Shown piece by piece: positions 1 to 64,000 of a stretch of DNA of 64,000 nucleotides. The DNA is from Balanoglossus misakiensis (taxonomy: Eukaryota; Animalia; Hemichordata). Location of the stretch: assembly GCA_040954595.2 (NCBI GenBank), contig CM082593.2, positions 9,433,200 to 9,497,199 on the forward strand, read 5' to 3'. Numbering within the stretch: the first letter of the stretch is position 1; each line of letters starts with the position of its first letter. The notes below the pieces were generated by a model. It saw only the letters and a list, made by a program, of their open reading frames with translations. It was not told the origin of the DNA and ran no database searches. Both the position numbers and the translations under genes were made by a program.

Positions 1-70
1 CGGGCCTTACGGCCCTCGCACGAAACGCCGAATCGATACACATTAGGCGCGAGGGACTGTTGACAGTCTA
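1..70. mobile_element. Probable right end of a TIR element interrupting a family-1 hairpin (possibly Academ-like, ends ...CAGTCTA)
   Basis: Family-1 hairpin sequence resumes abruptly at 71. The other end is outside the window, so TIR and TSD cannot be checked. Confidence 0.3.
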
Positions 71-90
71 GTCCTTGGGAGTGTGAGATT

Positions 91-456
91 CTATTATTCT
101 CACACTCTCACTGAATCGAAAGCTGTATATGACGCGAGCGCTGATTGGTTGACAAAGAGTTCTTTCTCTTCGCGCACTAAATGTTATCCAATGGCGTGAT
201 GTGTATTACAGGCACAGAACTATAACGTGCCCCCAGACGACAGTTCCAGAGTCATTTATTCAATGTTTTAACGAATTTGGCTAATTTGTGACCGTGTGAG
301 AAAAATAATCTCACACACCAAGGACCTGGGATCGTATTTCTCACACTCGTCAGGGATATTTTGTCCCACACTCGCCTGCGGCTCGTGTGTGACAGAAAAT
401 CCCCAACTCGTGTGAGAAATACGATCCCAGGTCCTTGGGAGTGTGAGATTCTATTA
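91..456 (-). mobile_element. Non-autonomous Crypton-like hairpin element (family 1)
   Basis: Hairpin 307-450; on the - strand the apex is GA-GCC-GCA-GGC-GA with a second GA/GA pair. CTATTA is directly repeated at both ends (91-96, 451-456). Preceded head-to-tail by the end of another copy (71-96). Same architecture as the YR-coding element at 21484-23392. Confidence 0.7.
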
Positions 457-1665
457 ATCCCAAATGTCATAGCAGCTGCCCCTTTAAAACAATTTCTTTA
501 AAAAATGTGTTTCTAATAGATTTGGTCAGGTGGAAAAGTATGTCACATACTGTTTTCACTGAACACTGATGTGGTTGCAATTTTATTGACACAAATTGAA
601 TCACACTATGCATCACATTAGACTTAGGGGTAAACCATTTTATATTTAGGAGAGTGCAGTTTAGTTTCTACTCTGCCTATTCTCTGATGTTTTTTCTTTA
701 CTATTTGGCAGAGGCAAAATGCAGACTAGTTATGGAAGTGTTCCTAAGTAACTATGCATAAATTATTTCTATTAATCTAAGCACATTATGTAAAATATAA
801 ATCAACCAGGTAGACTCATGTCTCCCCCTACAGTAATGGTGACAATTCTTTTTATAGTACCCAACTTACTCAAGTAAACACACTTAATGTTAGCAAACAA
901 TCCTATAGATATAGCCTGGTCCCCTGTCCCATTCCTGCTGCTGGTAGTGACAGCAGGGTTAGAAAGTGGGCAGAGAACAAGAGTATCTTACAGGCCTCTT
1001 TCATGACCCCTGTGTGACCTTACATCCTGGTGATTTGTTGGTTTGACATCATTCATCATTCAATGTTAAATACAACAGCTAATCTTTCTAACACAGGCAA
1101 TGTTTAACAGTTTTGTTCAAGGATGAGAAAAAATGCATTGATTTAATAGCGTGGTTGGTAAACTCGAAATTGTATACTCACACCGACAAAAAGCCAGGAT
1201 GTAGAGGTCAAAAGGGGTCATAAAAGTGGCATGATATAGCACAGTTGCCAGTGGTGTAATGTTTATATAAACTGTGCAACTTCATTCATATTTCTTAGTG
1301 GCAGTAATGTTATTATAAATATAAACTGACATCTGAAATCACTTTGCGATGTCGAAATTCAGTGGGAAGAAACAAACGCCAAAAGTTACCACATTTTATA
1401 CTGACACTTATTTGTTTTGTACAGTTTACCCTATGGATCCAGCTATCATAGGAATGGGTGCAATAATTGTAGCTTTGGTGGGCTGGTTGATCGCTTATGG
1501 GCTTGATCAATCATCCCATCTAGGCTACAATTATTGCAGATATCATAGGAAGGGCACATTGGGAACCCCCCCCCCCCTCACACACACACACACACACACA
1601 CACAATTTGGGCGACAACACAATATATATATATGATGCAGTCTACAAGTTGCACCGAAATATCTT

Positions 1666-3720
1666 TAGGTCCCATTTGTACATACTGGTGGTACCTCATG
1701 AGATCGGTTGCGTCTGTATGGATGTATGTCCGTTCACATCAAAAACTTGAAAACCGCTGAGCATATAACCTCGATATTTGGTGTGCAGATGCAGGCAGGG
1801 CTGTAGATGGGAGTTTGTTCAAATGAAGTTGTTGGGAAAAACGTAAATTTGGCCAAAACTCAGAAACTCAACAACCACTGGTCATATTGATTTGAAAATT
1901 GGTATGCATGTACCTTATATTAAAGAGGAACGACACCCACAATTTTGGGCTTCAAAGTCCAAACCGGGTGTCAAAAACGGCAACGTTCCGATGGGTTAAT
2001 TCACTTTCACTTCCTGCGCAAGCAGAAGACGCGAGTTGAAAATACTACTGTGACGTCAGCAACTTGCGTTGCAGTCGACGCTCAGGGCTCTTACACGTTC
2101 GACGTGTCATTTCCAATAAACAGACACATTTTGCGCGGATCTGACATGGCGAAATGTCAAGTTCATGACTTTAAAAACATATTCGGAAAATCGACGGGGA
2201 TAAGTTTCTTTCAAAGGCAATGCTCTACGTGTATTGTATTTGTCGATGCGTGCAGACATAGACCCTGCAATGTCCAAGATGCCATGCATGTCGACGTTTA
2301 TGAACAAACCGTAAGGCCTATACAAAGTTGTTCTAACTGCCGCTGATAATAATAAACGTACCGTTTTAAATCCTTCCTGCACGTTTTTTGGTACACGTAT
2401 TTGGGTTTAATTTCCATTTATTGACGATCGCATAGTTATCAAATGAAAGCAACTAAAAAGGGCAGTTTTAATACATTTCAAGAGACGAAACATGCATATA
2501 ATAACTATGGTATTGGCTTCCATTATACTACGGACGTACTACACCTGGAGAGCAGGACGATGCACCTTCGTTCTCTTCAACTCCATAAAAGGTGACAAAG
2601 TATTTTTGTAAGAAAAGTGGTTCGAAAAGGTGACAACGAGGGAGAGACAACAAGGGAGTTTCACCCATGGAGTGTCTATGGTTTCACTGAAACCACACCA
2701 AGTGTAAGCCTTGACAAACGGGACACATCGGAGATCAGAACTGCATGAACTTTTGTCCTCTGTAAAATTCAGTCGCTTGGTCGTAGAAGGGAATCTCTGG
2801 TTCAAAATTGTAGCCTACTACCCGAGAATATGTTGCCATGCTAACGTCGTCGGTCGCGTGAGTGCAGGCGTGTATAAGCATAGGCTCGCTCCAACGCGTC
2901 GGCAGCGGACAACAGTTGCTGACGTCACTCACTTCCGGGTTCGCGCAGTTTTTGGCTGGCTGTAGCTCTGTTATGCGTAAGTGAAAGTGAATGAAACCAA
3001 CGTTTTTCATAGTACTTTTTAATCGCATTTCGCCGAATTGGCTCAAAAACGGATCACAACGTTCCACTTTAACCTCACACAGTTGTGTATGTTTTGAACT
3101 AATAGTTTGAATTTTCTATAATTTATGTATTTTTTTGTCTTTTTCCACATTTTTGGTAAAAAATCTACTTTTCTGGAATTGATGACCTGACTTCTTTGAA
3201 ATTTAGTATGGGGCTTCATATAGGTGATGTGAGTTATCAAAGTTTTGTTTAAATTTGCTGCAAAATTTGCAAATTTATAATTTTGGTGCAAATTTTGCCT
3301 TTTTGATCAATTTTTTTCTGTAAAACCATTTGTCAGATTGCTTTGAAATTTGGTAGGCATAGAGATGTGTGTTTGTCAAATCAATTTGTAGAATTCAATA
3401 GTATATTTTTGGGGTGAATTTTGCCATTTTTGGTCAAAACTCTTTCTCAGAACCCTCTACCCCATTGCTTTGAAATTTGATTTGAAGGTTCCATGGTGAG
3501 TTGTCATGATGATTTACAAAACCTATGATGAAAGTGTCAATGTTTTGTGGGGGCAATGTCTTGTATTTTGGGGGTATATTTACCAATTTTGATAAAAAAT
3601 TATATTTCTCAGAAAGTGTACACTGTATGGCTGATTTCTATAAATTTTAGTTGTAAGTTAATGGGATTGGCTTCTTTAGAATTATTATGAAATCATATCA
3701 TAGGTAATTTGGAATTTCTA
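1666..3720 (+). mobile_element. Helentron-associated non-autonomous element (DINE-1/HINE-like), interrupted by 1924-3068
   Basis: Starts TTT-AGGTCCCATT followed by GGTTGCGTCTGTATGGATGTATG, similar to the reverse complement of 7065-7157. Right boundary approximate. Confidence 0.45.
1924..3068. mobile_element. Non-autonomous TTAA-targeting TIR element (Kolobok-like)
   Basis: TTAA at 1920-1923 and 3069-3072; termini AGAGGAACG / CGTTCCACT; subterminal inverted repeat TTCACTTTCACTT (about 2000) / AAGTGAAAGTGAA (about 2980). No recognisable ORF. Confidence 0.6.
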
Positions 3721-4601
3721 CTGGGCTTGCGTTTGATATTTTATTTTTTACGCGCAGTGCACGCAAAGAGCCAATTTTTTTTTCGTGAAATTGTATTTGA
3801 AATACGTGCAACAAAATAGCGATAGACAAGCAGGCTTTCAGATAAACATACTTGAATGAGTTCTCCCTTCATGTCTAGATGGCCCAACACAAAAAATATC
3901 ATTTAGAATGTAGCGAATAAAGTACATAAACATCATGAAAGAGACTGTGTACAGTGGTCCCCCCCCCCCCCCGATACATATTAAGTACAGACAAGGTATG
4001 GAATTCTTGTGTTATATCATCAAGGAAAATGACCCAGAAGCCCTACTTGCTTTGTTATATCTAATGGCTTCTGTGTGCATAAATTATAGCCCGACACATG
4101 TCAAGTTTGTGGCCTAGGTTACCGCACGTACATCATTGTGCGTCCTGCTACAGCATACAAGCGCGCGTACGCGTACATGTGTACAGGGCGCCTGACCGGC
4201 CAACCTTGACAAGGCGCTCCAGATAGCCTCGCCCGCTGTTATCTTTCAATGGATTTTTTGTGTGTGCATGTCACGCAACTGTGACAAAATATTTGCGCGC
4301 ACACATTGTAGTTTTGTGTTATTTAGTGTTATTTTAAATGGGTGTCACACCGATTTAATCAGCCTCCATTCAAAGAGTACACAACAGTCGTGTTATGCAT
4401 TAGCAAAAGATGATAAACTGATGCGGATACAATCAATATAGCTTAATGGTGATGATTCTAAAGCAGAAGGCTAATTGTCATTAGTATCATACATGCAGAG
4501 CCTGAATTTGCCACTTTCTATTGTTCTCACCAAATTTAGTGTAATAACCCATAAGTACCACCCTCTAATTTTAAAGAACACTAATTATGGAAGCCCATTA
4601 A

Positions 4602-4686
4602 CCCTTTCACAACCAAGGTTCAGTCAAAACCCATTGTTTTCTATGAAAAGGTTTGACCTGTATAGAAGGAACTTGGGGTGAAAGGG
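4602..4686. mobile_element. 85-bp piggyBac-type MITE
   Basis: TTAA-CCCTTTCAC...GTGAAAGGG-TTAA. Related copies at about 8117-8201 and 59918-60000. Confidence 0.7.
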
Positions 4687-4847
4687 TTAAAGGGACAAAG
4701 TCGCTCTTTTTGACTTTTGACTCACTTGCTTTTATTAGAGGTTCCTACCTTTAAATGTTTCATAAAATGTTCAATCAAATCTGTCTACAATCAGAGTAGA
4801 CATTGTTTACATATACCTTTTGTTAAATGATTGTTGTTGTATTTCAG

Positions 4848-4946
4848 ATTGTTGTCAGGAGCAGGTGAGAAATATGGTATGATTTCTGAAGGTCTGAGTA
4901 CTGCATTGCAGTTATTTGACGATATGAAGAGTTTACGATATTCAAG
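4848..4946 (+). pseudogene. MED25: MED25-like exon (VWA domain)
   Basis: TTTCAG...AG|GTAATT boundaries; translates LLSGAGEKYGMISEGLSTALQLFDDMKSLRYS, matching the MED25 motif EGLSTALQLFDD. This exon is open; downstream exons are disabled. Confidence 0.85.
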
Positions 4947-5480
4947 GTAATTATGGTAAAATTCTGAGTTTCAAGATCATTCTCTACATATGGCCCTGAC
5001 TTTTTTTGGTGGTTTATCTGTTTTTGTAAAGTTCACCATGTCAACCAGGAAATGATTCCATACAGACAGTGGAGTACAACTGAGATGTGAAGTACATTGA
5101 AACCTGCCTAGGAAGGACACCTCTGGGACCACAAAATGTGTCCTTAATAGAGAGGTGTCCTTAAAGGGACAAATTCTCTCCCTCGCTGCCCCTTTTCCAT
5201 GAATTAGGTTTGTTACAGGGCACCATTTCTGTTATTCTACATGTGGATATATAGTGAATCAATGTTTCACCACACACAACTTCAACCCTGCTTGTAGCCA
5301 CCAGAGTGATAAAAAACACACGCCAATAATCGGTCTCTATCATTTATTCATTTTATGCGAGTTTTTATGCTCATATCATTCAAGTGGTATGGAAATTGTG
5401 TATGGTTGAACGTTCATTAACTACATATACACATGTACATTAATATAAAATGTCTCTTGTATCAAACATAATGGAAAAAA

Positions 5481-7157
5481 TCGCGTCAAGGACACAGTGG
5501 TCCCATTGAGGGAATACACAAGAAAAAGTCTACACCGGAGTAAATGGCGATATACTGACAGACACACACACTAAATAGAACAGCTGGCCTCTTTAAAACT
5601 TAGCCAGTTATGTAATCATTCAGGAATTTCCTGTGTATATAACCCTAACGCTGTCGAGTCCGTAGCAGACCGCCCGATTTCCGGTGTGGGTAGAAGTCGA
5701 ACGTTGGCGAGTGATGAATGACCGAATCGGTATGGATCGATATGATTTACCGACCCGCTGGAGTCTCTAGGCGTTTGCGTGCGCTTCGCTATAACGTGTT
5801 GACTTTGAACTACCGTTTTGAGGGCAAAATCTGTTAGAACAGGAAAGTCTCGACAGGGTTATTTGCCTTGAACTACAAAGAGCACACTATCCTAAGAGAC
5901 ACATTCCGCCGGTCATTCCCGACCCTGGGGAGACCGTTTTTTTTGCGTCCGACAAAAACGTACTTGGCATCGATGCATTGTTTACTATAACAGACGGTTC
6001 CACAACGACATAGGGTATCGACCTTTTCGATGGCCAGCGGTGTCGGACGCACTCGTGGGTAGCACTGTTTGGGAAAGTGCGTTTTGGGATCGACTCGGGA
6101 AACATGACGAAATGGTGAAATGGGGCCCGCAGAGCTTGCGGGATACCTATGACTGTGTCGGTACAACCCTGTGCCGTAAAAAAATTATAGCGTATTAACA
6201 CCGTACTGAACGTCAGTTTGCCGTGCGTAAGCATGGACGTGTCGTTATCACAACGTCCGTGTTGTGTCTGGTCTGAAGAAATGAGTCGTTATCACAACGT
6301 CCATGTGTGTCTGGTCTGAAGAAATGAGTCGTTGTCGGGCGGCTGTAGAGTGGGACACTGTGCGCCAGTGTCTAGTCGTTCGCATTACGTGTCGAACTAA
6401 CTCGTACCCTACGGGAAAGTGGCAGGGGAAGGGGTGCCCGAACACCCCTGGCGGTACACCCTGGGTCCCCTACTGACAACTAATGGTGTCGTCGTTGTGA
6501 CGTGATATGGCATGTGCTAACGCACTAACTTTATTTTCATAAAAGTAAGCCTCGAAACGACGTTGACAGACGCTCCCCTCCCAGGGGAACGAACCCGATG
6601 ACCCACAACTTTTACCCGGTTAATTGTTGTTTGAGGTCCCGCCGACACGGGACTGTGCCAAACTTGAAGTCTAGCACGTTCAAAAGCAGCTAAAATGACC
6701 CTCCAAAAACCCGATTTTCAAGCAAAAACCCTGGTAATCCAGCGGGTGTAGAATGCCGGATTCTACATACACCGAAAAGGAGGCGGTCTCGTAACGACTC
6801 GGCAGCCCAACGGGTTATGACCCCCGGTAGCAAGAGGGATAAACAACTCAATAAAGTAAATACACACCACTTCGCAAAGCAATCTGACCAGTAGTTCTTG
6901 AGTTACTGAGTTTTGACTAAGTTCACATTTTTCCAGCTAATTTGCATATTTTTGGCAACGACAACTTCATTTGAACAAACTCCCATCTACAGCCCAGCCT
7001 GCATGTGCACACCAAATATCAAGGTGATACACACAGTGGTTTTCAAGTTTTTGATGTGGACGGACATACATCCATACATCCATCCATACATACATACATA
7101 CAGACGCAACCAATCCCATAAGGTCCCATGGTATATAGGCCTATACCAATGGGACCT
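5481..7157 (-). mobile_element. Helentron-associated non-autonomous element (DINE-1/HINE-like)
   Basis: Inserted in an A/T run without TSD (empty paralog ATGGAAAAAAAGGGCAGC at about 13326-13343). End hairpin AGGTCCCAT...ATGGGACCT (7120-7157), adjacent (CATA/CATC)n, and matching subTIR GGTCCCATT near 5500. End remnants recur at about 30005-30100, 40583-40675 and 58160-58255. Confidence 0.7.
5643..6814. mobile_element. Nested non-autonomous TIR element with CCC/GGG termini (piggyBac-like)
   Basis: Imperfect TIRs of about 32 bp (CCCTAACGCTGTCGAGTCCGTAGCAGACCGCC / GGCGGTCTCGTAACGACTCGGCAGCCCAACGGG); flanks ATAA and TTAT; GC-richer interior with a 2x about 45-bp tandem repeat at 6241-6333. Confidence 0.55.
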
Positions 7158-7452
7158 AAAAAGGGCAGCGAGAGAGAGACTTTGTCCCTTTAACAGAAAT
7201 GTGCATGTAATATTCTATTCAAACCATTACTCTTGTCTTGAACAATCTTTCCTTAATAGAGAGGTGTCCTGATTAGAGAGATGTCTGTATTAATTGACAG
7301 GTTTCACTGTATTATCAACATTTTCAGTTTCATAATCCTTCTGGATGTCTTTGTCAGAAAATTTTGACAGCAGCCAAAAACTTTCTCTGCCATACTCACA
7401 ATAAGAGAAAGCTTGCACCTGTGTTTTACTGTTAAATTACCACACCACAAAA

Positions 7453-7661
7453 TACTGTAAAACGGGTTATTTTCGCAAGCAACTAATTTTTGCGAAATAC
7501 GCGAGAGCCAACAAAATGTGAAAATAAAAAGTTGCGTAAAATGTTTTTCGGAGATAAAGATGCAATGAAATACAAGAACATGAAAATTAATCCTCGCATA
7601 ACAGTTGCCTCTTTTAATATCGCAAAAATTTCCTGTCACGAAAATAATCCGTTTTACGGTA
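7453..7661. mobile_element. TA-flanked MITE (Tc1/mariner-type)
   Basis: TACTGTAAAACGGGTTATTTTCG...CGAAAATAATCCGTTTTACGGTA. Related copies near 10145-10332, 11761-11955, 13600-13812 and 23764-23957. Confidence 0.55.
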
Positions 7662-7813
7662 ATATTGAAGGTCAGAATGCTTTTGATGAGAGAACAATAC
7701 ACCAGTTGCAAAGTATCTTGACTAATATAAAAATGTTTGAATTTTCTGAAGAAGATATAATCTCGCAGTTGGTGTATTGTTTCCTCATCAAAAGCATTCT
7801 GACCTTCAATATT
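7661..7813. repeat. Palindromic MITE with about 48-bp TIRs
   Basis: AATATTGAAGGTCAGAATGCTTTTGATGAG...CTCATCAAAAGCATTCTGACCTTCAATATT; second copy at about 13818-13969. Confidence 0.65.
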
Positions 7814-8270
7814 ATTCTGTTGAGCTTTACATGCAATCTAGTCTATATATGTTCAGAGGCGATTTTATCATCGGTAACAGATCCTAAATACTAAAAGAGC
7901 ATAAAATGACTGCGACAGATACTTTGTTAGTTGTAACAGGTGTGAAATAAGAATTTGGATAACATTGACAGTATTTTGGCTATTGTTGGGGGGGGGGGGG
8001 TGGAGCAATAAGTGATTTTGAAACCCCATGTAACACCTGTCTTACCATTAATATGACTGCATTTATGGTACCATAAGGAATGCTAACAAAATGACTGGGG
8101 AACCCTGGTTACATTACCCTGATCACCACAATGGTTCAGTCCAACAGCATTGTTTTCTATGGTAAGGTTGGACCTCTGAAGAGGGAATTGGGGTGGAAGG
8201 GTTAAAAAAAAACACTGACTGACAATACTGCCAATAACAAACTATTGTTTTATCTTCTCTTTGTATACAG

Positions 8271-8391
8271 CACACCAATACAGAAACATTGTATATTGAT
8301 CTGCAACTCTCCTCCATATCCTTTGCCAAGTCAAGATAGTATTAATTACAGTGGATTTACTGCAGAACAATTGGCTGCCATGTTGGGTGAG
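8271..8391 (+). pseudogene. MED25: MED25-like exon (VWA domain), copy 1
   Basis: AG/GT bounded; TPIQKHCILICNSPPYPLPSQDSINYSGFTAEQLAAMLGE matches the MED25 motif CxLICNSPPY; phase compatible with exon 4848-4946. A 5'-deleted copy lies at about 14009-14120. Confidence 0.85.
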
Positions 8392-8810
8392 GTAAGTAAG
8401 CGATGTAAAACATTTCATACAACACTGCATACTAACAATAGTCATATCAACCTGACAAGGGAAGATGAAAAAAAACACTAAGCCCCATTGAACAGCTGAA
8501 TTTTCTTGGAATCTGGTTTTATAATAAACTTTGATTGATTGAAATGTGTTTTACATCTAAATGCATCGTTTTGGGAACATTTTCTAGAATGTATGTGATT
8601 ATTAAATTGAACTTGTATATTTGCTGGGGGCAACTATTTTTTCATTAAAGATGAGGAATGCCCAATGTTCGGATTGTCTTCAAAAAGATGACAACAACTC
8701 AAGTCTCAAAAACTCTTTGTTTTGAATTTTGAATTGTTTTTGTTGCATCAGTAACGACTTCACATGTGGATGCCACATTTTGATTCTTAGCAAATGTTGT
8801 ATTTTGACAC

Positions 8811-8959
8811 AGAGGAGTCCATTCCTCAATCATATCACCCCACAAACTGCCTGAACTCCAAAAACTTAGCGACAACGCGTGAAGTACAGATGGTACCTAT
8901 GAAGGATTATGCGGCTGATCCACACCACATGATACTTCTCAAAGGTTATCAACTTGCTG
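8811..8959 (+). pseudogene. MED25: MED25-like exon, frameshifted (copies at 10427-10575 and 20544-20692)
   Basis: RGVHSSIISPHKLPELQKL followed by a stop/frame change, then VPMKDYAADPHHMILLKGYQLA (MED25 SPRKLP...DPRHMVLVRG). Acceptor is AC in copies 1-2 and AG in copy 3. Confidence 0.8.
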
Positions 8960-9496
8960 GTAGGTATCTGTTGCTATGCAAATATTTGCAATCATACCAT
9001 CCTGATTCTAAAGTTCACAGGTCAAATATATAACTTGTTTATGTGGCCATTTACAACCAATTCATCATTTTGTGGTTTGTTAAAATGTTACTCGAAATCG
9101 GTACTTCCATGAAATGGTTGTAATATATTTAATAATATTTATTACACATCACAAATTATTATGCGCTCTTGGTTGGCTAATACTAAATATGATAGTACTT
9201 CATGACCTCTGCACACGAACTGTGCCTTACAGAAGTTATTTTCGCGAGTGATGCAGTGTATTCTGTTGCAGTACTTTCACAAGCCAAGCATTTTATTCCC
9301 CATCATGTCAATGCCTGGCCAATGAATTACACATCCTCCTGAAAATTGCTGGTAGGTGAGAAATCAGTTTCCATGGTTGCATCCTGGATGAAACACTGGT
9401 ACAGGTTCAAGACAAGTTTAGTGACATTGTGTAAATCCACAGAAGAATTTCACATCAACTCTATAATCTTCAATTTTTCTCATGATTGTGTTTCAG

Positions 9497-9691
9497 AAAA
9501 ATCTGTGTCAAGTGGTGATACATAAGAGGTTGTCATCGTGAAACCTTAAACCATAGCAACCACTTCAGTGTCTACAACCACTACCACAACACAGCCATTG
9601 AAACCCGCATCAACAGTTACCATGTTTACAGCATCTACCTCCAGTATGACCTCAAATCCTCTCAAATCAACTGTTGGAAGTTCAACTCCAG
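9497..9691 (+). pseudogene. Thr/Ser-rich exon of the MED25-like fragment with in-frame stop (copies 11113-11307, 21222-21416)
   Basis: TTTCAG...CAG|GTAAAG, phase 1-1; in-frame TAA (GAT ACA TAA) in all three copies. Confidence 0.6.
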
Positions 9692-11988
9692 GTAAAGTCT
9701 CCAGTGTTGCTTATGAGACATTTGTCAAATTAGGTCCGCACATAATTAGACCACCAAGTGAAGTGTGAGATATAGTAGAATATTGCCATGTTGATCTTCA
9801 CTACAATATTAGTTAAAGTTATATAGCACTCTGTGATCAACGAGTTGAAAATACAGCATGAGCTGTAGTCCCCTTCATCAGCTGTACACGTAGAATGAAC
9901 AGAGAAACAGAGAATCATGGGGTATTCAAAGTAGGAAATATGTGCAGGACCAGGTGCATCGATCAGAAAAATTTCCTACAGTGGATATTCTATCTGAGGA
10001 TGGTGACTTCATGACCGCGATATTGTGCCCTTGAGCGAGGCACTTTACTTCTCATTGCTCTTGGGAGACTGGCTTTGTAGAGGTGATTTGCACCTGTTCT
10101 AGTCTTTCTACTAGACATATTTTCTGTGTTTGCGATTGATGAATTACTGTCTAATGGGAAATTTTTGTAAACTTCGCGAGAACCAACAAATGCGAATTAA
10201 AAAGTCATATAAAAATGTTTTTCGGGGATATTGGTGAAGTTAGTGAAATATAAGAATGCGAAATTTAATTGTAGCATAACAGCTGTCTCTATTGATATTG
10301 CGAAAATTTCTTGTCACAGAAATTTCCCGTTTATTTAGTGTGTGTGTCTGTCAGTCTGTTGCATCAGTAACGACTTCACATGTGGATGCCACATTTTGAT
10401 TCTTAGCAAATGTTGTATTTTGACACAGAGGAGTCCATTCCTCAATCATATCACCCCGCAAACTGCCTGAACTCCAAAAACTTAGCAACAAAGCGTGAAG
10501 TACAGATGGTACCTATGAAGGATTATGCGGCTGATCCACACCACATGATACTTCTCAAAGGTTATCAACTTGCTGGTAGGTATCTGTTGCTATGCAAATA
10601 TTTGCAATCATACCATCCTGATTCTAAAGTTCACAGGTCAAATATATAACTTGTTTATGTGGCCATTTACAACCAATTCATCATTTTGTGGTTTGTTAAA
10701 ATGTTACTCGAAATCGGTACTTCCATGAAATGGTTGTAATATATTTAATAATATTTATTACACATCACAAATTATTATGCGCTCTTGGTTGGCTAATACT
10801 AAATATGATAGTACTTCATGACCTCTGCACACGAACTGTGCCTTACAGAAGTTATTTTCGCGAGTGATGCAGTGTATTCTGTTGCAGTACTTTCACAAGC
10901 CAAGCATTTTATTCCCCATCATGTCAATGCCTGGCCAATGAATTACACATCCTCCTGAAAATTGCTGGTAGGTGAGAAATCAGTTTCCATGGTTGCATCC
11001 TGGATGAAACACTGGTACAGGTTCAAGACAAGTTTAGTGACATTGTGTAAATCCACAGAAGAATTTCACATCAACTCTATAATCTTCAATTTTTCTCATG
11101 ATTGTGTTTCAGAAAAATCTGTGTCAAGTGGTGATACATAAGAGGTTGCCATCGTGAAACCTAAAACCATAGCAACCACTTCAGTGTCTACAACCACTAC
11201 CACAACACAGCCATTGAAACCCGCATCAACAGTTACCATGTTTACAGCATCTACCTCCAGTATGACCTCAAATCCTCTCATATCAACTGTTGGAAGTTCA
11301 ACTCCAGGTAAAGTCTCCAGTGTTGCTTATGAGACATTTGTCAAATTAGGTCCGCACATAATTAGACCACCAAGTGAAGTGTGAGATATAGTAGAATATT
11401 GCCATGTTGATCTTCACTACAATATTAGTTAAAGTTATATAGCACTCTGTGATCAACGAGTTGAAAATACAGCATGAGCTGTAGTCCCCTTCATCAGCTG
11501 TACACGTAGAATGAACAGAGAAACAGAGAATCATGGGGTATTCAAAGTAGGAAATATGTGCAGGACCAGGTGCATCGATCAGAAAAATTTCCTACAGTGG
11601 ATTTTCTATCTGAGGATGGTGACTTCATGACCGCGATATTGTGCCCTTGAGCGAGGCACTTTACTTCTCATTGCTCTTGGGAGACTGGCTTTGTAGAGGT
11701 GATTTGCACCTGTTCTAGTCTTTCTACTAGACATATTTTCTGTGTTTGCGATTGATGAATTACTGTCTAATGGGAAATTTTTGTAAACTTCGCGAGAACC
11801 AACAAATGCGAATTAAAAAGTCATATAAAAATGTTTTTCGGGGATATTGGTGAAGTTAGTGAAATATAAGAATGCGAAATTTAATTGTAGCATAACAGCT
11901 GTCTCTATTGATATTGCGAAAATTTCTTGTCACAGAAATTTCCCGTTTTACAGTTCATAAATAAATCAACTAGATCTTTTTACTGCAG

Positions 11989-12251
11989 ATGCCACACCAA
12001 CTAATCATCTGTTACCTGGACGACCAAGTCAAATTGGAAGTCAGTCTCCACAACAACTGTCATCCTCTCAACAGAAACTGACTCAACCGAGTCAGCCCCA
12101 GATGCAGGGCCAAGGTAAAAGGTCATCAATGCCTGTTGCCCAGCCTACCAGTTTACCAAACCAACCAGTATCCACTGTCACAGCAAACAGGACACAACAA
12201 CCCAATGTGACTGCCTCAAGTATCCCCATGAGACAATTTTTGTCCACTCAG
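11989..12251 (+). pseudogene. Gln/Pro/Ser-rich exon of the MED25-like fragment (copy 23992-25444 split by a TIR element)
   Basis: CTGCAG...CAG|GTACAG; open frame DATPTNHLLPGRPSQIGSQSPQQ...RQFLSTQ. Confidence 0.6.
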
Positions 12252-12654
12252 GTACAGTTGTTGTCTATGTGATTTAAATTAGCTGTTTCTAGTTACCCAT
12301 CTTGTGAATTGAAAGCTTTTTATGACTGTTTCACATAGCCTTGTGTTACCATTTTCTATACAGTAAACTATTGTTTCAAAACACATTCAAAACTTCTGTT
12401 TTGGTTGCTAGAAACCCACTCTGTGAATGCAAAGACTCTTTTGGATAATGCCTGAGACTCAGTGATCAATTTCAATTTTTAATGAGATTAATGTTGATAA
12501 GCCCTAATGTGGGTATGTGTGTTGAAAATAGGACTTAGAGAGTTGCAAGCTCAACATCGAATCAAAAATTGAAGTCATGAATTTAAAATGGGGTTTTGAA
12601 TACTGGCCTTGATAATGCTTCATATTAACTAGGTTTGTTACTCTTTTTGGACAG

Positions 12655-12820
12655 GCAACTTCACCACCAAAGATGACTTCCCAGCATGCACCAGCTGCTG
12701 CACTGAAAGCCGCAGAGGGTGTCATGCAAATGGCAAATGCTAGTCAGTTCAGTAAGATGCCACCAATTGCTGCTGTGAATCCTATCAACTCACAGTCACG
12801 ACAGAAATGGCCACAAAGAG
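12655..12820 (+). pseudogene. Exon of the MED25-like fragment (copy 25880-26063)
   Basis: GGACAG...AG|GTAGG; ATSPPKMTSQHAPAAALKAAEGVMQMAN...; phase compatible with the previous exon. Confidence 0.55.
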
Positions 12821-14125
12821 GTAGGTACAGTCAAACCTGTCTATACTGGCCAGTCAAGGGACTTCCAAAACTGACATTTATAGACAGGTGGCTTCTATAG
12901 ACTGGTCAATAAATGTGCAATGTACATGTACATGAAATGAAACAAAGTTGCCACTACATAGAGGTGGCCACAAACACATAGTTGACTGTCATATATGTTA
13001 TGTTGCCATGGCAGTCATTTACCATGAGTTCGATTATACATTGCCAAAACCGGAGGAAAAAAATATTCAAGTTCCCCTTTTCATATTCTCCATCAATGGT
13101 ATAATACGCCAGTGTCATGACCACACACAACTTCCACCCTGCTTGTAGCCACGAGAGTGAAAAAAACCTCACCAATATGAACAATCGGTCTCTATCATTT
13201 ATTCATTTTGGGCGAGTTTTTATGCTCATATCATTCAAGCGGGATGGAAATTGTGTATGGTTGAACATTCATTCACTACATATACATATGTACATTAACA
13301 TAAAATGTCTCTTGTATCAAACATAATGGAAAAAAAGGGCAGCGAGAGAGAGACTTTGTCCCTTTAATAGAAATGTGCATCTATTTCAACTATTACTTCT
13401 GTCTTGAACAATCTTTCCTTAATAGAGTGGTGTACTGATTAGAGAGATGTCTTATTGACAGGTTTCACTGTATAATATCAACATTTTCAGTTCCATAATC
13501 CTTCAGTGTTTGCCAGAGAATTTCGACAGCACTCAAAAACTTTCTCTGCCATACTCACAATAAGAGAAAGCTTGCACCTGTGTTTTACTGTTAAATTACC
13601 ATACCACAAAAAACAGTTTGTTTTTGCGAGCAATAAAGTTTTCGCGAAATATGCGAGAACCAACAAACGTGAAAATAAAAAGTCGCGTGAAATGTTTTTC
13701 GTAGATAAAGATGCAATGAAATACGAGAATGTGAAAATTAATCCTCGCGTAACAGTTTGGTCTTTTAATGTCGCGAAAAATTTCCTTTCATGAAAATAAT
13801 CCGTTTTACAGTCTGGTAATATTGAAGGTCAGAATGCTTTTGATGAGAGAACAATACACCAGTTGCAAAGTATCTTGACAAACATGAAATGATTGAATTC
13901 TCCAAAGAAGATATAATCTCGCAGTTGGTGTGTTGTTTCCTCATCAAAAGCATTCTGACCTTCAATATTATTCTGTTGAGCTATACATGCAATCTAGTCT
14001 ATATATGAACAGAAACATTGTATATTGATCTGCAACTCTCCTCCACATCCCTTGCCAAGTCAAGATAGTATTAATTACAGTGGATTTACTGCAAAACAAT
14101 TGGCTGCCATGTTGGGTGAGGTAAG

Positions 14126-15185
14126 CAGTGTTTTCTCCAGGACGCGCGATTGCGTGATTCCCCCTCGATTCCCCCTCTTTTACACTTGAATCGCCCCTTG
14201 AACTTGTTACAAGGGGCGATTCAATCGCCCCTTTCTAGAGCAGCCCACCTAGCCAGTACTTGTGCGTCCATGCCTCCATAGCATGCACTGTCAGTCAAAA
14301 CACTGGGAAAATGGCCGATATTACTGCATGCTGGCCTATACATTTTAACTTCCCACCCCCAAAACTATGTTGTAGATGTCTTTCACATTCAATTATGTGT
14401 ACTTTAGCTCCAGGGCTATAGTGTGCAATTATTGGAACAGCCAAAGAGTTCTATCTGGACACCGTCTAAATTTAGAGCACACATTCAAGTGAACTTGTTG
14501 TTATGGTGACCTTTGAAATTGGGTTGGCAGAACGTAACAATTTTATGCAAATTAAGAGAACTGCGTTCATGCCATGGCGATTATCAAGGATGTATAATTT
14601 TTCCGTGACCTCGTTTTCTTACTTAGGAAGGAAAGTCATTCAATATGTACAGAGACTGTTTACTTTGAGTAGTGTGCCTAGCCACGTACAGATGGGGAAG
14701 TGTACTGCAGAAATCTGAAGGAAAATATACCACTTCAATTTATTCCACTATTAATGGTTTCACAATCTAATATTTTGGCAGCTAAACTGAAACTTTTAAA
14801 AGCAAACAAGATAATTTTTTCCCAGGTATAGTATTAAAGAAAGACACTATTGTTTTTGCAGTTGCATTCATTTTATTCATTTCACTCTCCTTGCCAGGGG
14901 AGCAGTTCTTAGTCACTCTCCTACCACTTGTGTAAAAAATTTCAGGAAAGTTATTTTCAGCTCTCCAGCATTTTTTAAATTACACGCCCTGAAAGTTATG
15001 CAAGCTGGATTGTTCCTCTGCAAAACCTACTAATTTATTATTCAAAATGGTCATTACTTGATATTTACCTAAGTAACATAAATTATGCAAATCATGATTC
15101 CCCCCTATTTTGACCAAATCCCCCCTTAATTTTAGACTAAGGGGGAACATTCCCCCCTTCTCTCAACATCCTGGAGAAAACACTG
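14126..15185. mobile_element. Non-autonomous TIR element, 1060 bp, superfamily uncertain
   Basis: Perfect 17-bp TIR CAGTGTTTTCTCCAGGA / TCCTGGAGAAAACACTG; flanks GGTAAG / GGTCAG; absent from the paralog at 8391-8401. Confidence 0.85.
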
Positions 15186-15519
15186 GGTCAGCGATGTAAA
15201 GGAGTAGCTCTAAGTGAGCGCTGTTTAAGGCGCGGTGGGGACAGTAGGGGTCTGTGTGCCAGCCAATCATATGCTGTCTGAAGCCCGCCGGAGGGAAAGT
15301 TTCCCGGGCTTGTCATTGCCACTTTTGCATTCGGCGGAGCAGCAGGCTGGACACGGGACGCTATTCCCTTCCGTAGTGTCAAGCGACACTGACAGCGGAC
15401 TGTACGTTTATTCAAGTGGTACACTTTGACTTTCACGATCCTTGAGACAGCGGAACTGACCCATTCAGAGGTATTGTCACGATTTCTGAGATTATCGCTA
15501 ACCTACCTTATCCACAGTT

Positions 15520-16866
15520 TTGAGACTTGGCTCGAACGCTCCCCCGATTGACACTGCTACTTTTGCCGCGTCGGACTGGCGAGAAAAAAGGGCAACGCTG
15601 AAGACACCTCAAACGCTACCTACGGGTAGGCCCGTGCCTGATCCTTCGCTCGTTATATCTGGGTCTGTACCTGAATCAGTGCCCGCGCCGGACTCTGAAG
15701 TACAAAACTGGGCCGATCAACATGGGATCTTACTGCCAACTCTGAATGTGTTAGCGGCCAACGGGTTTACTACGATGCAAGTGGTCAGATTAATTCAGCA
15801 TGACGATTTATATTTCATGAAGATATCTCCTCTTGCCCAGTTTCGGCAATTGGACGCAGCGCTTATCGAGCTTGCCTCACAGAAACGTACGACCGCTCGA
15901 CGGGCAGATGTGGCGGGAGATCGAGATGCCACCCAAGTCGCTGACCGGAACCGTGCGCCCTCGCATACGACGGCCGGACAACAATACACAGACAACATGG
16001 TGGCCCCCAGTACATCAGACTCCCACGAAGCCAGTTCAGCGAGCGCGAAGACCGTCGACTCCGAACAGGCACAACAGGCAAGTCGAGGAGAAGTTGGACT
16101 GGACTCGCTGCTTCAGGCGTTGAATATCAACGCGGGACCACTGAACAATGACCTGACCCCGCCCAGGAAGATACCTCAGCGCATGGACTTAGAACCCATG
16201 GTGTATTTAAAACCGGCGTCCATGGCAGGTTTGAAATTTTATGACATTGTTGACTATGTACCAAGCTCCCTACAGGCTAAGGTCGACCAAAAAGTGCTGG
16301 CCTTTGGAGCGGGGGAAAACAAACTGGTGTTTGAATCGGGTCCATCAAAACCAAAATTAGGGTCGGTGACCCCTCAGCAATGGTCTGCGGCCAACTCTCG
16401 CATTTTGTACGAACTCATTTCAAAGCACAATTACAACCTTACTCAAGTACAAGAGTATTCAGCATACACCATTAAAGTGTGTCAACTGGCAGACCGATAT
16501 GAATGGGTGTCTGTTTTGCATTATGATCGGGAGTTCCGTAAACTACAAGCAGCCTATAATTTACCATGGGGAACTGACTCCCAACATTTGTCCACTGTGT
16601 ATTTGAGGGAAAAAGGGGCAGTGCAAAACAAAGCACGGGGGTCATATCAGGTCAAAAATGGTAAGTCTACTTCTGCGGCGCCCGTTGATGTCAAGACAGG
16701 ACAACCCATTTGTATCGGTTACAATAAAGGGGATTGCAAGTTCGGGGTAAAATGTAATTACAGTCATATATGTTTGGATTGCAAAAAGGGCCATTCCAAA
16801 ATCAACCACCCAAACTTGTCAGGGGGGAACCAAAGAGCGAGAACAAGCCGCTTCAAGGGTAACTGA
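15520..16866 (+). CDS. Ngaro ORF1 (Gag-like) with C-terminal Cys/His zinc finger and N-terminal SAM-like segment
   Basis: 448-codon open frame; YEWVSVLHYDREFR and CIGYNKGDC...CNYSHICLDC...H motifs typical of Ngaro ORF1. True start codon uncertain. Confidence 0.85.
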   Translation: MRLGSNAPPIDTATFAASDWREKRATLKTPQTLPTGRPVPDPSLVISGSVPESVPAPDSEVQNWADQHGILLPTLNVLAANGFTTMQVVRLIQHDDLYFMKISPLAQFRQLDAALIELASQKRTTARRADVAGDRDATQVADRNRAPSHTTAGQQYTDNMVAPSTSDSHEASSASAKTVDSEQAQQASRGEVGLDSLLQALNINAGPLNNDLTPPRKIPQRMDLEPMVYLKPASMAGLKFYDIVDYVPSSLQAKVDQKVLAFGAGENKLVFESGPSKPKLGSVTPQQWSAANSRILYELISKHNYNLTQVQEYSAYTIKVCQLADRYEWVSVLHYDREFRKLQAAYNLPWGTDSQHLSTVYLREKGAVQNKARGSYQVKNGKSTSAAPVDVKTGQPICIGYNKGDCKFGVKCNYSHICLDCKKGHSKINHPNLSGGNQRARTSRFKGN

Positions 16867-18603
16867 CCTGCCCACCCCTCCCCCCTTCCCTTCAGCCTTA
16901 CGTTATGAAGCCTGGGTTACTGAAATTTTCCCCAATGACCCAGACAAAGATTTTATTCTTGACGGGATTGAACAGGGTTTTTGCATTGTCGATCCTGGTT
17001 CTAATATCCGCCCTGCTGAGACAAATAATTACAAATCTGCAACGGACCCCTCATTTCGTGTTGCAGTGGAGGAACAAATTTTGGTTGAGTTGAGTGAAGG
17101 TCGTTATGAGGTCACATCTGACAAACCAACTATTGTAAGCGCACTGGGGGCCATTCCCAAACAAAACTCACCAGATGTTAGACTGATTCATGATTGCAGT
17201 CAACCGCCCAATTTTGCAGTCAACGACTATGCAACTAATCCTTCGTTTTCCTTCCAAACCTTTGGGGGGGCCACCAAATTAATTAAGCCAGGGTCCTTTT
17301 TAGCTAAGGTGGATTTGAAGTCTGCATACAGGTCTGTCCGTATCCATCCATCTATTAATAGTGCTACTGGGTTGAAATGGACCTTTTCTAACATGCAAGA
17401 GGCTACTTATATGTTCGACACGAGGCTCCCATTTGGAGCCAAAAAGGCCCCCATCATTTTTCACCGTCTCACCCAAGCTGTGCGTAGGATGATGCATCGC
17501 AAGGGTTATGTTTGTTTAGTGGTCTACCTTGATGATTTCCTCATTGTTGCAGATACTTACCAGGAGTGCCAAATTGCCCTGAACACCCTTCGTAAGTTAG
17601 GGTTTGCTATTGCTTGGGGTAAGGTTGAGAGACCCACTCAACGGTTAGTATTTTTAGGTATTGAAATTGATACCCGCGCTTTTACTGTTGCCTTGCTGCT
17701 GCCAAAGCTTCATGAGCTTTATTCATTGCTGCTTATTTTTCACACAAAAACACGTGCATCCCGCCGCCAGCTGCAATTCCTTGCTGGGAAATTAAACTGG
17801 GCTTGCCAGGTCATTGTCGGAGGTAGGACTTTCCTCCGTCGCATCCTGGATTGCATTAATAATCTCCGCCAACCTTCTCATAAAGTTATCCTTGGTAGGG
17901 AATTTAAGGCCGATCTTGATTGGTGGATTCGCTTTTTACCACATTTTAATGGCACTTGCAAGATTCTGAATACAGACCCTATAACTGATGTGCATACAGA
18001 TGCTAGCAACACCGCTGCCGGTGCTTATTTTAGGGGGGATTGGGTGTACACCAGGTGGGCTGACTGGCCATCTACTTCACACTTCATATTAATTACAAAG
18101 AGGTGCTGGCTGTTGCAGTGGCAGCACAAAGATGGGCACCTGTGTGGGCAAATCATAGAGTTGTAATTCACACGGACAGTATGTCTGCTATGGGTATGCT
18201 TAATAAGGGGACATGTCGCCATCCATTCATGATGTCTGTGCTTCGTTCTCTATTTTGGCTCTCAGCTTCTTACAACTTCAGCATTCAAGCAGTTTATGTT
18301 CCTGGTAAACTCAATCACATTCCTGATGCCATTTCCAGGTTGCATCAACCAGGTCAGTTCATGAGGTTGCATACACTGCTCCACCCTTATGGAGAGCTCC
18401 ACCCCACCTTCACCTTAGCTAGCTTCCCACTTCACATGCCTTATACTGCTGCTACCTTTCTTACTCGTCAGATCCAGAGATCAAACAGCTGGAGGAACAT
18501 CTGGATAGGGAAGTGGCCACATATAGAGGAAGTGCCTTTGCAGAAAATACACAGCGCACATACTCTGTCCACTGGAAGTCATACATCTCCTTTTGTGTTA
18601 TGA
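16862..18603 (+). pseudogene. Ngaro ORF2 reverse transcriptase / RNase H, one frameshift near 18060-18085
   Basis: KVDLKSAYR, LPFG, YLDDF; RNase H HTDAS; continues in a shifted frame as HINYKEVLAV...HTDS...DAISR. The frame is open upstream of 17066 to at least 16862, overlapping ORF1. Confidence 0.9.
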
Positions 18604-19478
18604 TGGGTTACCCCCCTTTGCCAGCCAGTAGTGACCTGGTTTGTCGTTACACAGCCTACTTAGCTCGCCGTCTAAAGTTCAACTCAGTGAAGCAGTATTT
18701 AAATATTATTCGTATTTTGCACTTAGAGCATGGCTTCGCCAATCCACTCCAAGACAATTGGCTGCTGACTATGCTGTTAAAGGGCATAGCCAAAGTTAAG
18801 GGAACTACAGTTGCCAGGAAGCTGCCTCTCACCCCCACATTGTTATTGGGCATTCACAGTCAGTTATGTTTTTCATCAGCCTTTGATTCTGTCTTTTGGG
18901 CAGCCTGCCTTGTGGGTTTCTTTGGGTTGCTGCGCAAATCCAATTTCTTAGTTCCTTCAGGCTCTAAGTTTGACCCAGACAAACATCTAACTAGGGCTTC
19001 CTTCCAGGTGCATGCATGGGGTCTCACCATCATTATTCAATGGACCAAAACGCTACAAACTCGGGATCGGGTTCTTCAAGTTCCTCTCCCATGGATTCGC
19101 AATCACCCATTATGCCCTGTTTCTGCAGTCCTTAGGGCATTTCAGCATTCTAAGGGGGCACCCCCTACAGGCCCAGCCTTTGTCATCCCTGCAGGTAATG
19201 GTAGCTTCCGCCCGCTCACTGTCCCACAGTTCACCTCAAAGCTCCGCACCCATCTTAGTCGCCTAGGGGTGCAGGTCAGTGAATATTCTTCACACAGTCT
19301 CCGTCGGGGAGGGGCATCCTGGGCAATACAGTGTGGGGTTCCCAGTGATATAATTAAGCTGATGGGGGATTGGAGGAGTGACGCATACCTTCGTTACTTG
19401 GTCCTCCCCCTCCCTTTCAAAGTTAACTCTGTTAAGCTTTGTGCCAAACAGCTTCCTTTTTCTACTTCTACATTGTAA
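18513..19478 (+). CDS. Ngaro tyrosine recombinase
   Basis: LLRKSN, WTKT, HSLRRGGAS, GDWRSDAYLRY: complete R-K-HxxR-W-Y catalytic set. Confidence 0.92.
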   Translation: MATYRGSAFAENTQRTYSVHWKSYISFCVMMGYPPLPASSDLVCRYTAYLARRLKFNSVKQYLNIIRILHLEHGFANPLQDNWLLTMLLKGIAKVKGTTVARKLPLTPTLLLGIHSQLCFSSAFDSVFWAACLVGFFGLLRKSNFLVPSGSKFDPDKHLTRASFQVHAWGLTIIIQWTKTLQTRDRVLQVPLPWIRNHPLCPVSAVLRAFQHSKGAPPTGPAFVIPAGNGSFRPLTVPQFTSKLRTHLSRLGVQVSEYSSHSLRRGGASWAIQCGVPSDIIKLMGDWRSDAYLRYLVLPLPFKVNSVKLCAKQLPFSTSTL

Positions 19479-21485
19479 GCAAGTTTTCTATGACTACCTG
19501 CACTACTATATTGGGTTTTTGGGAGAATTTTGTAGTAAACACAGACAGACTTCAACTGTCCATTAGTATGTGTTTTTGTCAGTATTAAAGTTTCCCCCAA
19601 AGTTGTGCCCAATTTGTGTGTCCCAGTGTGGTTTGTGTGTGAGAGCCAGTGTGCCTTAAGGAGTAGCTCTAAGTGAGCGCTGATTAAGGCGCGGTGGGGA
19701 CAGTAGGGGTCCGTGTGCCAGCCAAACATATGCTGTCTCAAGACCGCCGGAGGGAAAGTTTCCCGGGCTTGTCATTGCCACTTTTGCATTCGGCAGAGCA
19801 GCAGGCTGGACACGGGACGCTATTGACCCACCCTCCCACCACACATTCCAGGGAATTTCTGCCTGTCTTTGTTGCTTTATATTATTTATATTTATTGTAT
19901 TTATTAAAAGCATTGTTTGTATGCTTTGCATTGTTTTCATAGTTCTTTTGATAGTGTAGTTTTCAGGGGGAGAATTTTGTAGTAAACACAGACAGACTTC
20001 AACTGTTCATTAGTATGTGTTTTTGTCAGTATTAAAGTTTTCCCCAAAGTTGTGCCCAATTTGTGTGTCCCAGTGTGGTTTGTGTGTGAGAGCCAGTGTG
20101 CCTTAAACATTTCATACAACACTGCCTACTAACAATAGTCATATCAATCTGACAAGGGAAAATGAAAAAACACATCTTTTCAAACTAGCTTACTGTGCGG
20201 ACCAATTTCATTAAGCTCCATTGAACAGCTATATTTTCTTGAATTCTGGTTTTATAATTAATTTTGATTGATTGACATGTGTTTTACATCTAAATGCATC
20301 GCTTTGGGAACATTTTCTCGTATGTATGAGATTATTAAATTGAACTTGTATATTTGCTGAGGGCAACTAAATGTTCAGTAAAGATGAGGAATGCTCAATG
20401 TTTGGATTGTCTTCAAAAAGATGACAACAACTCAAGTCTCAAAAACTCTTTGTTTTGAATTTTGAATTGTTTTTGTTGCATCAGTAACGACTTCACATGT
20501 GGATGCCACATTTTGATTCTTAGCAAATGTTGTATTTTGACAGAGAGGAGTCCATTCCTCAATCATATCACCCCGCAAACGGCCTGAACTCCAAAAACTT
20601 AGCGACAAAGCGTGAAGTACAGATGGTACCTATGAAGGATTATGCGGCTGATCCACACCACATGATACTTCTCAAAGGTTATCAACTTGCTGGTAGGTAT
20701 CTGTTGCTATGCAAATATTTGCTATCATACCATCCAGATTCTAAAGTTCACAGGTCAAATATATATCTTGTTTACGTGGCCATTTACAACCAATTCATCA
20801 TTTTGTGGTTTGTTAAGATTTTTATTACTCTAAATTGGTACTTCCATAAAATGGTTGTAATATTTATTACACATCACGTATTGTTATGCGCTCCTGGTTG
20901 GCTAATACTAAATATGACAGAACTTCATGACCTCTGCACACGATCTGAGGCTTAAGGAAGTTATTTTCGCGAGTGATGCAGTGTCTTCTGTTGCAGTACT
21001 TTCACAAGCCAAGCATTTTATTCCCCATCATTTCAATGCCTGGCCAATGAATTACACATCCTCCTGAAAATTGCTGGTAGGTGAGAAATCAGTTTCCATG
21101 GTTGCATCCTGGATGAAACACTGGTACAGGTTCAAGACAAGTTTAGTGATATTGTGTAAATCCACAGAAGAATTTCACATCAACTGTATAATCTTCTATT
21201 TTTCTCATGATTGTGTTTCAGAAAAATCTGTGTCAAGTGGTGATACATAAGAGGTTGCCATCGTGAAACCTAAAACCATAGCAACCACTTCAGTGTCTAC
21301 AACCACTACCACAACACAGCCACTGAAACCCGCATCAACAGTTACCATGTTTACAGCATCTACCTCCAGTATGACCTCAAATCCTCTCAAATCAACTGTT
21401 GGAAGTTCAACTCCAGGTAAAGTCTCCAGTGTTGCTTACGAGTCATTTGTCATAATTAGACCACCAAGTGAAGTGTGAGATATTG

Positions 21486-21677
21486 AACACCTATTGCCTG
21501 GCCATGAGGGCCATAGCGGCCGTTTATTACACCCGAGGGGCTGTGAGTTACCAGAATCACATGCTATTTCTCGAGGCCGTAGGCCGAGGGAAATAGCGTA
21601 TGATTCTGGTAACTCACAGCCACGAGGGTGTAATAAACGGCCGCTATGGCCCGAATATAGGCCAGGCTATAGGTGTT
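21486..21677 (+). repeat. About 190-nt terminal hairpin of the Crypton
   Basis: Arms pair from AACACCTATTGCCTGGCC to GGCCAGGCTATAGGTGTT; apex GA-GGCC-GTA-GGCC-GA (21573-21587); further GA/GA appositions at 21535-36/21624-25 and 21506-07/21653-54. Confidence 0.92.
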
Positions 21678-21887
21678 TTATAATAAACCTCATGCTAACA
21701 GTTTATGTTTGCAATATTGAACAAGTTTAATTAAATACCTTGAATACGAAATACAATAAATTCAACATGAACGGATGCTATAACCCGAATAAAACAGCTT
21801 ACGGCTTATTATAATGTAATATGCAAAATTTGGTAAGCTGACAAAGTACAACTTTTGACAGTCAATTGGCTTCGGATTCCATAAAGC

Positions 21888-23249
21888 CTAATTGTTGTGG
21901 ATGTTGACGACGCATCCATGAAAGTTATAGTTCACTACTTTCTTACTACCGCTCACTTCTTGTTGAGTAACAAAATTAACCGGCGGCGGCGGAGAAGAAG
22001 TAGTCAGTTCACTCAGAAAAGACCGTTGCAAGGGCGATGCCATTATCGGAGCTAGCGACGACTGCGGCTGTTCTATTGTTTGTGCGCCTTCTATCTGTTC
22101 GTTTGTCGACGAACTTCCTTGAATAGCACTGGAAAGTGTACGGCTCATTTCTCGCTTCTTGTCTTCACCAACTCTGCTATAACTTCTGATACTGGTCTCT
22201 GATTTGTGACCACTAACTCCCATGATATGCCGTGCCTCAAAGCCTTTGTCGTCCAGCGTTGTCACAGTGGTAGCACGCAAACAGTGGTTGGTGTACGTAC
22301 GAGAACATTCAGCTTCGACAGATATTTTCTTCATTTTGTCGGCGAGCGTATTTTTACCAACTGCTATGCTGTCATACCAAACAGAGTCATCTTGACTTTT
22401 CAGTGCTGGTTTTGGTCGCTGCCAAAAAGCCTCAGAGTTTGGGTTTAGCTTTGTTAAATACAATTCAAAAGACCAAACTGGACATAGCGAGTTTTCAGGA
22501 GTCTCGTACATCCTCCCTCCTTGACTCATTTCCGCGTCGTCTATACAGCCACGGTGATTTTTCGTCAGCATATCTTTACAGAGCGACACATATTTCAGGC
22601 CCGTTGAATCACGTTGGACGACGAAGTGCGACTTCGTCATGTTACGTAGATTTTCGCGGCCGCGATTGCATAGATACATCATAATATCAACGAAAACCTT
22701 GTTTTGTAACCCGCGTGGCGTTGACTTGTCAAGTGCAGACGACAACATCATTTTTGTCATGTCATCTTTGGTAACGGGTTCTTTATGTTGCGTTGCACCC
22801 TTACCCTCGCCTTTCAGTTTTACAAGCATTGCAGTGAATACATCATTGGCAGGCTTGAAAATCTCACTGTGGATGATGTCGGTGCCGCACTGTTTCAGAA
22901 AATATCGTTGTAAGCCATATCGTATTGTTATCATTGACTTACTCGAATACAGCTGTGCGTTGTTCTGTCGAACCCCAGCGTAGAAATCCCGCAGCGTGAG
23001 ACACAAATCGGCTGGCGCAGTCTTTTCCACGTCGGATATGGTAGTACCAATTTCTTCACAAAACGAAGTAAAAATCCTCGTTGCGTATTGAATTACATAT
23101 TTGGTGTTACGTGAATCCTTGTTGTCGACAAGGTGTTGCAGTTCTTGCTCCGACAAAAGGGAAAATCTTGCAATTTTCTCTTTAGGTTGGCATACGACAT
23201 CTTCAGCGGTGGCCATTGTGCTAGCAGACGACGCGACGCTGATTGACAT
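21888..23249 (-). CDS. Crypton tyrosine recombinase (DUF3504 family, related to ZMYM/KCTD1/QRICH1 domains), 453 aa
   Basis: Intronless open frame; NRGRENLR, TKNH, CPV..FELY, TNHCLRAT, VSGHKSETSIRSY give an intact R-K-HxxR-H-Y set; ends in the NFHGCVVNI-type tail seen in animal Cryptons. Confidence 0.92.
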   Translation of the reverse strand: MSISVASSASTMATAEDVVCQPKEKIARFSLLSEQELQHLVDNKDSRNTKYVIQYATRIFTSFCEEIGTTISDVEKTAPADLCLTLRDFYAGVRQNNAQLYSSKSMITIRYGLQRYFLKQCGTDIIHSEIFKPANDVFTAMLVKLKGEGKGATQHKEPVTKDDMTKMMLSSALDKSTPRGLQNKVFVDIMMYLCNRGRENLRNMTKSHFVVQRDSTGLKYVSLCKDMLTKNHRGCIDDAEMSQGGRMYETPENSLCPVWSFELYLTKLNPNSEAFWQRPKPALKSQDDSVWYDSIAVGKNTLADKMKKISVEAECSRTYTNHCLRATTVTTLDDKGFEARHIMGVSGHKSETSIRSYSRVGEDKKREMSRTLSSAIQGSSSTNEQIEGAQTIEQPQSSLAPIMASPLQRSFLSELTTSSPPPPVNFVTQQEVSGSKKVVNYNFHGCVVNIHNN

Positions 23250-24225
23250 GACCCTGTGACGACACGTTGGTCACGTGACCGGTTTATATTTTTTCTGCTA
23301 TTGCCCTATCGGTTCATAGTCGATTCTATTTTCCTATCACGTGATGGATTCTGGCGAATCACGGCACAGTATTAGCATGAGGTATATTATAAAGTAGAAT
23401 ATTGCCATGTTGATCTTCACTACAATATTAGTTAAAGTTATATAGCACTCTGTGATCAACGAGTTGAAAATACAGCATGAGCTGTAGTCCCCTTCATCAG
23501 CTGTACACGTAGAATGAACAGAGAAACAGAGAATCATGGGGTATTCAAAGTAGGAAATATGTGCAGGACCAGGTGCATCGATCAGAAATATTTCCTACAG
23601 TGGATTTTCTATCTGAGGATGGTGACTTCATGACCGCGATATTGTGCCCTTGAGCGAGGCACTTTACTTCTCATTGCTCTTGGGAGACTGGCTTTGTAGA
23701 GGTGATTTGCACCTGTTCTAGTCTTTCTACTAGACAAATTTTCTGTGTTTGCGATTGATGAATTACTGTCTAATGGGAAATTTTTGTAAACTTCGCGAGA
23801 ACCAACAAATGCGAATTAAAAAGTCATATAAAAATGTTTTTCAGGGATATTGGTGCAGTTAGTGAAATATAAGAATGCGAAATTTAATTGTAGCATAACA
23901 GCTGTCTCTATTGATATTGCGAAAATTTCTTGTCACAGAAATTTCCCGTTTTACAGTTCATAAATAAATCAACTAGATCTTTTTACTGCAGATGCCACAC
24001 CAACTAATCATCTGTTACCTGGACGACCAAGTCAAATTGGAAGTCAGTCTCCACAACAACTGTCATCCTCTCAACAGAAACTGATTCAACCAAGTCAGCC
24101 CCAGATGCAGGGCCAAGGTCAAAGGTCATCAATGCCTTTTGCCCAGCCTACCAGTTTACCAAACCAACCAGTATCCACTGTCACAGCAAACAGGACTCAA
24201 CAACCCAATGTGACTGTTTCAAGTA

Positions 24226-25414
24226 CAGTGGAACACCGATTATCCGAACCTGTTGGGCGGGTTAGATTTTGTTCGGATAATTGATTGTTCGGATAATCGA
24301 TTTTGGCACGTCCGAACAAAGGAAATTGACCACACCATTGGGGCATGCATATGTTACGATGTGTCCCACATGCACATGCATTTTCCATGCACTCACAAAA
24401 AGAAGTTAATATAAATAATAAAACACAATTCGTCTTCTTTTATATAAAAAATACATATATTAAGAGTTCAAAAGGTTAAGAAAGAAAAAAAGACGAAGTC
24501 AAAGCTGCAATGTTCTGATTCGTTCAACATCGTATGTAGCCGGTCATCGTACCAAACCATGAACGTGCGTAGGCCTTCCATGGCCACGGTAGATTTCGCT
24601 AGAGCTGGTGTCTCGTTCTCTTTATCGTCCTAATTTTTCATGCCATGAGTTTATTTCTGAGAAACAAAGTCGATGATTTCATCATACGTTAATGTTTCGA
24701 AGCTGTCATAGTTCTCGCTAGTCTCCAAATCGTCGATGTCAGTGACATTCAAACCAAGCAAAAGAAGCTCTCCGCACGAGGTCACTTCCGCAAGTGACGT
24801 CTTGGCTGTCATTCATATCGGCGCTGCCATGGTCACCGACGGCGACCCGACACGCCTTCACTGTGTCGCGGAATGAAGTCCATGCGTTTGAAAAGCCGTG
24901 TCTTTGATGTTGACACCTCGGACGATCTCCGCCGTCTGCTCGCACGAGTCGAAGACGGGCGATCTCATCCAACCCATGGCTTTCATTTGTATTATCAACG
25001 ACAGTGCTAAGCTTATTTCGGCGATAAATCTACTTCACACTATCAAAAAATTGACCAAAGCCGTGTCGACGCGACAAGTGACTTTTCGTGTTTTACACTT
25101 GAGTGTGAAATCCTAGTGTCGAATGTTACGATACCCGAAAGTGTGACACTCTGTTGTCGTAAAATGATTGAAATATTCAATGATAAAGACATTTTTAACA
25201 CGTCCCACCGCCCTTTACAACAGAAACAATTAGAACTGACCCAAGAAATCTGTCCGAAATGACAGTTTTCCTGCGGAAATATCACAGACCGCCGAGAAAA
25301 CAGGTGCTTGGCATGGCTAATTAAATGTTCAGGGACCGTACCCGGGACCGTACCAAAGCGTTCGGATAATCCGAAATTCGGATAATTGGTGTCCGGATAA
25401 TCGGTGTTCCACTG
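24226..25414. mobile_element. Non-autonomous Tc1/mariner (pogo/Tigger-like) element inserted in an exon
   Basis: TIR CAGTGGAACACCGATTATCCG / CGGATAATCGGTGTTCCACTG; TA duplicated (24224-25, 25415-16); empty site CAAGTATCCCC at about 12217-12227. Confidence 0.9.
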
Positions 25415-26727
25415 TATCCCCATGAGACAATTTTGTCCACCCAGGTACAGCTGTGGTCTACCTTCTGCTTTTTGAGATTCAAATTAGCTGTTTCTAGTTA
25501 CCCATCCTGTGAATTGAAAGCTTTTTATGACTGTATCGCATAGCCTTGTCTTACCATTGTCTACACAGTAGACTATTTATTTTCAAAACACATTCAAAAC
25601 TTCTGTTTTGGTTGCAAAAAAGCCACTCTGTAAATGGAAAGACTCTTTGGATAATGCCACAGACTCATTAATCAAATTCAAGTTTTAATGTGATTAATGT
25701 TGATAAGCCCTAAAACCTGATCCCTTCCAAATGTGAGTATGTGTGTTGAAAATAGGACTTTGAGAGTTGTAAGCTCAACATCGATTCAAAAATTGAAGTC
25801 ATGAATTAAAAAATGGGGTTTTGAATACTGGTCTTGATAATGCTTCATATTAACTAGGTTTGTTACTCTTTTTGGACAGGCAACTTCACCACCAAAGATG
25901 ACTTCCCAGCATGTGCCAGCTGCTGCACTGAAAGCCACAGAGGGTGTCATGCAAATGGCAAATGCTAGTCAGTTCAGTAAGATGCCACAAATTGCTGCTG
26001 TGAATTCTATCAACTAACAGCCACAGCAGAGATGGCCAGGTACAGATTCAAAGCCACAACGAGGTAGGTACAGTCAAACCTGTCTACAGTGGCCAGTCAA
26101 GGGACTTTCCTAAACTGGCATTTATAGACAGGTGGCTTCTATAGATAGGTCAGTTAATGTGCAATGTACATGTACATGAAATGAAACAAAGTTGCCACTA
26201 TAATAGAGGTGGCCACAAACACAGATTTGACTGTCATATATGTTATGTTGCCATGGCAGTCATTTACCATTAGTTTGAATATACTTTGCCAAAACCTGAG
26301 GAAAAAATATTCAAGTTCCCCTTTTCGTATTCCCCTATCAATGGTATAATACAACAGTGTCATGGTAAAATTTTGTGACATTTTTGCTAACTGCTAAAGC
26401 CCAAGTAACATTGTTTTTTTCAGTATTTTTCAGCGAAGGAATTAACCCTAGTTTCTTGTTCTGCTATGGATAGCTTTATGAAATGTTCAGTCTTTAGCTT
26501 CTATACAAAACTTGTACATGAGTAATGGCCATTGTGAATATTAAATGAACTCAGACGAGAATTCATTTTTCAACAATAACAATGCTGATCAATATATAAA
26601 ACGCCTTTGTTTGAAAACCAAACTCTGAATAAATTCTTAATGTTTTACAGAGTAGAATAAAGCTGATATCCAAAGTTAAGGTTGAAGTTATTGACGTTTT
26701 AATACTACTGTGTTTACTTATCAGCAG

Positions 26728-26875
26728 GTATGCAGTCAACGATGCGAACAGGAGTGCAGTCAACACAACCGACAGTACCTAATGTGAGCGACAGCAAAAT
26801 CCACCTGTCACCACTGGCACCAATGTTGTTCCAACTCTGACACAGCCACAAGTACATGTACAAAACCAGTCATTG
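26728..26875 (+). pseudogene. Probable last retained Q/T/P-rich exon of the MED25-like fragment
   Basis: CAG acceptor and GTATGT donor; low-complexity translation with an apparent frame disruption. Confidence 0.35.
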
Positions 26876-27396
26876 GTATGTTATGTTATGAGCTGAGTTG
26901 TAATACCCACCTATCCCTTTTGCCTGGCAAGTGACAGTTTATCACTTTTCAGTATTTCAATGGAACTGTATTTGGATAATTTGTTACCTAACATGACATC
27001 AGAAGATGGCAGCTTGATGTCTTAACTGAGGACATTGGATGACCAGTAGATAAAGATTTTCTTTGATATCAATGACATCAGACGCAGTTCCGTTGGCATC
27101 AAATTTCCAGCTGACGGGGAATTTCAGCAACGTGGTGCAAATGACGACTGTGCAGATGAATACCAAGATGCTGTTGAGGCACCATGCCTGATACATATTA
27201 CCTGTCTGGTGGTTCTAAAGTATAAACACATCCGGAAAAAAATATTTTACGGGATACCAATTGCGACAAATTATTCCCATCTTGTTATAAATCTGAGCCC
27301 AGGTGTCTTTGGTGTGAGATTCCAGTAGTCAAGAGTAGGCTTACCTTGAATAATGTAATGCTTGTAAATAATTTCTAATTTCTTCTTACCCTCCAG

Positions 27397-27515
27397 ATAT
27401 GAATGTCACAGTGGTGGAAATGCGTGCCAACACTATTGTCAGAATACCCATGGTAGTTATCTCTGCGCTTGCAGACCAGGATTCTATCTGCTGGAGGATG
27501 GCTATGCATGTGGCG
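27397..27515 (+). pseudogene. Calcium-binding EGF exon type a (4-bp deletion); second deleted copy at 32174-32292
   Basis: ECHSGGNACQHYCQNTHGSYLCACRPGFYLLEDGYAC; 119 bp versus 123 bp in the intact copy at 50371. Confidence 0.85.
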
Positions 27516-29486
27516 GTATGTAACTGTGGATATTGATCTCTTCTGTGGCTACACTGTTTGGGGATTGTATATTGCTATGGTTACAATCAGCTAAACACAC
27601 ATCCTGTCAGTCCATTGCACACATTTTAAAATTTGAAATCAACCGCACACTCGTACTGAACACATGTTTGTTGAAATTGTATCTCAGAATTTTTCCATTT
27701 ATAATTATGCATAATATAAACAAATTAACAAATGTGAAATTTTATCTTTGAAAATTTGTTTGCAAGGGTGAAAAAGTAATCTGTTTTTTTAAAAATCAGA
27801 CAAAGTTTTGCTGACAGGGTACACGAGTTTCAGGGGATTTTGTTAAAATGAGTACGGGCAAATCAACAGCTATCAATGGATGCACCACAGGAGTAGGTGT
27901 TGGTTCAAAACGCCTTTGGTACTTACAATCGTCCGGATCATATCAAAACGCGATGTGTTTGAATGCGACTGCATTTACTGACATCGAGAATGGCGGCCAC
28001 ATTGTGATGACCGCGTCGACCGATGCGCGCGATGAACGTACGTGACTGACCTCCCTTGTCATGATCTTGCGTGTTTTGATATCTGCACGTCATCTCTGAC
28101 GCATAAAGTAGTCGGAACAGCGAAAGGTTTTCACAAATTTTGTCAAAACTGCGTCGAAATGGCTTTCTGACATTGACTTCCGTGTCTACGCTGTGGACTC
28201 ACTAAGTATGACTGTTCAATGACGTTTTATGAATGGACCAATCCGGTTACGTATGGTAATGCGTCCCGGGTCAAAAGTCAAGTATTGTACTTCGGCCAGT
28301 AAAACTTGCAAGGGTTGTAGATTGCGGTGAATAAATATAAATAAATCGTGGAAAATTTGTATTAAAATCGTGATCTCTAAAAAAAGAGTGAGAACTTGAT
28401 TTTGAGTGATATTGCAGTACAAAATTACAAAAAAATACTTTTTATTCCTTGGGGAAGTGTTAATTATTCAGAAAAAAAATATATTCTGAAATTTTCCAAC
28501 TTCAGAATTTTTCCAACTGCAACAGAGGATATGATTATTTCATCAACTAACATGTAAAAGTTATTTAAAAAGTCAACTATGTCAATTAATGCATTATCTG
28601 GAAAGATACCTTTTACGTGTCATGAATTACTATAGTTAATATATAGATAAAGGCCTTCATGCAATATTACATACACCAACACTTCATTTTGCAGTACGTG
28701 AGCTGCGGTGTACTGGCTTTTGCACTTGTCTGAGCTGCAGAAAGTCTTATCATATTGAAATTTACAGAAGGCATTGTTCCCTGCTGTTTTAGAGCTGTGA
28801 GTTAACTGCGTAGAGCTGCCGTTTGTCTACACAATGTTCTAAAAAAGCTGTCAAAGAGAATTTGGTCTGCTGCCAACAAATGACAGCTCAGAACAACCAT
28901 TGCAGACCTGCAGATGAGCTGTGGATAGCTGACACAGCTCTAAATCAGAGCTGCAGCAGCTCTCTGCAGATCTGCAGGTTTGGTAAGGGATGTAGATGGT
29001 GAAAGGACGTGACAAGACTCGAATCTGAATCAGAATATGAATCTTGGGCTGTGGAACGTGAAACTTGAAACGTGAATCTTGAATTAGGCTTACCCTAATT
29101 TTTAATGGGTATATTCTTGATAACTCATCACCATGAATGATCATTTCAAAACTTAACAAGGCATATGGCTAAAGAGGATTCAGTGTTTGTGCACCTTCTA
29201 TCTGCAATGCTGGATCTATTGACAGTTTTCAAAGGGGTTTAAAGACTCGTCTTTTTATTCAGTACTTTCTATTTCATTCCATTGCTTTTTTGGTTAATAG
29301 GGACTGTCTTTCAGAACTCTTTGGTTTGTTTCGTGTTTTTAAGTGTAATTTATTATCCTTTAAGCTTTCACTTGTTTTCTAATTTTATTATTTTCTGTAG
29401 AAAATGCACTGAGATGTATGTGTATTATGTTTGTCAGGAAATAAATAATAATAAAATTAAAAATAATAAACTGTCTTTGATTTCAG

Positions 29487-29603
29487 ATGTCAATGAATGT
29501 ATGGAGAGAGCAGATCTTTGTGAAGGCCAGTGTGTGAATACAGCAGGCTCTTTTTATTGCACTTGTGTTGTGGGATATTGATTGGTCAATTGAGAGTGTA
29601 CAG
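29487..29603 (+). pseudogene. Calcium-binding EGF exon type b with stops; copies 33879-33995 and 57728-57835
   Basis: DVNECMERADLCEGQCVNTAGSFYCTCVVGY*; AG/GT phase 1-1; the TGA after GY is shared by all three copies. Confidence 0.85.
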
Positions 29604-29643
29604 GTAAGACCAGCACAATATGTGGGCAACGAAAGGTCCTGTA

Positions 29644-29797
29644 TCTGTAACTTTTGAATTTTTATTCAATATTATTCTGGGTGTCACCCATCATTTCTTG
29701 TTCAGCTCGGTGAAGCTAGGTCTGTAACTTTTGAATTTTTATTCAATATTATTCTGGGTGTCACCCATCATTTCTTGTTCAGCTCGGTGAAGCTAGG
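29644..29797 (+). repeat. Tandem duplication 2 x 77 bp
   Basis: TCTGTAACTTTTGAATTTTTATTC...GAAGCTAGG at 29644 and 29721. Confidence 0.9.
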
Positions 29798-30190
29798 TAA
29801 GCAATGTTGTTATTGTTTAAACATTGTATTCAAGCCTGGGTCTGGACTTGGATGCAATTTGTCAATAATAACAGTGATTGGTAACTGCATGTTTACATAA
29901 CTGGCTAACTGTTAAAAAGACCAGCTGTTCTATTTGGTGTGTGTACAGTACACATGCCATTGGCAGCTTATGGCTCAGTCAGTGTTTGCCTGTTGATTTC
30001 TCTATGTGTGTGTGTCTGTCTGTCTGTATATGTACTCCGGTGTAGACTTTTTTATTGTGTTATCCCTGAATGGGACCACTGTGTCCTTAACGCGATGTTT
30101 TACACTCAGCAGCGATATTTTGTCTAACACGAGTCAAAATATCCCCAACTCGTCTGAGAAATCTTATCCCAGGTCCTAAGGTTGTGAGAC

Positions 30191-30587
30191 TAATAGAATC
30201 TCACACTCCCAAGGACTTGGGATCATATTTCTCACATGTGTTGAGGATTTTCTGTCCCAAACAAGCTGCAGGCGAATGTGGGACAAGATATCCCCGACGA
30301 GTGTGAGAAATACGATCCCAGGTCCTTGGTGTGTGAGATTATTTTTCTCACACGGTCACAAATTAGCCAAATTCGTTAAATAAATGACTCTTGAACTGTC
30401 ATCTGGTACATTGTAGATTCAGTATCGCGTCATTGGATAACATTTAGCACATGTTGTTAAAGAACTCTTTGTCATCCAATCAGCGCTCGCATCATATACA
30501 GCTCTCGATTCAGTGAGAATGTGGGATTGATTTGTTCTCACACTCTGATCCAACACTCTCAGCATGCCAGGAGTGTGAGAATCTATT
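30191..30587 (+). mobile_element. Family-1 Crypton-like hairpin element, decayed; paralogs about 40770-41175, 45590-45957, 58352-58690
   Basis: Reverse-complement similarity to 91-456; apex AAGCTGCAGGCGA derivable from GAGCCGCAGGCGA by CpG decay. Confidence 0.7.
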
Positions 30588-32964
30588 ACGAGTTTGAAAT
30601 CTTAGGTGAAGAGTTTATCAATTTCACTGCCAACCCTGTAGGGCATTCTGGGATATGTGTTCATGCCAAAGCACAAACAGCCATGACCTGACAGCTCAGT
30701 TTGTAGATCATTTCTACAAATCCACAAAGAGACTCAAAGTTTAGAAATGTTGTGTCGGTTAGAAATATTAGACGTATCACTGTTAATACTTTATTTCAAA
30801 GCCATGTGAATTTGTTCACATTAGGGAAATTTTTTAAAGGAAGGGAGGATTGGTATTGACTTGAATAATTACAATGGATGTATTGTCCACCTCTATATAG
30901 TGCCCACTTTATTCTAGTCCCTGTGTAATTTATATCTACATTAATTGACTTTTCTACCAGGTATAATGGCCACCTGTCTATAAAGGCCAGTTTAGGAAAG
31001 TCCCTTTACTAGCCATAATGGACAGGTTTGACTGCACTTGTGTTGATTTCTGTCTGTAATACGTGTAACACAATCATAAAATTTTTCATAAAGAGGGCAC
31101 ACTTCCAAAATAAGGTGTCATCTCCAAGCAGACAATGTGAAAAAGGAGGCCGGTAGGTTACAGAGTACTGCTCGAGCTCATCTACTTTGTTGTATACATG
31201 ATACAAGTTGCGTGTAAAACTGACCTTACAATAAAATGTGGCTGTGGAAAGTCTGTCCCAACTATAGTGTTGATACACAAGACAAAGTTTTTACTCTTTG
31301 ACCAACTGGCCTCATGTTTGCGTCTTGGAAGGGCACCCTCTTTATGAAAAAGGCATATGATATCACTACAAGGAATAAATTAACATGATAGAACATTGCT
31401 GATTAATGTCATAGATCATGATAACATGAATGCATAGCAATGTTTTGTTACAATTTGGTACATAAAGAAATGGACTACTGTGACAGTATTGACTCTGGGC
31501 ACTACGTAGATGATTCCCAGCCTCAAAATTCTGACTTGCTTCACAGTTGGAAGAAGTCAGTTTTCAGGTTAACATGTATATTTGTACAGAGTGTGGCATT
31601 AGTGAGTGGTTGCATCACATCAATGCATGACAAAAGGTCATCACTGTGTAAGACTCAGAAATAGAATTTGAATACAAATCCTATTAAACAAAATATTCTA
31701 AAATTTACATGTTATTTTAACACCTGTTTACTCCTATAAAAGTGAGTGCACGTGTTTTCGAGGTCTCTTCAATTCAGAAGCCACTGTATAGGCCTTAGTT
31801 GGTGCATGTAGCTCGTAGACTTAGAAATTAAGTTTGGTTCAACTCAAACGCTTCAAGTCCAGTTGACCATCTCACACTTCTGACACTGGTGGGATTCAAA
31901 CCAACGCCATCGAAATGACTGCAGGTGCCTAAAACCCCTTGACTGTAGGACACAAATGCCTGACAGTGATATAACTATGTTATAATGTTACATCGACAAT
32001 ACATACGTTTGGGGATATGTTGTCTCAAATGATCAAATTGAGACAAATTATCCCCATCTTGTTATAAATCTGAGCCCAGGTGTCTTTGGTGTGAGATTCC
32101 AGTAGTCAAGAGTAGGCTTACCTTGAATAATGTAATGCTTGTAAATTATTTCTAATTTCTTCTTACCCTCCAGATATGAATGTCACAGTGGTGGAAATGC
32201 GTGCCAACACTATTGTCAGAATACCCATGGTAGTTATCTCTGCGCTTGCAGACAAGGCTTCAATGTGCTGGAGGATGGCCATGCATGTGCAGGTATGTAA
32301 CTGTGGATATTGATCTCTTCTGTGGCTACACTGTTTGGGGATTGTATATTGCTATGGTTACAATCAGCTAAACTCACATCCTGTCAGTCCATTGCACACA
32401 TTTTAAAATTTGAAATCAACCGCACACTCGTACTGAACACATGTTTGTTGAAATTGTATCTCAGAATTTTTCCATTTATAATTATGCATAATATAAACAA
32501 ATTAACAAATGTGAAAACTTATCTTTGAAAATTTGTTTGCAAGGGTGAAAAAGTAATCTGTTGTTTTAAAAATCAGACAAAGTTTTGCTGACAGGGTACA
32601 CGAGTTTCAGGGGATTTTGTTAAAATGAGAATGATAGAGAGTGTTAAAATTCCTAGATTCTGAGATTGCCATGGATATTGAGGACTTTGACGTAAAAACA
32701 ATTAATTGATCAAGAAATATGTGGTTAAGTATATGTGTGATCAACCTCACACTATACTATAAGACTGTCTGATATATTTATGCACAAGTACAATGTATTT
32801 TCACTACTTATATGCATAACTCAATCAAATTAACATAATTTATCGACCTATAGCTAAATAAATTACCACAGCAAAGAATAAATATACACTTAGAAAATTC
32901 ATATAGTTTTCATCTCATTTTAAAGAAATTATAAATGCTTCTCCGAGGGGTACAATAATTTTTA

Positions 32965-33487
32965 GGGTAAGCCTAATTCAAGATTCACGTTTCAAGATTC
33001 ACGTTTCATGTTCCACAGCCCAAGATGCATATTCTGATTCAGATTCCAGTCTTGTCTAATATGTTTATGCTGCCGTAACCAGGGGTGTGAACGATTGTTT
33101 ATTGTCCTCGATCCCCGCCCAAGCAAGGTTCCCCAAATATTGAAATTTACAGAAGGCATTGTTCTCTGCTGTTTTAGAGCTGTGAGTTAACTGCGTAGAG
33201 CTGCCGTTTGTCTACACAATGTTCTAAAAAAGCTGTCAAAGAGAATTTGGTCTGCTGCCAACAAATGACAGCTCAGAACAACCATTGCAGACCTGCAGAT
33301 GAGCTGTGGATAGCTGACACAGCTCTAAATCAGAGCTGCAGCAGCTCTCTGCAGATCTGCAGGTTTGGTAAGGGATGTAGATGGCGAAAGGACGTGACAA
33401 GACTCGAATCTGAATCAGAATATGAATCTTGGGCTGTGGAACGTGAAACGTGAAACTTGAAACGTGAATCTTGAATTAGGCTTACCC
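32965..33487. mobile_element. Mutator/MULE-type MITE
   Basis: TIRs of about 90 bp (GGGTAAGCCTAATTCAAGATTCACG...); 9-bp TSD TAATTTTTA (32956-32964, 33488-33496). Only the right part survives in the paralog ending near 29096. Confidence 0.8.
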
Positions 33488-34502
33488 TAATTTTTAATGG
33501 GTATATTCTTAATAACTCATCACCATGAATGATCATTTCAAAACTTAACAAGGCATATGGCTAAAGAGGATTCAGTGTTTGTGCACCTTCTATCTGCAAT
33601 GCTGGATCTATTGACAGTTTTATAAGGGGTTTAAAGACTCGTCTTTTTATTCAGTACTTTCTATTTCATTCCATTGCTTTTTTGGTTAATAGGGACTGTC
33701 TTTCAGAACTCTTTGGTTTGTTTCGTGTTTTTAAGTGTAATTTATTATCCTTTAAGCTTTCACTTGTTTTCTAATTTTATTATTTTCTGTAGAAAATGCG
33801 CTGAGATGTATGTGTATTATGTTTGTCAGGAAATAAATAATAATAAAATTAAAAATAATAAACTATCTTTGATTTCAGATGTCAATGAATGTATGGAGAG
33901 AGCAGATCTTTGTGAAGGCCAGTGTGTGAATACAGCAGGCTCTTTTTATTGCACTTGTGTTGTGGGATATTGATTGGTCAATTGAGAGTGTACAGGTAAG
34001 ACCAGCACAATATGTGGGCAACGAAAGGTCCTGTATCTGTAACTTTTGAATTTCTATGGCATAAATACCATACCTTTGATCCAACCTATAGCCTAATATA
34101 TCTCGCCCTCTAACGACCGCTGAGATAAAAAACTTTCCCCTGATTACGTCATACTCACCGAGTACATATACCACCTGTCCAGCCGTGAATATTCAGTATT
34201 ATTATCTCAGCACGAGACAGCGGACATCTTCTCTCTTGAGGTGTTGGATTTTTGTCAAGAAGTGCTCAGCCCTTCGACCATTGCTGCTTTTCGCCTGAGG
34301 TTTTTCGATTGGGGAAGTAGATAAGTAACGACTTATTTTCTAAACTGCTTGCTTGTGTTATTTTGGCACTTGCAAAGTTTGTTTTTCGGATTTTTCCCAC
34401 ACGTGTACGGGTCAGTGTGTAGGGCTTCTGCGGTATTGTCTTTTCATATAGCCTTCAGAAGCCATTTTTGCCCGTGCATTTTTTCGTGTTTTCACTGGAA
34501 CC

Positions 34503-36258
34503 ATGACGGAGAGAGTTTCTGACACCGCGTCGCGGTCGTCTTCTCGTACTCCTTCGGAAATAGAAGACTCTCAACTGCCTATTCCGGGTCAAGCTTTCCA
34601 TTCAGCGCACTCTGAAGAGCCTGATGTTTTTTTCTGAGTTAGCTAGGGGGTCATCCCAAGATGGCGGCCATGCTTCTGCTAGGGCTTCGCTCGCTTCGAA
34701 GCGATCCAAGTTGGATTCATCAGCTGCTAGGACGGTTGCAGAAACTCCTGTTTTGCCGGTTTCTTCCTTTTTGGATGCAGCAGTTCCGGGTCCGTCTCAT
34801 TTGGGAGGTGTTTCATCGGCGCAAACTGTTCAGTCAGGTGTTTGGCCGAATTATGCAGGTATGTCTTCTAGGTATTTTCATACGGTTCCTACCTCCGTCT
34901 TGGCTAATCCAGTGCCTTCGACGTCCATAGGTAGTGCCGGTAGTGTGTGGGGAGGGCTTCACGGCCCACCCCCTATGTGTGTACCAGACCAATTAGCTTC
35001 GGGAGTCGCTCAGGCTGGTGGGAATTTTCCCCCTCCGGGCTTCCAACAGTCGTGGGGTTTCCCATGGACTTGTCCTCCCTCTAATTTGGCGGCACCACTT
35101 CAGTCCACAAGCTGGGGTATGCCTGCTCAAGCTAATCGGGTCTCTGTGTTGGGCCAAAATCCTGTGCACAGTGGTCACACTGTCCCTGCCCCTCCTATTT
35201 CCTCCTTCGATGTTTCACAATCGGAGTCAGAGGGGCATGATGAGGACGAAGACAATTTGTCCGATCAAGAGGAAACTAGTCGCGCCAGTCAATGGGCTGA
35301 CGCGGTTATGCTAGTGTATAATACTGTACCCCCTGAGGAATGTCCCCCACCCACTGCTGAAGTGTCGGCAGAACAGCTGACGGCTTCTTTTGAACATGTG
35401 TTGGGTAAGGCAGCTGATCCGGTACACCGAAAGCTACCTTTTATTCCTCGTCTGTCGTCTCTGATAGACACGGTACATGCCGAGATTAACGGCACCAGGG
35501 ACTTTTGTTACACTGCTAACAAGAAACCTCAAGCTTGTTACCCTCAAGGGATGTCAAGTAATGTTTTCCCATTGGTGTCTAGACCTCAGGGTAGTCGCGT
35601 GTTTGATCTTACACGTGGACCATTCTACCACTCTGCACCAGCGGTTGATTAATCCGCAAAGCAGTTGGTAAGAAATAAAGAGGTTTTGAGGAATTATGTG
35701 ATTAGGGCTGAGGATTTTGCCCGCTTAGAGGCAACTACTCGTCTTTTCGCAAGGATCTCTAATTGCACTTTTCTGTTACTCTCAGCTTTAAGCAGAGAGC
35801 TTAAACCCATGCAGGAGGGTGAATCTACTCCTCAGATAGCAGAAAATTGGCAGCATGCCAAACTGTTGTTAACTGAAGCTGCTAAGGCTGTGGTTTATCA
35901 AGCAGAATTGAATTCTCGTATGGCAGCGTCTCAAGTGTTGATGACGCGTGACCATCTTATCAGTCATCTTCCTTTGGAAAGGGAGGCAGCTCGTACTGCC
36001 CGTCTTCTCCCATGGTCAGGTCCATTGGTTTTTAATGGGCAATTTGATGCTGTTCTTAGAACAAATGAGGAGTTGCTTAAGCAGAAGTTGGCTGTAGAAC
36101 AGTTAGCAGTAGCACAAGCTCAGTCTTCTGTCTCTGGGTCAAAGTTCACCGGCAAACGGAAGTTTGCTAGGAAGAGACCATTTAACAAGCAAAGGAAGGG
36201 TCAGCCCTTTCGTCAGCAGACTAAGCCCCCCAAAGTGGCTAGCAGCCAGCACAAGTGA
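34503..36258 (+). pseudogene. DIRS ORF1 (Gag-like), disrupted
   Basis: ATG at 34503; apparent frame change in the poly-T near 34630; in-frame TAA at 35650-35652 with the same frame continuing to 36258. Confidence 0.7.
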
Positions 36259-38353
36259 CTACACAAGTCAGGACAAAGGGGTAATGGGGTCACAATCTGT
36301 GACTATGCCCCAGACACCATTGCCACAAGTAGCAGTTGGGGGTCGTCTGAAACATTTTGTCCAGGAATGGCAGAAAATTACAGACGACCAAACAGTCCTC
36401 TCTTTAGTTTCGGAAGGGGTTCGTCTGTTCTTCAGGACGTTTCCACCCCTTTCGTTGTATCCTCCAAGTCATTTGGTATCGCACCCTTCCCCTCCTATGT
36501 GGAGGGCCATACAGGGGCTGTTGGAAAAAGGGGCCATTCAAAAGGTCCCTTTACCAGTTCAGGATACTGGGTTTTTCAGTCGTGTTTTCCTTATTCCAAA
36601 GAAATCACAGGGATGGAGACCCATTTTGGACCTGAGCGTGCTCAATCAGTACATTATAATCGAGTCTTTCCGTATGGAAACCACTCGAACTATTCGTCAG
36701 GCTCTCTCCACGGGAGATTGGGCAACGACGATAGACTTGCAGGACGCTTATTTCCACATTCCTATCCATGCTCACTTCCAGAGGTACTTTCGCTTTGCGA
36801 TAGGGAGCAAACTGTTCCAGTTTGTGGCTCTTCCGTTCGGTTTGGCCACTGCCCCGGCTATTTTTACACGGGTAGTAGGGGCGTTGATGGCTTTTCTTCA
36901 TTCCCGAGCAGTACAAGCCAATCCATACCTGGACGACTGGTTGCTACACAATTCCAGTTTCCAGTTGACACTGGCAGACACACAAACCACACTACGGGAG
37001 ACCGTTCGTGTGGGGTTCATTCCGAGCACAGACAAGTCTTGTCTAATCCCCTCACAGAGGATCCAGTTCATTGGCATGGTCATGGATCTGTCCAAGGGTT
37101 TAGTTTTCCCTACGGAGGAAAACCTGTTGAAATTAGAACAACAAGTGCATCGGATCAGTTCAGAGTCCATGGTCCAAGCAAGCACATTGCTCAGCATCCT
37201 GGGTCGCATGAACTTTCTAGCCGAGGCAATACCTTTAGGCAGACTACATATGACGCCAATTCAACTGTTCCTGTTGGCTCATTGGAGGCCGGTATCCGGT
37301 CAGTTGACAGACCTTATTCAGGTAAAGCCACCTCTAGTTTCACACCTGCAATGGTGGCTAGACAGGGGGAATACTCTCGAGGGAAATCTCCTAGTATCCC
37401 CGTTGGCGACGGTGTCACTGTTTGTGGACGCATCTCTCCAAGGATGGGGTGCACACTTGGGAGACAGGACAATTTCAGGGATATGGTCAGTCGACCAGTC
37501 AGTGCGGCACATAAATTGGTTGGAAATGAAGGCAGTACAGTATGCACTTCTCCACTTTCACCAAGACATTTGCGGCAAGGTGATTCTGATCAGGTCAGAC
37601 AACACCACAGTAGTCGCATTTATAAATCACCAGGGCGGCACCAGATCACCCAGCCTGTGTTATCTGGTATGGGACATGCTGAATTGGTGCCAGGCGAACA
37701 GCATCACGCTGAAAGCACTCCACGTTCAGGGCACAAGCAACATTCTGGCAGATGCTCTATCACGGGACAAGTTCTATCCACTAGAGTGCGCTCTACGGCA
37801 ACCGCTAGTAGAGCAGATTTGTCTGATTTGGGACAGGCCCCACGTAGACCTATTTGCGACAGCCAAGAATCGCAAGTTCCCGATTTACGCGTCACTAAGG
37901 TCGGAACCACAAGCACTAGCATGCGACGCTCTGTCAATCAGCTGGAAGGGAATGTTGGCATATGCATTTCCCCCACTACCGTTGATCTCCAGGGTAATTT
38001 CCAAGGTAGCACACGAAGAATGCGAAATACTTCTAGTTGCACCACTATGGCCAACACGTCCTTGGTTTCCAAGACTACTCCAGTTACTGGTGGACTGTCC
38101 ACTGACATTACCACAGAATTGCATGGAGGAGACTGTTCGGCTGCCTCCGGTAGCACAACACCTTCACCTCCACGCTTGGAGACTATCAAGCTCAGTTTGC
38201 AGGCAAGAGGCTTTTCTGCAGAAGCTGCCTCGCGCATCGCACAACACCGACGAGCATCCACCACGGCAGCATATGATTCAAAGTGGTGTTCCTTTCGTCA
38301 TTGGTGTGAGAAAAGGTCGATTGATTTTCTCAGACCCACGCCTCCTCAGCTAG
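36164..38353 (+). CDS. DIRS reverse transcriptase / RNase H / methyltransferase-like ORF
   Basis: IDLQDAYFHIP, LPFGL, YLDDW; VDASLQGWG, HINWLE, RSDN, ADALSR; C-terminal VDLFA...YAFPP...VAPLWPTRPWF. Confidence 0.93.
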   Translation: MLGRDHLTSKGRVSPFVSRLSPPKWLAASTSDYTSQDKGVMGSQSVTMPQTPLPQVAVGGRLKHFVQEWQKITDDQTVLSLVSEGVRLFFRTFPPLSLYPPSHLVSHPSPPMWRAIQGLLEKGAIQKVPLPVQDTGFFSRVFLIPKKSQGWRPILDLSVLNQYIIIESFRMETTRTIRQALSTGDWATTIDLQDAYFHIPIHAHFQRYFRFAIGSKLFQFVALPFGLATAPAIFTRVVGALMAFLHSRAVQANPYLDDWLLHNSSFQLTLADTQTTLRETVRVGFIPSTDKSCLIPSQRIQFIGMVMDLSKGLVFPTEENLLKLEQQVHRISSESMVQASTLLSILGRMNFLAEAIPLGRLHMTPIQLFLLAHWRPVSGQLTDLIQVKPPLVSHLQWWLDRGNTLEGNLLVSPLATVSLFVDASLQGWGAHLGDRTISGIWSVDQSVRHINWLEMKAVQYALLHFHQDICGKVILIRSDNTTVVAFINHQGGTRSPSLCYLVWDMLNWCQANSITLKALHVQGTSNILADALSRDKFYPLECALRQPLVEQICLIWDRPHVDLFATAKNRKFPIYASLRSEPQALACDALSISWKGMLAYAFPPLPLISRVISKVAHEECEILLVAPLWPTRPWFPRLLQLLVDCPLTLPQNCMEETVRLPPVAQHLHLHAWRLSSSVCRQEAFLQKLPRASHNTDEHPPRQHMIQSGVPFVIGVRKGRLIFSDPRLLS

Positions 38354-39243
38354 CAGATTTTTTCCTCTGCTTGTTTAAGGAGAAAAAGACAGCAGTGAGC
38401 ACTATTAAGGCGTACCGTTCAGCTATAGGTAACACACTTCGATTGTTGGGTGAGGAAGTTACTACCCTGGACGGGTCTATTTCTGCTTTGATTAGTAATT
38501 TCTCTTTGGCGCGACCAGTTGTAAAGTCACTGGTTCCCCAGTGGAGTTTATCTTTGGTTCTACATGCTTTATTAGGAGCTCCATTTGAACCTTTGCAAAC
38601 AGCAGAGATGAAGTTCTTGACGTACAAGACTGTTTTTCTTTTGGCATTAGCTACGGCAGGTCGCCGTAGTGAGCTTCGTGCCCTGTCTATGGCTTCAGCT
38701 CATATTCGTTGGTCAGCAGACAGTGTCACTTTGCTTACTGACCCAGCTTTCTTGGCAAAGAATCGGATTGCGGATCTGCCACAATCGCCTCTGGTTATTC
38801 CGAAACTGACGAAGTTAGTCGGTCAGCGTTCAGAGGATAGGTTGCTCTGTCCTATCAGAGCACTGAAGTATTATTTGCAGAGAACAAAAGACAGGAGGGG
38901 AGAGCAGACAAGACTGTTTATCTCCATTAGGGTTACACCCAGTATGTCTATTTCACAGTCGACTATTTCCAGATGGATCGTCGAGACTATTAAGTTTGCT
39001 TATTCTAGCCCTTCAGAAGAAGCAATTAGCTGGGCTAAGGTGTCAGCTCATGAAGTCAGAGCTCTTGCTGCTTCATGGTCACTTTTTTCAGGGACTTCCA
39101 TGGCTGATTTATTGTCTGCAGTCCAGTGGAGATCACAGACTACTTTTTCCTCTGCTTATCTGCGAGATATGGTAGCGGAAGCAGATGGCTTATTTTCCTT
39201 GGGTCCTATCTGTGTAGCTCAAAGAGTAGCTCACAGTAAGTAA
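36367..39243 (+). CDS. DIRS tyrosine recombinase ORF with long N-terminal overlap of the RT frame
   Basis: C-terminal GRRSEL, LAKN, LLCPIRAL, AHEVRALAAS, WRSQTTFSSAY; open for 958 codons. Confidence 0.9.
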   Translation: MAENYRRPNSPLFSFGRGSSVLQDVSTPFVVSSKSFGIAPFPSYVEGHTGAVGKRGHSKGPFTSSGYWVFQSCFPYSKEITGMETHFGPERAQSVHYNRVFPYGNHSNYSSGSLHGRLGNDDRLAGRLFPHSYPCSLPEVLSLCDREQTVPVCGSSVRFGHCPGYFYTGSRGVDGFSSFPSSTSQSIPGRLVATQFQFPVDTGRHTNHTTGDRSCGVHSEHRQVLSNPLTEDPVHWHGHGSVQGFSFPYGGKPVEIRTTSASDQFRVHGPSKHIAQHPGSHELSSRGNTFRQTTYDANSTVPVGSLEAGIRSVDRPYSGKATSSFTPAMVARQGEYSRGKSPSIPVGDGVTVCGRISPRMGCTLGRQDNFRDMVSRPVSAAHKLVGNEGSTVCTSPLSPRHLRQGDSDQVRQHHSSRIYKSPGRHQITQPVLSGMGHAELVPGEQHHAESTPRSGHKQHSGRCSITGQVLSTRVRSTATASRADLSDLGQAPRRPICDSQESQVPDLRVTKVGTTSTSMRRSVNQLEGNVGICISPTTVDLQGNFQGSTRRMRNTSSCTTMANTSLVSKTTPVTGGLSTDITTELHGGDCSAASGSTTPSPPRLETIKLSLQARGFSAEAASRIAQHRRASTTAAYDSKWCSFRHWCEKRSIDFLRPTPPQLADFFLCLFKEKKTAVSTIKAYRSAIGNTLRLLGEEVTTLDGSISALISNFSLARPVVKSLVPQWSLSLVLHALLGAPFEPLQTAEMKFLTYKTVFLLALATAGRRSELRALSMASAHIRWSADSVTLLTDPAFLAKNRIADLPQSPLVIPKLTKLVGQRSEDRLLCPIRALKYYLQRTKDRRGEQTRLFISIRVTPSMSISQSTISRWIVETIKFAYSSPSEEAISWAKVSAHEVRALAASWSLFSGTSMADLLSAVQWRSQTTFSSAYLRDMVAEADGLFSLGPICVAQRVAHSK

Positions 39244-39792
39244 TAGCCTGGTTCTTTCTGTTGGAATTTTGTTTTTTCGGTTCAAGTCCCACCGCCAGTT
39301 GTTCCTTGGGACTCTGTAGGCTATAGGTTGGATCAAAGGTATGGTATTTATGCCATAGAAACAAAACATTTTTTATTTTCGTTTCTGTTAGTAAATACTC
39401 ACCTTTGATCCAACCAGATACCCACCCGCCTCCCCACACTTGACCTGTGACTGTTTTTCCATTATTCATAAATTTTGGATGGGTCCTCAGTGCGTGGGCA
39501 GCATAGTTTCGGCCTGAGCAGTTATTTCTCGTGCTGAGCAATACTGAATATTCACGGCTGGACAGGTGGTATATGTACTCGGTGAGTATGACGTAATCAG
39601 GGGAAAGTTTTTTATCTCAGCGGTCGTTAGAGGGCGAGATATATTAGGCTATAGGTTGGATCAAAGGTAAGTATTTACTAACAGAAATGAAAATAGAAAA
39701 TTTTTTGTTTTTATTCAATATTATTCTGGGTGTCACCCATCATTTCTTGTTCAGCTCGGTGAAGCTAGGTAAGCAATGTTGTTATTGTTTAA

Positions 39793-40394
39793 AGCCTCAG
39801 TATTTCTCGTAGGGGCAAAATTTTGTTTGAAACGGCATCTATAATTTCTAAAAGTAGATGATAATTGATACTGAATCGAACAGTCATCATCCCCAGCTCT
39901 GCTCATAAACTCATACAATTTACAATATAACGAGTGAAGAATGACTTTCTGTCCGGACAGAAAGTCACGTGAGTCAGGCTCCTGTTGACACACGTGACTA
40001 GTGCGCATGCGCACTCCAATGTGAATCTATGCGGAAGAGGTTTGGTCGCCCCAAATCAAGCGACTCAGCGAAGAAATGCGCACTAATTCGGCGAAATTTT
40101 GGGAAGATAACTTTATGGGAGAAATCAGTCGATGGAACCAGATCAAATCCGAAAATGGTCTGACCATCAAATGTCAAAGTGGCACGTTTGCTGATCGACG
40201 TGTACAACATTTCCGTTGTAAACAAACCCGCGCATCATTTCAAGTGTTACGGAAAATATTTACAGCTTGCATGTAGCTACAGTTGCCCAAACCTTTCTTC
40301 TATCTTCATTATGTAGTATTCCATGATGAATGTACAGGAAAAACGGGCATTTTTCGATGATGAAAAATGGATACACACGAGAAATACTCGGGCT
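39793..40394. mobile_element. Non-autonomous TTAA TIR element (Kolobok-like)
   Basis: TIR AGCCTCAGTATTTCTCGT / ACGAGAAATACTCGGGCT; TTAA duplicated; empty site TGTTTAAACATTG at about 29814-29826. Confidence 0.85.
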
Positions 40395-41493
40395 TTAAAC
40401 ATTGTATTCAAGCCTGGGTCTGGACTTGGATGCAATTTGTCAATAATAACAGTGATTGGTAACTGCATGTTTTCATAACTGGCTATCTGTTAAAGAGACC
40501 AGCTGTTCTTTTTGCTGTGTGTACAGTACACATGCCATTGGCAGCTTATGGCTTAGTCAGTGTTTGCCTGTTGATTTCTCTATGTGTGTGTGTCAGTCTG
40601 TCTGTATATGTACTCCGGTGTAGACTTTTTTATTGTGTTATCCCTGAATGGGACCACTGTGTCCTTAACGCGATGTTTTACACTCAGCAGCGATATTTTG
40701 TCTAACACGAGCAAAAATATCCCCAACTCGTCTGAGAAATCTTATACCAGGTCCTAAGGTTGTGAGATTTATGGAATCTCACACTCCCAAGACTTGGGAT
40801 CATATTTCTCACATGTGTTGAGGATTTTCTGTCCCAAACAAGCTGCAAGCGAGTGTTGGACAAAAAATCCCTGACGAGTGTGAGAAATATGATCCCAGGT
40901 CCTTCATGTATGAGATTATATTTCTCATACGGCCACAAATTAGCCAAATTCATCTGAAAACATTGAATAAATGACTCTTGAACTGTCATCTGGCATGTTG
41001 TAGTTTCTGTATCGCGTCATAGGATAACATTTAACACACGTTATTAAAGAACACTTTGTCATCCAATCAGCGATCGCGTCATATAAAGCTTTCGATTCAG
41101 TGAGAATGTGGGATTGATTTGTTCTCACACTCTGATCCCACACTCTCAGCATGCCAGGAGTGTGAGAATCTATTTAGATCTACGAGTTTGAAATCTTAGG
41201 TGAAGAGTTTATCAATTTCACTGCCAACCCTGTAGGGCATTCTGGGATATGTGTTCATGCCAAAGCACAAACAGTTATGACCTGACAGCTCAGTTTGTAG
41301 ATCATTTCTACAAATCCACAAAGAGACTCAAAGTTTAGAAAAGTTGTGTCTGTTAGAAATATTAGAAATATTACTGTTAATACTTAATTTCAAAGCCATG
41401 TGAATTTGTTCACTTTAGGGAAATTTTTAAAGGAAGGGAGGATTGGTATTGACTTGAATAATTACAATGGATGTTTTTGTTCTCTATTTTCAG

Positions 41494-41616
41494 ATGTGAA
41501 TAATGAGTGTTCAGATTCTGTTTGTGCTGGAGGGTGTCTCAATGCAGAGGGTGGATTCAGCTGTAATTGTGGTGATGATGGTTTCTCTCTGAGTGCAGAT
41601 CATGTCAATTGTTTAG
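41494..41616 (+). CDS. Calcium-binding EGF exon type c, open (copy 46269-46391)
   Basis: DVNNECSDSVCAGGCLNAEGGFSCNCGDDGFSLSADHVNCL; AG/GT, 123 bp, phase 1-1. Functional status unknown. Confidence 0.75.
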
Positions 41617-42047
41617 GTAAGTTTTTTTTGAGTGGGGAGGGGATAGACCAACAATTGCTTTGCATTTCCTGCCTCAAAAGGGCGCTTACACAAGTTGTAA
41701 GTGGCAAAGATTACAGCGAGTCACCATGTAAAAAAAATAATAAATAAAAGTTATCAGGCACTTTCCAAAGTTACACATTTAGAAAAAAATGAGTTTGTTG
41801 TCTCGTGTGTGATATTTTTGGCTAACAAAACACTAGCGTCTAATGTGGTTACTACATTGTTTGTTTATCAGTATACAGTACTGGTACAGATAAACATATG
41901 ATATGACCAAGTTATATGCCAGATGATATTTATCAAGTTTCACACAATTTTGCTCTCTTGTCGTATATTTTTTTCAAAGCCAACTGTACATGTAATTCAG
42001 ATGTATTCATTCAAACACAATTTATCATATTTGTGTTTTCCCCACAG

Positions 42048-42173
42048 ATGACAATGAGTGCGATCAAGCTGGTTGGTCACCGTGCCAACAAGTATGTTAC
42101 AACACACCAGCCAGTTACCAGTGTGGTTGTAGACCAGGATTTAAGTTGCACAGAAATCAACATACATGTGTTG
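42048..42173 (+). CDS. Calcium-binding EGF exon type d, open (acceptor-deleted copy about 46815-46922)
   Basis: [42 protein letters not shown]; AG/GT, 126 bp, phase 1-1. Confidence 0.75.
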
Positions 42174-43064
42174 GTGAGTATCTACAATTTGGAGAGAAAG
42201 TAAGATGTATGTGTTTGTACTATGTAAGTGTCTAATACATGTACAGGTATATGTGACACTGAAATCATACATTGTACAGTCAGTCATTGGTAAATGTCTG
42301 CTATTCATGACACAAATCAACATACAGTCAAACCTGTCTGAGTGGCCACCTCTATGAAACAGCCACATATATATAGTGGCCACTTTATTCTGGTCCCTGT
42401 GTAATTTACATCCGCTTTAATTGACTTTTCTACCAGGTATAATGGCCACCTGTCTATAAAGGCCAGTTTAGGAAAGTCCCTTCACTAGCCATAATGGGCA
42501 GGTTTGACTGCACTTGTGTTAATTTCTGTCTGTTATACATGTAACAGAACACTTCATGAATCATGACATTATAGGTGTTTTCATAAAGAGGGCACACTTC
42601 CAAAATAAGGTGTCATCTCCAAGCAGACAATGTGAAAAAGGAGGCCAGTAGGTTACAGAGTACTGCTTGAGCTCATCTAGTTTGTTGTATACATGATACA
42701 AGTTGCGTGTAAAACTGACCTTACAATAAAATGTGGCTGTCGAAAGTCAGTCCCAACTATAGTGTTGATACACAAGACAATTGAGTTTTTACTCTGGCCT
42801 CGTGTTCGCGTCTTGGAAGGGTAACATGACTGCATAGCAATGTTTTATTACAATTTGATACATAGAGAAATGGACTACTGTGACAGTATTGACTCTGGGA
42901 ACTATGTAAATGATTCCCAGCCTCAAAATTCTGACTGTCTACAATTATATTTTTTAGCATTTTTGTTGTGTATATCAACTGCACTTTCAAGTACAGTCAA
43001 ACCCGTCTAACACCAAAGGGACTGAAGAAATTATTCAGATTGCAGGTGTCCAATTTAAATTTTC

Positions 43065-45565
43065 TCTCCTGTCACAAAAATTTCATGGGAATTCTAATTC
43101 TAAAAGGAAAACTCATTTGATAAAAGATCTCAAAGTCAAGTTTTGGATGTGGCTCCAGTTCAAGTATTGTATGTGATTAATTTTCTGGAGCTCAAGTCTG
43201 TATACTTAAAGTAGAGTTGGTCACATGGACTTGGGTAATCTGAGTGTGGTCAGAAATTGAACTTACACACATTGATTGAGTTAAGAACATGTCTGGTGTA
43301 TTACTGTAATATGACTAGATACTGCAAATGCATTAACTATAAGCGTTTGTTAAAATATGCAGTTTTCATCGACATATCTGATTCACAAAATTAAATACAC
43401 ATGTTCATTAAAACCCACTATGATAGAGCGCCCCCACTGTTCAGAATGTCAATGTTGAAGTCCTACATCTATGACGTCATGCCTAGCTGTCAATGTTAAC
43501 TGATATGTACTTGTACTACTAGTAAATGGAAGTACTTTAAAGTAAAGCTCAGATGCAAGGGTTTTGTAAAATAAATATAATATTAAAACGTTGCCATCAT
43601 TTTAGTCCTTTGGAACAGCGGTCCAATTGACTAATGTGATCACTCTGTGTGCGGCATATGGCATATTAAGCATTTAGCATTTTTCAATCAGAAGCCGTTA
43701 ATCCTGTGATTAATTCTGCTTCTTGCAACATTGATTTTAAATCACCACACATGAATATTTTTGTCCAAAGGACTGTGGTGCCCAAGTTTTTATGATGAGA
43801 TAATCAAACAGTGAAATTCACTGAAGAAGTGTGTGAGCACTTGCCCTATCATTGTTCAATGAAAGGTGACCACCAAACTCAGCAAGGAGAATTCATCTGA
43901 CGCCTTGAGCATACCAACAACAACCAATGTATTGAAAATACTTTCTGAAACCTTTCAGTCGATGTTGCTTGATGTATATTGTATGACTGGACTCGATCAT
44001 TAGGTTTTTTTGCATTGACATTTTCAACAGCGTATCAAACTATTTTTTATTTCAGTTCATCATCGTAGTGATGGTACGTGCCATGCTTTTGTTTCTTCGT
44101 GTGTGAAGTGACATCATTGTTGACAGTTACAATCTGATCAGGTGACATGCCACATTGGTATATTTTGTCAACATCAACAGTATTGTTTTAATGTGGTTGA
44201 CTGACATCACTTGGGGTTGGATAAAGTGCTTTCTGAGCAATATTATAACAGCAGCTATCAAGAATGTAAAAAATATTGAAAACAGGCCATATCCTTAGCA
44301 TTCCCTTTCATATTGTGTCTGCATTGCAATTGGTGATGTACAAAGTCCTTTTGACAACATGCATGGCTGGTTTGTTGTTGTTTTTTGTAAGAAACAAGTC
44401 TTTGATTTCCTGACTGCTAATTGCTGTCTTTGTACTACACTTCTAGTAATATCTCCATTTCTAGCTTTGCACCTCACATTTAATAAATAGACTTGTGGAT
44501 GTTTTGACACTTCTTGACAATGAAAGTGTATGGTTGCAGTGATCAAATGATACACAAATCAAAGGAACAAAGAGTGACTTTTCATTCTTTTGAGAACCTT
44601 GCATTCTTATATTTAAATGCTTGCCCACTGGCCCTAGGTGTAAAATAGCAAAATTTTATCCATTTACTATATTAAAAAAATATTGTGCCAAAGAGTTGGA
44701 AGTCCAAATATCTTTACTTAATAATTTAATACTTTAATAATTACTCACAGTTTCCCTTAAGGTTTGGCCAACCTCTGGTGAAAGGATGACTTGTGATATA
44801 GTGTTTTAAATTGGAATATAATATGAGGTTATTACGAAAATACCGCAAAGTATGCACAAGGACATTAGCGCCAAGTATCTCCCGACGCGTAGCGGAGGGT
44901 GATGCGCTGCGCTAATGTCCGAGTGCATACTTTGCGGTATTTTTGTAATAACCTTATTATTATACATCTTACATCTCCGTTAGTTCTTGTGTTGCATGTT
45001 ACTTGGCTTTTAAAACGCCCAAAATGCCGATACAATCGATCGTAAACCGCTCAGCTGAAACAGTGAGCAGCCTTCTTTCTTTTTTGTTTACGTGCGTTGG
45101 AGCGGGGGTGTCTTGAAACCGTCTGCATAACAACACATACCTGTACAAAGTGAGTTGGGGTGCCTTGAAACTTGGGGCGTATTTAACACGTGTTACGTAT
45201 GTACTATTCCGTACAGCTTTTTTAGTGCACGCTAAATTCTACTGTTCTCGGTGCCAGATGTATAATAAATACATATATTTTAAATATTTCATATTTTCAA
45301 TCTAAAAGAGGGAGCTGCTTCCTCAAAATATAATTGACTGTCAGAATGAAAGGCAAGCAATTCAGGCAAGTTAACTCTAACACAACAACTCTTCAATTAA
45401 ATAATTGACATCAGACAACCACAAAGGCGATATTCAATTAATTTGTATGAATTCAAATGCAGTTAACAGATTTAAAATTACTGGTAGGCGTAGATTTTGT
45501 CAGCGTTTTCCTTCATGAGTTACTTTGCTATTAGTTTGTTCTGTGTAGTTGAATTGAACAGTGTT
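43065..45565 (+). repeat. Segment duplicated (diverged) at about 60020-62150
   Basis: Colinear similarity, e.g. GGAGCTCAAGTCTGTATACTT...GGTCACATGGACTTGGG and GGGAGCTGCTTCCTCAA in both. Confidence 0.85.
44823..45268 (+). mobile_element. Non-autonomous Crypton-like hairpin element (family 2)
   Basis: Hairpin about 44823-44957 with apex CCC-GA-CGC-GTA-GCG-GA-GGG; adjacent TTATTATACATCT is inverted at the right end (AGATGTATAATAA, 45256-45268); absent from the paralog near 61850; no TSD seen. Confidence 0.75.
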
Positions 45566-47463
45566 TGGTCTGTTCATAGTACTGTACAAGTGTCATATTT
45601 CTCACATGAGTTGGGGATTTTCTGTCCCAAACAAGCTGCAGGCGATTGTGGGACAAAATATCAATGACGAGTGTGAGAAATATGATCCTGGGTCCTTGGT
45701 GTATGAGATTGTATTTCTCACACGGCTACAAATTAGCCAAATTCGTTAAATAAATGACTCTTGAACTGTCATCTGGCACATTGTAGATTCTGTATCGCGT
45801 CATTGGATAACATTTAGCACATGTTGTTAAAGAACTCTTTGTCATCCAATCAGCGCTCGCATCATATACAGCTTTCGATTCAGTGAGAATGTGGGATTGA
45901 TTTGTTCTCACACTCTGATCCAACACTCTCAGCATGCCAGGAGTGTGACAATCTATTACAAGTTTGAAATCTTAGGTGAAGAGTTTATCAATCTCACTGC
46001 CAACCCTGTAGGGCATTCTGGGATATGTGTTCATGCCAAAGCACAAACAGCCATGACCTGACAGCTCAGTTTGTAGATCATTTCTACAAATCCACAAAGA
46101 GACTCAAAGTTTAGAAATGTTGTGTCGGTTAGAAATATTAGACGTATCACTGTTAATACTTTATTTCAAAGCCATGTGAATTTGTTCACATTAGGGAAAT
46201 TTTTAAAGGAAGGGAGGATTGGTATTGACTTGAATAATTACAATGGATGTTTTGTTCTCCATTTTCAGATGTGAATAATGAGTGTTCAGATTCTGTTTGT
46301 GCTGGAGGGTGTCTAAATGCAGAGGGTGGATTCAGCTGTAGTTGTGGTGATGATGGTTTCTCTCTGAGTGCAGATCATGTCAATTGTTTAGGTAAGTTTT
46401 TTTTGAGTGGGGAGGGGATAGACCAACAATTGCTTTGCATTTCCTGCCTCAAAAGGGCGCTTACACATGTTGTATGTGACAAAGATTACAGCGAGTCACC
46501 ATGTAAAAAAAATAATAAATAAAAGTTATCAGGCACTTTCCAAAGTTACACATTTAGAAAAAAATGAGTTTGTTGTCTCGTGTGTGATATTTTTGGCTAA
46601 CAAAACACTAGCTTCTAATGTGGTTACTACATTGTTTGTTTATCAGTATACAGTACTGGTACAGATAAACATATGATATGACCAAGTTATATGCCAGATG
46701 ATATTTATCAAGTTTCACACAATTTTGCTCTCTTGTCGTATATTTTTTCAAAGCCAACTGTACATGTAATTCAGATGTATTCATTCAAACACAATTTATC
46801 ATATTTGTGTTTTCAAGCTGGTTGGTCACCATGCCAACAAGCATGTTACAACACACCAACCAGTTACCAGTGTGGTTGCAGACCAGGATTTAAGTTGCAC
46901 AGAAATCAACAAACATGTGTCGGTGAGTATCTACAATTGGGAGAAAGTAAGATGTAGGTATTTGTGCAATGTAAGTGTCCAATACATGTACATATGTGAC
47001 ACTGAAATTACACATTGTACACTCAATAATTGGTAAATGTCTATTATTCATGACACAAATCAACATACAGTCAAACCTCTGTGACTGGCCACCTCTATTA
47101 AACAGCCACCTCTATATAGTGCCCACTTTATTCTAGTCCCTGTGTAATTTATATCTACATTAATTGACTTTTCTACCAGGTATAATGGCCACCTGTCTAT
47201 AAAGGCCAGTTTAGGAAAGTCCCTTCACTAGCCATAATGGACAGGTTTGACTGCACTTGTGTTGATTTCTGTCTGTAATACGTGTAACACAATCATAAAA
47301 TTTTTCATAAAGAGGGCACACTTCCAAAATAAGGTGTCATCTCCAAGCAGACAATGTGAAAAAGGAGGCCAGTTGGTTACTGTTGGAGTACTGCTCGAGC
47401 TCATCTACTTTGTTGTATACATGATACAAGTTGCGTGTAAAACTGACCTTACAATAAAATGTG

Positions 47464-49448
47464 CAGTCTTCGGACTGAGCGCGATTCCCATTATCAAAAC
47501 ACCGCAAAGCATGCTGGGAAATTTCAGCACTCATTGACCTCTGTTATGGCGGCCAAGAACCCAGCGTACGTGGAGAGATTTCAATCCAATTTTTTTCCAT
47601 GTTTTGAGAGTACTTGACAGATTTCGTTATCTTTGTGAAAATTATTGAAATAAAGCAATAAGAGAATCAAAGAGATGAATTCGGTAGATTTGCGAAAAAT
47701 AAAAATAAAAGAGTTACCTTTGACCCCTTCTATTTTAGCCTTCAGAGGCATATACCAACTTTGATTTTTTGTGCCTTTTCATCCAAAGCTTCAATGGACG
47801 AGAAAAAACGTGGTATATACTCTATTTCATTAGAACTTTGTTGGAAACTATCGTATATCATGATCAACGACTGAATAAAGACTGTGGGACGTCTCCAATT
47901 GTTGTTGTTAAATTGGCGATTTTGTAGCAAAATACCGTGATTTTGCCGTGTCGTAGTAAAAAAAATCCAGACGCAAATGTCATGCAGAGTGTTTATTTTA
48001 ATCACTCATCACCTCTTATGCTCATTTTTTCGTCCAGAACATCTTACCCGTAAATTTCACACTTTCTGACAGGGTCTTCCTGGCACACACTGTTTTTGGG
48101 TGAAAATGCAGTGATTTGTTTGATTTTTTGTGCCTTTTCATCCAAAGAGTGAAAACTATTCAAACTCGAATTTCTGGGGTCATAGATACTTTATTGTTAT
48201 CATACGAACCTATTTTAGCTAGTGCTAAGCCTCTAAAAAAATATGCAGTCCCTTGAAGTGAAGCATAAAACGTAGTTTGTCGATATTTTGGTTATATATG
48301 TTTGTGGGCCTTCAATCAATAATTTATCAGATACGACCGTCCGCAGTGCCCAAAATACTTACGATACATGTTGTTATTTCGTAATCACACCGATCGAACA
48401 CAGATACCTCGCGTGGATGCATGCACCATGTCGTTTTTCAACGGTTTTGTGAATTTAATACCAATTTCAAGGGAAGTGCTTGCAGTCATGTATCCCGCAA
48501 TCAGCCAAAATAAGACTCCAACAGCGAAAAAAGAGACGCATCTGGAACAAACACGCATATTTACTTCCTCTGACTTCCGTAAGAACCGCGATTACATGCA
48601 GAATTACCCCCACTAGAGCCCATGTGTGTACCCTAATCACATGGGTCAGTCTCTGACACAGAGATATCAACGCCCCTTTCATGACGTTCAAGCCTGATGA
48701 CAGCATCATTGATCAATGGGTGGGTAGATATACTCATAACTGACATGATCTTATATATAAATATTCAGATATTTGTTTACAACAAACTTAGATGTATCGA
48801 ATAAACTTTGAGCAAAAGCGTGAAGCCTTGCCTTTCTTGGCGGGAGATTGACGCATGTTGTTTACGTTACCATGGCGCCATAGAAATAGTAACGCTATTT
48901 AGCATATCACGTGCACTAAATGACACCCACTGGTTGGCGTATTCAAAAGGTCATAACATTTTGGGGTCATCAGTCGGCAGACTGAAAGTCATTGAGAAAT
49001 TGTGGTTTCTCGTCATTCAATTGAGGTTCATTGGTCAGAGAAAGTCGTCTGGGAATCGGCAGGTTTCGCTGCTTGCTGCATATGCTGAAATATTGCACCA
49101 GCACCATTTTAGCAACCACGATCTGTCAAATTTTGGTCAGTTCCATAGGCATCGCCATGCAATTTGCAGTGCGGGGCTGGTAAATTCAAGTGTTGATGTT
49201 TTTTCTGAGTTAATTTTTGTAAAAAAATCACGTTGGTTTTTGGATTTGTCACAGCGAGTAAGGAACTTAATGTCAGTTCTTTGTTAAAAGCTAAGCTCGC
49301 TGGATTTTTTTCGTGTTGGAGACACTGCGACTTGTAATTTCTGTTTCCGACCGTAATTTTCCGGACACTCGACAGCGTAGTCAGCCTTTTTGAATACTTA
49401 ATGAGTGATAATGGACACGCCCACTTTTCGCGCTCAGTCCGAAGACTG
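47464..49448. mobile_element. Non-autonomous TIR element with 4-bp TSD (possibly Academ-like)
   Basis: Perfect 21-bp TIR CAGTCTTCGGACTGAGCGCGA / TCGCGCTCAGTCCGAAGACTG; TGTG duplicated; empty sites AAAATGTGGCTGT at about 31233 and 42728. Confidence 0.85.
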
Positions 49449-50370
49449 TGTGGCTGTCGAAAGTCTGTCCCAATTATAGTGTTGATACACAAGACAAAGT
49501 TTTTACTCTATGACCAACTGGCCTCATGGTTGCGTCTTGGAAGGGCACCCTCTTTATGAAAAAGGCATATGATATCACTACAAGGAATAAATTAACATGA
49601 TAGAACATTGCTGATTAATGTCATAGATCATGATAACATGAATGCATAGCAATGTTTTGTTACAATTTGGTACATAAAGAAATGGACTACTGTGACTGTA
49701 TTGACTCTGGGAACTATGTAGATGATTCCCAGCCTCAAAATTCTGACTTGCTTCACCGTTGGAAGAAGTCAGTTTTCAGGTTAACATGTATATTTGTACA
49801 GAGTGTGGCATTAGTGAGTGGTTGCATCACATCAATGCATGACAAAAGGTCATCACTGTGTAAGACTCAGAAATAGAATTTGAATACAAATCCTATTAAA
49901 CAAAATATTCTAAAATTTACATGTTATTTTTAACACCTGTTTACTCCTATAAAAGTGAGTGCATGTGTTTTCGAGTTCTCTTCAATCCAGAAGCCACTGT
50001 ATAGGCCTTAGTTGGTGCATGTAGCTCCTAGACTTAGAAATAAAGACGCCTCAAGTCCAGTTGACCATCTCACACTTCTGGCACTGGTGGGATTCAAACC
50101 AACGCCATCGAAATGACTGCAGGTGTCTAAAACCCCTTGACTGTAGGACACAAATGCCTGACAGTGATATAACTATGTTATAATGTTACGTCGACACTAC
50201 ATAAGTTTGGGGATATGTTGTCTCAAATGATGAAATTGAGAAAAATTATCCCCATCTTGTTATAATCTGAGCCCAGTTGTCTTTGGTGTGAGATTCCAGT
50301 AGTCAAGAGTAGGCTTACCTTGAATAATGTAATGCTTGTAAATAATTTCTAATTTCCTCTTACCCTCCAG

Positions 50371-50493
50371 ATATGAATGAATGTCACAGTGGTGGAAATG
50401 CGTGTCAACACTATTGTCAGAATACCCATGGTAGTTATCTCTGCGCTTGCAGACAAGGCTTCAATGTGCTGGAGGATGGCCATGCATGTGCAG
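50371..50493 (+). CDS. Calcium-binding EGF exon type a, intact copy
   Basis: DMNECHSGGNACQHYCQNTHGSYLCACRQGFNVLEDGHACA; 123 bp, AG/GT. Confidence 0.75.
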
Positions 50494-51573
50494 GTATGTA
50501 ACTGTGGATATTGATCTCTTCTGTGGCTACACTGTTTGGGGATTGTATATTGCTATGGTTACAATAAAACATGCATCCTGTCTGTCCATTGCACACATTT
50601 TAAAATTTGAAATCAACCGCACACTCGTACTGAACACATGTTTGTTGAAATTGTATCTCAGAATTTTTCCATTTATAATTATGCATAATATAAACAAATT
50701 AACAAATGTGAAATTTTATCTTTGAAAATTTGTTTGCAAGGGTGAAAAAGTAATCTGTTTTTTTAAAAATCAGACAAAGTTTTGCTGACAGGGTACACAA
50801 GTTTCAGGGGATTTTGTCAAAATGAGAATGATAGAGAGTGTTAAAATTCCTAGAAAGAGATTGCCATGGATATTGAGGACTTTGGTGTAAAAACAATCAA
50901 CTGATCAATTAATATGTGGTTACGAATATGTGTCATCAACCTCACCTTCTATCCACAATGCTGGATCTATAGACAGTTTTAAAAGGGGTTTAAAAACTCG
51001 TCTTTTTATTCTGCACAATTTCATTCCATTGCTTTTTTTGGTTTAAAGGGAATGTCTTTCAGAACTGTTTTGGTTTCTTTGGGGTTTTTAAGTGTAATTT
51101 TTTTATCCTTTAAAGAGCATATCTTAGCTCGAAACACACTTTGAGGATAAATAATAATTGGGCGTGTGTGTTAAATGCTGGTGTCCTTTTACTTATTTCA
51201 TATGGATAAATAAATGTTAAATTTAAAAATGTTCAGGGCCTGAGAAAAAACTTCTGTTTGGGCCACGCCCATTTCTGTGACGTCACAAGAGGAACCCATT
51301 TACGTTTGCAAGACTGTACATTGCAGTGGTTGAATTGCAATCATACATGTCTGTGATCTAAACAGCTTTGCTGGGTCAGCCTCTGGATCCCCCGTTCCAT
51401 TCAAAATAAATGTACATATATACCTTTTCATCTAGGGGAGATGCGATTATGAAAAAAATAACACTACTCGGCCCGGTTAGGCTACGGCTACGCATTGCAA
51501 GCAGTACACAACATGCAATGGCAGCGGATGTGTATAGGCACCTTACACATACAATGATTGCTGCCTCGATTAA

Positions 51574-52368
51574 GATGGGTCCCCCGTATCTTTTTGCTCG
51601 TTTCTATGGGCCTTTATAGGACACTACACTCAATTTTGATCGAAACCGTTATGAACGTCCGACAAGGGGCTTGTAACTAGTTAAAAATACACACGATCGT
51701 GTGCACACCCCCTGTCCGAGTATGTTTACGGCAGCTACCGCCCGGCCATAGGCCGCCACGCTAATACGGCAAAGCAGCGGTCAGCGATGGCGTGCGCGTC
51801 ATGTAACCACAGTAACTGGATCGAACGCTAAAAATCCAATGTTTTGTACACAGAGATTTTGTACCGTTCACGAAAATCCCTAAGGCTTTTTTCATAGGCC
51901 ACGTACGCCAGTCAAATTTGACCTGCTTGTTGAGAACGCACTTCCACACAGTGTGACGGATCGTTTTTTCGGTTTTCGTCGTGCTAAGAAGCGATACCGG
52001 TGGAAGAGTGCGTCCAAAAACACCTAAAATCGATGACTTTTTCCGCTGTGGTACGGGTATGCTGAAATCGTAGGATACAACGATAATATTCAAAAACAAA
52101 ATCCGTCACGATCTTCCCTGGTTCAAGCAACTAATGAATACGTATCAAGTTCGTTTTTGAGGTCACGGAATAAAAAGCCTTAGGCTTTTGAAATTTGACC
52201 TAGCTAATTTGCATATCAATGGCGTCAGGGGGCGCGCGCTCACAATCGTGCAGATTTTCAACTAGTTACCAGCCCCTTGTTAGACTCTGAAAACGGCTTA
52301 GTCCAAATCGGGGTGTAATGTCCTGCAAAGGCCCATAGCAACGGGCAAAAAGATCAGGGGGACCCATC
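51574..52368. mobile_element. Nested TTAA TIR element (Kolobok-like)
   Basis: Imperfect TIR of about 55 bp starting GATGGGTCCCCC / ending GGGGGACCCATC; TTAA on both sides. Confidence 0.8.
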
Positions 52369-53476
52369 TTAAACCGTGGAATATTGCCCAGAGGTTTAGG
52401 ACTAGAGTGTTGGGTCTCAATCTACTTATCTTGGACAATGTCAACTTATTGACAACTGATATATCGTGGTCTTTTGGCGATTTTCGATCACTGCCTCAAC
52501 AGACAAAATACGCGCGTGTTATTACAAGGGAACTCCATCAGCGCCGATGCGTGTACACGCAGTCAGCAGCGATGACACATATCGCGCCGCGATGTATATG
52601 TACCATGCCAGCACTAAAATTCTGTCTTCTGAATTACATGTAAGCTATATGCCTTTTTGGTGATGACAAACAGAAACATTTATGACTTGTCGCTGTAATC
52701 ATGAAAGTTCCTTCACATGCTTCATACTGCATTATAACAAAATGAAACCATACAACCAACAGCAACAGGCGATCATGCCGGGCTGACCCACTCACGCTCA
52801 CAAAGCATGAAACATTTTCATTGATACACACGAATATCCAAGTTTGGAAACGGTTTTCACTCACACGAGGCAAAATTTATTCAACACATTTTGTTTCAAA
52901 ATTTGTACAGTGTGTTTTGGAGCCGATGAGTCGGACATAGTGCGTTCAAGTTTTCACATTGATTGCTGTCAACCTTAATTATCGAAGTTTGCGGTCCCTG
53001 GGTACCGGGTAGCCAGACGAAAGAGTGAATAATTATAAGCAATCTCGACATGATGTCGGCCAGCGCAAAATTGTGTTTACGCATCCTGCCAGTTCACCTA
53101 CTACTGTGTAATCGCGGTCGCTGGAACACTGAATGAACACCAATATCGGGTATAAACGATCAGTTGTGCTCTGAATTGAATATTGATCACTGGTCGACCT
53201 CTCCTACTGACAGGCTTCTATTTTCCTGTAAGGGTGTGGATTGTCTTCTCGTGATTCAAACCTGGCCGATTATCATTCAACGGTCATGCATTGACAGTTA
53301 CGGCCGCCGCCGCCGGATGGCTTCATATCCACCGTAGAATATCGATGATCGTGGCATAGACTTTCATTGGTTTTCGGGGAATTCACACGGGTGACTTCCG
53401 TCTAGGTAATGTGTTGCTGCAACCACGGCAACCACCTCTTTTTCCCATTGTGGTATTACACAGAAAAGCACGAAAA

Positions 53477-56400
53477 CACCGTATGTGGAAATTTCAGAAA
53501 ATGAGCATTTTAAAAGCATGTCAGGCATTTTTTGGTACAAGCTGGGAACAAGTTGTTTTTGGATATTTCGAATACGCTGATTTCGAATTTGCCTGTTCCC
53601 AAAAATTCTTTTCACGTTTTCATGTCGAAAATGGCAAATTAATTTGTGACGTCATAATTTCAAAATACCTAAAAGAAAACGCTGTTTGTAGCCATTATGG
53701 TGCAATATCACAGGTCAACACCATAATAGTCTATTGAAATCGTATTCTTATATTCATTTAAATACTTTTAAACAATTTGTTTAATTTAGAAACATTTGGT
53801 GAATTGGTAAAAATGCTAATTTATGTTAATTAGGTGACACACCCATCTAAAATCAATGGGTCTACAAAAGAGAGCCAACGGTGTTAAGTGAGGTGTCTAT
53901 TCCAATGTTTTCAGGGTCAAGGAATTCAAATATGCAATCGGTTACCTTGTCAGACAAGGTGCAGCATGGAAAATATGCAAAATTAGCTTAATTAGTCATG
54001 ATGTCATGCTAAAATTGACAACTGAAAGCTAAAGATACGACTATGGCCTGTGAGGTGTCTATTCATATGTTTTTTGACAAATGTTTGCATTTTAATGAAT
54101 AACTGAAATGAAACTTTCCATATTAGTATGTAATAGCATGTAAAAAACAACAAAAACAAACAAACTAACAAACAAACAAACAAATAAACATACACAACAA
54201 GGATTTAGTTTAGACTGTACATGCTCGCTGGTAACATCGTGACCAACCGCTCCGTTAAAAAACACCAGAACAAAGAACGTATGAACGTTTAGGTCCACAA
54301 TTCACAAGTTATTGAACTATGAATGTATGTTCAATGCTGTGAAAAGCCAAAAACATACTTTTTGCCAAAAAAAATGACATTTGTTAACGTACAAGTTGTT
54401 CATTAATAGCGAAAGCACCGTATGGCCACACTCACATTATGCCAGCACCGTATATTCATGCTTAGTTATAAGACGTTGAATGCACACTGATGGCCCGACG
54501 TCCTCATTGTTTTTTTGAAACCCGGTCTCTAACAACAATTTCTCTTCATAAGTAAAGAGTAATGTGTATTTTTATTACGGTTTTATATATGATACTGTGT
54601 GCAAAGTGAAGATTGTGTGTCAGTGAGGCAACATATATACATGTATATTTAATCCACTTGGGTGTCGTACTTGGCTCAGATGTGTGTTAATGTGTACTAA
54701 ACAAATTCAGAGAGCGAGCCGCCAATACAGATAATCTCACCCACAAAATACCAATTATAAAAAAACAAAATAAATTCATATTACAATATTTGAAACAAGA
54801 AACTGCTCAAAGAGTAATTTTCAAAATATTTATCATCACTAAACTAGTTATAGGGGTAAATACAGGATCGAGATTCAGTCGCTAAAGAAATTCAAGTTTG
54901 GTAATAACACCGGTTACAACAAACTTAGTTAAAACATTGTATAGCCATAGATATATTATAATAGTGGCCTGGCATAAACAAAATTTTCATAACATTTGGG
55001 CATTTTGTGATAAAAGTTTAACAAGTAAAGCTCAGTTGATTCGTTCTTTTCCCCATAAAAATATCTTTGATGAACAAAATTCCAAATTTAGTCAACCCAG
55101 GAAAAACGGCATCTTGTTTCTCAACCTTATAAATTGATCTGACCAGTTTGAATCAGTGCAGAATCTAGCTTTTCTATTTTATCTTCATCAAATGATTCAT
55201 GCAAATAAAGAATCACTTCCCCATAAAATGGTGGCAGAAATCCAGTATCATGACAGTCGATTGGTTTGTTAAAGTTACTATAGAAACTAACTATGTCTAG
55301 GTTGCATGTACATAGATAGATGTTAGGAATCCAAATCAAAATCTGTTTCAAACTTTTCATCCAATACTTGTCCTTCGGAAAGCGTTTTGATGAAGTCGCT
55401 TGAAGTGCTTTGTATTGCTCAAGTTATCGAAAATTTTAATCGCACCTTGATGATAGTCAGCAGTTCTATTTTGACATGTTATTTTGTGTATTTTTGAACC
55501 CCCAAAATCAAAGAATAAAATGATAAAGTGAAAATAAGCTTCAAAACACCAAAAGTCTTCAGGATCACAGCTTTTCTGTAAAGAGTAAGATTTCGCTTAC
55601 TTCATGCTATTAAATGAAATGAAGTTTTCCGTAATATCTCTTGCAAAGTCAGATTACACATTGAGATATTAGAATGGAAGTACATTCCAAGTGACTTGTT
55701 GGGAGCATTGGGCCACCTAATCCCAGAAAATTGCAATAAGACCTGTTTTTCCATTTACCAATCTAAAGGCCAACTGCTTGTATATTTAGTTGGGTTTCTA
55801 TAATTAACACACATTTTTGACAATATTTATGGCATGATGGACACTATTCTCGACAAATAAAATAATGTTGTGTCCTCCGCTGTAATTTTTATGAGTTTGG
55901 AATCATAGACACCATTTATTTTTTGGTCAACTCTGTTAACAGTCGACAAAATTGCTGGAGTGGAACTGATACATGATCTAAAGTATCAAGACATATGGTC
56001 GATTATTAGCGTTTCAGCAATTCGACTTAAGTTTCTTAAATTTCCTATGACATTTTGACAAACATCAACGCCCCGAAAAAACGTTGTCAACGCTGCGGTC
56101 GCGATTGTGGTCGAAACAAAGCCGACATTTTCGCATGGTTCGTTACCTGGGGTCCATTTAGATTGCATTGCGTTTGAGGCCCTATGTGTACGTATGTCTG
56201 TCGACCAATACACGTGACGACCGCGGACTCAGTTTGGATCAACGTCTATTTCGGGCAGTAGACTCTCCTATCAAGTTGATAAGGAAATTTTACCAGTCAC
56301 GAGTAAGCCAAGCCCACATCCGTGTGCAAATCTGATATATCGGTGATCTGTTTATATGATTATCATTAGCTAAGGTGGTAAACTGTTGTGATTCATATGT

Positions 56401-57384
56401 GTAATTTACGTACTGCAAGTTAAATATCGCAATTAGCCTAATGTTTGACCATAGACAGTATGCTTTGATTTCTAGAAGAGCACCTATTAATCCGAGAACA
56501 AAGGGATTAAAAGTTACGCCGTTAAATTGTGTTTTAATAACTTACTTACCCTATAAGTAGTTTAGTAACCATAATATCTTTGAAAATCATTCTTTCCACA
56601 GTTCCTTGTATCAAATATAGAAATCTAAATTTATTTTGGTGTTCACAGATGTTATTTGGTGGGTGAAATTATCTGTATTGGTGGCCATTTTGAAAAATTG
56701 GTTGCCATGGAAACTCATCAACAGATATTTAGTGGCTCGCTATCTGAATTTGTTTAGTACACATTAACACACATCTGAGCCAAGTTTGGTGCTTTTATCA
56801 CAAAATGCACAATCGCTATGAAAATTAGGGTTTGGCCGCTCCACTACAGGGCTTTAGACGGCCATATTGAATTGCCACATCGAGGCTCTTATCTCAAAAT
56901 GAACTTCACACTTGAAGTATTGTTTTGAACAAGGTTTAAGTCCTTTATTAAAATAAAGAAAAGGTAATTTTTTCCAATGGTTGTGAGTTTTCAGTACATG
57001 TACTGTTACACCAAGCTTTATTATTATTTGGTAGCCAAAAATCAACGAATTATTCATACAATATGCAAATTTGTGCATAATTATTGTTTTATTATTGCTA
57101 TTTTGTGTTTATACAACCAAACAAGTTGTTGATGTAAACATGTAGTTTATTTTCATTGTTTAAGGAGGTACGTGAACATTTCTTTGATGCTATTCATGTG
57201 AGAATTGCGATCCTTGGCGGCCATATTTGATTTGCCAAAACGAGGCTCTTATCTCAAAAAGATCTTTTGGGAACAGGCATTTTCGAAATCAGCGTAGTCG
57301 AATTGACCAAAAAACATATTTGGTTTGCTTGTACCAAAAAATGCCAGAGGGGGTCACAATTTCTCAAATCTCCACCTGACTATG
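53477..57384. mobile_element. Possible nested element bounded by long degenerate inverted repeats (Transib/Chapaev-like?)
   Basis: GGCATTTTTTGGTACAAGC...TACGCTGATTTCGAA..TGCCTGTTCCCAAAA (about 53524-53605) is inverted at about 57265-57344. No TSD or transposase found. Confidence 0.4.
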
Positions 57385-58699
57385 AAGGGTTCCTCTTGTG
57401 ACGTCACGTCACATGACCAAAATGCAGCAAATCTGAACTCAGATTTTCAGGACAGGGTGGATTTTGAAGTATTTTATGAGAACAAAACAAATATTATAGA
57501 AATCGATACCCGAAAAATATTGTCACTTTTGGTAAATATTAGATTTCTTTCAATCATTTTTTAACCTTCTGATAAGATTTAAAAAGGCAAGATATGCTCT
57601 TTAAGCTTTCACTTGTTTTCCAATTTTATTATTTTCAGTAGAAAATGCACTAAGATGTATGTGTATTACGTTTGTCAGGATATAAATAATAATAAAATTA
57701 AAAATAATAAACTATCTTTGATTTCAGATGTCAATAAGAGAGCAGATCTTTGTGAAGGCCAGTGTGTGAATACAGCAGGCTCTTTTTATTGCACTTGTTC
57801 TGTGGGATATTGATTGGTCAATGGAGAGTGTACAGGTAAGACCAGCACAATATGTGGACAACGAAAGGTCCAGTATCTGTAACTTTTGAATTTTTATTCA
57901 GTATTTTTCTGGTTATCAACCATCATTTCTTGTTCAGCTCGATGAAGCAGGGTAAGCAATGTTGTTATGTTTAAACATTGTATTCAAGCCTGGGTCTGGA
58001 CTTGGATGCAATTTGTCAATAATAACAGTGATTGGTAACTGCATGTTTACATAACTGGCTAACTGTTAAAGAGACCAGCTGTTCTATTTGGTGTGTGTAC
58101 AGTACACATGCCATTGGCAGCTTATGGGTCAGCCAATGTTTGCCTGTTGATCTCTTGATGTGTGTGTGTGTGTGTCTGTCTGTATATGTACTCTGGTGTA
58201 GACTTTTTTCTTGTATTATCCGTGAATGGGACCACCGTGTACTTAACGCAATTTCTTACACTCATCAGGGATATTTTGGCTTGTCTAACACGAGCTAAAA
58301 ATATCCCCAACTCGTCTGAGAAATCTTTTACCAGGTCCTAAGGTTGTGAGACTAATAGAATCTCACACTCCCAAGGACTTGGGATCATATTTCTCACATG
58401 TGTTGAGGATTTTCTGTCCCAAACAAGCTGCAGGCGAGTGTGGGACAAAATATCCCTGACGAGTGTGAGAAATATGATCCCAGGTCCTTGGTGTGTGAGA
58501 TTATATTTCTCACACGGCCACAAATTAGCCAAATTCATTTAAAAACATTAAATAAATGACTCTTGAACTGTCATCTGGCACGTTGTAGTTTCTGTATCAT
58601 AGGATAACATTTAGCTTTGTCATCCAATCTGAATCAGCGCTCGTGTCATATACAGCTTTCGATTCAGTGAGAATGTGTGATTGATTTGTTGTTCATTGT

Positions 58700-59915
58700 T
58701 CAGGTGCACAACAGTGCACGTTAATTGATTGTCAAGGCCTCCAGCCCATAGGTAAGAGGGCATAAAGGTAATCAGAAAATTGTACGAAAATGAAATAAAT
58801 AATACATGTACTCAAATAATATAAATGACAACATCAAGCAGCACTTGTGTGGAAGTACGTACTCGGGATACAAAGTGAGGAACTTAGCAGATTAAGTTTT
58901 TTAACACATTTTCTCTAAGTTAAAAGGCATTGTAAACATAAATACTTGAGGATTCTGATGCGCTCATGATATTAACAAACATTTGAATGTGGGGAATTTT
59001 AGTGTAACCAATATATTGTTTTCTAAGACTGTCATATAAGGGGCAAACAAGTAAAAAGTGATACTCGTCTTCTATTTGTTCACCAGAGCATAGCCTACAG
59101 TGTCTCTCTGAAACGTCCACGTTCTGATCTCTTCCCTCCTCTATTGCAAGAGGAAGGGCAGAACAGCGAAAACATGCAAAAATGTCTTTGACATTACGTG
59201 TACAGTTGACATTAACTACTTTTCAGGCTGTAACAATGATTTAAAATGTGTGTATGTACGGAGTTTGGTTTTGGACGGACAGTGTGATTTCCATTGTTGC
59301 TTCAAAATATCTGAAATTCTTGTCTCAAATGCTGAAAGGAACAAACGCTTATCGCCTCTTTCCTGAGAAATCCAGGCGAAAATAAAATGTGTTTCACCGA
59401 TGTTGCCCAAGTGTGACGGCCTAAACAGTCAAGATTACGTATGTAGCATTAAATATGCTTGCCTAGGGAGTCTTTCCTGTGGCATCTCTATAAGTTTCAC
59501 CCAGTAACGAATACAACGTTTCATTGTGTGAACATACACTGGCAACCTCCCACATTCTCCAATTACAGCTTCATTGGTAGTGCTCCTTGGCACACCTAGA
59601 AAAATTCTGCACCATGTTCTTTGCACTTTTTCTATGATGTCATAAAACTCAAGTCTCCGATCCATAACAAAGAATGGGTAAGATCATGGCATCAAACACC
59701 TTGAAGTGACATTCAAATGGCATATACCCTAGTTTCCACCTGGCAACTGAGAGTAGAGACAACACCTTGCTGGCTTGATTAGCCAATGTTTGCACTGCTC
59801 TGGACCAGGTGTTGCGATTAAACAAAAGTGAACCTAGGAGTTTGAACAATGTCCTTGTAATAGACAGGTTTTGGTTGAGACAGGTTTTACTGTATTTTGA
59901 TACATGCTCTGGCTT
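58700..59915 (-). mobile_element. 5'-truncated, degraded non-LTR retrotransposon (RTEX-like ORF2 C-terminus)
   Basis: Consecutive fragments FDAMILPILCYGSE, IEKVQ...LGVPRSTTNEAVIGECGRLP...RYW, KLRTY..FK and ERHCRLC...IEDEYHFLLVCPLY in shifting frames. Confidence 0.8.
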
Positions 59916-62297
59916 AACCATTTCACCACCATGGTACAGTCCAAACCCGTTGTTTTCTATGGTAAGGTTGGACCTCTAAAAAGGGAACTGGGAGGTTCTT
60001 TCTGGGAATCTCTTTATTTCTTCTGTCACAAAAATTGCATGGGAGTTCTAATTCTAAAAGGAGCACTGATTTGATAAAATATCTCAAAGTCAAGTTTTGG
60101 ATGTGGCTCCAGTTCAAGTATTGTAGGTGACTAGTTTTCCGGAGTTCAAGTCTGTATACTTGCAGTAGAGTTGGTCACATGGACTTGGGTAATCTGAGTG
60201 TGGTCAGAAATTGAACTTACACACACACATTGATTGAGTTAAGAACATGTCTGGTGTATTACTGTAATATGACTAGATACTGCAAATGCATACACAATAA
60301 GCGTATGTTAAAATACACAGTTTTCATTGATATATCTGATTCATGAAATTAAATACACATGTTCATTAAAACCCACTATGATAGAGCACCCCCACTGTTC
60401 AGAATGTCAGTTTTGAAGTCCTATATCTATGACGTCATGCCTAGCTGTCAATGTTAACTGATGTGTACTTGTACTACTTGTAAATGGAAGTACTTTAAAG
60501 TAAAGCTCAGATGTAAGGGTTTTGTAAAATAAATATAATATTAAAACATTGCAATCATTTTAGTCCTTCGGAACAGCGGTTCAATTGACTAATGTGATCA
60601 CTCTGTGTGCGGCATATGGCATATTAAGCATTTAGTATTTTTCAATCAGAAGCCATTAATCCTGTGATTAATTCTGCTTCTTGCAACACTGATTTTAAAT
60701 CACCACACATGAATATTTTTATCCAAAGGACTGTGGTGCCCAAGTTTTTATGATAAGATAAACAAACAGTGAAATTCACTGAAGAAGTGAGTGAGCACTT
60801 GGCCTATCATTGTTCAATGAAATGTGACCACCAATTCATTGACGCCTTGAGCATAGCAACAACAACCTGTGTATTGACGATACTGCCTGTAGCCTTTCAG
60901 TTGATGTTGCTTGATGTACATATATGACTGGAGTCGATCATTTGTGTTTTTTGTTGCATTGTTATTTTTAACAGCGTATTAAGCAATTTTTGTTTGAGTT
61001 CATCATTCAGTGATGGTAGCTGACTAAAATCAGTGATTGTCGTCAGGTTATGTATTTCAATTTTCAGGATGACTGCTTTTGTAATAAATTCACAAGTTCT
61101 GTGACCGTCACAATAGTGTTCTGAATTATTGGTTTGTTTTCCTGTAGTGTGCATTTACATGTTCCCAGATAGGAAGTTTTAATGGGTATTAGTGTCAACA
61201 TCCACAAGTGACTTGAGGCCAGTGAACTTGCAGTTGTGTGTAGTTTGGATATTAGCTTGTGGTGATATTAACATGGCGAATATCAAAATAGTACAAACAA
61301 ATGTTTAAAACAGGACATATCCATAGCTTTCCCTTTCATAATTGGACTGTATTGTTATTGAAGTACAAAGACTTTCCAGCAACATGACATGGCTGGATTT
61401 TTTTGTAGAAAACAAGTCCGGCTGCTATTTGCTGTCTTTGTATTACACTACTAGTAACATCTCCATTTCTAGCTTTGCACCTCACATTCAATGAATAGAC
61501 CTGTGGATGTTTTGACACTTCTCGTCAATGAATGTGTATGGCTGCAGTTTATCACATGATACACAAATCAAAGGAACAAACAGTGACTTTTATTTCTTTT
61601 GAGAACCTTGCATTCTTATATTTAAATGCTCACTCACTGGCCCCAATTGCAAAATAGCAACATTTAATACATGCGATATTCAATGCATTTACAGTATTCA
61701 AAAATGTTTGAAATTGAATATTGTGCCAAAGAGTGGTGTTGTCAGTCCAAATATCAAAGCATTGAATGATTGTTCACAGTTTCCTGTATGGTTTGGCCCA
61801 CCTCTTGTGAAAAGATGACTTGTGATATAGTGTTGTACATTGAAAAGAAATATATATACATGTATTTTAAATAATTCATATTTTCAATCTAGAAGTGGGA
61901 GCTGCTTCCTCAAGATATAATTGACTGTCAGAATGAAAGGCAAGCGATTCACACAAGTTAACTCCAACACAACAACTCTTCAATTAAATAATTGACATCA
62001 GATAACCACAAAGGCATTATTCAAATAAATTGTATAAATGCAGTTACAAGATTTGATGTCTGAAATTTACTGATATGTGTAGATTTTGTCAGCATTTCCC
62101 TTTCTGGGTTACTTTGCGATTAGTTGTTTTGCGTAGTAGAATGGAACAGTGCCCGGTCCGGATTGGTCACATTAATGTTCAGAGAGAAAGTTAATTTGGC
62201 AACTGCTCATTGTATGAAAGGTCATAGGGTTAAGATGTCTTATGTCAAAGTCACTTATGAATCCCTTAAAGATAAATGTAACCTATCTTATTGACAG

Positions 62298-62348
62298 ATA
62301 AGCCAGCAACAACAGAGAAATGTTATACACCCAAATGCTATCAACGAG
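62298..62348 (+). other. Candidate short phase-1 exon
   Basis: TTGACAG...GAG|GTGAGC, 51 bp, DKPATTEKCYTPKCYQR; supported only by splice signals and phase. Confidence 0.3.
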
Positions 62349-64000
62349 GTGAGCTTCTGTCTATCTAGGAAATGGTGCCACACTGCTACTAATAAGGACA
62401 AAAAAAGAGTTTTGTTTAGCGCGTAGGAAAATGTCAAAAATTTTAGTTATGGTAAACAACCAACACGCAAACATTTATTTTCTTTTCAATTGTTTGATAA
62501 AATTATTATAACTATCCCAAAATTTGCAGCTTGTGTGCCTTTAAAATTCAAATTCCTGTCCAAAGGGTGTCTACCCCTGCTGGTCAACTGTTATATAGGC
62601 AATTTACACAAACACGTACCAGTATAGATTCGACCACAGTCCTGTTGGCAAACATGCTCCAATGGTCTTTGCAGACAACCATCATAAATGCATGAAACGC
62701 AGCACGCTCATTCAGTCCGATAATAGGTGCTAAAACATAACATTTTGACATCACTAACATTTTTCCCAGTGACCAAATTTTCTCAGTTTGAATCGACTGT
62801 TGATTTTGTGGAAACATTAACATGGCCAGTTTTGTCCAGTGGCTGTGATTGAAACCATCTCCAATACCAGAAAAATGCTGATCCAAAACAAACGTTAAGC
62901 ACAAATTGTCATTTTGACTCGTATACTCAGAGTTTCGGAAACTTGATCAAGTAATATGACTTCAGAGAGGGGGGGGGGAGCAGTATCCCCTTCCATTTAT
63001 TGGCTGTTTAAACAGATGTGTCAGTTATGTTGAAGCATTCTTCTTGCTTTATGCAGATGCAATTTGCGCCCCCATCCTCTACATACTGTAATCAGTCTCA
63101 GTGTTTGCCTGCTCGAGATTGTCAGTTTTTCATTAAAAGGAAATATTCATTTAAATTAAGCTTTAAATAATCTTATATATGATATTAATTATGTCTATTA
63201 AATGACATTTCATAATATATCAAGATCAACACTTATGTATGACAAAACAGGCCAAAAATGAAGAAAATCTAAAATTCCTGTATTTTTTAAAAAGTGCAAT
63301 TTTGCAATGAAAAATGAAAAAAGCGATTTTAAATTCACCACTATTTTCTTGGGCTGGCCATCTGAAAGGCAGCATGGTTGTCAAAGGATAAATCTTTTAT
63401 GTCAACCGAGCAACATATTTAATATCATGAAGTGTACACAACATTTGCACTGCTGGAACTATCATGACCACAATACTTGTTTACAATACTTGTTTACCAT
63501 GGAGGTCAACTGGACCCCTATAAAAACGGTAGAACCGTTTTAATCCAGCTGACTTTCAAATTGCAAAGTACCGTCACAATCAAATTTGATAAGCCTATTT
63601 ATATGCATTAATTCAAGTTTAAAGGAAAACTCATGAAAAAATGTGCGTTTTGTGTTTACCCCACTGTGTTCACTGATCAGGTTTGCAAAATACATTCAAC
63701 CTTATGTAGTATGGTAATCAAACACTTAAAATGTGATGTCATATAACAAAGGCGTGTTGAAATACCCTGAAAGAAATAAAGTGTCTGTTTTACTTCTTAC
63801 AATATACCATGCCAACAATTCTGCTGATGCAAAATTCAGTTGATGCAACACTTACAGATGTATGCACAGAACATAAAATCAGTATGGGAACCCTCCATTA
63901 AAACTTTTGCACTTTGTACCTGACTTGGCTATTGTCAAGTCGTGTCACTTAATATGTAATATTACCTGTAATCTGTTTGGTTTTGTTATTATTTTGTTAT

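Follow-up and report, generated by a model that had tools for sequence, protein, structure and literature searches.

The closest model for the arrangement described here is the cholera phage CTXphi. In the cited portions of the reports, its attP1 and attP2 sites, which have 12-bp and 5-7-bp centres and lie 90 bp apart, fold into the only usable site (PMC4246890, PMC3442271). CTXphi borrows XerC and XerD from its host, has one target (dif), and makes rolling-circle ssDNA that is packaged. It cannot excise because the duplex prophage is unable to fold (PMC4246890). VGJphi integrates from a dsDNA circle by one strand exchange (PMC3442271). In integrons, one local hairpin is the attC site, and the recombinase IntI, which carries an I2 insertion, lies outside the cassette (PMC4792948). 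Among eukaryotic elements, those of the CryptonA group (Kojima and Jurka 2011, PMC3212892; Glomhopper, PMC13465315) have a single DUF3504 tyrosine recombinase and abundant non-autonomous derivatives; the cited sections describe them as having no reverse transcriptase (RT), no terminal inverted repeats and no target duplication. CryptonF-1_cRei of Chlamydomonas, an active Crypton of another lineage, uses a 5-nt target identical to its own end; clean excision and copy-number gain are described for it, and no hairpin is reported in the cited part of that paper (PMC9977147). Ideas about Crypton movement have rested on analogy since 2003, and animal Cryptons were previously reported without any terminal structure.

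We found an intact CryptonA element of 1909 bp (21484-23392, no strand assigned) in the window, the 64,000-nt stretch of Balanoglossus misakiensis DNA analysed here. Its exact ends are fixed by two empty paralogous sites within the window (9773/9774 and 11389/11390), in which 21483 is joined to 23393 without duplication. The same empty joint was seen in one contig of run X2, and likeness was lost just before 21480 in 36-38 contigs of that run. The element has no terminal inverted repeat, long direct repeat or target-site duplication between or at these ends, as in other CryptonA elements. Looking for the 4-6-bp terminal direct repeat of the Crypton F and S groups, we found that 21480-21483 and 23389-23392 agree at 3 of 4 nt, a likeness explained here as the YAW arm motif described below. 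By these features and its gene content, the element is a CryptonA DNA transposon. A search of viral contigs gave 76 pattern matches and no relatives of the element.

The only long open reading frame of the element (21888-23249, - strand) encodes a 453-aa DUF3504 tyrosine recombinase, identified by its open frame, domain match, fold search and alignment to homologs. The match to PF12012 was above the cut-off (E 3e-11), and the domain search gave no second domain above it. All six catalytic residues are present (R196, K230, H322, R325, H348 and Y357), as the earlier note had said in calling the element an intact Crypton, and they are kept in 50, 50, 50, 50, 47 and 49 of 50 aligned homologs, respectively. 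The fold search returned a Cre/Xer-like fold, with IntI (2a3v) at rank 31. As in other CryptonA elements, neither an accessory C-terminal domain nor an RT was found with the recombinase. We found no HUH transposase of the kind sought for IS200/IS605, Helitron and Replitron, and the ORF list of the element contains no Rep or helicase. Homologs occur in echinoderms and molluscs; the nearest named protein matches are ZMYM/KIAA1958/KCTD1-like proteins of sea urchin, starfish and bivalve. A TATA-like hexamer (23283-23288, - strand), 34-39 nt before the first ATG, may be a promoter.

We found that the element begins with a terminal hairpin of ~190 nt, next to which lies an internal site complementary to both ends. 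The left end (21486-21503) pairs with 21660-21677 at 17 of 18 positions, in helices of 9 and 8 bp. Directly beside that segment, 21678-21698 pairs at 20 of 21 positions with the right end (23372-23392), in helices of 12 and 8 bp. Both pairings had been proposed in the earlier note, all of whose coordinates hold, and both are present in the minimum free energy (MFE) fold of the whole element on the + and - strands. The inner hairpin (21508-21652, + strand), recovered by repeat search and by folding, has arms (21508-21578 and 21582-21652) that are 89% complementary around a 3-nt loop. Its tip (21578-21582, + strand) is a C-GTA-G triloop; many family copies have C-GCA-G, and the variant 21580 T>C was present in all four runs compared. 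The fold of the + strand contains tandem GA/GA mismatches at 21506-07/21653-54, 21535-36/21624-25 and 21573-74/21586-87. None of 200 shuffles folded as well as 21484-21677. An Rfam search with the hairpin gave two matches below the gathering score, including a sub-threshold match to a miRNA precursor. Two pairs of read variants (21518/21642 and 21531/21629) look compensatory; we did not use them as evidence because mirror mapping between the arms is possible. We rejected the idea that the hairpin is a separately inserted palindromic MITE, as it lies at the terminus of homologs of unrelated sequence. We also considered cutting of the internal site in the manner of a protelomerase; hairpin-ended or broken copies were not seen.

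The layout of hairpin and internal site recurs in relatives with different sequences. Among 42 sequences with at least 900 nt downstream (the window and 41 loci), 18 have the hairpin 3' of the ORF (five of the 18 are one family), compared to 4 of 34 upstream. It occurs in both halves of a tree made by a quick method. In the window and in five loci (L002, L003, L004, L006 and L009), the internal site matched the far end of its own locus at 18-20 of 20 positions, and those of unrelated loci at 10-15, indicating that the far-end pairing is family-specific. The complementarity to the far end is 21 nt long in the window and 24, 38, 46 and 37 nt in L002, L003, L004 and L006. In L013-L017, which are 99.7-100% identical and have five different left and four different right flanks, a perfect match of 11 bp stops at the very point where the flanks begin to differ. 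In all 16 left ends tabulated, the internal site is inverted, abuts the hairpin and has a spacer exactly 2 nt shorter.

The earlier note had proposed that covariation between the ends and the internal segment be sought, and we found it. On the right, the Watson-Crick fraction was 0.89 in 10 elements compared to 0.57 when partners were swapped between families (maximum of 5000 swaps, 0.69). On the left, it was 0.86 in 16 elements compared to 0.62 (maximum of 5000, 0.73). At least two pair types occurred at 11 of 14 (right) and 11 of 16 (left) paired positions. The families share ancestry, and the far ends were located by best match, so the paired fraction is inflated. Some loci count against a general layout: 9 of 22 with at least 200 nt upstream gave no clear far-end partner (L029, L034, L043, L044, L052, L053, L075, L078 and L080; some are truncated or decayed), and in ~15 with a long stretch downstream such a hairpin is missing (L005, L018, L035, L036, L038, L045, L051, L054, L061, L064, L065, L068, L069, L071 and L077). 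Distant relatives retain the layout in sequences that are unrelated and co-vary.

The most abundant members of the family are ~450-nt derivatives (joint 21701->23159 in run contigs); summed contig depth does not equal copy number. In a held-out search, a strict detector gave 2 new elements; a relaxed detector, applied to 16 other hairpins, gave one convincing element (L009, 14/16 and 12/12), scores of 10/12 being taken as chance. This 448-nt element, upstream in L009, has YAW, WTR, a spacer starting with G and a target match of 3/3. A second window element (44822-45268) has YAW, WTR and the 7/5 register described below, with 0/3 identity at the cut.

We found that the hairpins carry a strand-specific code. 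Over 16 hairpins read on the non-coding strand, G.A mismatches outnumbered C.T mismatches 96 to 5, and tandem GA/GA outnumbered TC/TC 40 to 0. Twelve of the 16 have a C-GNA-G tip, in which N is A, T or C. The bias between G.T and A.C was not significant (31:24). C-GNA-G loops and sheared GA pairs are stable in DNA, and these features would thus be stable on the non-coding strand only. The fold of 21484-21677 also favours that strand (-92.8 kcal/mol on +, z -21.8, compared to -87.0 on -, z -18.7). In contrast, the whole element slightly favours the other (-314.1 on + and -317.0 on -). Folding of the non-coding strand, as proposed in the earlier note, is supported; because the whole element does not favour +, folding energy alone is weak evidence about the strand.

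The insertions define the target. Twelve of 13 fit a symmetric target, YAW^N6-WTR, with WTR at +7 to +9 (12/13; background 0.08, P 1e-12). This motif was first noticed in L013-L017; without them the count is 8 of 9. YAW precedes most homologous left ends. At the window insertion, the host bases 21480-21483 (+ strand; run X2 contigs and homologous left ends) are the inner end of the left target arm, with the YAW motif just before the cut, and 23393-23402 (+ strand; empty site) contains the 6-nt target spacer (23393-23398) and the WTR (23399-23401) with which the right target arm begins. T is at +1 in 10 of 13 insertions; the window insertion has A. Identity between element and target spacers at positions 1-6 was 7/9, 8/9, 5/9, 2/9, 1/9 and 3/9, with homology confined to the first 2-3 nt, at the predicted cut. 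The spacers also differ in length (7 nt in the element, 6 nt in the target).

These data point to a conserved register in the folded site: an 11-nt arm, a 7-nt top spacer over a 5-nt bottom spacer, and a second arm, the cut falling precisely on the boundary of the element. In the window (all + strand), the top spacer is 21484-21490, and its first 2 nt (21484-21485) are unpaired, predicted to be extrahelical and swapped first. The earlier note had seen these as 2 extra nt at the junction, and 2 unpaired nt are indeed present in 16 of 16 left ends. The predicted left recombinase-binding arm (21491-21501), placed by the fold and the cross-family register, pairs with the left arm of the internal site (21662-21698), which comprises 21662-21672, the 5-nt bottom spacer 21673-21677 and a right part, 21678-21698, opposite the far end. 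Within the right end (23372-23392, supported by its pairing and by the covariation in 10 elements), 23382-23392 is the arm predicted to bear the scissile phosphate. A site centred on the palindromic hexamer at 21678-21683, as suggested previously, fits the window and L013; it fails for 44822-45268 and for the target flanks, and we replaced it with the 7/5 register. The host spacer lies at the ORF-start end in 13 of 13 insertions. Given standard tyrosine recombinase polarity, which tells which strand is cut, the cut strand would be the non-coding strand, the one bearing the GA/GA and GNA code, with one fixed cut point.

Based on these results we suggest, as the likely though far from certain explanation, that this CryptonA forms a single-stranded circle, which folds and is integrated through one strand exchange followed by replication. 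The joined ends of the circularised non-coding strand would pair with the internal mirror site. Recombinase would bind the 11-nt arms of this folded site (7 over 5 nt of spacer, 2 nt flipped out) and those of the target, cut the non-coding strand alone where arm and spacer meet, and swap 2-3 nt. This exchange with a double-stranded YAW-N6-WTR target would make a pseudo-Holliday junction, to be resolved by host replication. A second exchange would be lethal, and the bulged spacer would prevent it, as it does in CTXphi and attC. The earlier note had already proposed integration through a single strand exchange, which the one-sided junctions and the 2-3 nt of homology at the cut support. The least certain step is the origin of the circle, which most likely comes from a single exchange of the top strand between the two ends while integrated (a figure-eight); replication would release it, giving one daughter with the element and one without. 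Such one-strand copy-out would also explain the clean excision and copy-number gain of CryptonF-1_cRei. No circle (go-back) joint was among the joints listed (15/29 in one set and 13 in another), from contigs, which drop rare forms. Release of a 1.9 kb single strand in a eukaryotic nucleus is a difficulty for the model, the element having no Rep or helicase.

The predicted mechanism resembles known systems to different degrees. Like CTXphi, the element has a layout of two inverted sites of unequal spacer with a hairpin between, predicted here to fold into one usable site on one strand; this folded site, with 11-nt arms and a 7/5-nt bulged spacer, resembles attP1/attP2. A single exchange into a symmetric duplex target with a 6-bp spacer, homology only next to the cut and resolution by replication are described for the phage in the cited sections (PMC4246890, PMC3442271) and predicted for the element. 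The element differs from CTXphi in having its own recombinase, a degenerate target, many targets and no Rep ORF. It shares with IntI x attC, as covered in the cited text (PMC4792948), conservation of structure over sequence, strand choice (predicted for the element) by mismatches and extrahelical bases, short crossover microhomology, a site 3' of the ORF and head-to-tail stacking; it differs in that an internal copy and the joined ends together make up the site, and in that the recombinase lies inside the element. Like DIRS1, it has an internal region complementary to both ends, integrates by tyrosine recombinase and makes no target duplication, whereas it has no RT/RNase H, no inverted terminal repeats and, unlike DIRS1, a long strand-coded hairpin. 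It shares a short target motif with CryptonF-1_cRei.

A double-stranded circle could also integrate by one exchange, as VGJphi does from dsDNA (PMC3442271), with the internal site serving as an extra binding site and the hairpin as a single-strand origin or cruciform that converts or activates the circle. We regard this as unlikely, if worth serious attention. One-sided junctions are equally expected from such a circle and, with the 2-3 nt of homology, fit any single exchange; the internal site is itself arm-spacer-arm, and binding of the same recombinase there would explain the covariation. In contrast, the complementarity (21-46 nt) is far longer than an 11-bp binding arm, the internal site has its fixed inverted position and 2-nt-shorter spacer in 16/16, and the folded strand appears to be the exchanged strand. 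The older proposal of Goodwin, a duplex circle with two exchanges via short direct repeats and an incidental or RNA-acting hairpin, is already disfavoured by the sequences and seems to us very improbable. It is published and fits the insertions and clean excisions described for CryptonF-1_cRei (PMC9977147), and the miRNA-precursor match might suit an RNA role. It does not account for spacers of 7 and 6 nt alike only at 2-3 nt, for the same polarity in 13/13 insertions (0.5^13 = 1e-4 under even heteroduplex sorting), or for conservation of hairpin, internal site and strand code across families.

Two further routes concern how the circle would arise. In the first, proposed in the earlier note, the integrated non-coding strand folds in place as a dumbbell, the internal site templates the joining of the ends, and recombinase reverses the integration junction to release the circle. 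Folding the whole element gives the dumbbell as its MFE structure, which is formally the reversed integration junction, and the abundant ~450-nt derivatives would fold more easily. However, the element would have to be single-stranded over its full length, with the host strand spanning it, and CTXphi, in the cited report, is unable to excise for the same reason (PMC4246890); excision of this kind is not supported, and we consider it improbable. The second is a DIRS-like route, in which an RT acting in trans would reverse-transcribe RNA of the element into cDNA of the non-coding strand, and this cDNA would use the internal site to fold and close into a circle for the recombinase to integrate. 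In its favour, the first cDNA strand to be made would be the non-coding one, DIRS elements rely on an internal region of complementarity in the portion cited (PMC13465315), a retroelement with RT and recombinase lies at ~15.2-20.1 kb of the window, and the homolog matches have no intron-sized gaps. Against it, the element lacks an RT, primer site and terminal repeats, and transcripts from the TATA-like box would start ~130 nt inside the end, of which the internal site could restore perhaps 21 nt. We think this route very unlikely.

The preferred reading, a folded single-stranded circle, may extend beyond this element. We lean, with little better than even confidence, to the view that a substantial fraction of the CryptonA elements of animals transpose as single-stranded DNA: the element's own tyrosine recombinase would copy out one strand as a circle, which would fold into a structure-coded site (a hairpin capped by GNA and punctuated by GA/GA, with a bulged core of 7/5 nt) and be joined through a single exchange to host sites that resemble dif. 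We found no description of this hairpin and internal-site layout for Cryptons in the literature searched; hairpins may be mentioned in Repbase Reports, Dfam entries, subscription journals or supplements. Eulor repeats have reportedly been called self-complementary.

Exact substrates are now defined: a folded donor site, a YAW-N6-WTR target, a strand and bond predicted to be cut, and an intact enzyme of 453 aa whose family includes near-identical copies. If the model is true, folded single-stranded DNA is recombined in animal nuclei too, as is known from integrons and the cholera phage. Eukaryotes would then have their first counterpart of integron/CTXphi recombination, and with it a transposition chemistry new to them, in which a single compact protein acts as integrase without making a double-strand break. 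The model would also provide a structural signature with which to classify numerous hairpin repeats that lack an explanation, and would hint at the original target of the domesticated relatives ZMYM2/3/4, QRICH1, KCTD1 and KIAA1958.

The element at 21484-23392 is a CryptonA transposon. Its single ORF (453 aa; 21888-23249, minus strand) matched DUF3504 above the cut-off and Phage_integrase and QRICH1 weakly. There were 384 homologs; those with names come from sea urchins, starfish, a brittle star, a sea cucumber, bivalves and a horseshoe crab. Among 50 aligned sequences picked out of 120 listed homologs, R196, K230, H322 and R325 were each conserved in 50/50, H348 in 47/50 and Y357 in 49/50. 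A fold search with the predicted structure (pLDDT 82) ranked the SEPHS1:QRICH1 complex top, followed by Cre, XerA, Tn1549 Int and IntI; XerA was the closest solved protein by sequence. The top entry, 9hjt, is that complex on DNA, and QRICH1 is a domesticated Crypton protein.

We found two empty copies of the insertion site in the window, between 9773/9774 and 11389/11390, within a segmental duplication. Because the empty copies join 21483 directly to 23393, with zero bases duplicated or lost, the ends are fixed at 21484-23392. The same joint was seen again in a contig from sequencing run X2. Tandem and segmental duplications at 8408-12222 and 20105-26364 (1.6-kb unit, 99.6% identical) are the source of the empty sites. 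The body of the element differed from the run X2 contigs at 2 places. A ~450-nt derivative (joint 21701->23159) retained the hairpin, the internal site and both ends, and its summed depth in these contigs was ~100x that of the body, depth not being a copy number. A Thr/Ser-rich frame (21263-21417) terminates at a GT donor, and the element may therefore be located inside an intron.

The earlier note had described a hairpin beside an internal site that pairs with both ends, and this was borne out. Positions 21660-21677 are complementary to the left end (21486-21503; 17/18), and 21678-21698 to the right end (23372-23392; 20/21). The hairpin between 21486-21503 and 21660-21677 has 71-nt arms and a 3-nt loop. 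Its folding energy was -92.8 kcal/mol (plus strand) and -87.0 (minus strand), and 0/200 shuffles were as low. For the whole element the two strands were about equal (-314.1 plus, -317.0 minus, kcal/mol). Positions 21538-21620 (minus strand) match Rfam mir-7131 below threshold (39.5 bits; gathering 74), and Crypton hairpins could account for some of the annotated miRNA precursors.

This layout recurs in relatives, taken as the best 80 of 325 related stretches in metagenome contigs. Of 42 sequences extending 900 nt or more 3' of the ORF (window counted), 18 had a hairpin on that side, five of them from one family; upstream of the ORF the count was 4/34. A gapped search gave 27 loci with a hairpin, distributed over the two halves of a quick tree; approximately 15 loci with long downstream sequence had no hairpin there. 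The 20 nt beside the hairpin base matched the element's own upstream end at 18-20/20 in 6 of 22 testable sequences, and unrelated loci at 10-15/20. Loci L013-L017 had a perfect 11-bp far-end match terminating exactly where the flanks diverge. The far-end match was partly decayed in L019 and L021, and the search found no clear partner in 9 of the 22. In L007 and L060 the hairpin is shortened, but the internal site and its far-end match are retained. The pairing fraction was 0.89 for right ends (10 elements) and 0.86 for left ends (16 elements), one per family, compared to 0.57 and 0.62 when partners were exchanged among families; these are upper estimates, since far ends were chosen by best match, those of the window element and L013-L017 being fixed independently. 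At least two Watson-Crick pair types occurred at 11/14 right and 11/16 left positions. Distant DUF3504 recombinases (L035, L038, L046, L061, L071; L064/L068; L072/L074/L077; 31-39% identity) have no downstream hairpin; they may be decayed or domesticated, or have ends of another type. More hairpin elements flank recombinase loci (L009 ~90-540, minus strand; L067 1-184; L031 3397-4222), and L031 carries several copies of its own ends, nested or inverted.

We found that the hairpins are strand-specific. In each of 16 hairpins we aligned one arm to the other, using a strand-neutral score. The set comprised the window element, two gene-less window families and 13 loci chosen from the 27, each of their families being represented by a single well-preserved copy, with duplicates and decayed copies excluded. 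Median identity between the hairpins was 0.49, with lenient gap scoring. On the non-coding strand, G.A mismatches numbered 96 and C.T only 5; tandem GA/GA numbered 40 and TC/TC 0. G.T versus A.C was 31:24. Twelve of the 16 had a C-GNA-G tip, with N = A (6), T (3) or C (3); the loop in the window element's own family is GTA or GCA. In DNA, sheared GA pairs and C-GNA-G loops have unusual stability, which the loop is not known to have in RNA. The GA/GA and GNA features are present only when the non-coding strand pairs with itself. As read from these sequences, the hairpins are written for one strand, the non-coding one.

Lining up element ends and flanks gave a recombination register that replaces the one in the earlier note, centred on the hexamer 21678-21683. 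In the predicted folded circle, the last 11 nt of the right end are paired perfectly up to the junction. Past it, 7 nt of the left end, beginning with 2 unpaired nt, face 5 nt of the internal site, and the second arm follows; this arrangement was found in 16/16 left ends. YAW stands at the arm end and WTR at the arm start. The host target is symmetric in the same way: YAW precedes the cut, and the spacer measures 6 bp. Thirteen insertions had a right end that could be placed with confidence (window, L003, L004, L007, L009, L013, L014, L015/17, L016, L019, L021, L031, L060); among them, WTR occupied target +7..+9 in 12 (background 0.08; 8/9 without the family where it was first seen) and T occupied +1 in 10. 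In run X2, 36 contigs diverged just before 21480, and 9 contigs ending at 23393 gave a consensus with identical target spacing (among 6 of 78 loose-end rows). At spacer positions 1-6, element and target were identical in 7/9, 8/9, 5/9, 2/9, 1/9 and 3/9, the likeness declining away from the cut.

In 13/13 insertions the entire host spacer lay next to the end where the ORF starts, and the hairpin end held the element's own spacer of 7 nt. Tyrosine recombinases usually cleave at the spacer's 5' border and swap 2-3 nt. With this polarity, the uniform placement points to one exchange, on the non-coding strand. This means that the strand exchanged is the one whose hairpins carry the fold code.

Our results are probably best explained by a folded non-coding-strand circle that integrates by one strand exchange plus replication. 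A single-stranded circle would fold, its junction pairing with the internal site, and the recombinase would swap one strand with the duplex target. The bulged spacer would prevent a second exchange, and replication would resolve the pseudo-Holliday junction, leaving one daughter filled and the other empty. The main rival, a duplex circle integrating by one exchange, as VGJphi does, accounts for the target, the spacer placement and the homology at the cut. However, it leaves the long inverted complement and the strand code unexplained, and we consider it unlikely. The proposed route of the folded circle resembles that of CTXphi, whose attP1 and attP2, with centres of 12 bp and 5-7 bp, are separated by 90 bp and fold together to make attP(+); a single pair of strands is exchanged, and homology is required only beside the cut (PMC4246890; PMC3442271). 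Integrons recombine folded attC comparably (PMC4792948).

The circle itself might form when the two integrated ends, whose spacers start with T in most cases, undergo a single top-strand exchange, and be set free by replication. We favour this over the excision of a folded dumbbell proposed in the earlier note because CTXphi cannot refold once duplex. It would also fit a different Crypton, in Chlamydomonas, for which clean excisions accompanied by copy gain are described (PMC9977147).

Other elements carry similar features. A held-out 448-nt element in L009 (14/16, 12/12) has YAW and WTR; its spacer begins with G, and its target is identical 3/3 at the cut. A 447-bp gene-less element at 44822-45268, also held out and unrelated in sequence to the Crypton, has the same tip on its hairpin, GA/GA and the internal site; its register is 7/5 and its target is of the YAW/WTR kind, with spacer/target identity 0/3 at the cut. 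Another gene-less hairpin family with a C-GCA-G tip and GA/GA lies at 94-453 (minus strand) and near 30185-30545, 40763-41132, 45593-45915 and 58347-58680. The 94-453 copy, a further held-out case, has the register, and the left end of another copy follows directly. Copies adjoin related elements head-to-tail, at their ends or at sequences resembling the internal site, which suggests that these elements target one another's sites.

The window contains other repeats. A long hairpin repeat (7660-7814 and 13817-13970) has no GNA tip or GA/GA code and is probably another kind of element. A retroelement of Ngaro-type layout (~15199-20106) contains split direct repeats (15199-15365/19658-19824 and 19521-19659/19968-20106) and three long frames: one is gag-like, one is an RT bearing a Y-x-DD motif, and one is a tyrosine recombinase (18513-19478).

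Kojima and Jurka report that terminal repeats were not found in animal Cryptons (PMC3212892), and the 2026 Glomhopper paper states that ends could not be defined; its available text has zero occurrences of hairpin, palindrome, circular or single-strand (PMC13465315). A Repbase human review ties Eulor5/6 to Cryptons, with hairpin and palindrome not mentioned in its available passages (PMC5753468). The window element is a real CryptonA member whose end architecture is undescribed in the open literature searched. The probable single-exchange mechanism of its folded strand would be new for eukaryotes.
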